Positions 1 through 64,000 of a DNA stretch of 64,000 bases are shown piece after piece. Both the position numbers and the translations under genes were made by a program. The stretch is from assembly GCA_030704615.1 (NCBI GenBank), contig CM060732.1, forward strand, positions 18,786,001-18,850,000, read 5' to 3'. Positions within the stretch are counted from its first letter, which is position 1, and each line of letters starts with the position of its first letter. Under the pieces are notes generated by a model. That model did not search any database. It worked only from the letters and a program-made list of their open reading frames with translations, and was not told the DNA's origin. The DNA is from Takakia lepidozioides. Taxonomy: Eukaryota; Plantae; Bryophyta.

Positions 1-3000
1 GAGGAGATTCATTGGAACCAAAACGAGAAATGCCAAAAGTGAGAAATTTTCTTGGTGCGAACGCCAGGTAAGCTTAAGCAATGTTTTGAAGGCCTATCGG
101 GCATGATTCCGGGTGAGCAGGCGATTGTGACAATACGCCAAATGTAGGCCGGTTACGTGATAGCTGAAATGATGGCAAGCTGCAGAGAGCTAGCATAAAA
201 TATGCAGCGGCAAAGAGAGCACAGTTGTCAAGTAACAATTTCTTAATGCGGTGCTCCCTTGGGTACTAACATCCCGGGGGACATGTTTTGTTGAATGAAT
301 TGTTTACTGCGAAGCAGAGGTGAGCAGAGGGGCGGATGCTCCAGTGTGACTTAGAAAAAGAGCGTATGGAAGGAGGGTAGGTGCGAAGCAGCACAATGGC
401 AGGGCTAGATGCATAGGGAGAATGTCACCTTGGCTCCGGCATACCAAATCCCATGGATTCAGGGGAAGCCAAGGAAGAGAGAGTGTGGCATGAAGCGGGG
501 CCCACGGTCTCGTGGGTCCTGACGTCTGCCATAGCTAAAGCTTGGAGGTCCGATCGTCTTCTTCCTCTCTCTGCTCTGCCCGCCCACCTGGCCACCCTCC
601 ATTGGATTTCTCATGGCCTCCGCCACGTGAGGACCATGAAGGGCTGCCAGGGATGCGCCCAGAGCAGCATATCACCCTTACAAGATTCATCCCAACATAG
701 GCAACACCGAGGGAGAAAGAAAGATCGAGCCATAGCCGAACGCTCCTGCAATCAACCTTGAGAAGTGAGCTTGGATGTCCTCAGTTATGGCGTCTCCCTC
801 CCCCCTCCTCTTATTTTATTCTCGCTTTGACCATGGCAGTCAATGGAATGAGCCGAATTTATGTGAAGAATCATGTAACTGTATCTATACATCCGGGCAG
901 GAGAGAGGAAGCTGGAAGTAGCAGTAGAGTATTCAACATGTCAGTCTCCCTTCTAATAATACCCCCCAAAAACAATGGTGAAAAGTTAGAATGATACCTT
1001 CAAAAGTTTGTGAATTGGCAATAATACACTGTAGAATGATCATGTCAGATGTGTGTGCAGTCCCTCTCTATTTTATTTTACTAACTTACAAACCCCCAAT
1101 TACACCCGCCCTTTCACTTTTCTTTTCTTTCCTTTTCTTTTCTTTCGTTGGTTACTCCATCATCATGTAGCAAATGCAATGAGTAAACCATCATAACTAT
1201 CTGCTCAGTTTATAGCCATCGCCCAAATTATTAAATTTGTTCTTCGGAGGGAACTTCTAATAAGCACACTGAGTCCATAGGAAAACAAAATCAGCCAGCC
1301 AGCAACAACGGAGAAATAGGGGACGGTGCATAATACACATATAACCGTTATAAATAATTTTAAAATAAATAGTAATAACTGTTATTTTTAACCTCCGCAT
1401 GTCGACACAGGATAGTAAGTAAGCAGTAACGTACCAATGACCCGTAGATTTGTCGTGTAGGGCACCGCGTTTGCGGCCGGGTACCGTTATGCCTCGGCAA
1501 GCGGGCCCGGCCAATGGGGGGCGCGCTAACCACACATTACGGGGCGCGCGTAACCACGCCCTCGATTAATGCTAAGCCAGCCCTAATTGCGGCCAACCCT
1601 TGGCTCGTGCGGAAGCCGATATGGTGAGTAAGTAAACGCCCGGCGTATGTATGTACCTACTAGTATGTTTACTCACTAACCTCCTGGCTGTACTGGTAAG
1701 TTACTGGTATGTTTATTAGTCACTCCGTGTAACTCCTCACAAGGTTTGGGCTGCTGTGTACACTCACTAACCACTCCGACTACTAACGTTGTACGTTCTT
1801 CGGAGTCTCCGTTACTTAACGCCGACTGTTAACGGTTTTGAGGTTTAGGGTTTTTTTTTTTTCCCTTTGTTTTTTTCGCCGGGGTCGCTCAGTGTTGGCA
1901 GGGGGACTCTGGTGCCAGAAAAAGCTCGGTAGCCCCTTTATACACGATGGCTGAATTAGTATGGAATCTGCAACTTTTGGGCGTCATATCCTACTACACC
2001 GACCTGCGCCTTTGAGAAAAGGTGCAATTAGTTTTATTAGTTAAATAGGGCAGTGGGAGTCAAAGGAATCGAACTCTGGTCAAAGTGTCAGGTCAAGCCT
2101 AACCTGAAGTTAAGTGGGGGGGGGGGTATGATTGAGGATTAACCGGCATGATTGGTGAGTGCAGTGCCAGGCTCCTAACTGTTGTTGTTATTACAGTGGA
2201 CATATAGCACAAAGCAGGGTCTTGGGAGACAGGATTTATTTTCTTTTCTGAAATTTTAAACTGCTGGCTTGGGATGAATGCATGGTTCAAGGGAGACACG
2301 CTGAGGATTTGGGTTGTCAAGTCTGAATTCTTTGTTGGCATTGTTGGTCCCTGGGTGTTTTCCGGCTGTGTAATGTATGGGGTCATGATTGGGTGATATT
2401 AAGTAGTGAGAGGGTTTTGGGTTTTGAACATGCGGCCCATTCTGTTGGCCATGTTTATTGCATCTGTTGTGCTTATAATAAGGGCAGGAAAGGGCGGTGT
2501 ATGAGGGAGGAGTGATGGTACAAAACTCCTGGGTAAAAGCAGAGTTGAGATGTAGCGTTTTGGGCATGCTAGAATGATGGCACGACCCAACAAAGTGGAG
2601 GAGCTTTTATCACTAGGTAGTAAATTGCAGCACCAGCACAAGCATAGAAAAATCAAAGCTGGATGGATATAGTTACAGGGATAGGAGTGCTGAGGGAAGT
2701 ACGTACCTGGAATGCCAACTGTAGAAGGTTGAAAAGCCTCTCCTGGAGCAGCACCACAGTTTTTTACTTGCTTGGAGGGGGGGAGAGACGGAGTAGAGGG
2801 AAAGCAAGGCTGGTCACTTGTACAGTAGCCGCGGGAGGGAGGGAGAGTAAGAGTAAAGCAAAGGGAAGGGGAGAGAGAGCTGGAGTACAATACTACTACA
2901 GTAGTGGCGTACGTGTAAGTAGGTGTTGGGGAAAGGGGTGGGCCATGTGTGCGGCCCCGATAGCAGCGCCGCTGCTACTGCTTGGTTGTAGCAAGCTCCC

Positions 3001-3042
3001 TCTTTCTCTCTCGAGCCCCACTCCGCACCCCTGTGGGCATCC

Positions 3043-3050
3043 CTTATAAG
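3043..3050 (+). promoter_or_regulatory. Candidate TATA box of the RSS3-like gene
   Basis: CTTATAAG lies about 550 bp upstream of the ATG, next to a pyrimidine-rich tract. Position only; no transcript evidence. Confidence 0.25.
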
Positions 3051-3593
3051 TCTGTGCTCACCCTCCCTCACTGGGCCGCCACCCAATCTTTGCTCAGCTT
3101 TGTTCGGTGCTGGTGAGCTCTCTCTAGCCCGGCGAGGTTAGATCAGACACATTGTGTGAGGTCCTGCTGCATTGATCCTCAGTCGGCCCACGTAGCGAGA
3201 AACAGACAGAAGTCTCGACTTTTATCATTGGAGCTGCAAGGCTATACAGTTCTGGTGATCTCTTCGACTAGCTGACTATATTTCTAGACCAGAGAGGAAG
3301 AGAGCTTTGAACTGCCAAATCCTCCCACCTGCATTGTTCACTTAAACTGCCTCAAGTGCCCGTTCGCTGTAGGTTGGACACTCTCTGAGCAGAAGTCCTT
3401 CGAAAGAGAGAGATACGTAAGCCACTATCGATAGGAACCTACGTTGATGAGATAACACACGCCTCAGCCCCATCCATGGATTTATGAAGTGCTAGACCCT
3501 CGACATTGTGGTATTCTGGAAGGGAGCAATCACACTGGCCAGCAGAGGAGACGGAAAAGGCAGACAGCCTGGGAGGGATCGTACTTGAAAGCG

Positions 3594-6500
3594 ATGGAAA
3601 GACAAGGACTCCCGACGTTGAATCACCTGCTGCAGCACACCTTACGCAGCTTGTGCACAGACTCACAGTGGGTCTACGCCGTTTTCTGGCGCATTCTTCC
3701 CCGTAACTACCCTCCTCCCCAGTGCGTCTCGCTACCTACTTCACCTCCTTGCCTACATCTTCATATGTCGTTCGAGGACATGCTGCATCTCTGTCCTTGT
3801 AATGTGCGAGCTCAGCTCCAGTTTCAGCGGGACCTCTTTCAAATGTAATTGATGGTCATACTGTGCTCATTTGCAACGTAACTTCAGTACCCAACGTTTG
3901 GACTCTCTCTGTCTCTGTCTCTGTCTGTCTGTCTGTCTGTCTCTTTCTCTCTCAATGACTGATCTCCACCCTGCATTGAACAATAAGAAACCTGTCGAGA
4001 CCCGTCTGTCAGATTACCCAGTGTGGTCAGGTACGGCTTCTCAAAGAAATTTAGAGTTGACGATGGTGTTGCTGGTGTGGCCACAGATGGGAGACAGAAG
4101 GGGGAGCAATGGACAGAACCAAAGGAAATAAACGCAACTGGTACATGTCCTTGTCTGAGCCTGCATTGTGGTCTCTCTTTGGATCTTGCACTGAGTCGGC
4201 GTCATTTCACTTCCTCGTTTATCCTCTCCATCCTCTCTCTCTCCCATGATCTTCTGGCTAGCATAAGATCACCAATTATTTATGACAAGAAAACTCCTTA
4301 GGTCCTTCAGCTGTGCAAAGCTGAAGATCGCAACTGTCTTTACTATCCTAATTAGGCACTTGCGATGCTGGCTCCACAGGATTCTTGTCTGGGAGGACGG
4401 TTTCTGCAACTTCTCAGCCTGTCTGGGAGCGGCCAAAGAGGCAAAGGCAGGGAACCACTTCTTAGGGGGTGGGATACATCGTGGCAGCGAGGATGACTCA
4501 GAGGCCATGCATCCTGAGCTCTTCTTTAAAATGTCCCACGAGGTCTACAACTACGGAGAAGGGTGCGTTTTCATCATATCCAGACATCTGCTTGCCTTCT
4601 GCTTCGTATATACTCGATAAGCGTGCCTACTTAGACAGAAATTTGTACACCGGTCCTGTGTTTCATGCTGAAAACCCACTGGCTGTCTTCAAGGCACATT
4701 GTCACTCCATATGCTTAACCTGCTCAAGGAAAGCCTTAAAGGCAGAGACTGACCGGCCCAAGCTCGCTCTTCTCTTGCTCAAAGGATTTTGTATCTGAAA
4801 ACTATCAACCAGCGATTACACACATTTTGATAGAATTTGCAAGTTTGCTGAAAATTCAGAAAGGAGTCGTGATGTCCAGAAGTATGTAAGATTTTACTTC
4901 CCCAGCAGGTAGATCTAGGCAATGCATTGTTGCACGGCTCCCTCAGTGCATTAGTACCCAGATCCTTTGGAGTCAAGACCCCAAGTGCTGAGGTTAGTAT
5001 AAGCTCGAGTCCATGATCAGAGCATGCCTAGAGTGAAGATCATCGAAAATGCACGATAGTCTATTTATGTACTGCCTTCAATGTCGCGGCAATGTCGCCT
5101 GCCTGAGACTGCACTATTGGTGATTGAAAGGAGGTTGTGAAACTGTGTGAAATTATCCGGTGTTCAAAACTCTCTGGGTTGTTATCATGTTTGAATTGCG
5201 TGCATAGCTGCATTGGTGGTTTATGTCAATGAATGAAATGGTGCAGGTTGATGGGGAAGGTAGCAGCGGACAACAGCCACAAGTGGGTCTACCGGGAACC
5301 CATGGAGCATGAGATTAGCTTCTTGTCACCCTGGCATGGGTCTCTCGACCCCGTACGTTGATCTTTCTGATGGCCACTACACCTTTTCTGCATGCTGATT
5401 TAGTCATCTCTAGACCTGTGTGTAATGATACTTCACTCGTCATAGGTATGAATATCATGGTACCTAAGTTTTCTGACTACATAGCATCAATTGCGAATGT
5501 GCCTAGCGTAAGTGACTATGCTGACGTGCTTTGTTGGATTGGGATGGCTGCAGCATCCACGAACATGGGAGGGTCAATTCAAGTCTGGCATTCAGGTCCG
5601 TCCTCAAAAGAATGGTTGTCAAGTTGACGTCGTCTCTGTGAGCATAGTAGAAGTTTTCTTGTACGTACTACGAGACATGCCAAGCTGGGCCAAAAGCTAG
5701 AACGTCTGCACGGTTCTCCTGGAAGATCAGATCGGTTGAACCGCTCAGATCTTCGTGGAGAGGGGCTGATGTGGATGCATTACTGCTCAAACTGTACAAT
5801 TAACGCAAGATCATGTTGTGATTCTGCAGACTATAGCAGTGGTGGCTGTTCAAGAAGGGCTCCTGCAGCTTGGTTCTGTCAAGAAGGTTAGAGCTCTCCC
5901 TACTTTTGCACAATTGATGTGCTGTCTATGTCTCTTGAGCACCTTACGGTGCGCTGTGACCCATGAATAATGTGTTGCCTATGCCCAATTTTTCATCTTT
6001 GTTCGTATCTAGGTGCAGCATTTCTGTGAATAGATCTTATAATAATCAGTCACATTATATGATGGGGTTCAGCTTGTCGGAAGTGTCAAGGCTTTGCAGT
6101 AGTTCAAAGTTTGAAGGCCAGTAGAACACTTACTTACAGGATATATACGCTTGAGGGAAACACATGAGTTCATTCTATCTAAAGCATTGCAGGTCCCTAC
6201 CGTTTTCTTGGGAGCTGGTGCCTCCTGGAAAATAAGTCTTAAAATGCTCAAACTTTGTCGGACTCTGATCAAGTCGGTTTTCTCTCGTGCAGGTAGTTGA
6301 AGACCTCAACTTCGTCATACTTATGCAACGCAAGTTTAACTATTTGCAAAGCATTCCAGGAGTATTCGTTCCTCATCCTACTTCACACAGTAGTAGCAAG
6401 AAAAGGACCCAGAACGGGGAAGGATCTCCACCAACGGACGGAGATCACTGGATCAGCCTGGAAGAAAGACTCATGTCCAACGGGTTGAACCCAAGATCAG

Positions 6501-7351
6501 TCGACCAGTTCCTGTCTCCAAGAACTGGCTTGGATGGATGGCGATCGTCCAGTATAACCACACAAGACACATCAATTCTTGGGATCAAGCGCCCACCAGA
6601 CACAGACACCCCTCTTTCCTTGAACTTCAAGGACTATCCCTACATCTCGTCCGGCAATCTGCAGTCGTATATGACTGGTAGCTATGATGGTCGACCAGAA
6701 TGTCCATCTCCTCCAAAGGCTTTGAATACAGGTCAGTCAAGCCCACAGGGTAGTTGCAGCCCAAGCTTCTCGAATTTGCTTCCATCCATGTCCAGCCTCC
6801 AAGCTCTCTTATCCAAGTTGCCATCAGTCACTTCGAATGAATCCGATGCAGGGCTTGGCTCCCCTATGCAGCAACTCTCACCTTCGCCGCCCAGCAGTGG
6901 CTATGATAGCCCCCCAACAAACTTTTCTGTCAACTGGCCTCAAGTGAGACAGCCCTTGAGCCGGCCTCCCAGCTCTCAGGATCTACCATCAACAGCAGAT
7001 GCAAACGGCCTGTCAGATGTCACAGGAACTGGTGCTACAGCCGCCATGCGGTCCTCAAGAAGTAGTGATCTTTGCAATGGAAGTAGGGCCTCTACGTCGA
7101 ACGGTTCTGCCGGTAGCGCTCCGAGTGATGATCTGTCTGAGGGTTCTGAGCCATCTCAACAGGAGGGAGACTTGCAGCGAGCTGTCTTGTATCAACACAT
7201 CAACCAGTCGAAAGAAATCGCACCTGCACTGAAAGACAAGTTGAGTTCCTTCTTGGACACATTCGATACCCTTTCAGACTTCGGGCTTCATCAGGCTCTT
7301 GAAAACAGCGACAACTACAACTCATTCTTTAGCGAGATATACCGGGATTGA
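3594..7351 (+). CDS. bHLH-MYC N-terminal-domain protein, RICE SALT SENSITIVE 3-like (no bHLH domain seen), 7 exons, 542 aa
   Basis: Exons 3594-3721, 4087-4140, 4380-4562, 5247-5352, 5554-5595, 5830-5886 and 6293-7351 are all GT-AG and give 1629 nt in frame. Translation: MERQGLPTLNHLLQHTLRSLCTDSQWVYAVFWRILPRNYPPPQW...RNWILVWEDGFCNF...PELFFKMSHEVYNYGEGLMGKVAADNSHKWV...HPRTWEGQFKSGIQTIAVVAVQEGLLQLGSVKKVVEDLNFVILMQRKF...PSMSSLQALLSKLPSV. Confidence 0.92.
3903..3953. repeat. CT/CTGT microsatellite in intron 1
   Basis: ctctctctgtctctgtctctgtctgtctgtctgtctgtctctttctctctc. Confidence 0.85.
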
Positions 7352-10027
7352 CAAAGGAAAATTAAGTACTCATTTAGTGTTCAGACCCTTTCAGCACTGT
7401 TGCTCAATCTTGCTTCTGCGAGTCCTGTAAATTCACATAACTGTAACTTACCTTCCTGGTCCCAGGGTTACCGGGCATTTCGATAGGCTTAGATACCCTG
7501 CCAAAATCTGAAGCGGGGTGCATCCAAAGTGCGGTGGGAACATCAGGATTCATGACACAGTTGATATTAATATGCATTCAAGGAAGGGGCACATCATTTT
7601 GTTCTTTAGATCGGGATCGCATTCTAACAGGTAATGTGTCAAAGTTGGGCTATGGAGGTTGCCAATTATTAGTGCTTTTCTTAGATTAGACCAGTGTGGG
7701 AGAGACCCACATCGGGTCCGTGAAAGGGAGACAGATGGGTTCAGTGTACAGATCAGTAGTTGGGCCCCATCAACCTGGTGAGACGGAAGAAATTGGTGTG
7801 AATGTTTCGTGTGGTGACAGTATTTTGTTCTCGGCATTTTATTTAGTGCGGACTTCTCTTTCATGACGAAGGTCTAGAACCAGTAAAGAGCTGTATGCTA
7901 GCAGATTTTGGATCAGTCTTGTTATCTTCCCTGCACTATTTCCAAACAAGTTTTGTCCGTATTATTCCTCTCTTTCTTGAGCTTTAGTTGCTTTTGAGCT
8001 ATTTGTGGCCAGCCCCTCTCTCTTGTTTGTTTCTTTGCTTTTGGGCTCTTTTTTGGCGGCTCTGGTTTTGTTTCCTCTCTCTTGTTTTTCCCATTGTGTC
8101 CCATAAGCTCTTTGAGCTTGTCCCAGTTCAAGCTCTTTCAGCTTCCCGCGGACGTTGTAAAGTACCATTTCATTTCATTTCTCTCTCTGGACGTTATAAA
8201 GTTTTCGTCATTATCAAAATCTTTCCTCCTCCATGGGCACACCTGCGTGTCTACCTCAAGTGTGTTATGTGGCTCTTTCGACTTACGGTAGACACGCTCT
8301 TTAGTCCGAATGTTTTCACGCCATGCATGCGCGTCAACGGCTCATACCCCGCTTCATAATTAGTTCCGTCACTGAGGGCCTTATCTGGTGATCTCGACTG
8401 TTCATAAGGTTTACAAGTTGGACACAGTAGGCTCGGTGAGGATCCATGAAAGTTTAATCATGAGAACTGTCCAGCTGAAAAATGGGTGATAATGAAGACT
8501 CCGTAGGACACATGACTCAATCAGCAAGTCGGCAGGATTAGTTACTATGGCTTCACCAGGGACATGCTTCTGTCTTTTACCCCCACAACTCAATCTCCCT
8601 TGACTCGAGAATGAAACCTTACTTGGCCTAACTGGCAGTGGAGTTTAGGAACCGACGGAAATTTTTAGTTGTTTATCCAAGCCAATTTTATCCATACACA
8701 CCGACTTTCCTCTGCTCTCGTCCTACTAGTCTACAATAGAGAGGAAGGCATCCTAACCTTACTTGATCCCATGTGACCACGTTCTTGCTAAGAAGTTATG
8801 CCCACCTGCACAGGTATATCAATATTTGATGATCACCGAAAGTGTATTTAATGATCTACAGAGAAGTCTCCTGTAGTTTCCTGGAAGATGAAAAGGGAGA
8901 ACAATTAAATGCAATCAGGCAGACTTCAATATCTCTTGCCAAAGTGGCGGAACCTATTTGTATAGACCAAATCGTAGCCTGAGCTCTGAGCTCTCTTAGC
9001 CTGAGCTCTCGTAGGCAGAGGGCTTGTCGATTCTACAGTAGAAACGCAGTCATACATAATGGGACTGAAACGGAGGCGTAGAAGTCCAGAGACCTGAAGA
9101 GAAATGAAGTTATTCGGGGACCTACAGTGATGGTTGCAGCATAACTTTGCTCTATTTCGTCAGGCAGGGATTTCTGCATGCGAGTTTGCGTGGAAATTAG
9201 GGTATGTACAAAACTTTTTGGTGAGGTAAAGGTGTGCTCTCACGAAGCTCATTGGAGGGTATGGATATGGAGGCCCCTTGCAGCAGTCAAAGAGCTTCAT
9301 TCATTGGAATGCAGCTGCTCTGCCAGATTTTGTCTCGAGAGCTGGCCCGCTGCAAGACTTTAAAGCTAGCGAGTTACAAGTCACAGCCGCCAGAGCTCTC
9401 TTATGTGTCGGAAGTTACAGTGCTGTACTTCTAATTATTCCCTCCTGTGTCGACATGCTTACCCAAGTCCTTGGCTGTAGGTACTCATTGCTCCTGTGCT
9501 ACAAAAGTTAGGTTGTTGTACATTTGTCGACCCGGTATTCCTCCAATGCCCACCCCTGCAGCTTCTTTGCATACTTGGCGCTATTCCCCCTTCTTATCTT
9601 CTTCCAATAGGCTAGGAGCACGCACTGGAGTGGGGGATTGGCCAGATCGAAAAGGAGCATCAAGTAGGTGCAAACTGCAAACTTTGCAGAACGTGACTGA
9701 GAGAGATGGCAACAAGACAAACCCATCAATCGGAAGCACGCAGCGAAAGTCTCTTAAATACTGGACCTCTCTGCTTCTGCCACAAAAGTTGGACAAGATA
9801 AGGTGCATTATTGCTTCACTATCCCTCTTATTACTGCTTGATTGTTCCTAAATATTGTCGTCTCCTTTGTAAATGCTTGCCCCAGAACCATGCTTCGTCT
9901 CATCACCAACCCATGGTCGCCATATTGATGAACTCAATATGAACTTGTGTGTGAGCATGATGACTAAAGCTTTTAAGTCAAATCAAGCAAGAGAGAAAAG
10001 CCATGAGTCTAAGTTACTTGTTGGAAC

Positions 10028-11058
10028 GCAAGGGCAATTCAATTGAACTAACCCTAATTTGCAATTCAATTGAATTGTCGGCACACGATTCAATTGAATT
10101 GTAATCTATAATTTTTTAACTTATTTTTGTATATAATATATAATATATATGTACATGTATATATTCAAATTATATTTATACATATATAAGAGTATAAGCT
10201 AAAAATACATGTTGCCCTTCTATTCTTGCCACCCTCAGGCTCAGCGAGAAAGGGAGAGCCAGAGACGGAGACAGATCAGCAGCTTCCTGCGATTCACTGG
10301 CAAAAGAAACATGGCTGGCTCCGAAAAAAACAGACAAAATCAAACATGACAATTGATGAAAGGCTTCCCCTACATCACCATGTAGTCCCCTAACACTAGT
10401 ATCTGGCCAAGGACAAAGAAAACAAAAAATATGTTCATCTTGAGAATTATCAAAAATTTCGATACCCTTACAAAGGTATCATGTTGAAGTTGGGATGTGT
10501 GTTCCATATAAGTTTAATATATCAAACTCTTACACGTTGATACTCTTACATTGGTATCATGTTTGGTATATGTATATAACCATATATTGGCACCAACATC
10601 CACAAAGAGAGACAATCCCGCTTTTACAAGCGCTTCGTGACTTCCTCTCTCTCTCTCTCCCTCTCTCGCTCTCCCCTAGGCTTATCTTGGGCTCAAGCCT
10701 TACACGGGCAAAGGATTGACAGAGGGACAGCAAGAATAGACGGGCAACATGTATTTTTAGCTTATACATGTGTATGTATATATGTATAATTTAAATATAT
10801 ACATATATATTATATTATATTATATACATAAATAAGTTAAAATTTATAGATTACACAATTGAATTGTAGTCAGCAATTCAATTGAATTGCCAACTAGCGA
10901 TTCAATTGAATTGCGAGTTGACAATTCAATTGAATTGTTGACTGCAATTCAATTGAATTGCCAATTCGCAATTCAATTGAATCGTGTGCCGACAATTCAA
11001 TTGAATTGCAAATTAGGGTTAGTTCAATTGAATTGCCCTTGCAATTCAATTGAATTGC
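10028..11058. mobile_element. Non-coding foldback/MITE-like element with long inverted arms built from CAATTCAATTGAATTG palindromes
   Basis: Left arm 10028-~10236 is the reverse complement of right arm ~10722-11042 (gcaagggcaattcaattgaactaaccctaatttgc / gcaaattagggttagttcaattgaattgcccttgc). The right arm has extra palindrome copies. No TSD was identified. Confidence 0.8.
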
Positions 11059-12948
11059 ACACTTTTAGGGGGTGATCAAGTGAATTGCGATGCATTTCAC
11101 ATCAAGGCCTTTTTGGAATTCCCTACTCTTCTCTTCAAGTAGCAATATGTATGCATCTACTTGAGGTTGTTGTCATGGTTTCGTTTTATTTGGACCAAGA
11201 AACAAATCTAGATTGTATAGAGCTAGAACGGAAATAATTTTCCCATCCTTTCCCAGGAATGTCCTTTGGATACATAGTATTAAATTGAGTACCGTAGGGG
11301 CCTATGCTCTTCGCCATTACATATCTCACAAATGCTTGTAACAAATGTTTTTTTTTTAAGTTAACAAATTGCGCTGAAATTACCCAATATCTTCAAAAAT
11401 CGTGCCGAAAATCTTCAAAAGTGTTGCTTTGGATGCCAAAATCAGGTTGGCAGCATGTTTTTTTCAGTTTTCCAGGCGTTACCAAGGGCTCGATGGCTTT
11501 CCGTCTCTTGACTCTTATGGTAATCTGCAAACGCTCACCAGAAGGAAAACCCAAAATAACCACTTTGTTAACCTCTCATTCAAGTGGTACAAGACATGTA
11601 ACCACTCTAGCCTAGAGTGATGAAGAACGGTGGCGGCTCTGGACGTAAGTCAGTGGTAAAAGACATAACATGTTACCAATGTTTCGAGTTAGTGACCTCC
11701 AAGTCCACATGTTGTAAATGTACCACTTGATAAATAGACTGATTCCAACTATTTCCATGAAATGCGACGAAGAATTTCCGTCCATGATATTGAACAATAT
11801 CGAGACATGTGTTCATTATCTAATGGGAATTTCAGTATGTAAAAATAGATGTAGTGATAAATGCAATGACCTTACAAACACCTCCATAGGTGACCACTAA
11901 ATTACTCAACGAGTCATAGTTTTTGAATATACTTAATCATCTCTCATTGAGTCATTCTGTACTAATTTCAGCGGATAGCATGGTGGTTAGGCGTCAATGA
12001 TATCATGGCGTGGAGACATAACCGACAAATGGCGGTGCGACACATCATCTGAAATCTAGCTCTAAACGAGATGAGAATGTACCACATCAGCGAAGCTTTG
12101 CATTTGTGGGTTATGGCCTCTTGTATCTATGAAATCCCCAGCGTTGAACAACATGATACCAAGTCTATGAGATAGTGATCTGCCAAGTGATCAGAAAACA
12201 ATCCTACAATTCACATATTCATCCATGTCGTCTTGCATTTTAGTTCCTTCACAGTAACATTTATATGCACAAATAGAAATGACACTCATCTATGTCTTTC
12301 ATGCGGTATTCCGCATGCATCTATTGTTCAAATGTAGACTCTCTGCCCCGAGTTTCAATGTCACTCTCATGCCAAGGGCCCTCTAGATCATCCTCAAGGT
12401 TCTCCTTAGCCTTTAGGCATCCAACACGGCGTTAGACATTGCAACCTTCAAATCAGCTTCATCTGACAATGTCAATTCTTCTGGGCTAATATTCAGGTAC
12501 TTGAAAATCTCTTCTACTATTTTCCACCAAGACTAGCATGTTTAACCAGACAGTCTTGCTTCCAATCTGAATTTTTTTTTTGTTTTATTTATGACACTAA
12601 TATATGTCAGAGTCGTATTAATCAAACTTTGATTCTGGAAAAAAGGGCATGCTAATGGCACGATTTGGATGACACTTGGCCAAAAAGCCATATGTGCCCA
12701 AAAACAGTCATGAAATGAGTCCTTAAAGCCATTTTTTTGCACTACGGTAGTGTTTTTTGGGTGCTCCTTTCTCCACCTCTATGGGACCATACCAGCCCAA
12801 TCTACGTGGATGCACGCAATTTAGAAGGGCCCACTTTACCTCTCTCCCTTGGATCAGCAAGGCCATATACGTCATCAGACACCCTACCTTATGTTTGTAT
12901 ATCTTTTTGTTTCTTCTACTGAATGAATTGTTGTCATGTATATTGCAG

Positions 12949-15710
12949 GGAAGGAAAAGGAAAGTAGGGACACAGCCGCCTCCAACACCGCAGAGTGAGG
13001 ATAAGAAAAAGGAGGATGAAGACAATACTCACTATGAGGAGAAGACCAATGAACTCATGGGATACCGGAAAGTTAACTCTGCCCAAGTGATCAAATCCAC
13101 GATAGTTCATGGGGGGAGGCTAATATTGATACCTTTGTGCAGAATGATTTCTATGCCAATAATCCATCCAGCCCTGACACAAGACATCAAAAAATTAGAG
13201 GCCAATTTTGCTCATGGATATAGGCTAGGGTCCCATGTATTCTATGTGATTCAAATGGCAAAAGAGGCTTTGGTAGATGAGTCTGTCATTGCCACTTGGG
13301 ATCCAATATGGTGAGAGGTGAACTAGGCTTTCAAGGCGCACCTCTCTAAGAGATCCTTCACTCAGCATTTTATGAGAAAATGTTTCACGTATGGGATGAC
13401 AACCACAAGTTGCTCGCATGGATGAACTCCATCTCAAGGATGTCTCCATCGGAAGAAGACTGGCACTATCCTAGTGGCCTCAATGGTAACAGACCATCGT
13501 GGAAATATAACCCAACTAATGAGACGATGCACGACATGAACAAGTAAGACCTCCCTCGTTTATGTTTCCTATCCGTAGTGTTTTTCTCTAAGTAAAACGC
13601 ATGGTTCAGTTGATCGCTAACTGTTCGGTTGCTTTGGCTATAGGGGGACCGAGACTTCCCATGTCACTACAAATATGGTGCATACATTGTGCACGATGTG
13701 GAGGATTGGGAAAATGTTTTTCATAAAATTCAAAAACATAATTTCTTCGGAGGCATATAAAAAATATGAGAGCTCGAAGACATTTGACACATGGTATAAG
13801 TTGACGAGGGAGGCTTTCCTCGTGTACATGTACACGGTGAGTTTATCACATATCTATCAACTTTTTTTCCTTTCCTATCTATTCTTGTGTGAATTGAATG
13901 CCAACAATTGTGATACAACAATTGTAAACAATGTGTCGTGTAGCAAAAAATAGCGGAGGCAAGTGAGCACGGGAAAGCCGAGTACTATGCTTTTGTGCCT
14001 GAAGAGAGGAGGTCTGCTAAGGGAGTGGAGGATGGGACGTAGCTAGGTCATGAGCCCAGCCCCGTGAGCCTAAGAACTGGGCTCACACTTTGGCCTCTAA
14101 GCGTGAGCGCATGGTGGTGACGTTGGAGAAGGAGGCCATATAGCTGAGGAAGCGACAAACAACGCCTTTGACTATGAAAAAAGTTACTATTTTCAGCTTG
14201 AAACAATTTATCTGAAGCCATGCAATGTCTTGCAAAAAATGCCAAATAAATGGGCTGGACACATAGAAAAAGCAGAAGTACAACATGCAATGGCTTCAAA
14301 GAGATAAACGAACATGCAATGGTTTTGATTCAACCCACCCCAAAATGGCCCAATGAAAATCCTACATAAATGTTCAGAATGAATTGTAGTGACTACGCTT
14401 CAAACAATCAAGTAGCAATCAAATGAGGAAAGTGGGTCCTCATTTGGGAAAAAGGTGTGCGGCAACGAAATGGTTGATGCATACCATTTTTCCAACCAAA
14501 ATTGGGCCATGCAAAATGATATGCGTTGACACATATTCCTTGAAGAAGAGGTGAAATAAAAACTTTGAAATTGCAATTAGGATTTGAAAAAAAAAAACCT
14601 TTGCGCTCCCGCGGTAATAGGTTCATTTGCGGTTCATTATAGGCCCACATACCTCCAGAACATGATGCTAGAACGTGAGGCTCATAGGCTCAAAGGCTCA
14701 CGGGGCCAAACTCACAATCTAGCATTCCCTTGGAGGATGCAATCACTTGGGAGAGGAATACGCAGCGGAAGTAGCTGATGAGTGCATTCGATAAGCAATT
14801 ACAAAGCACAGATCCCGCTTTCGGGCCACAGTTCTTGACCCAGGTCAAGGTTCACTCCAAAACAAGCACAGTAAACCAGAGATGACACGAGAGAAGCTCC
14901 ATATACTCTCACTCTCTATAACGGTTGTTGAGCTAGGGCAGAAGGTTATAAGATGGCTCAAGATATGGAATTCAGATCCAACTGGATACTCACATGTTTC
15001 CAAATGTGAGAAGGAAAAGATGACAAGAAGCACAAGACCGTTTAGGGACCAAGTATTTGACACATGGTTGCACAAAGCAACGTTCTAGAGTCAGATGAGC
15101 ATTTCAACTTCTGCAACTATTATTGTGATTGTGTCTGAATCGTCTGCTATTTCACATGGATACTGACCTCCATCCATGATTGCTAAAACAATCTCTTCTT
15201 AGGTTTATGTCCGCAAGTGAAAAACAATAATTTTGAGCAATTGCTTTTTCAAAGAGTTTCACAAGGAAGGTGGTCTAACACGCACGCATTATTTTGAGAT
15301 CCATTACAATGGAGAAGCTACAATGGAAAGAGTTATGTACAGGTTCTTTCCTATTCTTCTCCCACTTTGTTTTTATGTGCTTTCGTGTGCTGTCAGTTAC
15401 TTCCCTTGAACTCCAAGGGTAAGGGCCCATCTGAAATGCGTGCATCAATGCACACATTTTTGGATGGACAATTTTTCTCTGTCCAAAGGCACATTTTTCC
15501 CAATCTTGCGGTGGAAGTAGGCTCTGAATTGCGTTTGATGCACACACTTCAGATGGGCTCTGTATCCTACCTCTCTGAGGTTCATATAACCCCTTTGTTG
15601 CGATTCTAGAGTATCGTTTCATGGATACCATGTAGGGATATACGAACATCCTGGCAACTCTTGACTTTGGAGCCGAGGGAATCACAGAGATGGTGAGGTC
15701 TCTCAGAATT
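12949..15710 (+). pseudogene. Decayed paralog (copy 1) of the ParB/Srx-like-domain gene; methyltransferase half not found
   Basis: GRLILIPLCRMISMPIIHPALTQDIKKLEANFAHGYRLGSHVFYV, MFHVWDDNHKLLAWM, MHDMNK|gt, TWYKLTREAFLVYMYT|gt, KVIRWLKIWNS and VFDTWLHKATF align with 42049-43776 at the same intron positions. It has stops, frameshifts and a MITE insertion. Confidence 0.85.
14035..14730. mobile_element. Non-autonomous Mutator-like MITE (~0.7 kb) with 9-bp TSD
   Basis: TGGAGGATG is duplicated at 14026-14034 and 14731-14739. The imperfect TIRs share gctag..tgag...gccccgtgagcct. Removing the element rejoins the host frame (AKGVED|AITW). The left end matches the MULE end at 31300-31390. Confidence 0.85.
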
Positions 15711-17526
15711 GTGTGCGTTGACGCACGCAATTTCTATGCTTTCATCTCTGTGACTCATTGTAGGGTCGTAAAGGTCCAATATAGTGGAAAGTAGGCAGTC
15801 TATGTTCTCCTTTGTGGTTTTTGATAAAGTCAATGTGTTATTTCTAATGACATGTTGCTTGTTTGTATTCTTTGCTTTTGTGTTTTGTGAAAATGTTATG
15901 CTCTCTTGCTCCGAGAATTCCACACTGCCGACTTAGACATTGTTATATTTGTTCAGGTTCCATTGTTCTTAGGGACCTAAGGGCAAGCGCACTCGAGGAA
16001 GTCACTTCCATTTTTTTCAAAATGGCATGCAAAAAAATATAAGATAACAGTCTCGTACGTTGTCGGAAAGGCATATTTAAAAAGCCAAATCCACGCCTCC
16101 TAATCGGCGGCGACTTCACAAGATAGTATGTTCCCTACAATATCCATTGCGTCGATATTGTGGATATGGTAGTTGGAGTCAAGCGACCCCCTTTTCAACA
16201 AATGCTGTAAGTTTGAAACTTGAATATCGTCTTCTTCGACAGAGACTGCCCTCCAATCGCCATCGGAAAAATCCCTGCACTTCAGTTTGCAACCCACAGC
16301 TGTGCGTTCTAGCATTCGATGGCCCTCCCCGTAACTCCCGAATGCTTTGATCTAATTCCCCGATTCTGTGATCCTTCATCGCTGATCCCTCCTCCAACTC
16401 TCCAATTCTCCGTTCAAGCCTTCTTTTGAACTCCAGCTGATGAGTGATGGCTCTTGCGGAATCCGTCTACCTCTTGACGGCTGATACATGTGATTCTCAT
16501 CGATCTTCTCCATCGCCTCCTTAACCAGAAGTGCACACATTGTCGTCAAAGTTGCGTCTTTCTCCCCCACAGCTTGTCTCAAAGAAGTAAGCTGACTAGA
16601 AATCCCCATCTCCACCTTCTGGTCTATCAATTCCACGACGACAATCCCAGCCCAGTCCTCAAAGGTACCATGCTCCGGAAGCGTTGGAACAGGTCGGGCA
16701 CTCAAATCACTTACCCGAATTCCTGAGATTTACAATACCCCTCATCACCCATCAGAGCAAAACAAGGCAAAGACAATTTCAGAGCTTCAAAACATCGACC
16801 AGCAACAACGTAGACAATTGATTCGTAGAATGTACCTGGTAGAAAACTACTCCACTTAGTAAAACAAGATGTCACAAAGTGCGCCAGAATAGATGCTCAA
16901 ATGGACTGCTTCCGATCCACAAACCAGTAGTGCACCAATGGAACCTCAGAGAAGACACACTCTACAGCGTCATACTCAACCTTTCCTCCTCCAGAACTCC
17001 CAACAGCTAAATCGCCCAAGCTCTCTACTAACACTTACCCTCCGCTTCCACCACCACCTCCTACATCCCTTTCTTCTTCTTACCCATCTTTCGAGCTCTT
17101 CTCAATATCTACACACAAGTGGCCATATGAATAAACTAAATCTGGTGTAGTGAAAGAGCTAGATATCATATCATATAACCTAAGAAATGAACGCTTTGGA
17201 GACTTACTTGCAGGTCACGAGAAAGAGCCGTGGTTGGGATACGAGAGAAAGCGGTAGCGGCAGCTGCAATCCGGCTCTCTCCTTCTGAATAAGTTGACAA
17301 TCTGCATCAGTAGCATTCTCTGCTTTGATTACAACAATCTTGCTGCACAACATAAACATTGATTGTGAATGGACCATACCCGTTGGAATGGAGTGAAGTT
17401 CAAGAAAATTTGAAGGAATGAACGTGTTAAAGACTTACCAGTAGGTAACGAGAGAGAGCCCCAATTGAGATCCAAGCAATAGCGGTAACCAAACCAACAC
17501 CACACCGGCTCTTTGTGCTTGGACAA

Positions 17527-18228
17527 TGTATCGAAGTAGTAATTTTAATATTATTTATATTCAGAAATTATGACGAAATGATGAACATACAATATATGTA
17601 TCACGGACATAGCCCAAAAGAACTTACCAGGAGTAAATACCAAAAATTACCAAGTTACCATATTACCAAAAGTTACCATAATTTATTGTAATTTACTATG
17701 ATCTACCATAATTTACCATTAGTTACCATTAGTTACCAAGTTACCAAGAAATTACCAAATTACCGAGAGTAACTTGGGAAACTGCTCAGGAAGCTTCTTT
17801 TGGAGGACCATCAAGAAACCTTTGTTTAAAGAAACTTCTCCATCAAGAAACCTCCATTGGGGAAGCTTCTTAGGGAACTTCCTAGTAGCTAGTATATATA
17901 GGAGGCAAGACTAGACACTCCTAAGTCTCGCCCACACAAGTTCAAGCTACTCTTGTTTCCAATCTCAATACTCCAGTCCAGCTTCCGGAGAGAGTTGGAG
18001 TTCCCAGATAAAAAATACTTCAAAACCGCCATTCTCCCCCACCGGACTGGGTTCGAATCCCCTAGATGATGCAAGAGAGATATGCGCGGTGCAATTTGAT
18101 GATCCTATTCTAAAACAGCCTTGGAAGGACTTTGGTTCTAAATGCTAGGGCCTCGACTCGAGCTCGGACGGGCCTAAATGCCCCTAAACAGGAAGCATCT
18201 AGGAGGGCTAAAGAGCAGATCCCGCGTC
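17527..18228 (+). repeat. LTR-like or other TE-derived non-coding segment with TTACCA-rich repeats
   Basis: TG...CA bounded, with a TTACCA array at 17625-17765 and TATATATAGG at ~17893. No partner LTR or TSD found, so boundaries are a guess. Confidence 0.3.
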
Positions 18229-19344
18229 AACGGAAAAGATTGGATACATTCTGAACCTCAGAGGACCACACTCTGATAACTATCTTCATGACTCGTAGGA
18301 TCGCAGAGTTCATGGTGAGACATCTAAAAAGATTGGATACTTTCTGAACCTCAGAGGACCACACTCTGGTAATAGACGGACCAACATATGCTAATCCTAA
18401 TGCTAAAAATGTCATAGGCCCTTCTGGGTTTTCCTGTGCCGAACATCCTTCACTCATGTGAGGGGAGCAGCAACCACTGCTCTACAACTCACCTTTTACC
18501 TCCTCACTGCTTCTGACTTTTCTCTCTCTTCGAGGAATGCTGCAGCGGGGCAAGGTGAAAATGACAAAAGGTTTAAGGTTATAATCCCCGTGCGGGAAGT
18601 CGCTGTGCCCCATGTAGGAAGCATCAGTATACTGCGGAGTGCTTGATGCAACAAGCACTTACTTTTTCTCGAGATATGCTTTGAGCAAACACAGATATAT
18701 TCTGTGATAAAAGACAAGTAATGATCGACAGTGTGCATTGAACAAGAGTGCATATATTAGCCATCCCATTGTTTCCATTCCTGCACCTGTGGTTCTTCAC
18801 TTGGTGAAGAAGAAAAATAGAAAAACTCACAACACGTTATTAGTAACGAAGATGTATGAAGTCTTTTACATTGGCAATTGGATGGTCATAGCTTTCATAG
18901 CTTATGCCATATCAACAAATTTCTAATTCTACAATGTGGGTTAGATTACTGCACTCTATGTGCCCCGCATCCCAAGGTCTTTCCTTGTGAATTCCAATAA
19001 CTACCCAGAACATAAGTGGAGAACAAATCACCTCTTTACTGCAACAACGTTGCCCCACATCCCAAGGTCTACCTTTGGAATTCCAATAAAGGGTGTACAA
19101 CAACCTAACGGGTAAGAGTCCTATTGACCTCTTCCCAGTGGAGAAGTTTCATTGGATGATTGCAACTTAGTTGCCCTGTACTCCACCTGTTATGGAGCTC
19201 CAATATCCAATGAATCATGGATAGGAAATACCAATATCTCCTTCCGAAAAACGGGTAGAAATCCTAAAGATCTCTCCCGACAGGGCAAAGGCCACTAAGA
19301 TCTCCCTTAGCACCTTTCCCTTAATGGGGAAAATAATTCATTGG

Positions 19345-21419
19345 TTAAAGGAACTCACATGTAGTGTGCTTGCACCGGACACCGTTCACCAGATTGGGGA
19401 ACTCCACTCCCCTCAGTGTCTCCAATTGTAATGAGCCGTTGTCAAAGACTGTCTTGACAAGATAGGGCCCCATCCAGTATGAGTCGAACTTGGCCTTCAA
19501 TTCCTCGTTCCGACTGTCGAACAATAATACCAGATCTCCTGGATCAAAAATCCTCTTTTTGCGCTTCAGGTCATACCGAGCCTTCCTCCTTCGCTGGACA
19601 GCCTCAATGTGTTGAGCTGCTGCCTGCCGGGGCTCGTCTAACCCCTCCAGCATCTCGAGTCGTTCTTTCAGGGACTTGGATGTTGCCAATCTCTCGGTGA
19701 TGGCCAGTCGCAATGAGGGAATCTTTGTTTCGATGGGCATAATGGACTCCACCCCGTAAACCAATGAAAAGGGGGTGTGTCAAGTGGTTACCTTATGTGT
19801 AGTGCAAAACACCCACAAAGCTAAGATCAACTTGGTGTCCCAGTCCCGCTTGTGCTCCCTAATTGTTTTGGAGAGGATGTTACACAAGGTCTGATTGGTG
19901 CGCTCTACCTGACCACTTGTCTGAGGGTGATAGGGGGTAGCCTTGCGATGCTTGATGGAGAATGCTGCCATCATTTCTTCGATGACGTCGTTAATAAAGT
20001 GAGAGTCCCTGTCACTCACTATCTCCTTAGGGCATCCGAATCGGAAAATAATATTTTCATAAATGAAAGAGGCGGTTACTTGGGCGTTGGCCCTCTTGAC
20101 CGCCTTGGCCTCTGCCCACTTGGTCAAATACTCAGTGGCTACGATGATGTAGCGATTTTGTCGACTTGAAGCGGGGTGCACTTCCCCTACATAGTTGATT
20201 CCCCACTTCTCAAACGGAGCAAGGGGGAGAGTGGGAACTAACGACATTCCAAGCCTGTTATCCCTTTTAGCGTACCTCTGGCAAGAGTCGCATTTTTGCA
20301 CATGTATGTGCGCATCTTTGAACATGGAGGGTCAGTAATATCCTGACCTCAAAGCCTTTTGGACTGTGAGTCGCCCTGCAAAGTGTCCTCCGCACATGTT
20401 GTCATGAGCTGACTCTAAAATCTGGGGAGCCTCCTCTGGAGTGATGCATCGCCTCAAGAGTCCATCCAATCCCCTCCTATAAAGTTGCCCTCCCACAAGG
20501 GCAAACTTCATACTGCGCAATCGAAGTCGTCTTCGTGCGTGTCGATCCATTCCTGGTGGAAATTCCAGGGTGCTAAGATACTGAGCAATGTGCTCGTACC
20601 AAGGAGGAACCGTCTCAATCGAGAATAAGAAGGCATCCGGAAAATCATCGTCAATAGGCTCATCCGCCATCTTCTCTGACAACCGCGAGAGATGGTCGGC
20701 CTGGGCGTTCAGCCTTCCCGGTTTGTAGACTACCTTGTAGTCGAATTCCTGAAGTTAAATGACCCATCTTGTTATTCTCCCTGTCAGGTCAGGTTTGTTG
20801 ATCAAGTATCGCAATGTCATGTGATCAACAAAGAATATAGATGGGGTCTCCAATAAATAATGCAGATACTTCTTTACGGCAAAAATCATTCCCAGAGCCT
20901 CTCGCTTTGTGGTGCTATACCTAGTCTCAGCAAATGTCAGCTGTCGACTGGCGAAAGATATCGGATGATCATGGCCATCAGCGTCTGGTTGGCAAAGGGC
21001 ACATCCTACTGCCACCGCTGAAGCATCAACATAAACATGAAAAGGCGTGTTCCAATCCAGAGCTGCCAAGACTGGTGTAGACACCAACCGTTCCTTGAGC
21101 ATTTCAAAAGACTCCTGACACCCTGCATCCCAGGAGAATACCTGGTTCTTTTTCAATAGTTGAGTCAGAGGTAATGCCTCTGCTGCATACTTGTCCATAA
21201 ATTTCCTATACCACCCTGTGTGGCCAAGGAATCCCTTCACTTTGGACGACGTCTCTGGTGCGGGAAGCTCGACAATGGCGCTTACTTTTGCTGGGTCTGC
21301 GCCACGCCGTCTCTGGACACTATGTGTCCCAGGAGCAGTCCATGTGTGACTGCGAATACGCACTTCATTGGATTAAGAGATATCCCATTTTCTTTGCACC
21401 GGATGAAGCATACTTGTAG
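19345..21419 (-). mobile_element. Ty3/Gypsy retrotransposon A, 3' half of pol (end of RT, RNase H, integrase), decayed
   Basis: RT end ISLNPMKC..LLGHIVS..DPAKV; RNase H FHVYVDASAVAVGCAL and YSTTKREAL; integrase H-x-GGHF..CDSCQ, IVSD, YHPQTSGQVERTN and GPY motif (YWMGPYLV). Stops and frameshifts present. Confidence 0.93.
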
Positions 21420-22050
21420 TGTCGCGCACCTCACTTCGGTAAGCTCCCCCTCAAGTCATAGTTACTCGCTTTGATGTGCGCGCCTGACTCCCAACCTGGC
21501 CGCCGGGCCAACTTGGAGCTTCGGCTTGCTCACCGGGGCATAACGGTCCCCCTTTGTTCTCCCAAAGAACCCTCCACCGATTTGGAACCAGCGGGAATTC
21601 CCTTTGGTAGTGGCGGTCCGGAACAGCTCCCCACTCTTTGGTCGCTTTCCGGCTCGCCCGCTTACTCATTAGTTTTTGGTCACCAACGGGCTTGCACCGT
21701 TCTCGGGGTTACTACTCCCTATATATATATACTTCTGTAGCTGTCCGCGGGGGTTTCACAACCAGCCATGCCATTTTATGGCGAACCACCACGAAAACCC
21801 TCGACTCCCGGTGATGAGTCGCGGTGAGTCTTGGCCCACTCACCACGGCCCCTATGGACCGTGATGAGTCCCAAGACTCCCCACGACTCCCACCACGAGG
21901 TCTCCGCCCCCATGGTGAGTCCTATGCCACCCCCACTAAGTCCCGCTAAGCTACCACCACCCCTTGTGGAGCCACCCCCACCGCAACCCGGTGTGCGGGG
22001 CTCCACCTAGTGAGCGCCTCCGCCTCCTTGGGTGCCTTGGGCACTCAAGG
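21420..22050 (-). repeat. Truncated LTR-like fragment abutting the broken RT of Gypsy A
   Basis: The RT sequence switches sharply to TGTCGCGCACC at 21420, a TG/CA-type terminus. There is a TATA-like (TA)n at ~21720 and GC-rich repeated motifs. The other terminus was not found. Confidence 0.45.
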
Positions 22051-25000
22051 GTGCTTTTTTGAGTTCATTGGGGTCTTCACGTCTGTCCAAAAACATTGTC
22101 GATCACACCTCTGAACTGTGTGCGCCAACGCACTCAGTTTCCAGGTTAGACTTAATGTGATTCTCAGAATTCATAAGAGATCTCACTATGGAATAAACGC
22201 ACTTTCTATCTACCGTTCACCTCAGTCAATAGCAACTCAGTGATTCCATGGAGCTCAGAAATTGAGTGCGGTGGCGCACTCAGTTCAGGGTGACCACTCC
22301 ACTGTCTCTTGGACCTAAACTGTGAACATCACCTTCCTCTTTCCCTAATGCCCAAGCGATCGCCCAACATCCAGTTGAACTGAGTGCGCCACCGCACTCA
22401 GTTTCCCTGTGTCCCTCTCAGGCTTCCGTTTCAGATCCTGCTGCCTCTAAGACGTACTTATTCACCTCGGCCTACAATGGAAGTGATAGAGCTCCCCTCA
22501 AAACTGAGTGCGGTGCCGCACCCAATTTTCAGGGGATCTCTCGTATCCTGTCTATGCCACTTGGTACGACAGTCAAGCGAGATTCATGCAGTTTGGGAGA
22601 AGGATTACCCTGGGTTTCATGACACCACTTCCCGATGCCTCGTTCAAGCTTGACATTGGTTGTGTTTCTGTCGAGAAAGAGATCTATGACTTGGAGGGAA
22701 ACGTTCAAAGAACGTTGTTCCAGAAACCGCACGTTGCACAGAAACACAAGGAATGGAGAGTTCTTCCTGGAAAATATCGTGTGTTCCGAAGTGAAAGGAG
22801 ACAATCCGGTGGCTCCATTGTGACTCCTGAGACAGAAGCCTCTGTCGTTCAAGGAAAGCGGCATGTGACTGTGAAGCAGGAGGACACCACTTCAACAACT
22901 TTTGTGACACTGTCGGATTCCTCGGATGATGAATTGGCGGAAATACTAGCTCCCATGAACAGTCTTCTTGAAGGGGACGTCGATGTTCAGGAAATCATTA
23001 GCGTCATCCCACATCTGAAAGCATTGTCAGGAAAACCAGGATCCAAAAACGAGATCGCAGGGATACTGTGGGATTCATTCGCAACAAAAAGGGTTCTTTT
23101 CCTTCCACCTTCCTTTGACGGTGACATCCTCTTTGAACTGAATCCACCAACTTGTGTTGGGGGCCTTGCAGGTCTCTTGTAAGGAATTGATAAAAAGCAT
23201 GACGGCCATCCATGGTGCAGAACCAAAACGTCCAATATCCACAACGGTGTAAACTTGACATTCAGAAGGAGCGTTTGTGTGGGGCATCTGAGATGTGTGA
23301 ATGCAAGTTGCATGCGTTTCATGAAGAGCGGTGCTAAAAATGAGAGTGAGTGGGAAGGACTCTCCGACAATCTTTTTATCCCAAGCTGTGCCCCACCGTC
23401 TGCCAATACATTTGTTTGTAAGTTCTGCAAGGTGGCCCCCTCCTGCATTGCACATTGTTCTGCTCGCATGTACTACGTTACTCACCGTTGCAAAACCATG
23501 ACTCGAGCCTACATTCATTTTGGGACTCACGACCATCATGTGTCTCACGGCGATTGCAGAGATAGTGTGGAGTTGGCGCGTGGGCTTGTCGTGGAGGAGT
23601 TTGCAAAGTCCCCTTCAGCCAAACCATCTGCCATAGCGCTGGCTGCCAGCAAAAGTTTCCTAGAGAGGCACATTCTGGGGCAAGGAAGCGAATCCAGCTC
23701 AAGACTTGAGGGGGCGTCTTTGGATGCAGTGATGGATCACTTCTCCATGTTGAGCTCCCCCAATATTAGGAATCAGGTGAATGAATTGAGAGTGCGCGGT
23801 GGAAACACAGGGTCCATCGACACCATTATGGAGCTCAAGTGAATAAGTCAATATGACTTTATCCAATCTAGTGTCTTCTCGGGTCAGGGGTCTTCAAATA
23901 TTTACTTGTTCAAGATGTCTATGGTGGGCGAGGGCAGTGGCGTCAGCCTGGCCAGACGTATGCAACCAGGGGGGGATCTGGAGAAAGCCTGGATGATGTT
24001 CGATCATTGTAAACGAGTGAAGGGCTGGACAACCATGTCTTGCCATGTTTACGACCCGAACTACCAAAGAATAATGACAATTGCCATCTCTGACATGCAA
24101 TCTGAAGATACAGAGTCCCAGATGATAATGTGGAATTGTTTGCTTTCAGTCATGGAGTCCAATGGACATACAGGCATAAATTTCAACGGGTTTATGGCGG
24201 ATAGTGCACAGGCTAACTTCAACACTGTGCGCCGAGTTTTTGGATCTGGTGATCCAAAGGTACCCATGCCTAATAGGGAGCGCACATGTCTATTCCACTG
24301 GACTCAGTCCCTGCAGAAACATACGAAGAGGTGCATCAGAAGAGATCTGCAGGCGGAGCACATGAGGCTCTGTTTCATGTACAAGAATGCGACTACAATG
24401 GAAGAGGCTGAGACCAGTACCAGACAGTGAGAGCATGGTGGTTCTCGTCAAGGGCTACTGATCAGGACGGTGTCAAAGAATTGGAAGACTGGGTGGTCTT
24501 TTGGCACTTCAGATACAGGCAATGGGGGGCTTTCATGACTACTGTAAGCTGCCTTTCACCTCTGCAATCCCTTGTATGTGCCCAGTTTCTTTCCTTGTTC
24601 CCAAAACAGTCCGCGCTTGCATGAATGACGCTCTTTCATTTTTCTTTCACAGGACATGTCCCTTGAGGACATTGCGGACATGCCGTCCTGCAACCTGGCA
24701 AAAAGCGTTCACGCCGCTTGGAAGCAGCAATCTAGTAAAGCAGGAAGAGATCTGTACATTGCTACAACAGATAATCTGGTACGATCTCTAACCCAGCAAA
24801 CAAGATATCGTGACTTCCTCAGGGGGCGATGTGGGGGCAAGGGACCAGATACAGCAGAGTTGATGCTGAGGGCTGCAAGAAGGTCCGGGGATCCAACGAA
24901 GATGGCAAAGGCGGTGAAGGCGAATGCCTCCGCGTGAGCCTGGCCGCGTGAGCGTGTGAGCGCGGCCAAGCTCATGCCACGTCACCGGTTCTCGCCACAT

Positions 25001-25169
25001 TGGCTCATGGGTCCGACGTCACGTTAGCAGTCTTCGCCAGCGTGGTTAACGCCACGTCACGCCTTGCCATGTCATTTCCACGGGCGTACCTATGACCGCG
25101 GACAGAACATGGAGAAAAGGGCCTATAGTCGCGGAATTGGTAGCCGTAGATTTTTTTTCTTTTTTTTTT

Positions 25170-26640
25170 TGCATTTGACATTCAGCATTTGGGTGGATGT
25201 GATGATCGGTGCCGATCATTACTTCTGGTTATTTATTTATTTATTTGCTTTTGACATTTGGCATTTGGGTGGATGTGATGATCGGTGCCGAAAATCACTT
25301 CTGTCGGTGCCGCCGATCATTTATTTATTTATTTTTAAATACTTTTCTTTCATTCGGCATTTGGGTGCCGACCATCACATCTGTCAGTGCCGCCGATCAT
25401 CACTCTCCGTTTTTTTTTTATTTATTTTTTCCTTGACATTCGGCATTTGGGTGGATATGATGGTCGGCACCAACCATCACTTCAGTCAGTGCCGCTCATC
25501 ATCACTTTCTGTTTGTTATTTTATTTTATTTTATTTTATTGGCTTTTGACATTCGGCATTTGGGCGGATGCGATGGTCCGTGCCGACCATCACTTCTACC
25601 AGTGCCGCCGATCATCATTTTTATTTTTATTTTTTTTGACATTCGGCATTTGGGTGGATGTGATGGTCGGCACCGACCATCACTTTTGTCGGTGCCGCTG
25701 ATCATCACTTTCTGTTTTTTTTTTTTTTTAATTATTTAATTGGCTTTTGACTTCGACATTTTGGCGGATGCAATGGTCGGTGCCGACCATCACTTCTGCC
25801 AGTGCCGCCGATCATCATTATTATTTTTATTATTTTTATTTTTAAATAATAATTTTAATTTGGCTTTTGACATTCGGCATTTGGGTGGATGTGATGATCG
25901 GTGCCGACCATCACTTCTATTACCGATCATCACCCTCCGTTTTATTTTTATTTTTATTTTTTATTTATTTTTTATTTATTTTTTATTTATTTTTTATTTT
26001 ATTTTTTATAGTTTCGACATTCGGCATTTGGGTGGATGTGATGGTCGGCACTGACCATCACTTTTGTCGGTGCCGCTGATCATCACTTTATGTTTTTCTT
26101 TTGTTTTTTTATTTTTTTGTTTTTTTTAAATTGGCTTTTGACATTCGGCATTTGGGCGGGTGCAATGGTCGGTGCCGACCATCACTTCTGCCAGTGCCGC
26201 CGATTATCATTTTTTATTTTTTATTTTATTTTATTTTTTAAGTAATAATTTTAATTTGGCTTTTGACATTCGGCATTTGGGTGGATGTGATGGTCGGTGC
26301 CGACCATCACTTTCTGTCATTGCCGCCGATCTTTTTTTTTGGCTTTTGACATTAGGGCGGATGCGATGGTCGGTGTCGACCATCACTTCTGTCAATGTCG
26401 CGGATGATCATCACTTTCTGTTTTTTTTTTTCTTTTTTTTTTTTTTCTTTTTTTTGGCTTTTGTTATTCGGCATTTGGGTGGATGTGATGGTCGGTGCCA
26501 CCGATCATCACTTTCCGATTTTATTTTATTTTATTTTTTAAATAAATTTAAGATGGCTTTTGACATTTGGCATTTGGGTGGATGCGATGGTCGGTGCCGA
26601 CCATCACTTCTGTCGGTGCCGCTGATCATCACTTCTATAT
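25170..26640. repeat. Array of ~14 units (~75-bp conserved core plus T-rich variable linkers), most with a 24-bp dyad
   Basis: Core TTTTGACATTCGGCATTTGGGTGGAT-GTGATGGTCGGTGCCGACCATCAC-TTCTGTCGGTGCCGCCGATCATCA, separated by poly-T/TTTTA tracts. Confidence 0.92.
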
Positions 26641-26675
26641 ATTTTATTGTTATTTTTATTTTGTTGTATGCCTAG

Positions 26676-27710
26676 GGAACGCCACCTGGTTCGGATTCCG
26701 ATTCGCAGAGGGCAGACCGTGATAACTTCTCGAAGCCTCGTGTTCCCCTGTATGACAGATCCATGTCCGGAACCTCTATTCTGGAGGAACCTCCGACATA
26801 ACTGCAGGCTCCAGCATCAAACAGTGCCACTGAAATGATGCAGGAGAGAAACTACCCCCCTGATGTGCTGGAGTCTACATGCCCTGACCATGTTTGGCAC
26901 ATAGAACGCACAAGTGCAGGGTCTCGTGTGAAATGTACAGCAATTAGGGCAACTAATTTCGAAAAGTGCACTTCATCTATATCCAGAGGTGGTGCTCGGA
27001 CTCCTGCTCCGACTTTCACGGGTTTGATGCGTCCATACGGCCAACCAGAAGCCAAGAACCACAAGTTCTGGTTCTGCGCAGACGATTGTGGTAGATATGT
27101 GCATGGAACTGTGCGTCCTTCCGTGGTGATGAAGCCAGCTCCTCCAACCGTTTGGCCCGTCAAGGTGGGAACACATCTCACGAGTCAGGAGATTGCAATG
27201 TTGGAGGAGGCAGGATTTTCCCTTGCGAGACAACCCCAACTGCATGCATGTGCTTCTACTTCTACATCTTCTCGGGTCCCTCCGGCAAATCCTCACTTGT
27301 GGCCAACCAAACGAGATGGAAAGTTGGTTCGGCGTTTCCCTCCAACTGCTGAACACTTCGGCAAAGTGGAGTCCGCAAGAATGCTCCAAGCTCGTGTTGC
27401 AAGCACCACGGAAGTGCCCGATCCAGGATATGGTTGGGTGTACACAATGATCACTTCGACATTTGCTGTTCATGACAGGGCCTACGACATCACGGTTTCC
27501 AATTTCCCCAATTGCACTTGTTCTGACTTTGTGAATATGCTATCAACCAGTTTGGGCAAGAGAGGTAAATTCATACCCTGCAAACATTTGTATTTCATAT
27601 TTTTGAAGATGATGGTTTGCGATCCCAAACGTGACAACTTCGTTCACCAGGCCACTCTGAGTTTCAATGAGGTCGATACTCTATTACAGCAGGATACAAC
27701 ACATGGGTAG
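26676..27710 (+). pseudogene. C-terminal (SWIM) fragment of a paralogous MULE transposase
   Basis: GTPPGSDSDSQRADRDNFS, WHIERT, PAPTFTG, FWFCADD, VWPVKVGT and CTCSDF..PCKHLYFIF are collinear with 28400-29432. Confidence 0.85.
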
Positions 27711-29739
27711 CATCTGCTATGCAATGTGGTATGTGGACGACCATGCTATGAAATGTGCAATTTGCAACATTGTCATGGAAATTCAATTCAAATCAATTCG
27801 TTTGCAACATCGTCGGCGGTGCAATGATATGGCGTCCCTTATCCCTCCATTATGCTTTCAATTATACTGAGTGAGCTCTGAGTGGCAACTTTTAAAAGCA
27901 AATGCATCATGGCACCTTTCGAAGTCTACATGTTTTCATGTTGCTATGCATTGCAATCATCTTTTGAAGATGATCCTAACTCTCATTGTTATTTGGGGAG
28001 GGAGCAAGGTCTTCCCGTGGCAGCCTCTATGGCACATACTTTGTGAGGATATTTTCTCGTCTTTGTAATTGTAAAAGTGAAACAAACATTTGTAATTGCA
28101 CAATGTTGGATGCTACAATTGTAGGCCCCATGGTAGTCTTCATTGTATTCAGGCAAGGATTCCCTGCATTAATCCCACGGTCATAGGACCATCCTCGGTT
28201 ATAGGCGGCGCATGTTCATGCTGACGTGGCAGATGACGACGCAGTGTCACATCAGCATTTGTCGCCATATCAGCCTGCTGACATCACGCTCATGCCACAT
28301 CAGCGTGGGTGCACTCTCACGCCACGTCACTCTTGTGTGAGCATACGCTCGCGCGCTCACGCCATTGCGTCGTTGGGCAATGAACAGATGCACAATGGGC
28401 TCGCCTCTCCAATCAAGGGAGCCCCATCTGGAAGGAGAGGAAAGGTTTGGGACTTGCAAACGCAAGCTAAATACACCTCCAGGATCAGATGGGGATTCAC
28501 ATCGCCATGACATAGACAACTTCTCTGTACCCACTGTCTCTACCTGCAACCCCTGTAATTGCGGGTTTCCAGCAGGACCACGGGGGGGCAGTGCAAGAAT
28601 CACCTTGTGCTGACTCCGAATGGAACATCGAGCGAACTACTCCAAGGTCTAGAGTTGGCTGCGCTGCAGTGAGGGCCATTAGTTATGAAAAGTGTAAGTC
28701 CAAGATAGCCAAAGGCTCAGCGGGTACTCCAGCTCCGACGTTCACATGTTTGATTCGGCCATACATGTCAAAGGAGTCGAAGACACATAAATTATGGTTC
28801 TGCCCGGACGATATGGCTCGCTGTGTGAATGGTACCGTCCGCGACTCCTGCATTGCTAAGCCTCCCCCACCCACCATTTGGCCAGTGCGGCTGGGAACCT
28901 CCCTAACAGCACTGGAGATTGGCAAGTTGGAGGACGCTGACTTTCGTCTGCACCGATCTGTGGCGTCGACTTTTGGTGGCCTTGCTGCTATGGTGCCTCC
29001 TCCAGACGATACTTCGCGCATCCCACAAGAAGGAATGGCAAAACAGTACATCGGGTGGCTTCAGGGCCTGATCACGATGCGAAGGTGGAATCGGCCAGAC
29101 TACTTCAGGCTCGGGTAACAGGAACTATGGAAGTACCTTCACCTGGGTATGGACAGGTTTATACTTTGGTCTCATCTGGGTCTGTTTTGCACGACAGGGC
29201 CTATCAGGTGACGGTGGGAAATTTTTCGGGGTGTACCTGTCCCGACTTCGTGTGCATGCGTGAGGAAGCTCTAGGAAAGAGAGGGAAATGGGTTCCCTGC
29301 AAGCATCTTTACTACATCTTTTTGTGCAGGATGTATTGTGATCCCAAAAGAGACCAAATCATTCACCAGGCGACACTAGGTCCTGGTGAGGTACGGACAC
29401 TTTTGCAGCGAGACATTGGCAATATCGAGTAGTGTTGCATATGTTGCGATTTTTCGCAATGTCGGAAAGGGTTGCCTTGTTGGTAGAACATGTATACACA
29501 GTTCTTAAATCTGGACAAGCAGACGATGTATCGTTATGAAAGGTAGTTTATTTTTTCATCGGGTTTGGTTAACGAGCCTCTAAAATTGAATGCGTCAACG
29601 CACACCACTTCTGCCCCCAACCCCCAATATTGCCCCGGGCAAAAACAAAATTAAAATTAAAATTAAAAAATGTCTTTTTTTTTCGCGGGCCTGCCAAACA
29701 TGGACAAGTGTCAGTATGAAAGCTCATTTTATTTTTTCA

Positions 29740-31200
29740 CGGCCTCTACAGAAGCATTGCGTAAATGAGCTTCATGATGACATCTGTTTTTTTTTCCACT
29801 TCTTCTTGAATAACAGGCACCTGAACAAGTTTCACAATGACAGCTCATTTGTTTTCCATGTCCTCTATACAAACAAACCCTAAATAAGCATTCATGATGA
29901 CCATATGATTTTTTTTCCACCTCTTCTTCAATAACAGAAACTTGAAGAAGTTTGACAATGATAGAGCTCAAGTTTTTTTTTCACCTCTTCTTCACAAACA
30001 ATCCCTAATTTATTCATGATGACCATCTGATTTTTTTCTCACCTCTTTTTCATCAACAGAAACCTGAACAAGATTGACAATGATAGAGCTCAATTTTTTT
30101 CACCTCTTCTTCACAAACAAACCCTAAATAAGCATTCATGATGACCATCTGGTTTTTTTTCACCTCTTCTTCAATAACAGAAACCTAAAGAAGTTTGACA
30201 ATGGTAGAGCTCAAGTTTTTTTTTTCACCTCTTCTACGCAAACAATCCCTAATTTATTCCCTAAATAAGCATTCATGATGACCATCTAGTTTTTTTTTCA
30301 CCTCTTCTTCAATAACAGAAACCTGAAGAAGTTTGACAATGATAGAGCTCAACTTTTTTTTCACCTCTTCTTCACAAACAAACCCTAAATAAGCATTCAT
30401 GATGACCATCTAATATTTTCTTCACCTCTTCTTCAATAACAGAAACCTTAACAAGTTTGAGAATGAGAGCTAAATTTTTTCACCTCTTCTTCACAAACAA
30501 ACCCTAAATAAACATTCATAATGACCATCTGATTTCGTTTTTAACCTCTTCTTCAATAACAGAAACCTAAACAAGTTTGACAATGATAGAGCTTAAATTT
30601 TTTTTTCACCTCTTCTTCACAAACAAACCCTATATAAGCATTCATGATGACCATCTGATTTTTTTTTCACCTCTTCTTCAATAACAGAATCCTAAACCAG
30701 TTTCACAAGGATAGCTCAATGTTTTTTCTTACCTCTTCTTCACAAAGACACCCTAAATAAGCAATCACAATGACCATGTGTTTTTTTTTCACCTCATCTT
30801 CAATAACACAAACCTGAACAAGTTCCACAATAAACCGCTCATTTTGTTACACATCTTCTTCACAAACAAAGCCTAAATAAGCTTGAAGATGGTCATCTGT
30901 TAAATTTTCACCTCATCTACATTAATAAAAACCATTGTCTGTTTCACAATGAGTGCTCATATTTTAGGGCCCATTCTCATTATTTTAAACCTCTCCTTCA
31001 ATATTTCATCCATCCATCATCCATCCACCATGGATGAAATACTGGAAACGTCAGATAGCTTGACAATGAGCATCCAAACTTTTCTTGCCTCTTGTTCATG
31101 CAAGAATCCCTAAGTAAGATTCATGATAACTCACCCACCCTTTTTTTTCACCTCTTCTTCAATAAGAAAACCTCAATAAGTTTCACAATGACCATTCCAT
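29740..31200. repeat. Subterminal tandem repeat, ~118-bp dimeric unit, about 10-12 copies
   Basis: Two alternating subunits both start TTCACCTCTTCTTCA (..ATAACAGAAACCTGAAGAAGTTTGACAATGATAGAGCTCAA / ..CAAACAAACCCTAAATAAGCATTCATGATGACCATCTG). The units degrade toward both edges. Confidence 0.92.
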
Positions 31201-31390
31201 TCTTTCTATACCTCTTTTTTTAAGCGCTATAACTGCTTCCACGACAATAGGACCCTCTCTAAACAGAGGACTCGGGTATGGGGCGTGCTTCTTCCTCCAC
31301 TAAACCCCTGGGCTCACGCTTAGAGGGCAAAGCGTGAGCAGCCGAACTCCCGGGCTCACGCGGCTAGGCTCATGCCGTAGCTGCACTCCT

Positions 31391-34300
31391 ATAAACGGCA
31401 AGGGAAAATGATCCTTGTGCGTTACCTTGTTAAGGGGGCGGAAGTCCACGCATACCCTTAATTCTCCGTTCTTGGGCACCCCTTTCAACTCGGTGTAGGA
31501 CCACGCGAAGATGTCTCTGAATTCCTTGAACAAGGCCTGGTACTATGCCGCCTATTCTACTGTCAAATGGGATCCAACCTTCACCATCTTGGGTGATTCT
31601 CCTCCCACCGCCATATCGACCAATTGCGTTGTTGGCTCGGCTGTGAAGGTTGATCCTGGTTCAAACCTTGATCCGTTTGACCCTTGTTGTAAATATGGAA
31701 TGTAGGGGGCACTATGTTTCATCACATCCCTTTCTAGGTCGGCCTCCTCTACAATTCTCATTTCATGATCTCGCCATTCTCCTCCTGAGGAATCTCTGGT
31801 TCCTACAGACCAACGGGTTTGGCGGATATCGAGAAGAGCTCGGTCAGTGACTCGAACTCTGGAAGTGCCTCGGTTGATACCGAGTGTACCATCACCTCCT
31901 TGCCTTGGTTTTCCCCGAATAACCAGGCGATGCAGTCTGCATCAGACTCGCATTCATATAAACCCGGACCTAGGGACTTGACGGCATCCTCTAGTCCTAC
32001 CTTCCTTCGCTCAACCTCCCTACGAGGCGCGGTGCTAGTTGCTAATACTCGGTGGACATGTGACATTGGATGGATCTCTCTATCTGTCCACCAGTCCTCC
32101 TCACTCAAGTCTGCAGATTCCTCTTCAGAACCAATCATGTTGAGCTCATCCTCATCTGTTTCGTGGTGAGGTGCTCCCGAAAGAAAAGCGACTGTAGTCG
32201 TGTAAGGTTTTATCCCATAAGTGATGGTACCTGCCCCCAGTCCGTTCGAGCTCGGGACTGGACCAACCATGGCCTTCCTAGTAGGAGTGCGTAGGAATAC
32301 TCATCAATGGGGAAATCTATGATTTGGAAGTCTACCGCGTACGTGTAGCCTCCGGTCTTTAGCCGAACATTCGCTAAGTGACCCACTGGTCTGATCTTTC
32401 GTTGGTCAGCCAGTCTGATAGTTAATATAGACTCCCCTGTCATGTTCAATCCTAACTTTGACAAGGTGGAGAGTGGCATGATGTTGACTGAGCTCCCATC
32501 ATCCACTAAACAACGTTGTATCAGATGGTCTACAATCTCCACTTCTATTTCTACTGGGCCCGGATCGACATGGGCGTTAATGTGGTGGGTCTGAGCAAAA
32601 GTACCTACTCGCTTCCTCACCAAGGATGCCTTGAGAGCATGTCGGAGTGTTGGTGCCAATGCTATGAGTTGGGCAAATGTAATGTTTGCCTAAATGTGGC
32701 GCAAGTCTTCCATTAGATTATACGGCTCCAACTCATCGGTGAAGCGCATAGTGGAGTGTGTTCTCCTTTTGGGAAGCTTCGCTGGTGCTACTGGTCGATT
32801 GGCCGGACTCTTTGTTCTGGATGTCAAAAGTGGCCGAGAAATGGTTGACCGGACTGCCGGAGATTCGGTCTCTGCAAATGCTACCTCCTTCTCCTTGGGA
32901 TGGGTATCCTCTTCCTCCCCGAGTACAGTTTCCGCCACCTTCCGTGTGTCTGACTTCATGACTTTAAAGTTCAGATCTTCCTATTCTGATGCCGATGTGG
33001 TTGACTCCGACGCCACATACCCAGGGCCTTTTCCTAGCATATCTCGTTGCTGTCGGGTCATTACTGCATAGCTACCTTCCTCTGGGTTAGCCTACGTAGT
33101 TTGAGTGGCGCCGAGCTCACTGGAAATCCAATTGATTTGGTGTTGCGTCTCCTGTTGACGGGACGACTGGCCGGGATGCATACTGGCCTGCTGCTGGGAT
33201 GGCGCTGAAGTAGATGCTTGCTGCCCTCCCTGCACCCTTACATCCTGAGGGGGAGACCACGTATTAGAAGAACCCTGGGCTATCTGAGCCGTAGGATTTG
33301 AATAGGCTGCTCGGGAATTCTGTCCCATAGCTGCATTGCCCCCAAAATATGATGGGTCTGCCTGATCTGTTCTAGGCCGCTGCGCTATCTGCGTTGGAGT
33401 AGCAAAATACATGCTATGTTGTTGTGGTAGAGGGTTGGGTGGTTTAGTGGTATACTGATCCGGGAAGGTGCTCGCCGCCCTTCCAAATTCCTCTCTACTT
33501 GTTGAATGGTGGCCGGCGTAGGCTGGTCCACTTGTCTATGAGGACATTTGTCCAAGGGGTGACCTCGTTGGCCACAGTGCAAACACACAATGTCACTCCA
33601 ACAATTTTCAGTTGGGTGAGTGGTTCTTCCGCACTTTTGACATCCTCTACGGGATTGATTGAATTGTCTTTTTGGTTTATCTTGATAAGTTGGGTTCCGG
33701 CTTATCTGCCTTTCCCGAATGGGATAAGGACAATGTTGAGACGCATGTCCCGAATTGTTGCAATTGGAACACCATACCTTGGCCGGGTTGGGGCCGGACT
33801 CTCCAACTAGGGCCGCATCTCGGTACCCCACATAGCTGGTAATCTGCTGACCGATTGAGCTCATGCAGTCGCCCATTGTTTCAATTGTCTTGATGAGAGA
33901 AGTGACTTGTGCCTCTAGATGGCCCACTCGCGAATCGGATTGTCCGCTTGAATCTGCCTGTGAGTTGGTAAGAACAACATTTGTGTATTGCGGCACCGTT
34001 GGCGCTATTACGGGTGTCGGGGATGTTGCTGGGGCATAGGGTCTCACTCCTCCTACATAAGATGGCGTGTAATGCAGCGCGGGCTGGATTACCGCTAATG
34101 GTGTTGGCTCCTGCGCGGGTTCGATTGAAATATACGATGGTAGAGCAAAGTCGGGCATCTTAGCTCGTTGTACTTGGCGATGCATGTTGTCAAATTCCTT
34201 GCCCACTTGTATGGCATCTACCAAAGTTGCAGGTCTTTGCTGCAAAACATGAAAGTGAGTGGCCTCTCGTAATCCACTCAAAAAACAATCTTTGAGTACC

Positions 34301-36670
34301 CCATCATCTAGGGGGGTCAAAGGGTTTTGGAGTCGCATTAGCTCCCTGAATCGCATTTCGAAGTTTGCTACCTCCTCTGTGGGGCCTTGGCGAATCCTTG
34401 CCAATGCCATCAAGACACTGATGAACTAGTGGACTGCCCGAAAATGATCTACAAATGCGTCCCGAATCTGCTGCCAAGTAATAAATATACCTGGAGCCTG
34501 TTGCCAATACCAAGTAGATGCTCTTCCCCTCATGGTTGTGGGAAACCATATCAGCCAATAGGCATCATTTAATGCTTGGTTAGAGTAGCAACATTGAATG
34601 AATTTTCATGTGCTTCCCCGGAGAACCAAGGCAGATGCCTGGGCAGCGTGAGCGGGGGTAAACCTGTTGGAACCACAATGGGTACCTCAGGAGGTCCTGG
34701 AATATGTGCCATGATTGACACTAATGACGGCGAGGGCCTCCTTGACCTGGCCGGTGGGGTATAAGGGGGACTAGATATAGGGGAAACCACTCGTGAACAC
34801 TCGATGTCCGAAGAACTTTCAGTGTTCTCTCCTTCCCACTCTATCTTTCCCAAACTTCTAGTTTCTGAGTCTGACTCTGGACTCAAGGCTGGGTTTTTCC
34901 CTAGCAACTGATCACGAACGGCTTCTCTAGCCAGTCTTCTCTGTAACCTGGTATCAAACGATATGCTATCCAGGCTTGGGAGTATGTCTCTCGATCCTGA
35001 GCTAGACATACACTCACTATTGTACCGACAAGGATTCTCCTGCCTCAGTCTGTACTGAAGGACCTATATTTCCTTGAACTACCATGTCAAGAATAAACGA
35101 GGTCAAATCTGCATACCTTCCATGAAACCGCAGCGATGGAGGCACGTCGGTGTGCAATCTTCCAGGTATCTTCCAATCTTCAGGTGGTCGAGGTATGATG
35201 CAATACCTACACTCATCCAGTCTACGCACATAATGGGATGCCAAGAGCTGGCATACATGACAATGAGTGAAGAAATCTACCTGCCACCTTAAATGCGCTG
35301 TGAAGGAAGACCTGGGGTGCAAGGCCCCTAGGTATATCCCCGGGCATGAACAATATGGCCAGTTAAGCCTGTCGTTACACCAGTAGAAATGCTCCGGTGT
35401 GTCTGTTGACGAGGGTCGTTCACACCAAACCCGTTCGTCTATTCCCCTTTTCTTGATGGCTTTCCGTTGAGCTAAGAGATCGATGTACGCTTCTATTATA
35501 AGTTGAATTTCTGGTTCATGTTGCCAGAATCTGCTTCGAATCCTCTTGATCCTAGCCTCAAAAGTCATACCCACTTTAGAAGTTCATGCGGAAATTTCTT
35601 ATCACTCCAAAGCATGATGTGGATGACGTTTTAGATTTCAACCATTGCATTGATTGTGTCAATTGGCAAACATTGTCAACTGAAATGGAAAGCATAAATG
35701 CACTGTGGGGTCTTCCCCGATTGTTGGAGGCAGCTTTACCTATTCTACTACTGGCAAGTCCTCGTCTATTCCCATAGGTGACCCTGGCGCTGAGGTCCAA
35801 GGAGAGCTGCTAACGGAAGAAATAGCATGCACTATCTTTAAGGGGATGATAGGGAGGAAACTGGTGGGGGATTCCCGTGCAAAATTAAAGGGCGGTGGCC
35901 GCTCTGGGTCCGCAATGACGCCTTGAGGAGCTGCTGAAGGAGGACCTTCAATCCAAGTAATATCATGTATGGTCGGCGCCACGTCCAATCGGCCATCAGT
36001 GATTAATTCAATGATCAATGCTGCTGCACTTTCACTGCGGCTATTGTAAAATCTGGGTGGACAGATATAGGTGATGGTAGTGTTCGGGTGAGGCAGGCGT
36101 TCCTCTACCTCCAGATAGTCTTCTAATCCACACCCAAACAACCAACACATCCAATCAAAAGGAAGGTCAATAAAACTCTTCTTGGTTAGATAGGAGATAG
36201 CTTCTCCAGACCTCCGGATAGTGGAACGGGGACGATGAAAATCGATTCCCTCGTCAGCAATGGTTTGACGTAGAGGGCAACACCCTAAATACGCCACTTG
36301 CCAGGCGAGATGTGCTTCCAGCGAGGATTGCACGTTGAGGTTCCCTAAGAAGGGGGGTTGGCAACATCCAGGCCAACGCGTATTGAATCTGAAAAAGGAA
36401 GAGATGGGAGAGGTAAGAGCCCTGTCTACCAACGGCCCTACTTTGGCCGAAATCCAGTACCCACGGTTTTCTTCGGCGATGTCCAAGATATGTCTGCGCA
36501 TTAACCTGCAGACCACAATAGCATCTTTTGTCCGCACTTCGCCGGATCGGGTGCCTGAAATGACACGATATAGGCCCACAACGCGAGCCTCAAACGACAA
36601 GTGGAAACGATGGGCTGCCATCTGGTCGGTGATCATGCTGCACCTCCAGGATTGCCATATCGTTAGTCCT
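31391..36670 (-). mobile_element. Ty3/Gypsy retrotransposon A, 5' half (extra ORFs, gag, protease, start of RT), decayed
   Basis: gag 35009-33385 (RQGPTEEVANFEMRF, three CCHC knuckles), protease CLVDDGSSVNIM..LLGRPWL, and RT FRDIFAWSY..LRVCVDFRPLNKVTHKDHFPLPF. Same strand as, and complementary to, 19345-21419; treating the two as one element is an inference. Confidence 0.88.
35017..36636 (-). pseudogene. Extra ORF region upstream of gag with two paralogous copies of an unknown Cys/His/Trp-containing domain
   Basis: ORFs 35740-36636 and 35017-35574 are in the same frame and share FEAR, WP-x-C...LG-x-L...SS..AHL-x-WQV...C and PP..F motifs. Confidence 0.6.
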
Positions 36671-36673
36671 CAC

Positions 36674-36860
36674 AAGGATGCCTCGGCGTGAGCCTGGTCA
36701 CGTGAGCGCAACTGCGCTCACGCCACGTCACCTTGCGCCAATGCCACATCACGGGGCTCACTCCACGTCATCACACTTGAAGACCGCGTCACCACGCGCC
36801 CAGGAAGAAATGGAGTGTATTCCCGCGGATTGGCACCCTTTACCGCGGAAACAAGCTGGA
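36674..36860 (+). mobile_element. MULE-family terminal inverted repeat (left-type end)
   Basis: aaggatgcctcggcgtgagcctggtcacgtgagc..gctcacgccacgtcacc matches the element end at 24919 (gcgaatgcctccgcgtgagcctggccgcgtgagc..gctcatgccacgtcacc). Confidence 0.7.
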
Positions 36861-36974
36861 CGACATAATAAAAGGCATTGAATAAAAGATGGATGAATGT
36901 ACAGTTGGATGATAAACAGATGGATGAGTGTGAAAAATGAATGTAGATGGATGAATGAGGGATGGATAAGAGTC

Positions 36975-37235
36975 AAATGGATGAATGTATAATGGATGTT
37001 GAGCAATGACAAACATTCATGACAGGAAGATGCATGACTAAAACTTTAGACAAATGCACAACATATATGACATGAGTGTGGAAGGTTTGTGGGGTGGATT
37101 AAAGAGTACAGAGGATGAATGTACAATGGATGTTGAACAAAGGAAAACATTCATGAATGGAGCACGCATGAATACACTGTAGATGAAAGCACAATGGATA
37201 TGACAAGAGTGAGGGAGGTTTGTGAGATGGATTCA
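36975..37235. repeat. Two ~135-bp tandem copies in a GATG-rich tract
   Basis: ggatgaatgta(t/c)aatggatgttga..aacattcatga..gcatga..gcacaa..atatgaca.gagtg..aggtttgtg occurs twice. Confidence 0.7.
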
Positions 37236-37364
37236 TACATATTGCAATTTAAATGGTAGTTGATTCTTTGATTATTTTTCTTTCCAAAGGAACAACTACG
37301 GTGGATGAAGGGGATTCAACGTTTTCCAAAGAGGATGAAACAGAATAGTAAAAGAACATAGTTC

Positions 37365-39630
37365 AGTCTGACTCAGAGTCAGTACAATGTATCCCCACTT
37401 CCTCTGCATCTAAGTCTAAGTATTTAAGAACTCCGGATCTACGCTGGCTACACCTACGGCCGGGCAGTAAAAATTCAGGGGATAGGGACTCGGCCGCGTG
37501 AAGTGCCATTGCTTCGGCATAATCAGGAAGCAGAAAATTGGAAAGGGGGCTGTCGAAAACAGACTCGCCACAAATGACTGTATCTCCTGAAGATCCACCG
37601 CTGTCTTTCCTGAAAGACAGCCTGAAAAAGTTATTACTGTAACTTTGATGTTATTGAGAAATTGAGTATGACTCCCAAAGTGGGTTTAGCACTTACTCAC
37701 ATGAAAAGTCGTTGTCGACCTGCTTATCTTCGGGATCGTCATCATTTTGAATTTGAATCCGATCAGTCTATGTGCCTGAAGTGGAGCCAGACAAAAGGGG
37801 GAGGAGCACTGTGCTGTAGAGGTCAGAATCACCCTCCATGCCAAAAAGGCTTCTTCCGCCTGTCTTGCATGCATGGTAAGTTGCTCATACACCAGACAGG
37901 AGGACATGAACAATTTGGTGGGGGGGATTTAAGCAGATGGAACTGGTGAAAGAAAATCAATTTGGAAGGGAGAGAACGAACCTGTGGACACAGAAAGATC
38001 GACCACCCGTGCAGAGTAGTGGCTGCATGACTCCAGCAGTATTTGCATGAACGCTGGGGATTTTTCCTTTGCACCTCTCCAGGGAGTGCCATCTGGTCTC
38101 TTCAGAGTCTGACTGGACTGCATGAAGTTGTACAAAATGTCATCGACATGCGGCTCATAGGGGGGGTTGACGAAACAACCCTGGTCAGAAATCTCAAAGT
38201 TGCGGATGGAGGATGGTGTCTTGGAGGTGCGAATCCTCCGCAGGCAGATCGCCTCGAACATCCTCGTCTGCCAAAGATAGCAGGTTAGTGTGGTAAACAC
38301 AATCTATAGTGGAAGTGTGTACATCGACTATTCAGACTTCAGGCACAAAACAATCATTTTTATCACGAATCGGTGATGATCGGTGTCGATCATGACAGAT
38401 TCTTCTAGAGTGGAGCTGCAGAGAACATTGAAACTCATCATGAAAGCACAAGCAGAAGGGAGACGGCATACCAGCTGACCAGGGAAACCCTCTTTCACAA
38501 GGTAGAGGCTGTTCACACAATTCCATGTGCGCAAAACTTCAAACCCTGAAGACTTGAGGTATGATGCCAATGCCCGACGACTATCTTTGTCACATGACTG
38601 AAAAAGCAGAAGTGTCCCTGCATCAGAGAGGAAATTATTACAGAACCTGAACACCCAACTCCAGTAGTTGTCCTCGAATTTGTTCCAGCCTGGCGTCTTG
38701 CCCTTTGGAAGCACTTCTGGCACAGCCTGGCCATCCGGGATGTCGAGAATGACAATGTCAGCCGCATATGTTTTCTGCACACCACACACGAAGGTGGGAC
38801 CTGTGCTCACCTGCAAAAGACATGTTTTTTTTAAGAACGATGGCAAGAATGTTTTCAAAGAACCAAACTGAAATACTGCCAATGAAACTTTCAGAGAAAA
38901 AGGAAAGAAACTGGAATTCTCACCAGATTGAGGAATGAGATTATGTTGTCCCAGGTAGGCGAAGGCACCCCAGTGTATCCTCTCTTTCGACTCTGCATCA
39001 TCGACAGCCAACCCTCATTGACAATTTAAAACTCTCCTGCCGAATCAGAACGGGAAGGGTGTGGCTTGGCATCGAACACGCACTGAACTGTGCGGGTATA
39101 TCTTCCAGCAGTGAAGTCCTGCCCACTCTCCATCTCCTTTTCTTTCTCCTTCCCCTTGTCATTTTCCTTCTCTTTGGACTTGTCTTTGTCCTTTGGCTTT
39201 GCTGGTGAGATGGCTATGACATCAAGAGCCTTGTCTTTTGGTTTGCGGCCCGCCTTCTTTCCCTTCTGCGGCGTTCCTTGAGCATCAAGCTCCTTGCCAG
39301 CCAATGTTGCTATGTTTCTTTGGTACTCTTCGTCAGTCAGAGGCGCCAGCATCTCAGCATTATTGTTCAAATATTTCATATGCTGTTCTTGAAAGGTCGT
39401 GTGCTCCGGTGGGCAGTCAAGGTACCAGCCACAGTCTCTGAAGTGAGAAGGACTCCAGTCCTTCAATATCCCTGCAGTATACATGGTTGGATCGTTTGCA
39501 GGGTCCGACCACATGTCAAGATAGTCTGGAATACCGCTCAGGTGATTTCCTTCCATAAGCACATATTTCGTGTACATGTTAAACAAGAGATAAATCCCAA
39601 CCCACCAAAGCGCGAAGTGAGTAAGATGCA
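37365..39630 (-). pseudogene. Intron-containing beta-class amino (N6A/N4C) DNA methyltransferase-like gene, 3' half
   Basis: Predicted exons ~39625-38924, 38810-38472, 38267-37982, 37886-~37701 and a last exon to ~37365. Motifs occur in beta order: ADIVILDIPDG (DPPY-like motif IV), FLSDAGTLLLF, PWRGAKEKSPAFMQILLESCS, RVVDLSVSTG|ATYHACKTGGRSLFGMEGDSDLY (motif I and SAM-binding strand). Two acceptors read AT instead of AG, and there are in-frame stops. Confidence 0.8.
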
Positions 39631-39659
39631 AGTAGCACAGAATGAAAAAAACATAGAAT

Positions 39660-40245
39660 GAAATGGCTCTGAGAACTGCTCCAAGGACCTTTCAGGACCA
39701 CACGACTGCTCCGGATGTGAATGTCGTCAACGCCATTCAAAACATTCCATTCAATGATACTGTAAATACACCCTAATCCACGTGAATGCAAACTCTCGCT
39801 TTGGAATGACACAGACATAGAAGTGAATGTCGTCAACGACATTCACTTTGGATTTGTGAATACACTGCTAATCAAGCCTAATGATTTCTCAAAAGAGGCA
39901 AAATCATTAAATGAAAATCAGAAACTCGACTAAGGAACCCTCCCCAAACATTCATAACGAACATAACACTGAGGACCTTATAATAACACTGGATGTGTAT
40001 GGCGTCAACGCCATTCACAAAATTACCAACAAGGAACCAATTAATTAGCTCCCAATCCATGTAAATTCAAATTGTCGTTGGTGAATGACATAGATATAGA
40101 AGTGAATGTCCTCAACGACATTCACTTTGGATCTTTGATAACACAACTAATCAAGCCTCAAGATTTCTCGCAAGAGGCAAAAGCAATGCAGAACAACTGA
40201 ATGTCTGCATTGACATTCAGCAAACTGAAGTGAGGAACCCTCACT
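39660..40245 (-). repeat. Two ~280-bp tandem intronic units; a third copy lies inverted at 43810-44040
   Basis: Each unit has two GTGAATGTCGTCAACGACATTCAC-type dyads (39717, 39823, 39995, 40102; and 43865, 43987). Confidence 0.85.
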
Positions 40246-40619
40246 GTAAAGAGGAGAGGAGGAAAAAGAGAAAGCCCGCGGAAGGGAAGGCGAACGCGGG
40301 AGAGGAGGAGAAAGAAAAGAGAAAGCCGCGGGAGGTCAGGGGAGAAAGATCGTGGAGCGAAAAAAAAAAAAAAAAAAAAAAACATACAAAACGACGATTC
40401 CACGATTCGATCCCGGGATGCATCGCGGCGGAATCGCCATTCTTACCACTACACTATCCCTAAAAACTCAACAACCCCCTCCTGTAAAATTATATTTAAG
40501 GTGTTTTAAACCCCCCTTTGTATGTATAATGTTGTACATGGGGGGGTTTAAAATACCCCCTCCTATGCACGCACGTGGCTGGTACATTTAATGAGGAGTG
40601 CACCCCCCGGGAGGGAGAG
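40245..40619 (-). mobile_element. Displaced (inverted) left end of the P-like element: TIR 40596-40611, TSD copy 40612-40619
   Basis: The minus strand reads CTCTCCCT-CCCGGGGGGTGCACTC. The 16-mer is identical to the right end at 49378-49393, which is followed by CTCTCCCT. Both ends share TACA(G)GAGGGGG-like subterminal motifs. Confidence 0.85.
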
Positions 40620-40958
40620 AGACTTCCTTGTTCGCCGCCATTCATCAAAGATCCAGAGGAGGGCTCCTAGGAAACTTCATAAGCAGGCAGGTGGTACCTC
40701 CGCCATCACTGCCGTGGTTCCCTTGTGCAGCAAAAAAATAGACAAATGTGACAGTGAATCTTCCCTCATCTCTAAGCCACCGCCATCGTCTTAAAGAGCC
40801 CACATACGTGGCGCTCACATTTCTCGCAACGCAAGAAGAAAGACATTAGGGTTGCGCAGGGTTTTCCCCTGTCTGGCCCCTTAGAGAGAGACGCAGAGCA
40901 AGAGAGCAAATGACGAGGCGTCGTTTGTTGGAGAACACAGGGCCAAGGCAGCAGGTGA

Positions 40959-43776
40959 ATGGAGACTGATTCACAAGAGCAGACCGAGACTGAGGCAGCG
41001 GCTGATAACAGTGCGCGTTGGAAACCAGCCTGTGGATGCAGAGATGACTCGCAGGGAAATTGAAGGAGGTGGAAGCACGAGGAACGCTGAACCGGGAGAA
41101 GGTCCAGAAACCCTAGAGCAGACAGAAATTCCAGCAGATGTGAGAGGGAAGAGGAAAGCTGCAGAAGGGGATCCAATTTCAAAACCTATGAAGGCGCCAG
41201 TAAGTTTTCTCTAACTTACATTTCATTGTTGAAGATCTGCGTAGAGATTGAGTGGAATGTCCCAGAAAGGGATTGTCGCTACCGACCATCACCACGAAAC
41301 AACGGTGATTTGCTTTCTACTCCTCTATTAAGGGTTTACCGCACAATGAGTGGGTGACTGACGGTACCGTCAATCACCGTTGTTCAGATCATACAGTCTG
41401 TCTGATTGCCTTTCAAGTAGTCCTTCCTCTTCCCTTCTTTAGCAGGAACATGTGATTGAAGTCTACTGAATTGCGAGCGTCGTTAACGCCATTCGATTCT
41501 CCTCATGAGATTTATTTACCTATGTGTTTGAAGAGAGAGTGAGGGTCGGCATATTCAGTCATAATGTATTGCAATGCATTTTCTTTGTATGAGGTTGAAT
41601 AGATAGAGAAGTGGAAAGGCGGTACCGCCAATCAAAGATTTGAAGACCATACTGTAGATTCAGGTAGAGTATCGATTGGAAAGTACTCTCGACAAAGACA
41701 GGAAACCGTGAATGCTTGCAACGGTAATCACAATGGAGTCAATCTGAATAATCTGCACTTACTGTCCGCCCTAAACTATACTGAATGTCGTTGCCGCCAA
41801 TCACTTACACATATATGTCATTACACAACACCGATCTGGCAGGTCCTTATCTTTTGTGATTGTCGTTAACGCCGTTCACTATCGCTCTCGCTTTTGTTTT
41901 GAATTCGGCAGGATCAGCTTTGCTTGTGTAGATGGTTCTGAATTTGTTTCACACCATTCATTGTGAGTTTCTTCGAGACAGAGTGATGGTCGTTACCGCC
42001 GTTCACTATTTGCAAATTACTCAGTCAAATTTGAATGGCATCGTGCAGAAAACTGTGAGGTCCAAGCCTACAGGATCAGAGGGGAAAGGATCTGGAGATG
42101 GGGACGAATCTGGAAAAAGCTCAGAGAATACAGATGAAGCAGATGAATCTGAAGTGCACTACCTTGACAAGGTGAAAGAACTCATGTCATTCCAGAAGGT
42201 AAACTCTCAGGAGGTTATAAGGGACATGCTCGTATCTAGAGGGCGTCTGGACATCCCTCTGTGCCGGATGATATCTATGTCTGTTGTGCGTCCACCTCTT
42301 TCCCATGATATAACAAAATTGGAGAGTGATTTTGTGCATGGATACAGACTTGGTGCACAAGTTTTTTATGTGTCACTGACGGATATAAATGGGAAAAGCA
42401 CATTAGTGTCTCCAGAGATCAGTGATAACTGGGATGAGTGCTGGAAAGATGCCAATGAGGAGTTCGAGCTGGGCCTCATGATGGGAAAGAACACCCAGCA
42501 ATTCTGCAACCACATGTTCTACGTCTGGGACGGCAACCACCGATTGCTGGCATGGATGGGATACATCCAGAAACACCATGTGAAAGACAAAGACAAGCAT
42601 GTTGCTGTGGAGGCAATGGTTTTTGATCCAGGAAACGACATCGCTAGGCTTCTTACAGCTATGCACGACGTGAACAAGTAAGTCATCCTAGAGATTTCAT
42701 TCCCTCTGTAGTGTCTTGTTAATCCCCCAAAAACAGTGTTAAGGAATGCAATGTTTCCAATGTTTTTGCAGATCGACAGAGAAATCGCATGTGACAACAA
42801 GCTTGGTCCACACACTTTTCCAAATTCAGAGGATTGGTCTGATGAAGCTGGATGATTTTCGGACAGTACTCCCACCCAATATAATCAAGAAGTGCAAAAC
42901 AAGAAGAGCTGCAGGCACTTGGTATTCTTTGACTCGAGAGGCGTTTCTGGAATACATGTATGCGGTAAGCCCAAGTCTGTACTCAGTTTACTTTTTGAAT
43001 ACATGTTTGTAGTCCCTTCGGTGCTAATCACTATTTGAATCAATGCAGCAAGAACTAGCAGAGGCAGCTGAGAAGGGAAAATCCGAATATTACCGCACTA
43101 CACCAGAGGAACTAAGGACAAAGGGTGTGGAAGCAACAATAAAGAAGGAGTTTGAAATGCGAAGAACCAAATTGATGTCCGCCTTCAGAAAACAGCTTAG
43201 AATAGTAGATCCTGGACTTGGTTTTGAGTTCCTTCAGCAGATCAAATCTCACTATGACAAGCATGTGCATCCGGAGATGCAGCAGGAGAAATTGCACCGG
43301 TTGGCCATATCCATGGTCGACCCACAAACAAAAATAAGGTGGCTGGAGATATGGAACTCAGAAGGACTTGAATCAGTTCCCAAAGAGCACCATACAGCCT
43401 GGCACAAAGGTGAAAGGAATCAGTGATTTGGTGTTTGATAACTGGCTCCACAAGGCTACATTTTGGAGTCAGGTGTGTATTCAAATCAGCCGTTTTCTTT
43501 TCTTCAATTATGTGATGAGTATCTTATTTGCAATACTGACAAATATACAATTTGCAGCTCGAAAAGCGCGCCGTCATTGTGCTGGATCAGACTTTGAAGG
43601 ACTTGAACATTTCGATTGTTTCCCCTCCCCAAATGTCATTGGAGGCATACATAAGGAAGTGGAGAGGTCTCACCTGGAGATACTGTTTTTTCCGGGAGTT
43701 CTCCAAAGATGGTAACATTTTACGGTCCAACGACTTTGACAGTCAGGTTGGAGGAGAGTGGGCCATGATGCGAGTT
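40959..43776 (+). pseudogene. ParB/Sulfiredoxin-like-domain gene (copy 2), probable 5' half of a ParB-methyltransferase fusion
   Basis: Exons ~40959-41199, 42049-42677, 42772-42964, 43049-43472 and 43558-43776 are GT-AG. VRPPLSHDITKLESDFVHGY and FYVWDGNHRLLAW resemble ParB/Srx box I/II (DGxHR). Two frameshifts, and no terminal exon downstream on +. Confidence 0.78.
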
Positions 43777-44057
43777 GTGTACAGGTGCAATATCATACTG
43801 AAAACTCTACTGCATTTTTTGGGAAATAATTTGGCTTCATAAGGATTGTAATCATAGATCCAAATTGAATGTCGTTGACGACATTCACTTCTTTGTCTGA
43901 GTCATTCTTAAGCGAGAATTTGAATTCACCTGGATTAGGAGCTTAGGGTGTAATTATAGTGTCCCTGATTAGAATTGATAATGTCCTTGAATGGCGTTGA
44001 CGACATTCACATCCAGAGTTGTTGAGAGGTCCTCAGAGTCGTCCCTAGATTTCCAGA

Positions 44058-44460
44058 TGGCGGATTCCAAGCTCCAGATTACCTATGATTCCATGTGGAA
44101 TGATAGCTACAAGAAACCTGGATGGGTAGATGGTCAACTGGAAGCCACAGTAGTAGCTGCAGAGGCATGATGTACGCATTGTTAGTGTGGAGGGAGGGGT
44201 AGCTGTTGATGCAGGGAGAGGATCATGGGTGCAAAATCATCCAAGAGGGCCAGATTTGGAGCAAGGAACAGCGCTGGCAGGAGTTCTATAAATTTGATCC
44301 ACAGCGGTGGGACAATATTGTCAACAAGGTGAGCTTTCTTCATGCAACATCGTAGGGAGTTTGACAGAACTTTGTATTTAAATATGTTAGTGTGGAGGGA
44401 GGGCTAGCCGCTGATGCAAGGATGGACTGTGGGTTCAGGATCACCCAAGAGGGCTACCAG
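44058..44460 (-). repeat. Dispersed repeat family R copies at the inversion breakpoint
   Basis: Reverse complement of TTGACCATCTACCCAT..GGTTTCTTGTAGCTA..GGTAATCTGGAGCTTG and GGCCCTCTTGGATGA, also seen at 51770-52035, 60740-60910 and 61632-61803. Confidence 0.75.
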
Positions 44461-44766
44461 CAGTGGAAGTAGCAGCATTTGGTCAATAGCAGCAGCAAAA
44501 ATTAACAACATCAAACTCATCAATCAGGTACTTGCTTCTGTATACATTTCATCCTCTTATGAACGTAGTTCCTACTTGGACAGCCTATAGGGTTGTATAA
44601 AACAGGACTTTGGAACCTTCCAACCCGGGTGCTTTGTTATTGGTCTATCAAGGTCTGATTTGAAATGTTTTCATTGCATTTTGCAGGTGAACTCATCATG
44701 GAAGAAGAGTTGGAAGTAAAAGTCCTGCTTGTTTGAGGAGATGCATCACCAAACAGGCTTGGTTCT

Positions 44767-47700
44767 GTGTTCACTATGCAAGGTGTCACATACAAATGCA
44801 TCCGAGCAGAAATTATAGGTGATGAGCTTGTCTCAGCAAAATTTCCTTTCCTTTCCATGGGGGGTAGTGTCCTTTCAGCCAAGCAAGAAGAGAGGATGGT
44901 TCTGAAAGGGGATACTGTACACATTAAGATTTCAGACCAAAATGATGGGGACCAAGGATTGAAAAAACCTCTATCTTCCAGTGGTTCTACGATCTTGCAT
45001 GAGGACAGACCAGGCGAGGACCCGACACCAGTGTCTACCAAGATGAGGATGGACCCTGATACACCCTTTGCTGGCGATGGTGGAAATGAAGACCATGCAC
45101 ATGAGCATGCACTTCAGCAAAGATCTGGTAGATTGTGCAGCACGTTGGCTACATCCAACGATATTCAAAAATGGCATAAAGAGATTAGAGCCGTTGAAAG
45201 GAAAATCTCTGCAGAAGGACGATGTGACAAGTTTGAGCTGATGACAAAGGATCAACAAGCAATGTTCCACATATGGTGTGTTGAGTGTGAGGATGTTTAT
45301 GCACGGTCTGGGAAAAACAAACCATATGATGCATGTGCAAACTTTATGAGATCTCATTTGAGGAGTGAGGGGCATTGCATAGCCTATGAGAGGCGTCATG
45401 GGAAGGGTTCATCACAATGTGTCATCAGCCCTGTAAGATGAAGCATTAGACGCAAAGAAGAACAGGGTGAAGGAGGCATTAGAGGAAGTCGCTCGGTTTT
45501 GTGAGGACAATCCTGGAAACAGATTTGAGATTGTGGAAGCCACAATTGGAGACTATTCGCAGTTGGGTTCCATAAGGATTAGGTGCCCACTGGATTCGAA
45601 GTGGCTACTCTTGTTTCCAAGGACAGGTTCTTTGCAATCTTCTTTGACAGAGCATGTGAAAGGAAAAACTCATGTCGATGCAGAGATTTGCCAGAAGGTT
45701 GGAAGTAGTGAAGGACCTTGCAAAAAGAGAGGAAGGCCTCCAAAGCCTATGATTGCCAAAGATGTAAAGCAACGGGATCTAAGCTCTTTCTTGGTCAGTC
45801 AACCTGTGTTGCTGTCCCCACCACTTGACAATCCAATTGTGGCATCAACAATGGGAGCATCCTCGTCACAAACTCCATACGCTTGTGTTGACGCTGCCCA
45901 ACGGGGAGATCTGATCGAGGATTGACAATTACAGCAAAGGTCCCAATGCAACAAAGGAAGAGACAGTTTGTGTTGGGGCCTATGGGATGAATGGTGGGAG
46001 TACAACCAGCAGAGAATAAGTCTGAAACCATTCCTTCAAGATAGCAAGGGAGGAAAGAAGTGGTATGTCGAGCTGTTGACAAATGCAACCATCACTCTAA
46101 ACAATCGAGAGCATAAGATTGTTGGTACGTTTCGGCACGCGGATTGTTTTAGAGTGTCATTGGATGGGGAGCCATTTCCAAACTTGAGATGTTCAGCATG
46201 TTCTTCCATTCCCTTGGAAAATGACTTCAGAATGAGGGTATATAGAGAAAGAGGTGCCATGGAATGTAGAGGGGAGAGAGATACTGGCAAGGGAAGAAGG
46301 TTGTCATATCTTGGAAATGCGGAGATTGTCAAACAAGTTTACAAAAACAGACAGGAGTTGAGGCAGTTGAGGTTCAAATTGTGGGAGGCCAGGACCAAAG
46401 TGGCATCATTGTCTGTGCGATGTAGGAGTTTGAAGGAGTCTGGGATTGAGGCAATTGAAAGAGGAGATGTTCTCAAATTTTGTCGTGATATTGTTGATGC
46501 ACATAGGAGGGGGGATTTTGAAGGAAAAGAAAGTTTGTGGGATTTTCTTGTTGATATGGGCAAGAATATTGACAGGTCTCCACAAGGGAAGAGGTATGGT
46601 ACTAGCACAAAAACAATGTTTGAGACTGTGCAGCTTTGGGGGGGTCCGAGATTGCATCATTTTTTGGCTTCAAATGTGGGGGGTCCTTCTATTGATACTA
46701 CAAGACGGTCTTTGAGGAAAGGTTTGAAGTATAGAGCGGGAGAAACGGATGATATATTTCAGCATGTGGCTGGAATTTACAGAGATGTGATGGAAGATGC
46801 AAATATTCCATTGGGAAGCATCCCAGTGATGGTGGCCGAAGATGAAACTGTTGTGAAGCGATTGGTACATTGAATTGCTAGGGATGACACCCTTCTCGGG
46901 TTTTGTGGGCTTCAAGACAACCATGTATGTATTTCAAATTTTGTGGTGCAAGTGGGAGAAGGGGAATCAGGGTACCAACATATTGTGGAGGCATTCAAAA
47001 ACAATGTGGTTGCCCATTATGCTAGAGTGTTGATAGCAAATCCTCTACATGTACGGTTACCTCGATTGGTATTGGTAATCCAGCTCACTTGCAATAGATT
47101 TGACAACAATTTTGTGAGATCACAATGGGAAGTGGTGAGACAGTTGTGGGACAAATATGCGAGGGACGTGGTTGGGCCTATAATTGGGCATGCTTCAGAC
47201 GGAGATAGTAGGAGGAGAAAAGTGATGTTAGAAGATTATGCCAATGGGGCTGGAAATAGATTTTGCATCCCTTGGGAATGATGGTTGTTTACAGGTCGAG
47301 TGTGCAACGGGGGAGATATATACGGACTCCATGATCAGGACTTCATCCACAATGGGAAAAAATTGGTGAATCCCTTGGACAGTGCATCACGGACTTTGGT
47401 GTTGGGTGATGAGGTTGCTACATTGAATCATGTGTTATTGGTCTACCATTCATTTTCAGTGGACAAGCATGGACTTCGGGAATGTGATATCAAAAGAGAA
47501 GATCGACAGAATTGGGCAGCAGCTCAACGACTGGCATCTCGGAAGGTGCAAGCTTGTTTGAGGGAGTTACAATCAACTGTGAATCATCGAAGAGAGAGGA
47601 CCAAAGGTACTGAAATTTACCTATACATCATTTCATGCTACATCGACATTTTTTTGTCTCCTCACATGTCATTGTGTGAGAGGGTACAATCTGCTGCGAA

Positions 47701-49102
47701 GGTATCATTTTTTTTCAGATTGTGGAAGTTGTGGCTATTCCAGCACGAGGTGTATAATCTGAAATCCTTCTTCATTAGCAGGGAAGCATACTTGGATTTA
47801 CAAATTTCATGCCACTACGTTATCAAATTGTTCAAGGATAAGTTTAATCATGTGCAAGTTCCTTTGAGCCTTGTTGGTTCAGATGTGTGTGAAATATTCT
47901 TCAGCAAAGTGGGAGGTATGTCACGGAATGAGAGGACATATGACGGGTGTGATTTGATTGAGAGTGCGGGAGCATTAACACGCATATCCGAGTTCGAGGC
48001 GAATCCAAAAGGACCCAAGTTCTCAAGAGCTCACAAGAAACAAGAACACATATGGTCTTCTTTGGAGAAGAAGCCAGGTATCCCCCTTGCTGATTTGTCC
48101 GACTTTTCTACTGTCCAATCGGATGATTGCATTGTGGAGGCTTTGAAAACTGGATTTCTAGAAGCGCAACTTTTATGCCATAAACTTGGGATGAAACCAA
48201 ACAAAGCAACAAACTTGGATTGGTGGAATGAGCCATGGACAATTGAGAGACAAATGGAGGTCGAGCTATTCAAAAGCATGGAAGAGGAGGGTGATGATGT
48301 CAATGCCATAGATTCTATTTGTCCTCTTAATGCAGACACACATATTCAAAATGAGGTCGTGGAAGATGAATTGGTGTGCGGGCCTTCGAATTCAATGGAG
48401 GATGTTTTGAGCCAACCTTTGGATGATCATGCGGAAGAGGTACTTGTTCAAAGTGAATTGAGACATACTCTGGATGCTGTCATTGATGAGTTTGAACAAG
48501 AGAAAGATGGATCGAAGGCAGTGGTTCCATTTGTCAAAGTAGACGGGAAGACCATATTCAAAAGCACTTTGGTTAGCCAACTCAATGGCAACCCTACTCT
48601 ATCCAAGGATAGATTGACACAAGTAAGAAGTGCATTGATGTTGTTTTGCCGAGAAAACAAACCAACTACCAGCAACAAAGCCACGAGCTTGGGATTGGGT
48701 TCGGATTGTGCTGTATTTTTTGTTGATGGGGAGACTGCGATCCAAACTACAAACAGGAAAGGTAGACCAGGGAAAACCTGCAGAGGAGTAACCAAAGGCA
48801 CTTGGTATTTGGGCAGGGTTCAAAGAATGCGGAAGAAAATCAATAAGCGGTTTGTAGAATGTAGGGATTCTGTTGATTTATTGGAGCGTCCTTCTCATAT
48901 GGAGATTGGGTTAGCATGGTACCAAAAAATTCAAGGAGGGGTCTATACATACGATTTGACGGATAACATGATGGTTGATTTGGATTCCATTATCGCGTTA
49001 GCATGTTTAAAGTACAATGTCAAGTCAAACACATATGTTCTTGATGCAAATGACCGAAAAGTCTTTGACAACTTTATCAAAGGCAAATATTTTTTTAATT
49101 AA
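44767..49102 (+). pseudogene. P-element-like DDE transposase (~1400 codons, apparently intronless; three in-frame stops and one frameshift)
   Basis: 45467-49102 is a single frame. AEDET, HASDGD, QDFIHNGKKLVN, EDRQNWAAAQRL and GSDVCEIFFSKVGG parallel the P/THAP9 motifs FDEM, SDMG, DxPHLxKxxRN, KMxVxxAxQ and QDxLENFF..R..GG. The N-terminus has two C2H2-like fingers and an AT-hook (KKRGRPPK). Confidence 0.75.
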
Positions 49103-49139
49103 TTTGTTAGATTTTATTATGTTTTAAATGAATAAATTC

Positions 49140-49401
49140 GATATAATATAAAAACATACATATACATATTGGAGGGTTATTTTTAATGATGAAAAATGAG
49201 AATATACATACAGAAGGGGGTACTTTTCGAAAATTGTAAATTTTTGTATATTTACAGGAGGGGATTTTATAATCTTCAAAAAGTATGTACAGAGGGGGTA
49301 TAAATTATCCAAGGACCCGTATACATGGGGTTTTTTTTATTAGGCGACGAACGCATGTGATACGCACAGTTTATAAAGAGTGCACCCCCCGGGCTCTCCC
49401 T
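49140..49401 (+). mobile_element. Right end of the P-like element: subterminal repeats, TIR 49378-49393, TSD 49394-49401
   Basis: GAGTGCACCCCCCGGG-CTCTCCCT, preceded by about five TACA(G/T)..GGGG motifs. Confidence 0.85.
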
Positions 49402-49539
49402 CCCTTTATAAACCCTACCTTTTGAGACCAAGCTCTTTTTTCTTGTGCTTGGCAAGACTTTGCTTTGGTTAAGGTAGCAGTGTTGTGGTGCTGGTGGAGA
49501 CCTCCCTGCACGGTTAGGCTTGAGGAGAGATGACGACTC

Positions 49540-51400
49540 TCCCCCAAACAGTAAAAAAGGTCACTTGTGGCTTCGGCCTGATCCACAAAACCCTTCACGT
49601 ATCATGAAACCAGCAGCACCGTATGTTCTCACTCCCGCTGAAATCACGATATTTCTTGATACTTTGGGGGCTATCAAAACTCCTTCGGGATTTGCAGGTG
49701 CATTTCAGAAACACATACACCCGTCTAGGAAACATTTGACGAGTATGAAGTCCCATGATTATCACGTTTTCATGCAACAGATTTTACATGTGTGTATTCG
49801 CCATTGCATGGCTCCAGGCCCACGTGGGGTCATTATGCGTGTGAGTCGCATTTTCCGCCGGATTTGTGCCAAAGTATGGGACCCTAACGAAATAGATTCA
49901 TTGCGTGAGGATGTTACTATAACCTTGTGTCTGTTAGAGAAAGAGTTCCCCCCTTCTTTCTTTGATGTCATCTCGTAGATGAACTAGACACATGTGGTCC
50001 AGTGTCTTCACGGTGGATGTATCCCATGGAGCGTTACATGAAAGATCTCAAGGGATACGTTAGGAATTACGCAAAGCCAGAAGGGAGTATGGCTGCAGGG
50101 TATGTTCTTGATGAGGCCATGGGGTGCATGAGTGAGTATATGCAATCATTTGATGCAACTCAACGGCGGATTTGGGATGAAAATGCGGAGGAAGGGGTTG
50201 AGAACAAGGTCTTGGAAGGTGTCGGCAAAAAGCGGGACATGAGTAGAGCTGAGAGAGATGCAGCACATTTGTATGTGCTGAACAATACCAATGTGATGGT
50301 TCCTTGGGTGTAGTGAGTTCTTCTTTTCATTGCACCTTATTCATATCAAGTTCAAATGCAATTGTGACTGTCACCAGTGTAATAGAACCACCCACAAAGT
50401 CACAAATGTCAATGGTTCATCGTGATGATAACCACTTCTGTAGTAACTGAATGTCTAAGTGAATGACTTTTTGGAAGAACATGTTCATTTACAAGTCATT
50501 CTGCTCACTCATCCAGTGGTTTTCAAAGTATCATTCATGCTAGGTATTTTTTGCAAAGTAATGCAACACTTCATTGCTAACATGTGTCATTCTTGTTGCC
50601 ATTTTGTGACATAAAGTATGCAACAGAGAAGACACAGTTCACTGCAGACAGAGAGGCATGTGCTCGTGAGTGGCGTGCCAATCGTCGACGTCACCGCCGC
50701 CTTCCGGTGCCATACCCTCCCCATTTGTTGGAGTTTCCACCCCTACCGGTATGGATACGCCGTGCAGTCCAGGCCCATGTCTCTGAGCATGGTGTTGAGG
50801 ATACGGATGTAATTCATTTGTCTACTCCCCCCTCATTGAGATCAGCTTCATTTCATGGCAGGAAGGCGTATGAAAATCATTATTGAGTGGATGACACGGA
50901 GAGTCGTCTTCTTGTCTCTTTTGATTCCGGAGTTGCATCCGTCTTCCAGCAACAGAGCAGAAATAGTGTGCGTGATAGAAATCCAGTCATGTCACCATTG
51001 GAGTACGTTGGGGTCATCAAAGAGATCTTCAAATTGGATTATGGACGAGTGCACCCCATTGTATTTCGTTGTGCTTGGGTGAGGGCCAACCTAGTTGGAC
51101 AAAATGCTACAATGAAGCGGGATTTGTATGGTTTTCTACTTGCAAATTTTGGGAGGATGTTACCCGCCAATGATCAGCCGTTCATCTTTCCATCTCAAGT
51201 TGAACAGGTGTTCTTTTCGGATGAGTCCCCAAGTTCGGAGTGGAAGGTAGTCCTTCGGAAGGATCCCAGCCTTGCACACGCATGGCAAACACAAACAAAT
51301 GTGATGTGGTTGGGTTTCACCCTTCGCGCAACAGTTGCTCATAGGTTTCCAAAGCACTCCTACCACACCCATCCTTGGTAAATCCTGCCAACATTATATT
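49540..51400 (+). mobile_element. CACTA (En/Spm) Tnp2/TnpD-like transposase, 3' fragment (DUF4218- and DUF4216-like regions)
   Basis: APYVL..IKTPSG..MKSHDYHVFMQQIL..CLLEKEFPPSFFDV..GPVSSRWMYPMERYMKDLKGYVRN..PEGSMA..Y and YVGVIKEI..LDY..FRCAW..DQPFIFPSQVEQVFF..WKVV. The N-terminal part and CACTA termini were not seen. Confidence 0.9.
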
Positions 51401-51769
51401 CCACATGATCAAGATCGTTGAGGCACTCTGTGGAAAACCTGGTGAGCATCCATGATGCTCCCACACTTAACATACATGTTGACAAGGGTGTTGAGTAAAA
51501 AAACATTTGGCGTTAATCCACTTTGGATAATGTGAGTGTGCACCTGTTTCCAGCTTCCAGACCTTTCATCTTGATGCACTTAAGCAAGAGACAGACATAC
51601 GTATCTGAATCTGCTGAAATGCCTTGTTGGTTTAAAGTTGTAGAGCCTCTGTTAGTCTGCCTACCTCACAAAGCATCTTCACAAGCCCAACTGAAGAGGC
51701 ATTGTGGACTCCCTCTCTTGATCCTCTTTCAGAAGCTGTGGCATGGTTGAGGTGCCCGATTATATCAAC

Positions 51770-52035
51770 TCTGCCGCTGCAGCTACTACCTTTACTTGAC
51801 CATCTACCCATGCAACAGGTTTCTTGTAGCTATTGATCCACATGGAATCATAGGTAATCTGGAGCTTGAAATCCAGCCCTCTTGGATGAATCTGGACCCA
51901 CACTCTATCCCTGCCCCTTCAGCTATCCATACCTCTGCAAAAATCATGCATGCATCATTGTCTTGCTGCTAGCAGCTGACAATGACAGCCTAGAATTGTT
52001 CCAGCAAACACCCCAACCCTACTTATCACACTAGT
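51770..52035 (+). repeat. Dispersed repeat family R
   Basis: Closely similar to 60740-60910 and 61632-61803, and inverted at 44058-44460. Confidence 0.8.
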
Positions 52036-52439
52036 TCAAAGTCACTCCAAACCACCACAGATCCATCCAATGAGCTAACTTACAGAATTCAATATGCATC
52101 TCAGGGCCAAGTCTGATGAGGGGGCAAAACAGGTTGCAACAGGTCAAAGAAGAAGGTGCCCTCACCACATTGTCCTTGACCCATGGAGGATTTGACCGAG
52201 CATCAACCCAAAATGACCTCTTGTGTGTGATGTTTGTGTCTGTAGTCAATGTTGGATTGGTCTGTGAGAACCACCACGGTGCAGCTGAGCAGACACAAAT
52301 TGAAACACGGCCTACTAAGACCAAGCTGACTCTCCCAAGAACCTTGTAAACATCATGAAGAACACCAAATCATGGTACTAACAGGAGCCAAGAGCCCACC
52401 TTTACAGGATGGACAAACTTCTTCACATCGTACATTAAG

Positions 52440-53068
52440 AAAAGCCACACCTTGTGATTGCGGTTGTCCCACCATCGTGAAGGATCTTTATGAGGAACCC
52501 ACACGGTGCTGTATCTGCACCTTGTTTCAGCGGCAGATTTTTTACTCCCACATTTGCTCACGCCACAACGCAGACATTTTGGTTCTGTAGGCACGACATA
52601 ATGACCTGTGTATTTGGCAAGCCCAAGTACGGGATTCAGGGAATGCCGGAGCCTCCGGGCGTCTGGCCTGTTGCACCGGGTTGAAACCTCTCTCAGAATG
52701 AGGCGGATGCTCTATCTGCAGCAGGATGTCGAATGGTGCAACGCACAGACATCCCGACCCACGCATTTCCGGTTTCTCAGATCCAGCCATTGCAGACTGC
52801 TCGGTCCAGTAGAGACGGATTGGACAATTCTGCACATCCCACAATGCGATTCGGAAGAGTGAAGAGACGACACCCTCCCAACAAGTTGAATGAGACTCGG
52901 ATTGCCAATGCTCTTGGGATGGCTTGCACTATTCAGAGCTCCGTGGACGTACCCCCACCCGGCCTTGGGCGTGTGTATCGGATGGCAACGGCCGGCTCGG
53001 CTGTACGCGACGATGTATACACAATTACGATTAGAGTGGAGCCGACTTGCAATTGTACGGACTTCTCG
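52440..53068 (+). pseudogene. Third, more divergent MULE transposase C-terminal fragment, truncated inside SWIM
   Basis: SAPCFSG..FWFCRHD..PPGVWPVAPG..VPPPGLGRVY..DVYTITI..CNCTDF aligns with 26835-27710. It ends at the junction with the RT of Gypsy B. Confidence 0.8.
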
Positions 53069-54089
53069 GATGATGTCATCTATGTAGCACCGAGCAAAGT
53101 CCACCCCTGCTAGAATCCTATCCATGACTCTCTGAAACTCTGCAGGAGCATTCTTAAGCCCAAATGGTAAGAACCGCCATTGATATAGGCAATCCTTGCC
53201 GTGCTCATTGATCCCCCAGAATGCCGTCTTCTGCTTGTCCGCCTCCTTGATTGGCAGCTGGTGATATCCGGATCGTAAATCCAAAGTGCTAAAGGCCTTA
53301 GCATGCCCGATGGCATCAAAGATCTCCTCTGGTGTTGGCATGACATACTTATCGAACTTGGTCTGACGATTTACAGGCCGGTAATCACCGCACATACGTC
53401 TCTCCGTCCAATTGCCATAGACATCCTTCTTGGCTGGCATCACTGTGGCTGAAGCATACTCTCCACCAGAGAGCTCCACCAAACCTGCCTCCCAGAGATT
53501 TTGAGTCCTCATCTGAATCAAAGACCTCTCCATGTCACTGTATCTATAGGGTCTCCGAAAGATTGACGTGTCAGTGGCCACCTCAATACGGATCTCTTCA
53601 CCCTTCAGTGCTCCCAAGTCCTTCAAACTGAAGGCAAAGCAATTCCTGTAAGCCCTCAGGAACCGCCGTATACGTCGTCTCTCTCCTCCGGTGACAATGG
53701 GTCCAATGTCAGGCTCCCAATTGTCCTCCGTAACTGCAACCTTAAGTCCAGTGGGCTTAGAGGTAGAGGACGCGTCCAGTGGTTGCTATGTTGCAACCTC
53801 TTGAGCAGTACTCCCTGCCTGCTCAGTCAATGACAAGGCCTCATCCTGCCCCATCATCTCATCCTTGAGGACCTCCTCAACCCGAGAAGAATCCCCAACC
53901 TCATCCATCACAGCCGCCTTGGCTGCCAACTCCCTCTGAACCTCGAGCACCTCCCACGTGTGCCATGGATGCATGCACCCCGTGGTCCTCACATGCTCGC
54001 CCCCACTCACTGCCTGTACCGTCTCGGTAGGCAGAGAGACCATTGAGGGAAGTGTACTCCGCACTCTGCGTTGCTCAGCCAGAGCCAAG

Positions 54090-54890
54090 CTGATAATCCA
54101 GGTCAAGCAATTGAGATCCATTGCTTGCCCCAACACTTGACGACGTGATGCCTCAGAAAGAGACGACACCGCCGTGGTACCAGTGGTAAAACCCATTGCC
54201 CGCTCACGCTCATCAGCATTAGGCTCCACTAACTGCTGCAACTGAGCATCCCACAAGAGGCCAGGTCCACTGTGAGATGTGCTGGCCGCTGCACCCCATC
54301 AAATGCACGCTTGAGCAGTGCGGGTGGCATCAAGTTAGTCCACCATAGCCGTGGACGATGAGCCCGTGACCCCACTATAGCTGCATCTAGCAACACTGCT
54401 GACCCAAGCCACGACCGGGCTTGATGCACACTGGCCATCACCCTGGCTCGAGAATCGCCCATCAGTGGCACATTCTCCAAGACGTATGCTGGAGATACAG
54501 CTTGATGAAGCTGCAAGTGGCGCAAAACCCGCACCATCTCCCAAAACAAACTTGACCTCGAGTTTCGCAATCCATTGCCATGCCCGGCTGATGAATGCCC
54601 TTGGCAAAGCCAACCTGCCACTACCAGATCAATGGAGCCAACCCGCTCCAAATCCTGCGCCCCCAGCAACGAAATGTCTGCTGGCAAGGCCTGCTGATAT
54701 CCACGAATTGCAAACACCGACAACAACTCAGGGTACCGCTGCACCAACTGAGCAACATGGCGAAGTGAAACGCGTCGTGCAGTCTTATCCCTTTCCACAT
54801 ACAGGTAACCCCGAACTCGTACACCTGCTTATAACACAGCAGCCAATCCGGTGCTGATCCCGCCAAACAAGTCCAGAAGACAAATGCCTT
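54090..54890 (-). pseudogene. DNMT3-like C5-cytosine DNA methyltransferase domain within the Gypsy B polyprotein
   Basis: Motif I LLDLFGGISTG, II YVERD, IV DLVVAGWLCQGHS, SSLFWE, VI YVLENV, VIII AHRPRLWWTN, IX ERERAMGFTTGTT, X RRQVLGQAMDL. In frame with the protease; one TAA at 54829 and a frameshift near 54265. Confidence 0.93.
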
Positions 54891-57800
54891 CATCCAGATA
54901 CTGCCACACAATAGGTGTGGTGTCCAATGGAGACAATTGAGGTGGTCTTGGTGCAATCCCCGCACTCTCCTCCTCTCCTGACGGTACAAAAGCCTCCACC
55001 CAGGCTTGTTGCACCCGTCGATCAGCATCCCGCTGCAAATCCTTGCTCGTGCCCCACAATGGAGTCTGAGCAACCATGGTAGGCAACTCCGCCATACCAT
55101 ACATGTCATCCTGCTCTCCCGGAGGTGGTACATCCTCTGAATGAGCATTGCCCTCAAGCAACTTTCTAGGCCAACTTACTGCCGCTGTGAATGCTGCTAG
55201 TGTCGGCATCTTGCCTCGCTGGGCAACCGCAACTCCTCCTATGAACGTCACAGGGAGCTGCACACGCCGGCCCTCCCCTGACTGCCATGCAGGCCTATAG
55301 GAAGCCGACTCCTCCCAAAAATCCAGGGTGAAGCCCATGGGGTACAACACTGCCCCACCAACCAGGACATCGTATGAGACTGCGTCTGTCACAATGGACT
55401 TGGCTCGCATCACTGAGCCATCTGTAGGGTGATCCGGCCGTAGTCTGATAGCCAACTCACGCCGTGTCATGCCCCGAGTCTGCTCCGATCCTCCCAGAGA
55501 CATATGTATCTGGAAAGGACAAGGCTCCATATCCGCCTCAGTGAGGCCCAAGCTTGCAATAGCAGCTCTGCCCAGCATCAATGGCTGAGCTCCCGAGTCC
55601 AACAAGACCCGCAGTGGCCGGTACCTCTTGCCTGCCGGTCCACTCAAACAGAAAATGCCATCCTGGTTGTCTAACATGACAACTCCAGGTGTCACCATGG
55701 CCCGCTCAATGGCTGGCCTAGCTAGCAGCTCCATCAACCTGGCAGCTGCAGCTTGCCATGGCGCCGCCGTGGCAGTCTTGACCCTCAAATCCGAGGATCC
55801 CTCCGGCACTACACCTCCTACTATCTCCGCAGAAGATGAAGTAACCTCCCCACTCTCACAGAGTGTAGCTGCCAGCCTGAACACCTGAGCTGGTTTTACC
55901 CCCAGCGTCGCAATCATGGTAGCTGAGAACAATGGAGCCTGGCACACAGATGTGGCCGCTCCTAGCAGCACACTAGCTGCCGCAGCCTTGGCAACACTAG
56001 GTAGTGGTGCTACCCGTGTAGCTCTCCCCAATGGCATAGTAACCTCCGCCTCGGTAATCGTCGGGCAAGAACTAGGTGCCATGGATGGCGTCGACACTGT
56101 CTCCGCCAATGTGAATGACTGAGGAAGCCTAGCCTGACAGCTTGCCTCCCCACGTTGTGGATCCAACTCCACCTCTGCACCTCGTGGCTCAGGAACTCGT
56201 GCTGCTCCTCGAGTCACGGCTGCAGCAGACTCTACCTGCACTAGTGGTAGTGCTGCTCCACACATGAATCCCATGCCTCCCATATCTCCTCCCTTAGGAG
56301 CAGGAGGTGGACCATCCGGCCTTAGAGCCGGTACCACCTGAGCTGTAGCCATGGCAGCGAGCCTCTGCTCTAGCTGCTGAAGCCGGTTGGCCATGCCTTG
56401 GTCAACACCCTGACCTCCGTGTCCTTGGCCACGTTGAGCTTGCCCTTGGCCTGCACCTCGTGGCTGGCCACCTCGTCCTCTCTGGGCTGCTCCACCTCGC
56501 CCCCGGCCACCATTGTTCCCTTGGAACTGGCCTGGGCGCAACTCAAGATGCAAACCATAACACTGGGCCTCTCCATGCCCGTGCTTGCCACAATGCCCAC
56601 ACTGCAACTGTGCAGGCTGTGCATGTGCCGACCCTTTGCCTCCCTCTGGGCAATCCTTCTTGACATGGGGTCCTCCACATGTCTAGCACACCACCTCCGC
56701 CCGTTGTTGGTCAGCAAATGAAGGGAGAGACCCCTGCATCTAAGGTCCTCTCTGCCCTTCCCTGAGCTTCACCTGAGCCCCCTTGTTGCCTTGAGCACGT
56801 TGAGGTAGTGGTTGGCTAGGAGCACCACTACCCCGTGGTGTCTCCTTAGCAAATCCCACCATGACCACTCGTTCCTCCACCATGTTGAGCTCTATCCGCT
56901 CTGCCAGCAAAAACACATTTGCTAAGGTGGGTTGGGCCGCTTGTAGGAGAGTTGCATCCCGCACCCTTCTCCTCAGCTCCTTGTCCAATATCCCATACCA
57001 GAATTGGACTGCCTGAGCTTCCGTAACCCCTTGGGTTACATTTATCAAGCGCCTCATGCGAGTGAAAGCCTCCCTCAAGCTCTCGATCGGCTTCCGTTGG
57101 AACTCTTGCAAGCTCCGCAACTTCTCTGTCCTCACCCCTTGGTAGTTCCCTCTCAACTCTTCGAAGAACTCCACAACAGGGTTGAAGGCAGGCACGGGTG
57201 CTAGTGCTGGTCCGGTAGTGGCTTGGGTGGACGTCATAGCTACTGTATCACCAGTCCCACTAGTTCCATTGCTACTTGCTGAAGCTGCCGGTGCAGCGGC
57301 AGGTGTAGCCACTGCCCTCGTGGCTCTAGTGCCCCTAGTGATGGAGACATAGTCGGGTGACCAGTACATCCTCCACTCCTCAATCTCAACCTCATGCCCC
57401 CGCCTGAACTCATGGTAATCATCCATAGGCGGCCCCTCAAGGTGCTGAAACAGCCCTTTCCATGCCATGAACGGCGTAAATAAATGTGGATTGCGCATTT
57501 GCTGCAAATCACACCAACTATCAAACTCTTGGATAAAATCATCCAACTCGATGGTGCCCACCGCCCCAGAGTACCTTCGTGGCCCCTTGGTAGCTCCATA
57601 CATCTCCTCCATTGTGTCCCACAACAATGACAAAGAAACAACTTGCACCGCCGGTATGAGTCCTCCTGATTCACAATCCGAATCAGAACCTTCCGTAGAA
57701 GACACAGGAGGTGAAGGTGGCCTAAACCGCACACCTCGTCTCGTGTACCCACTAGTATCGCTAGTGCTCGAACCGGCCTTGTCCCCAGCAACTAGTGGCA

Positions 57801-58479
57801 CCTCCGTGTTGACACTCAACCGGTCATGAACATGTCCCTAACCCCCTCTCCACAAGGTAACCGGGTAGAGAACATGTTGCGGCTTATGGTTTGGAATACT
57901 AAGTTCCTAACATAGCCTACACCTGTACCTGCATCCACCGCAAGCACTCCTATGGTTGGCTGGTCATCACCTCCAACCTTACCACAGGAGAAACAATGAT
58001 GGTCTGGCTGGTCATCACCCCAGCCTCACCATCGACAGCATGCTCTAGGACTGGCCGGTGATCAAATCCGGACCAATCACCTATAAAAACAAGCGCCCAC
58101 ACAAAACTAGCATGGCGCACAGTCAAGCATGCAGGTATGGAGGGGATCCAAACACAAGAAATCATAACGACAACTCCCCCACACCAAAAACAACTCCACG
58201 GTGTTGCTCCTGCAAGGGCACCCCAGCCCAAACCCGGACTGACTCTTGCCTCCACCTACGGAAAGATCTTGGCCTAATGAGAGGGTGGAAACTACGAGGA
58301 AGAGAAGCTAAAGCAATGCCTAACCCCAGCATGCCCTCATCCCAATACTCTTCCTCTCCTCTCTTCCCTCACTTGCATGACCATGGGAATATCATGAAGA
58401 TACTCCTCAAACCGCCCTCCACGAGCTTCAAAATTCGGCCTTCAAGACCACATGTAAGTCCTTAGGCAGTCCACCAGTG

Positions 58480-59612
58480 CCTCCACGAGTCAGCACAGGC
58501 CGTCCACAGGTCAACACGGGCCACCACAGACCAGCACAGGCCCACACAGCTCACTGGTCACAGCCGTCACAGCCGTCACAGCCCATCACAACCCCAAAGG
58601 CCAAAGGCACAGCCTGTCACAGCCCTACAAAGGTCATAGGGTCACAGCCCCAAAGGCCACAACCTATCACAGCCCCTCACAGCCCCATAGGCCACAGGGC
58701 ACAGCCTGTCACAGCCTGTCACAGCCTGTCACAGCCCGACACAGGTCACAGGGGTCACAGCCCCAAAGGCCACAGCCCCTCATAGCCCGTCACAGCCCCA
58801 CAGGCCACTGGGCACAGCTGTCACAGCCCGCCACAGCCTGTCATAGCCCCTCACAGCCCCTCACAGCCCCACAAGCCACAGGGCACAGCCTGTCACAGCC
58901 CCTTATAGCCCGTCACAGCCCCACAGGCCACAGCCTGTCACAGCCCCTCAGGCCCGTCTCAGCCCCTCATAGCCCGTCACAGCCCCCAGGCCACAGGGCA
59001 CAGCCTGTCAAGCCCTCACAGCCCGTCACAGCCCGCCACAGCCCGCCACAGCCTATCACAGCCTCATAGCCCGTCACAGCCCGTCACAAACCCCACAGGC
59101 CACAGGGCACAGCCTATCACAGCCCGCCACAGCCCATCACAGCTCGCCACAACCTGTCACATCCCGTCACAGCCCCTCACAGCCCATCACAGCCCCACAG
59201 GCCACTGGGCACAGCCTGTCACAGCCCATCACAGCTCGCCACAGCCCGTCACAGCCCGTCACAGCCCGTCACAGCCCCAAAGGCCTCAGGCACGGCCTGT
59301 CACAGCCCATCACAGCCCCACAGGCCACTGGGCACAGCCTTCACAGCCCCTCACAGCCCCAAAGGCCTCAGGCACGGCCTGACACAGCCCCTCACAGCCC
59401 GTCACAGCCCCAAAGGCCTCAGGCACGGCCTGTCACAGCCCCTCACAGCCCCAAAGGCCACGGGCACAGTCTGTCACAGCCCCTCACAGCCCCTCACAGC
59501 CCCACAGGCCACTGGGCACAGCCTGTCACAGCCCCGCACAGCCCGTCACAGCCCCACAGGCCACTGGGCACAGCCTGTCACAGCCCATCACAGCTCGCCA
59601 CAGCCCCTCACA
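58480..59612. repeat. Minisatellite of ~10-bp CACAGCCC(G/C/A)T units in the presumed 5' leader of Gypsy B
   Basis: About 1.1 kb of cacagcccgt/cacagcctgt/cacaggccac variants with higher-order blocks. Confidence 0.92.
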
Positions 59613-60739
59613 TAAGGGAAGTCAGCCCTTCCCTCTTCCTTGCTTGCCCTCCAAGCTTGAAGATAGAAGCTTCAATGAGCTGAATACATGCTCCACATAT
59701 GCAACCTCTTCACACACGAGATATCAGCCCCCTATCTTGGCTCCTTGGCTCCTTGATGCTCTCTAAGACAAGACTAAGCACTCCACAGCCTTTGCCAAGC
59801 TCCTGAAACCCTAAGGCTTACATTTCCAGCCACAAGACACTTCTCTTGTGGTGCAAGAGCTCTTCTTCCAAGCTCTGAAACCCTAGGTGCACATTCCATG
59901 GCCTTGCCGCACCTCTTAGCTCCTGTTCCAGCCCTGCTCTTGCCATGACAAGAGCCCTCTCAATGCTGAAGCTTGAGATTGAAACCCAATCTCACCATAC
60001 TCCACAAAGTGCACTGATTTGCCCCAAGCCAAATCAGCCCTTTCGCTTGGTCTTGCAATCATTCACACAATGAAAGCTCGCATTCCCAAGTCCAGTTCTC
60101 AGCTTTGCCACTAAAGCCACTATAACCTGCTCTTGACTGGTCCTCTTCCAATCGTGCTTGCTCATGCATGTACACAATCTGAAACCATCAAGGTGCTCTG
60201 GAATTACCTGTAGCATGGTGCTTTCATCTCTGAAGCTGAAGATCGAATGCCAAGGTCTACCACCTCGTAACCCACATCGCCTCCGCTTCTAACAACCAAG
60301 AGCTCCACGGTGCTCCTTGCATAACAACTTGGTTTCTCTCATTCTCAACAAAAACCACAAGTGCTACAACTAACTTGTATCTGGCACTCACAGATACGAG
60401 CTGATCTTTCTCGAGTGATAAAGAAGAAGAATACAAGCACGAGCTCACAAATCTGAAGCATAAACTCATGCATATATAACCTCATCACTCAAATACAAGT
60501 CAAGCCAAGTGCACCCCACGCCATGGGGAATCCACACTACGGCGCCATAGCTAGGCGCGGTGAGGCTCAACTCGAGAAAGATGAGCTCTTCCGCGCTTGC
60601 CGTGAAGATAACCACTCCAGGGCCTAAATCTGCCTTGACCCCTTGATTGACACTTGGGCCAATCCCAAATGTCAATATGTAAAAGCTAGCTATTTCCTAG
60701 CTAGTTTCACACTAGTGGTAAAATAACTTGACAGTGTCG

Positions 60740-61803
60740 CTGCTGCTGCGGCATGACAGTTGACCATCTACCCATGCAGGTTTCTTGTAGCTATTGATCT
60801 ACAGGAAATCATAAGTAATCTTGTGCTTGAAATCTGGCCCCTTTTGGATGAATCTAGATCTACTCTCTATCCCTGCTCTTTCAGCTATCTCTGTTTCTGC
60901 ACAAATCATGCACACATCAGGGAGCTAATGATAGGGGAGGAGGGCATGGCAATTCGAACCAGGGTAGGGAAGCTCAAATATTGTGCTCATGAGGATATGG
61001 CAAAGGGTGGATCCTCAACTAAAAACTTGCTGGCCTTTGTGGAGGATCTCAAGTCTCAGATTGTGCAGACCAAGCCTTTGCAGGAAGAATGATTGATTGT
61101 TGACACTGTCTCTTGCATGCCCTAAGATCTGAAAATCAAGTTGAAAAAGTAAACCACGTGACTCTGTTCAACCCATCTGCTGAAGGCCTTAAGAGACATT
61201 TAGGGCTGGTTCTGATAAGAGAAAAAATAGGGTGAAATGTGTTGAAGAAGGTGCCTTGAGTAGCAGTGCCTGAATTTTATCAATTGTGCCGCCGCTTCTT
61301 CTCTCATTCCACAGGGATTCATAGGTACTATTAATGTGCTGGGTCAGTGAAAAAATAGTTTTTTTTTTTACTTCTTATTATCCACATATATATTGTTGTA
61401 TAATTTACTGCTGCCTGCAACCCCGATTTCAACGCGACTGCCATAACATTCAAGGCCACCACGTCCTTAGAGCCCCAAACCTGCCAAAGGAACTTACAAC
61501 CTAGCTCAATAATCCACAAGATCAAAAGATAGGGTATGGTTTGTATGCAGGCCTCACGAAACAGGCCAGACAGGTTGAGCTGCGCATCGACCGCAGAATG
61601 ACAAAGGCCAAAACATAGGTTGTAGCATGCCAATCTGGAGCTTGAAATCCGGCCCTCTTGGATGAATCTGGACCCACACTCTATCCCTGCTCCTTCGGCT
61701 ATCCATACCTCTGCACAAATCATGCATAGTACCTCCTTGCTTTGCTGCTAGCAGCTGACACCTAGATTTGTTCCAACAAACACCCTACTTCTCACACTAG
61801 TTC
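60740..61803 (+). repeat. Two further copies of repeat family R plus a block related to 63274-63556
   Basis: 60740-60910 and 61632-61803 match 51770-52035. 61408-61633 matches 63274-63556, partly inverted. Confidence 0.75.
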
Positions 61804-61939
61804 CTATGCTGACTTGCGCTTCCAACAGGCATTCACCTTTTTGCACCAACGTCGAGCTAACTATTCAACCTGAAAATTTAGGGATGACTCTGAATCCTGA
61901 TAATAGGGAAAACAAGCTGAAATGTGTTGAAGAAGGTGC

Positions 61940-62075
61940 TCATATGTCTGCAAAGCCTCCATCCCGCGCCCTTGTTGTGCATATCCTGCAATCATCGCAC
62001 TCCACGACACCACATCTCGTTCAGCCATACTGTTGAACACTCCCTGCTGTCTCCGCTCTAAAGCTCCCATATAGC
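61940..62075 (-). pseudogene. Fragment of a PLS-class pentatricopeptide repeat gene (about one repeat)
   Basis: VFNSMAERDVVSWSAMIAGYAQQGRGMEALQTY matches the S-P junction consensus (VFDxMxERDVVSWxAMIxGYAQxG...EAL). No flanking ORF. Confidence 0.8.
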
Positions 62076-62404
62076 ACACGTCGCACGACAATGGCCGACA
62101 CAACAAGAGCAAACATACAGGTCGATCCCACAAACAGTACACTCGCTGCGCGACACTTCTCTCTCTCTATTCTCTCCTCCCCCCGCCCACCCGCTCTCTC
62201 ATGTGCACACAGCAAGATACTAGTATTTTAGAAACCGCTTATCCTGGTTCGCGAACCTTAAGAAAACACATATGGTGGCACTAAGACAAACAAACGCTAA
62301 GTCCCTAATCCTGCGCTCTCGAACCACGCCGACCCCAAAAAAACAATAAGTCCCAGCCAGGCTACACACTGCGACCTAGCAACCTTAAACTCGAGCCAAA
62401 TGCA

Positions 62405-62520
62405 TTTTCATTCGTTCAGACGTTCATACAATAGTTGCCAGCAAGGCGTTTTCTTTATCGTTTGTTCATACGTTCATCCAATAGTTGCCAGCAAGGCGTT
62501 TGTTTATCATTCGTTCATAT
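62405..62520. repeat. Short tandem duplication (~53-bp unit)
   Basis: acgttcat(a/c)caatagttgccagcaaggcgttt occurs twice. Confidence 0.8.
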
Positions 62521-64000
62521 AATTCAGTTGTTTTGTTTCACTAACCTTAACCAGCACACGATTAGTTTCACAGCGTAATAACCCACAGGTCTCCTCAGCT
62601 CATACGCGTGCCATTGCTTAACTGGTTGTCTCAGTCAGCTCATTTTAGGTAGTCAAAGTCTCTCACTACAGTCAAAATTTTCGCGGTTGTCTAGCACCTC
62701 GAATATTTTAATATAAATTTTGACTGCAAAATGGTTGGAACAGTCAAAAGTGACAACAGTCAACGCCAGTGTCAAACTAAATCGTCGAAATTACATAGGG
62801 TGTGTTGTAGTGTCTCTCTTGCAGCGGGAAACACTGCTGTGAATGCAGTGGCATCTTCCCTCCTCTGGCTTTTAAGTTTAGCAAGGGCATTTGTGCTGGG
62901 AAGTCTCTCTCCCTCCTTTCTGGTGCCTTGCGTTTTTGCCTGTTTTGCTTCATTGCTCATGTGATTTGTGGAGGCGGCTTGCTGTGGGTGGTGATGGCGC
63001 ATAACCCTCTTCCCCAATTGCTTAAGGTGCCTTTGGAGTTTAGGGATCCTCATGTTCTTATCTTCTTCTCTTGCTTTTGATTTCTTTGTTGACATCGATG
63101 ACAAGTGTGAGGGTCTGTGATTCACTTGGGGTTCCACAATCCTCACTAATCTGTTGATTTTGTGGGGGCTTGTGATGGGAGTAGGTGAGGATCCTCACCT
63201 ACTTTGAAATTTCTTGAGCATGCAGTTGGGATATGGGCTGAGGAGACATGTTAGTTATTGCGCTTTGAGGTGGCTGCTGCCTGCAGCCCCGATTTCAACC
63301 CGACTACTCCTAGTTTGGCATGCTACAGCCTATGTTTGGCTTTTGTCGTTCTGCCGTCGATGGGCAGCTCGACCTGTCTGGCCTGTTTCCTAAGGCCTGC
63401 ATACAAACCATACCCTATCTTTTGATCTTTGACAGCAGGGCCTGTGGATTATTGAGCTACGTTGTAAGTTCTTTGGGCCATAGAGGATCTGGTTTTATGG
63501 GGGCTGCTTCGGTAGGTTTGGGGCTCTAAGGACATGGTGGCCTTGAATGTTATGGCGGCAGCCTGATAAGGAACCGAACTGCTCCTTTTTGGGCCTGTTT
63601 CTGGTGTGTGATAGATCATAATGAGGTGTTCTTTGCAATCTTTAGCATGGATCTCGTAAGCTGTAATGGAATCCTACCTATAGTTTTGGCCTTGTCATGA
63701 CATCAGGCCTATGACCTGCAATCTGAGTTTTCAAGATGCTTGTGTGTACATGTCTTGAATTTGCAATATGACAGGCTGATCTTACATTCCCTTGACGCCT
63801 TGTATGATTACACGTCTTGGGGTGATTACAAATGGTATGGAATCTGTTTTATCATGCCCAAGTGGATTGCTTGGAGGCATGTCCTGATTCTGAAATATTG
63901 CAGGTTGGTCCTTATGCTTTGCTTGATGCATGACCTATGCTGATAAGGTAAGGTGTTGCAATCAGTGATTCTGACTTTGTCATGACACCAGGCTCGTAAC

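Follow-up and report, generated by a model that had tools for sequence, protein, structure and literature searches.

Introduction

In the moss Takakia lepidozioides, 24-bp palindromes recur around a gene that joins a ParB-like domain to a DNA methylase and again in a separate tandem array, which raises the question of what these dyads are and which protein, if any, reads them. The window analysed here is the whole 64-kb stretch of contig CM060732.1 (assembly GCA_030704615.1) that holds both, and positions are counted from its first letter.

Transposons of red, brown and green algae are known to encode accessory proteins in which a ParB-like domain is joined with an enzyme that modifies DNA. 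The brown-algal Sola1 transposon Sola1-1_Ec32 of Ectocarpus is described as encoding a 1104-aa ParB-like and methyltransferase protein, which its authors propose binds and modifies its own element (PMC12477816). Red-algal Plavaka (EnSpm) transposons are described as carrying a ParB-like accessory gene, PAG3, with tandem arrays of inverted repeats alongside; its ParB-like N-terminal domain has 7BNR as best HHpred match, and the gene moves between transposon superfamilies, Mutator included (10.1101/2025.02.11.637652). On these accounts, red and brown algal transposons already offer both ParB-like accessory genes beside arrays of inverted repeats and fusions of ParB with a methylase, and the present case adds a defined dyad motif.

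Results and discussion

The gene and its protein

The gene copy at 37777-43784 is split into two oppositely oriented halves (Table 1), the exon borders of the N-terminal half being drawn from GT-AG sites and the points at which homology starts. In an AlphaFold (AF2) model of the ParB exon (pLDDT 80.5) the best structural matches were all ParB, Noc, KorB or Srx proteins, with the Caulobacter ParB N-domain (7bm8_A) at Z 9.0 and rmsd 2.1 Å for 94 residues (VIA), and the top Foldseek matches were all ParB/Noc/Srx (E 0.04-1). The predicted fold therefore bears out the ParB label of the earlier note. The exon has a conserved DGNHR motif, and the ParB part gave no match in sequence profile searches of Pfam or PDB. 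The methylase label also holds, as PF01555 is found (E 4.9e-7) in the full-length, 1147-aa homologue P0005 from the moss Ceratodon purpureus; P0159 carries it too, and the methylase fragments of the window by themselves fall below the Pfam threshold for this family. The best protein relatives come from a moss, ferns and liverworts, in line with a seed-free land plant as host.

Methylase motif IV is usually DPPY or SPPY. In the three sequences seen here it reads DTPF, DQPY and DIPD, the last being that of the window copy. In bacterial ParB the N-domain is not the part that reads DNA. Fold modelling of the ParB exon recognised the ParB N-domain alone, and neither it nor the Pfam and PDB profile searches of the ParB part gave a helix-turn-helix or other DNA-reading domain.

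Table 1 Features of the 64-kb window, in order of position
Feature	Position	Strand	Remarks
Second, diverged ParB-like half copy	12967..15109	+	P0005 residues 168-593
Class II dyads (GTGCG-N4-CGCAC type core)	15435..15731	none	3' of the final exon matched in the second ParB-like copy
Four class II dyads, ACTGAGTGCG-N4-CGCACTCAGT	22115..22526	none	118-146 bp apart; just 5' of the MULE-like ORF
MULE-like transposase remnant	22508..27710	+	ORF 22508-24430 with two in-frame stops; SWIM-like ORF 26802-27710
~60-bp GCGTGAGCC-rich motif block	24924..24986	+	Just left of the array; homologous to 36678-36732
Tandem array	25143..26649	none	13 units, spacing 76-182 bp
Second copy of the ~60-bp motif block	36678..36732	+	Past the 3' end of the methylase half-gene
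C-terminal (methylase) gene half	37777..39589	-	Aligns to residues 661-1131 of the moss homologue P0005
Single dyad, GTGATGATCGGTGTCGATCATGAC	38373..38396	none	Between exon-like matches of the methylase half
Two tandem ~279-bp units	39689..40185	+	Dyads GTGAATGTCGTCAACGACATTCAC at 39717, 39823, 39995 and 40102, two per unit
N-terminal gene half	41045..43784	+	Exon 2 (42048-42678) predicted to have the ParB N-domain fold
Five dyads in the putative first intron (41200-42047)	41269..42006	none	41269, 41354, 41781, 41856, 41983; flanks unrelated
Inverted ~280-bp unit copy	43811..44039	-	77-85% complementary to 39689-40185; dyads at 43865 and 43987
Transposase-like genes	45926..51381	+	3' of the ParB half; P0004-type ORF, then DUF4218, DUF4216

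The dyads in the window

At every coordinate for which the earlier note had reported a dyad, one is present. Dyads with a CG-N4-CG centre number 23 in the window against 0.32 expected, far above chance, and the array form of the 24-mer (at most 3 mismatches) occurs at 12 distinct positions from 25199 to 26607, with 0 in 100 shuffles. Within the array, described before as about 14 units of which most hold the repeat, the dyad GTGATGGTCGGTGCCGACCATCAC or a close variant does occur in most units (12), 8 units having the strict core TCGGNNCCGA, but the unit count is 13. The second form was matched at 39717, 39823, 39995, 40102, 43865 and 43987, and also at 41856; each site listed as a variant (38373, 41269, 41354, 41781, 41856 and 41983) keeps a CG-N4-CG centre and 5-7 of the 8 arm pairs.

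The two perfect forms are indeed 18/24 identical with all six differences symmetric, as a direct reading confirms, but this symmetry is automatic because both are perfect palindromes, and it amounts to a half-site identity of 9/12. The strict consensus put forward earlier (GTGA-NN-GNCG-N4-CGNC-NN-TCAC) matches 6 sites only. A search with the half-site alone, which avoids circularity, gave 33 matches against 4.8 expected, and the partner arm lay at the exact spacing in all but about 7 of the 33.

Most copies of the dyad arose by duplication, in the 13-unit array and in three copies of a ~280-bp unit. The six dyads at 39.7-44.0 kb are not independent: they make up the latter three copies, two tandem and one inverted, with two dyads each. 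The description of all of these as intronic is exact for 41269-42006 only, since the copies at 39.7-40.2 kb lie between the two opposed gene halves. The five dyads of the putative first intron are 76% identical to one another and their flanks 27-31%, and the single dyad of the methylase half is 22/24 identical to array unit 25199. Flanks were said to be unrelated, which is mostly so (27-33% identity against 73-76% for the dyads), but some short motifs are common to them: GGAT before the dyad, TT after it and a GACATTC motif. All 8 sites with the strict core in the window belong to the array, and the array comes with no ParB gene; at the ParB-methylase locus itself the dyad cores are altered (TCGT..ACGA, ACGG..CCGT). 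A second class of dyad, GTGCG-N4-CGCAC, absent from the earlier note, was found at 22115, 22261, 22379, 22503 and 15435/15708.

Related loci

Environmental contigs were fetched through relatives of the ParB-like exon (33-45% protein identity); 223 such relatives led to 80 loci that were kept and 58 after dereplication. Similar dyads lie just 5' and 3' of the ParB exon in these contigs, 200-1600 bp 5' of it and after later exons, and their spacing is regular in several families (51, 75 or about 127 bp). The strict core occurs at 60 sites in 21 of the 58 dereplicated loci, against 0.6 expected (maximum 2), and many of the 37 loci that do not have it are contigs of 1-2.5 kb or hold TG/CA-decayed copies. 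Across families a 10-bp core, TCGG-NN-CCGA, is conserved, and the outer arms vary yet remain complementary. When sites were picked by the core alone, their seven outer positions paired in 73.5% of cells, against 48.0% in shuffled controls (0 of 500 shuffles reached the observed value) and 40-47% in slid ones, so the covariation check came out positive. The same core beside diverged ParB exons in the set of 80 environmental contigs supports the view that the dyad is conserved and belongs with the ParB-methylase gene, although, because the ParB exon served to collect these loci, the dyads may go with the element as a whole and not with that gene. That the core also stands beside distant relatives of the gene suggests that the dyads are likely to be where the element's own protein grips DNA.

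Palindromes can also spread without a dedicated protein, as hairpins or cruciforms that slippage amplifies and that template switching between arms, during replication or repair, keeps symmetric. In single-stranded DNA the perfect copies have strong folds (-10.8 to -12 kcal/mol, z -5.5 to -6), arm sequences covary freely, an asymmetric centre is seen in both orientations within the array (GTGC/GCAC), and many copies are plain duplications, all of which would fit such an origin. It does not readily account for a specific 10-bp core kept across families with ParB exons as diverged as those above, nor for first-intron dyads that are conserved where their flanks have drifted to background. The L020/L060 family (9 or more copies) keeps the core within conserved, asymmetric flanks and forms no stable hairpin (-3.2 kcal/mol, equalled or bettered by 68 of 200 shuffles), which argues that a sequence is recognised and not a hairpin alone. 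Propagation as bare hairpins is therefore judged decidedly improbable.

A role in RNA, with short intronic hairpins in the ParB-methylase pre-mRNA affecting splicing or RNA processing, would suit the many copies in putative introns, in the window and in related loci, and the preserved pairing. The stems are only 10-11 bp, however, nothing known places the array in an intron, 21000-45000 has no match in Rfam, no stable fold is seen in the L020 family, and the conserved core points to sequence rather than pairing. This explanation has a very slight chance of being right.

The putative mobile element

At a likeness of at least 90%, 14,133 contig pieces fell on 37700-44400 (run X1), 513 relatives of the ParB exon were found at E ≤ 0.001, and two diverged ParB-like copies lie within the 64 kb. 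The locus is a very high-copy element, which makes the ParB-methylase a probable transposon accessory gene.

The dyads might then be sites of the element's transposase, as subterminal or internal repeats, the ParB-methylase being a mere passenger. In CACTA/En-Spm elements, a short motif in dyad arrangement is the binding site of the TnpA protein. Transposase-like genes adjoin the ParB half in the window, with Pfam matches to DUF4218 (E 3.5e-19) and DUF4216 (E 1.4e-8), a pair typical of CACTA/EnSpm transposases, and with no match to Transposase_21. Relatives of the P0004-type ORF are found in ferns and liverworts, P0004 itself matches nothing in Pfam or PDB, and a gene of this type stands beside the ParB gene in loci L042 and L066 as well.

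The array, too, could be claimed for a transposase, since it belongs to a separate element with a MULE-like remnant, lying between the two ORFs of that remnant, and is flanked by GCGTGAGCC-type blocks resembling element ends. The MULE label given to this element earlier is at best tentative: one language-model search gave 0.96 to ZSWIM/MULE clusters, but Pfam gave no MULE domain at E ≤ 5, and SWIM only under the cut-off (E 0.011-0.035). No long inverted-repeat pair enclosing the array was found in the window. Three copies of the GCGTGAGCC motif lie at 31308-31375 on the minus strand, and this short cluster and that at 24924-24986 (+) are the only candidates for element ends.

Against transposase sites, the dyads run throughout the ParB gene and on both sides of the ParB exon, also in contigs of 1-3 kb, and are not limited to recognisable ends; element termini and target-site duplications were not found in the window. 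A transposase-like gene lay within reach in only 2 of the 80 related loci, and relatives of the MULE-like ORFs were encoded in 0 of 80, counts that weigh little because most of the contigs are short. A transposase as the reader of the dyads is considered unlikely.

Relation to known systems

As described, Sola1-1_Ec32 resembles the present gene in having one protein of about 1100 aa with ParB-like and N4C/N6A-type methyltransferase domains, both parts being present in P0005. It differs in that the relatives here are from moss, ferns and liverworts, no Sola1 transposase was seen in the window, and a defined dyad core, not part of the description in PMC12477816, is attached to the gene. PAG3 shares the ParB-like N-terminal domain, 7bnr_A being among the top structural matches of the window exon, but on the published description it carries a 2OG-oxygenase and no methylase, the PF01555 methylase there being in a separate gene, PAG2. 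What the window and related loci have in common with systems of the PAG3 and Sola1-1_Ec32 type is the ParB-like N-domain, the fused PF01555 (as in Ectocarpus) and clustered inverted repeats by the gene.

Bacterial ParB-parS and Noc/KorB are similar in the modelled N-domain fold (Z 7.7-9.0 to ParB, Noc and KorB) and in having multiple palindromic sites, but a helix-turn-helix domain, a ParA partner and a CTP-binding motif were not identified here, and the sites are 24 bp long with another architecture. The VANDAL anti-silencing protein VANC is encoded by its element, reads repeated short motifs and alters the element's own methylation (cited in 10.1101/2025.02.11.637652). The likeness to En/Spm (CACTA) TnpA sites and to VANC is one of arrangement, a short motif that recurs as dyads inside an element and is read by a protein which the element encodes; the present dyads, unlike theirs, occur across introns and also in arrays.

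Conclusions

The dyads are tentatively read, with a confidence a little short of even and from sequence comparison, as a palindromic cis-element, conserved with a core of TCGG-NN-CCGA and with arms that vary yet stay symmetric, belonging to a mobile element that exists in many copies and includes a gene for a ParB-like/N6-N4 DNA methylase. They would be bound by a dimeric protein which the element encodes, with the ParB-methylase as the most probable candidate; that enzyme would modify the DNA of its own element or keep it together. Points against this reading are the restriction of the strict core to the array within the window, the altered cores at the ParB-methylase locus, the 37 loci without the strict core, the unusual motif IV, the split state of the gene copy and the recognition of the N-domain alone in the ParB part. 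The methylase would have to be active with its atypical motif IV, and the array element would be served in trans.

A bolder form of this proposal, in our view rather improbable, is of a land-plant transposon family whose protein, a DNA methylase joined to a ParB-type clamp, would load at the TCGG-NN-CCGA dyads of its own element, both intronic and arrayed, spread as bacterial ParB does from parS, and write 6mA or 4mC over the element. If true, this would be a self-addressed epigenetic mark, by which the element and non-autonomous relatives with the same dyads would escape or set host silencing. For proteins of the methylase-fused form, the window and its relatives point to a candidate site, symmetric 24-bp dyads around a conserved core of 10 bp, and a defined motif makes the hypothesis from the algal transposons open to direct experiment. 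They also carry a warning to annotators that such "genes" are high-copy, probably mobile DNA and that their intronic palindromes are not noise.

Results and discussion

The earlier note had described a 24-bp dyad site in two perfect forms, one in a tandem array (the array form) and one in the ParB-methylase locus (the second form). Both were seen in sequence scans at the positions collected in the table, and all six of the variants that it had noted are present. With up to 3 mismatches allowed, the array form occurs at 12 positions in 25199-26607 and at none in 100 shuffles. More generally, the window holds 23 CG-N4-CG dyads with at least 6 of 8 arm positions complementary, against 0.32 expected from 100 Markov simulations. 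The identity of 18/24 between the two forms is correct; because each form is a perfect palindrome, the "six symmetric differences" come down to three per half-site. The strict consensus put forward for the dyads fits six sites but matches those six only. As a guard against circularity, the window was searched with a single half-site alone, giving 33 matches against 4.8 expected. The partner arm lies at the exact distance in all but about 7, roughly the number expected by chance, and since nearly all matches are paired the unit is the dyad and not the half-site.

Coordinates of dyads, gene parts and other features in the window (P0005, Ceratodon purpureus ParB-methylase homologue)
Feature	Position	Strand	Remark
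13-unit tandem array	25143-26649		encloses the 12 array-form positions
Second-form dyads	39717, 39823, 39995, 40102, 43865, 43987, plus 41856		
Variant dyads	38373, 41269, 41354, 41781, 41856, 41983		every one found
GTGAATGTCG-type dyad			dyad type named separately from the array dyad
Class II dyads, four copies	22115-22526		directly upstream of the MULE-like ORF
Class II dyads	15435-15731 (15435/15708)		beside the second ParB-like gene copy
~280-bp units, two in tandem	39689-40185		
~280-bp unit, inverted copy	43811-44039		77-85% complementary
N-terminal half of gene	42196-43520	+	P0005 residues 220-607, tblastn
C-terminal methylase half	39589-37777	-	P0005 residues 661-1131, tblastn
Second N-terminal copy, diverged	12967-15109		tblastn with P0005
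Ty3/gypsy fragments			integrase, RNase H, gag, protease
DUF4218/DUF4216 domains			CACTA-type
bHLH-MYC_N fragment			plant

Most dyad copies are duplicates. The six at 39.7-44.0 kb make up three copies of a ~280-bp unit, two dyads per copy. The five dyads in 41269-42006 share 76% mutual identity with flanks at 27-31%, which is background, and are either old and conserved or separate arrivals. The claim that the flanks are unrelated holds between families, with the exceptions of GGAT 5' and TT 3' of the dyad. The inverted dyad unit is abutted by a separate, very abundant repeat of ~115 bp, present three times in the window (44045-44167, 51772-51882 and 60739-60857; 79-84% identity); it forms the deepest-covered bin in the mapped contigs, many of which break at its edges.

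A search with the ParB-like exon 2 product (P0001) led to P0005, a Ceratodon protein of 1147 aa with a PF01555 N6/N4 methylase domain. The closest protein relatives are from the moss Ceratodon purpureus and from ferns and liverworts (Adiantum, Riccia), which suggests a seed-free land plant as the host. In the window the gene consists of two oppositely oriented halves, and the split falls exactly between the inverted ~280-bp dyad units (39589-44039). This arrangement could be an assembly artefact, and no contig piece among those mapped spans the inverted repeats. Residues ~664-738 are encoded in related loci by an exon that follows on the same strand, so the window copy was most likely split by inversion; the position of the split suggests recombination between the inverted ~280-bp units. 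A tRNA-like sequence that passes into a long T run on the minus strand (40345-40465; poly-A on the plus strand) sits in the interval from the dyad units to the beginning of the ParB half and may be a SINE-like insertion. It was called by neither ARAGORN, which reported 0 tRNAs, nor Rfam, which gave 0 matches in 21000-45000.

Pfam did not see a ParB domain in 44 relatives of the ParB exon, and the sequence profile of these relatives found only a chance match to eL24 in the PDB. Pfam searches of 28 + 12 + 12 + 23 window ORFs likewise gave no ParB, MULE or methylase match at threshold. A structure model built from the 44 relatives (pLDDT 80.5) matches the N-domains of ParB, Noc, KorB, PadC and sulfiredoxin (best Z 9.0, rmsd 2.1 Å, 94 residues); the ParB match is confined to this domain, and no DNA-reading domain was identified. 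Motif IV of such methylases is usually DPPY or SPPY. By comparison the forms here are atypical: DTPF in P0005, DQPY in P0159 (another PF01555 homologue) and DIPD in the window.

The ParB-methylase locus is a high-copy element family, mobile rather than host. At 90% likeness or more, 37700-44400 is matched by 14,133 contig pieces of the sequencing run X1 alone, with summed depths of ~1e5 and another letter at many positions in nearly all contigs. The ParB exon has 513 relatives (E<=0.001, representative library), mostly exon-sized fragments. The window as a whole is eukaryotic DNA with an abundance of mobile elements. P0004, the transposase-like ORF type downstream of the ParB half, has no Pfam or PDB match and its relatives are without names; domain searches showed no transposase domain in the long related loci.

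Other repeats and mobile DNA were also observed. An AATT-centred palindrome array at 10036-11060 was considered as a member of the dyad family and rejected: it forms the mutually inverted arms of a separate ~1-kb foldback-type element, made of tandem CAATTCAATTGAATTG palindromes with a 24-bp period, about 2 kb upstream of the second ParB-like copy. A C-rich minisatellite at 58479-59626 has about 90 copies of 10-bp CACAGCCCGT-type units with higher-order periods. On the minus strand at 52712-54828 an RVT_1 ORF (E 7e-16) directly adjoins another whose domain is that of a C5 cytosine DNA methylase (PF00145, E 3e-10). The two may form a methylase-carrying retrotransposon, a type known from a charophyte and from dinoflagellates. 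If so, the same 64 kb would hold another, unrelated DNA methylase on mobile DNA.

Ten aligned relatives of the ParB exon were used to scan metagenome contigs. This gave 223 relatives, from which 80 loci (33-45% identity to the query) were kept and dereplicated to 58 loci totalling 229,945 bp. The exact array 24-mer had 0 matches in the metagenome contigs. Dyads of this 24-bp kind are present in the related loci, both in the stretch 200-1600 bp upstream of the ParB exon and after later exons: there are four copies in L004, seven at ~127-bp spacing in L024 and five at 75 bp in L050, and L044-L047 carry CCAACTTTCGGCACCGAAAGTTGG plus TG/CA-decayed copies. The core TCGG-NN-CCGA is common to all families, including the window's array, and occurs at 60 sites in 21/58 loci (0.6 expected; maximum 2 in 30 simulations).

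Covariation across copies, which had been proposed as a check, was found in the outer arms. At sites picked by the core alone, the outer seven positions per side pair in 73.5% of cells, compared with 48.0% in shuffled columns (0/500 reach the observed value) and 40-47% in slid ones. All seven outer pairs have changes on both sides, and at least five of the seven pair at 28/60 sites against 0/19 simulated sites. Such pairing could reflect a hairpin and nothing else, but nine or more copies of the L020/L060 family retain the core, and their flanks, though conserved, are asymmetric and form no stable hairpin. Two observations count against a cis-site served by the ParB-methylase: the strict core is missing in 37/58 loci, and within the window it is confined to the array (8 sites), the dyads of the ParB-methylase locus having symmetric core changes. 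Furthermore, as the loci were gathered through the ParB exon, any of the element's proteins could be the partner of the dyad.

The array has a MULE-like ORF on one side and a SWIM-like ORF on the other. Homology links the left flank of the array (24924-24986) to 36678-36732, which lies just past the methylase half on its 3' side (alignment score 50; shuffled mean 18, maximum 27), and the GCGTGAGCC motif of this flank has three inverted recurrences at 31308-31375. By its ends and dyads, the array would thus belong to a non-autonomous element akin to the ParB-methylase element. Near the opposite end of the array-bearing element is a second tandem array (29725-30933; period ~122 bp, two ~61-bp sub-units per period), whose units hold GATGACCATC; this resembles an arm of the array dyad but lacks the core.

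The MULE label itself is weak: its three bases are one language-model lead scoring 0.96, a SWIM match that falls below the cut-off and a reading of the ORFs. Relatives of the MULE-like ORFs were found in 0/80 related loci, and a relative of the P0004-type ORF lies near the ParB gene in two related contigs, L042 and L066. A split reverse transcriptase was looked for as a marker of where the MULE-like element had inserted, but no reverse transcriptase was found.

A second dyad class (class II; core GTGCG-N4-CGCAC, arms ACTGA/ATTG) is absent from the earlier note. A different class stands beside each of the two ParB-like copies, and both also occur by the MULE-like remnant. The related loci have few class II cores (3 distinct sites, on three related contigs), so a separate dyad class for each gene copy is an idea drawn from the window only.

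Conclusions

The dyads are real. Of the readings considered, the cis-site plus enzyme system proposed in the earlier note has the best support, to which the comparison of related loci adds; the proposed MULE link is weak. A Bostrychia preprint (10.1101/2025.02.11.637652) describes two accessory genes in red-algal Plavaka (EnSpm), Mutator and Zisupton elements. PAG2 joins a PF01555 methylase to a SET domain. PAG3 joins a ParB-like domain to a 2OG oxygenase, and the authors propose that it binds and modifies its own element. An Ectocarpus Sola1 element (PMC12477816) encodes a 1104-aa ParB-like plus methyltransferase protein.

Literature searches found algal papers only, with neither a ParB-methylase system in land plants nor the dyad core described; among the matches listed for six half-site strings in titles and abstracts there were only chance primer matches. 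As this kind of system is already in print, the window would represent a further member, and what is added is a defined motif, open to test, for a known kind of system.

Follow-up and report, generated by a model that had tools for sequence, protein, structure and literature searches.

A dead DNA transposon with a P element-type transposase fold and an apparently inverted left junction in Takakia lepidozioides

The window analyzed here, a 64,000-nucleotide stretch of Takakia lepidozioides DNA (contig CM060732.1, positions 18,786,001 to 18,850,000), probably holds a transposon of P-type fold which inserted at CTCTCCCT with an 8-bp duplication of its target, and whose left end and flank were most likely inverted at a later stage. 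The window copy is dead: its reading frame carries three stops and a frame-shifting deletion, and its two ends lie in direct orientation. In our view the family to which it belongs is a divergent lineage within the P superfamily, carried by seedless land plants; its link to P depends mainly on predicted structure. The coordinates of the individual features are collected in Table 1.

Table 1. Features of the transposon and its surroundings, in window coordinates.
Feature	Position	Strand	Remarks
Inverted repeat, left arm	39689..40185		arrays of a palindromic 28-mer; brackets flipped segment
Left (5') end segment	40395..40611	-	inverted; terminus at 40611; inner limit masked by A-run 40360-40394
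Left TSD copy	40612..40619	-	read in window as reverse complement AGGGAGAG
Original left flank of insertion	40620..40877	-	inverted in window; adjoins 49402 onward in uninterrupted copies
High-copy repeat, foreign to element	40878..44273	+	inside segment read as inverted
Inverted repeat, right arm	43811..44039		partner of 39689-40185
Element body and right end	44274..49393	+	start approximate, at depth drop; terminus 49393
Transposase, N-terminal part	44776..45441 (also given as 44737-45441)	+	frame 1
Main transposase frame	45437..49102	+	frame 2, 1221 codons; TAA stop at 49100
AEDET motif	46835..46849	+	D306 of model, predicted first catalytic Asp
SDGDS motif	47195..47209	+	D425/D427, predicted second catalytic Asp
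DQDFIHNGKK motif	47333..47362	+	invariant in family; immediately precedes all-helical insertion domain
CEIFFS motif	47888..47905	+	E656, predicted catalytic Glu, C-terminal of insertion domain
Right subterminal region	49200..49393	+	four G-rich motifs; 16-bp terminus 49378-49393 at its end
Right TSD copy	49394..49401	+	CTCTCCCT

The pseudo-ORF of about 1400 codons given in a preliminary description of this DNA was present and spans approximately 1440 codons (44776-49102), with one frameshift and three in-frame TGA stops which fall in the main frame at 45923, 46871 and 47279. In an alignment of relatives the second of these stops was replaced by W or Y and the third by G. The N-terminal part could be aligned (E 4e-5) with the same end of an intact relative, and tblastn with the intact proteins of two relatives (L009 and L008) covered 45521-49087. 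All contigs of runs X1 and X5 (the latter an independent public run) which covered position 45435 contained five additional bases there, which would place the N-terminal part in frame with the main frame; the frameshift of the window copy is a 5-bp deletion. Small indels relative to the window were seen in all X1 contigs over 40632, 45254 and 45435, indicating that the window sequence either has errors or stems from another individual. The C2H2-like fingers and AT-hook described earlier were also found, as CxxC...HxxxH zinc-finger-like modules, with a CxxC...HxxxxxH finger at 45277-45375 inside the frame-1 N-terminal part, and as a GRP AT-hook (GRPPKP, 45731-45748) in the main frame.

An AlphaFold2 model covering 45926-48316 (pLDDT 86.0, pTM 0.73) contained an HTH region followed by an RNase H domain interrupted by an all-helical insertion. 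When the model was searched with Foldseek, as had been proposed, the top matches were the Drosophila P element transposase structures 6pe2_A (E 9.1e-11, target-normalised TM 0.65) and 6p5a_A (E 1.2e-10, TM 0.68), far above the next match, RAG1 (E 8.6e-5, TM 0.32). Alignment to 6p5a_A by VIA-align gave a Z of 23.3 with rmsd 4.3 over 401 of 442 residues, and paired model residues 204-691 with chain residues 137-566, a span which begins ahead of the RNase H domain and takes in the HTH region. The second-best fold class was Transib (Z 10.2) and RAG1 (Z 9.3), far below P, and Hermes, of the hAT superfamily, was a much weaker match than P (Z 9.1, rmsd 8.0, 295 residues aligned). The comparison covered superfamilies with a solved structure, which Kolobok and Sola lack. 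The fold thus supports the P/THAP9-like transposase that had been suggested, at a sequence identity to P transposase of 12-14% in the structure alignments.

The acidic residues D306, D425/D427 and E656 of the model are predicted to form the DDE triad, at the places expected for a P-type fold, namely on strand one, behind strand four and in a helix past the insertion. D306 lies on strand E301-311, the first of the RNase H fold, and was D in 23 of the 23 aligned relatives which cover the column. The second site follows strand E419-424, with D425 kept in 30/31 and D427 in 31/31 relatives, while E656, located in helix H653-661, was E in all 39. Residues D472, H475, K478 and K479 of the motif ahead of the insertion were each found in 33/33 relatives.

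Pfam's P/THAP9 models (TNP-like RNaseH_N, GBD and RNaseH_C) did not match the window protein even at an E limit of 1, which fits the distinct P-related clade proposed previously. Among relatives the P models matched in 1 of 22, 1 of 15 and 2 of 41 proteins, every match being weak: TNP-like_RNaseH_N at E 2.6e-4 in the set of 22 and at E 0.081 in the set of 15, and the Tnp_P_element HTH at 23.7 bits (cutoff 23) in the set of 41, where a second relative had E 0.0063. ESM Atlas clusters with TNP-like_GBD were found at a score of 0.87, and the clusters closest to the window protein were unnamed Basidiomycota proteins (0.94-0.97). The Pfam scans returned no hAT family, including the dimerisation domain, no KDZ family (at E up to 1, or up to 0.01 in the scan of 41 relatives) and no other transposase family in the proteins scanned. 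A THAP domain, already described as missing, was detected by Pfam neither in the window pieces nor in the sets of 22, 15, 41 and 2 relatives, and fold searches for THAP were filled by matches to a ubiquitin-like domain. This domain is situated at the N-terminus of intact relatives (Z 7.8), which also have CxxC...H...H fingers, an AT-hook and a Cys/His-rich beta module. A Ulp1 protease domain was present in 2 of 22 relatives.

The family comprised 5514 representative clusters at E <= 1e-3, and the only named relatives came from the fern Adiantum nelumboides and the liverworts Riccia sorocarpa and R. fluitans. Intact relatives of the window protein are 1122-1530 aa in length, and long intact ORFs were found in many transcript-like contigs. 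A metagenome contig (L009) contained an intact element of 6096 bp with an open ORF of 1493 aa, a perfect 26-bp TIR of the same type as the window ends and an 8-bp TSD, GTTTTCAT, on both sides. Relative L008 had a 15-bp TIR of this type and no TSD, and L023 could be fitted only with a 9-bp repeat containing one mismatch. Clean 8-bp duplications were therefore obtained for two of the four two-ended copies examined, the window copy and L009; those found were not TTAA. Internally deleted copies were also observed, with joints of 44828 to 48907, 44845 to 48907 and 45068 to 48177; short filler was present at two of these joints.

Identical 16-mers, GAGTGCACCCCCCGGG, were located at 40596-40611 and 49378-49393 (two matches against 0.01 expected by chance). 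The identity of the termini claimed at the outset was complete (16/16), but their inverted arrangement did not stand, as both lie on the + strand and form a direct repeat. Other terminal features held: the similarity said to reach about 45 bp extended inward from the 16-mers for 43 nt at 77%, subterminal G-rich repeats were seen as TACAGRRGGGG-type motifs (four near 49393, three near 40611), and the tips begin with CCC/CTC instead of CA. In relatives L008 and L009 the 5' end matched 40548-40611 on the minus strand, and contigs of other copies covered 40395 to 40608/40611 and then diverged into unrelated sequence. The 8-mers flanking the termini, AGGGAGAG and CTCTCCCT, are reverse complements of one another, and the duplication previously described is not a direct repeat in the window. 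An empty site was nevertheless found in an X5 contig (168 nt, depth 25.3), in which the reverse complement of 49405-49425 is joined directly to 40609 onward and a single CTCTCCCT is present, indicating that the 8-bp target duplication is genuine and that the window carries the left junction in inverted form. Instead of the allele, the empty-site contigs may represent paralogs of the flank, which is itself repeated (X1 depth up to 44,000 at 40642-40667).

The junction sequences pointed to the same arrangement. An X1 joint connected 40634 to 49394 on opposite strands, a loose contig end before 49394 in X7 matched flank 40620-40632 in reverse complement, and an X5 loose end at 40878 marked the limit of the left flank. 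In runs X1 and X5 the high-copy repeat had 10-20x the contig depth of 44274-49700, and the drop fell between bins 43933-44273 and 44274-44614. This repeat contains ORFs at 41932-42681 and 43028-43426 for which Pfam gave no match; for the former ESM Atlas provided a lead to DUF3723/ParB_N. The arms of the inverted repeat paired with one another (I1-I4), including 129 nt at 84%, 133 nt at 77% and 52 nt at 85%, and blastn between them gave 79% over 223 nt. The left junction was most likely flipped by an inversion between these repeats. The preliminary description of one intact unit bounded by inverted termini at 40596-49401 has to be revised, since the ends are direct, about 3.7 kb of foreign DNA lies inside these limits and the left-end segment, which extends leftward from 40611, was omitted.

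Two other readings of this arrangement were considered. An assembly error across the high-copy inverted repeats, the true locus having an ordinary element whose ends are inverted and whose 8-bp duplication is direct, is unlikely in our judgment: repeats of very high depth do bracket the segment and the X1 contigs differ from the window by the small indels noted above, but an X5 contig (44191-44867) crosses the depth drop in the order of the window and the uninverted order was not seen in contigs, although contigs alone are not decisive. The pieces could also be two separate truncated copies, in opposite orientations, of one composite of flanking repeat and nested element at the same site. Such a composite could have been copied, given the depth of the repeated flank, and among the run contigs none was seen to link 40395-40611 to the body from 44274 onward. 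We give this reading little credence, since the two pieces are complementary (left end with left flank; body with right end and right flank), which would need a chance match of two independent truncations, and since the inverted repeats bracket the segment as a single inversion predicts.

Placement of the transposase in a different superfamily (hAT, Transib, Kolobok, Sola or Zisupton/KDZ), with a resemblance to P limited to a shared RNase H domain with an insertion, is very unlikely. The low identity to P, the Ulp1 domains and the Basidiomycota proteins nearest to it would allow this, as would the 8-bp duplications, which are also a trait of hAT and Zisupton elements. Against it stand the Z score for P, more than 400 residues long in its alignment and including the HTH region, compared with values of 9-10 for Transib, RAG1 and Hermes, and the Pfam scans, where neither the hAT dimerisation domain nor KDZ nor another transposase family turned up. 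Kolobok, whose target duplication is TTAA, was rejected on the 8-bp duplications CTCTCCCT and GTTTTCAT and on the lack of any THAP domain found, and Zisupton/KDZ on the lack of a KDZ domain in the Pfam scans. The long intact ORFs in transcript-like contigs would suit a domesticated THAP9-like host gene and no transposon at all; with the stops and frameshift of the window copy, its defined termini, target duplication and empty site, the internally deleted copies and a relative with perfect TIRs, this is extremely improbable.

Under the preferred reading, of a P-fold transposon with a later inversion, the family would move by cut and paste. The transposase would bind subterminal sites, namely the G-rich motifs and, 30-48 bp away from either tip, a CACGTGCG-like box, and the C(C/T)CGGGGGG..CACT ends would be paired, cut by the DDE triad and joined to a target opened by cuts staggered by 8 bp; by analogy with P, GTP may be used. 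Recombination between the inverted 28-mer arrays would then have produced the inversion, after which the window copy could not move as a unit.

Drosophila P and vertebrate THAP9 were by far the best structural match, across the HTH, the split RNase H domain and the helical insertion. Shared with the P element, too, are a long coiled-coil-like helix ahead of the HTH, an acidic stretch past the core, the 8-bp TSD, short TIRs with separate motifs in the subterminal regions, and copies with internal deletions. The domain list and 8-bp TSD of P, its GTP cofactor bound in the insertion domain and its 17-nt staggered end cleavage are given in excerpts of PMC7776569. The family differs from P/THAP9 in having the ubiquitin-like domain, fingers, AT-hook and Cys/His-rich beta module where no THAP was found, in its termini (CATG in P), in an additional conserved C-terminal module and in size, with proteins of ~1100-1530 aa against the 442-456 residues of P visible in its two structures; Pfam's P models mostly miss it. 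With hAT elements (Hermes, Ac) it has in common the 8-bp TSD and a helical insertion in the RNase H domain, while Transib makes target duplications of 5 bp. Another P-related group outside animals is 'P-Fungi' (RepeatMasker/Repbase; Pucciniales, Allomyces), a class name which occurs in annotation tables; excerpts of one report limit P in fungi to Pucciniales and Allomyces (PMC5751038). Kinship with P-Fungi is a lead provided by the nearest Basidiomycota clusters, P-Fungi sequences being outside the comparison.

In the excerpted text of a 2022 review, six TIR superfamilies are listed for land plants and P is absent (PMC9033089), and in that of a 2025 survey of 1007 plant genomes, a Pfam screen which included P at E < 1e-5 yielded seven superfamilies, none of them P (PMC12973397). 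The window family fails such a Pfam filter, yet has a P fold, 8-bp duplications and intact members, and standard plant transposon surveys likely miss it. Our literature search, Repbase aside, found no description of the family. We consider the chances even that it represents an undescribed THAP-less branch of P, with a ubiquitin-like N-terminus followed by zinc fingers, thousands of clusters, intact perfect-ended members in seedless land plants and possible kin in Basidiomycota, which was overlooked in plant surveys because Pfam's P models do not detect it. If confirmed, this would add one more superfamily to the plant repertoire and would mean that the P catalytic core is able to work with a different DNA-binding front end, and intact elements such as L009 would be candidates for asking if GTP dependence is ancestral to the superfamily.

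An AlphaFold2 model was built for 797 aa of the transposase pseudo-ORF (40-sequence alignment, pLDDT 86.0) and compared with solved structures by Foldseek, a check on P transposase which the preliminary description had itself proposed. The best matches were the Drosophila P element transposase structures 6pe2 and 6p5a (E 9e-11 and 1e-10, target TM 0.65-0.68), followed by RAG1 at E about 1e-4 and TM about 0.3. VIA-align gave the same first match (Z 23.3, rmsd 4.3, 401 of 442 residues, model 204-691 to chain 137-566), with Transib, RAG1 and Hermes next at Z 10.2, 9.3 and 9.1, and the earlier reading of the protein as a P-like transposase was therefore right. Candidate catalytic residues (model numbering) were invariant or nearly so across the aligned relatives: D306 in AEDET (23/23), D425 and D427 in SDGDS (30/31 and 31/31) and E656 in CEIFFS (39/39). 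D306 is found on the first strand, D425/D427 after the fourth strand and E656 on the helix which follows a helical insertion, a placement which corresponds to the P transposase architecture in the available portion of PMC7776569. By this predicted fold the family belongs with the P superfamily and would work alike.

Pfam returned no match for the window protein, and sequence searches against solved structures, with single ORF pieces or with the profiles A1 and A2, recovered no transposase. Homology searches returned 92 and 21 relatives, some of them intact (1122-1530 aa). Named sources were limited to one fern, Adiantum nelumboides, and two liverworts, Riccia sorocarpa and R. fluitans. When a profile was run against 1.84 billion representatives, 5514 clusters passed E ≤ 1e-3, and 867 passed E ≤ 1e-30. 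The Pfam links of these relatives to P are weak: TNP-like_RNaseH_N was found in 1 of 22 (E 2.6e-4) and in 1 of 15 (E 0.081), and the Tnp_P_element HTH in 1 of 41, barely over cutoff, with a second relative at E 0.0063. The window's reading frame was open save for three TGA codons, and a piece upstream in another frame could be aligned with the N-terminal end of one intact relative at E 4e-5. Five extra bases, present in all contigs of the public sequencing runs X1 and X5 which cover the position, would unite both frames.

For the N-terminal region a model was made from the intact metagenome-contig relative L009 (pLDDT 77). Residues 1-80 formed a ubiquitin-like domain (Z 7.8, rmsd 2.4, 68 of 75 aligned; Foldseek E 6.5e-3), followed by finger-like modules without a structural match. 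All fold matches of this model were ubiquitin-like, and no THAP domain was seen. At its C-terminus the protein has a further module (KSTLVSQLNGNP.LSKDRL... and, behind it, WYLGRVQ.MR...; alignment A2, columns 1600-1860), which is conserved and comes after an acidic stretch in most full-length relatives. A Tudor domain was considered for this module and rejected, as the Pfam match in relative P0121 does not align to it. An Ulp1 (C48) protease domain was detected in 2 of 22 relatives (P0082 and P0088, best E 4.9e-22).

Coordinates of the features in the window (window positions)
Feature	Position	Strand	Remark
28-mer clusters, type AAGTGAATGTCGTCAACGACATTCACTT	39689-40222; 41267-42008; 43863-44012		12 copies in all
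Inverted 28-mer arrays	39689-40185; 43811-44039	opposed	77-85% alike
Subterminal left-end part	40486-40589		
16-mer GAGTGCACCCCCCGGG, first copy	40596-40611	+	followed by AGGGAGAG
High-copy repeat	40878-44273		
ORFs of high-copy repeat	41932-42681; 43028-43426		WDGNHR motif in first
~200-bp unit	44045-44257; 51772-51958		after 44145, many contigs go on with CAG-type repeat
~200-bp unit	60739-60857; 61645-61750	-	
Upstream N-terminal piece	44737-45441		other frame
Five extra bases in run contigs	45435		
Transposase pseudo-ORF	45437-49102		frame 2; TGA at 45923, 46871, 47279
Modelled part	45926-48316		
C-terminal module	48560-49099		
16-mer GAGTGCACCCCCCGGG, second copy	49378-49393	+	followed by CTCTCCCT
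DUF4218 and DUF4216 ORFs	49478-51381		
LTR-retrotransposon-like ORF run	52712-57837	-	

The preliminary description had the element bounded by identical 16-bp inverted termini. The identity held (two copies in the window, 0.01 expected by chance), but not the inverted arrangement: since both copies are on the same strand and the 8-mers which follow them are mutual reverse complements, the window contains two element ends that are both "right-hand" as written. Inward of the 16-mers the similarity between the ends continues for about 43-70 bases. The G-rich subterminal repeats reported earlier were confirmed as TACAGRRGGGG-type motifs inside both ends, four near 49393 on a single strand and three of mixed orientation near 40611. 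In run contigs other copies reach 40608 or 40611 and then pass into unrelated sequence, which confirms the terminus. Both the window and the metagenome locus L008 have a box like CACGTGCG at 30-48 bases from the tips, which may be a binding site. X1 depth over the subterminal left-end part was up to ~10x that of the element body, which suggests that many short non-autonomous relatives share it, and some copies of the left-end region end GGGTGCACCCCCCAGG in place of ...CGGG. A tRNA-like origin of 40383-40465 was suspected and dropped, with none found by ARAGORN or Rfam.

The 8-bp duplication claimed earlier is real, but it is not direct as written. When public-run contigs were aligned over the region, a 168-nt contig of X5 (depth 25.3), a run from a different study than X1, aligned to 40609-40700, and the 21 letters ahead of the aligned part were the exact reverse complement of 49405-49425. 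This contig is the uninterrupted site, with left flank, a single CTCTCCCT and right flank. The same continuity of the flanks is seen in diverged copies, by an X1 joint of 40634 to 49394 on opposite strands (2 contigs) and by a loose end in run X7 before 49394 which matches the reverse complement of flank 40620-40632. Insertion of the element thus made the 8-bp duplication, and the left junction (flank, duplication and left end) is in the window, but reversed.

The orientation and extent given earlier (40596-49401) were accordingly wrong, for in addition to the reversed junction the interval includes foreign sequence: depth over 39500-44273 was 10-20x that over 44274-49700, so the high-copy repeat is a different repeat outside the element. 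The flipped segment lies between inverted arrays formed by the outer two clusters of a palindromic 28-mer, and in the simplest account recombination between these arrays would have inverted the segment carrying the left junction. The DNA similarity of the L008 and L009 5' regions to the window is confined to the termini. The window's arrangement could possibly be an assembly error instead, or, also possibly, two complementary truncated copies. The 28-mer clusters may be putative binding-site arrays of the high-copy repeat. Pfam found no match in the ORFs of this repeat; for the first ORF the top two ESM Atlas clusters, at scores of 0.95 and 0.94, had DUF3723 in 47% and 31% of their members respectively, and ParB_N was also returned (11%, score 0.91). 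The ~200-bp unit (44045-44257) had by far the top depth in the two runs guessed to be RNA (X7 1298, X9 10640). The DUF4218 and DUF4216 ORFs are as in CACTA-type plant transposons, and the P-like element sits just upstream of them, in a stretch which seems to belong to their repeated unit. The LTR-retrotransposon-like run had a reverse transcriptase (E 7e-16) and weak gag and aspartyl protease matches.

A scan of metagenome contigs gave 24 loci. L009 is a 6096-bp element with 26-bp perfect inverted ends CTCGGGGGGGTCACTCC..., an open 1493-aa ORF and an 8-bp duplication GTTTTCAT; L008 has 15-bp ends CCCGGGGGGAGCACT around 8.8 kb and a 1514-aa ORF, with no target duplication; L010 has a single end of the same type; and L023 has TGGGGGGACACT ends with a 9-bp repeat containing one mismatch, given a two-base shift of the tips. 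A clean 8-bp duplication was therefore found in two of four two-ended copies, the window copy and L009. Joints in run contigs omitted 3.1-4.1 kb of the body, two with short filler, and look like the internal-deletion derivatives that cut-and-paste elements typically have.

The family differs from the P superfamily in the apparent lack of THAP, in both its N-terminal region and its C-terminal module, in escaping Pfam's P models and in termini which start CCC/CTC rather than CA, as had been noted for the window copy. An older classification table reportedly lists P for plants. Annotation tables contain a "P-Fungi" class, and the nearest ESM Atlas clusters to the window protein were Basidiomycota proteins, a candidate link. 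In the available portions of the sources, fungal P is known only from Pucciniales and Allomyces (PMC5751038), a 2022 review gives six land-plant TIR superfamilies with P absent (PMC9033089), and a survey from 2025, which put 1007 plant genomes through a Pfam screen for P at E < 1e-5, reports none (PMC12973397). No account of elements like these from land plants turned up in our literature search, which had Repbase entries outside its scope. The window copy is dead and rearranged; its family, which has intact members elsewhere, is a divergent lineage of the P type in seedless land plants.
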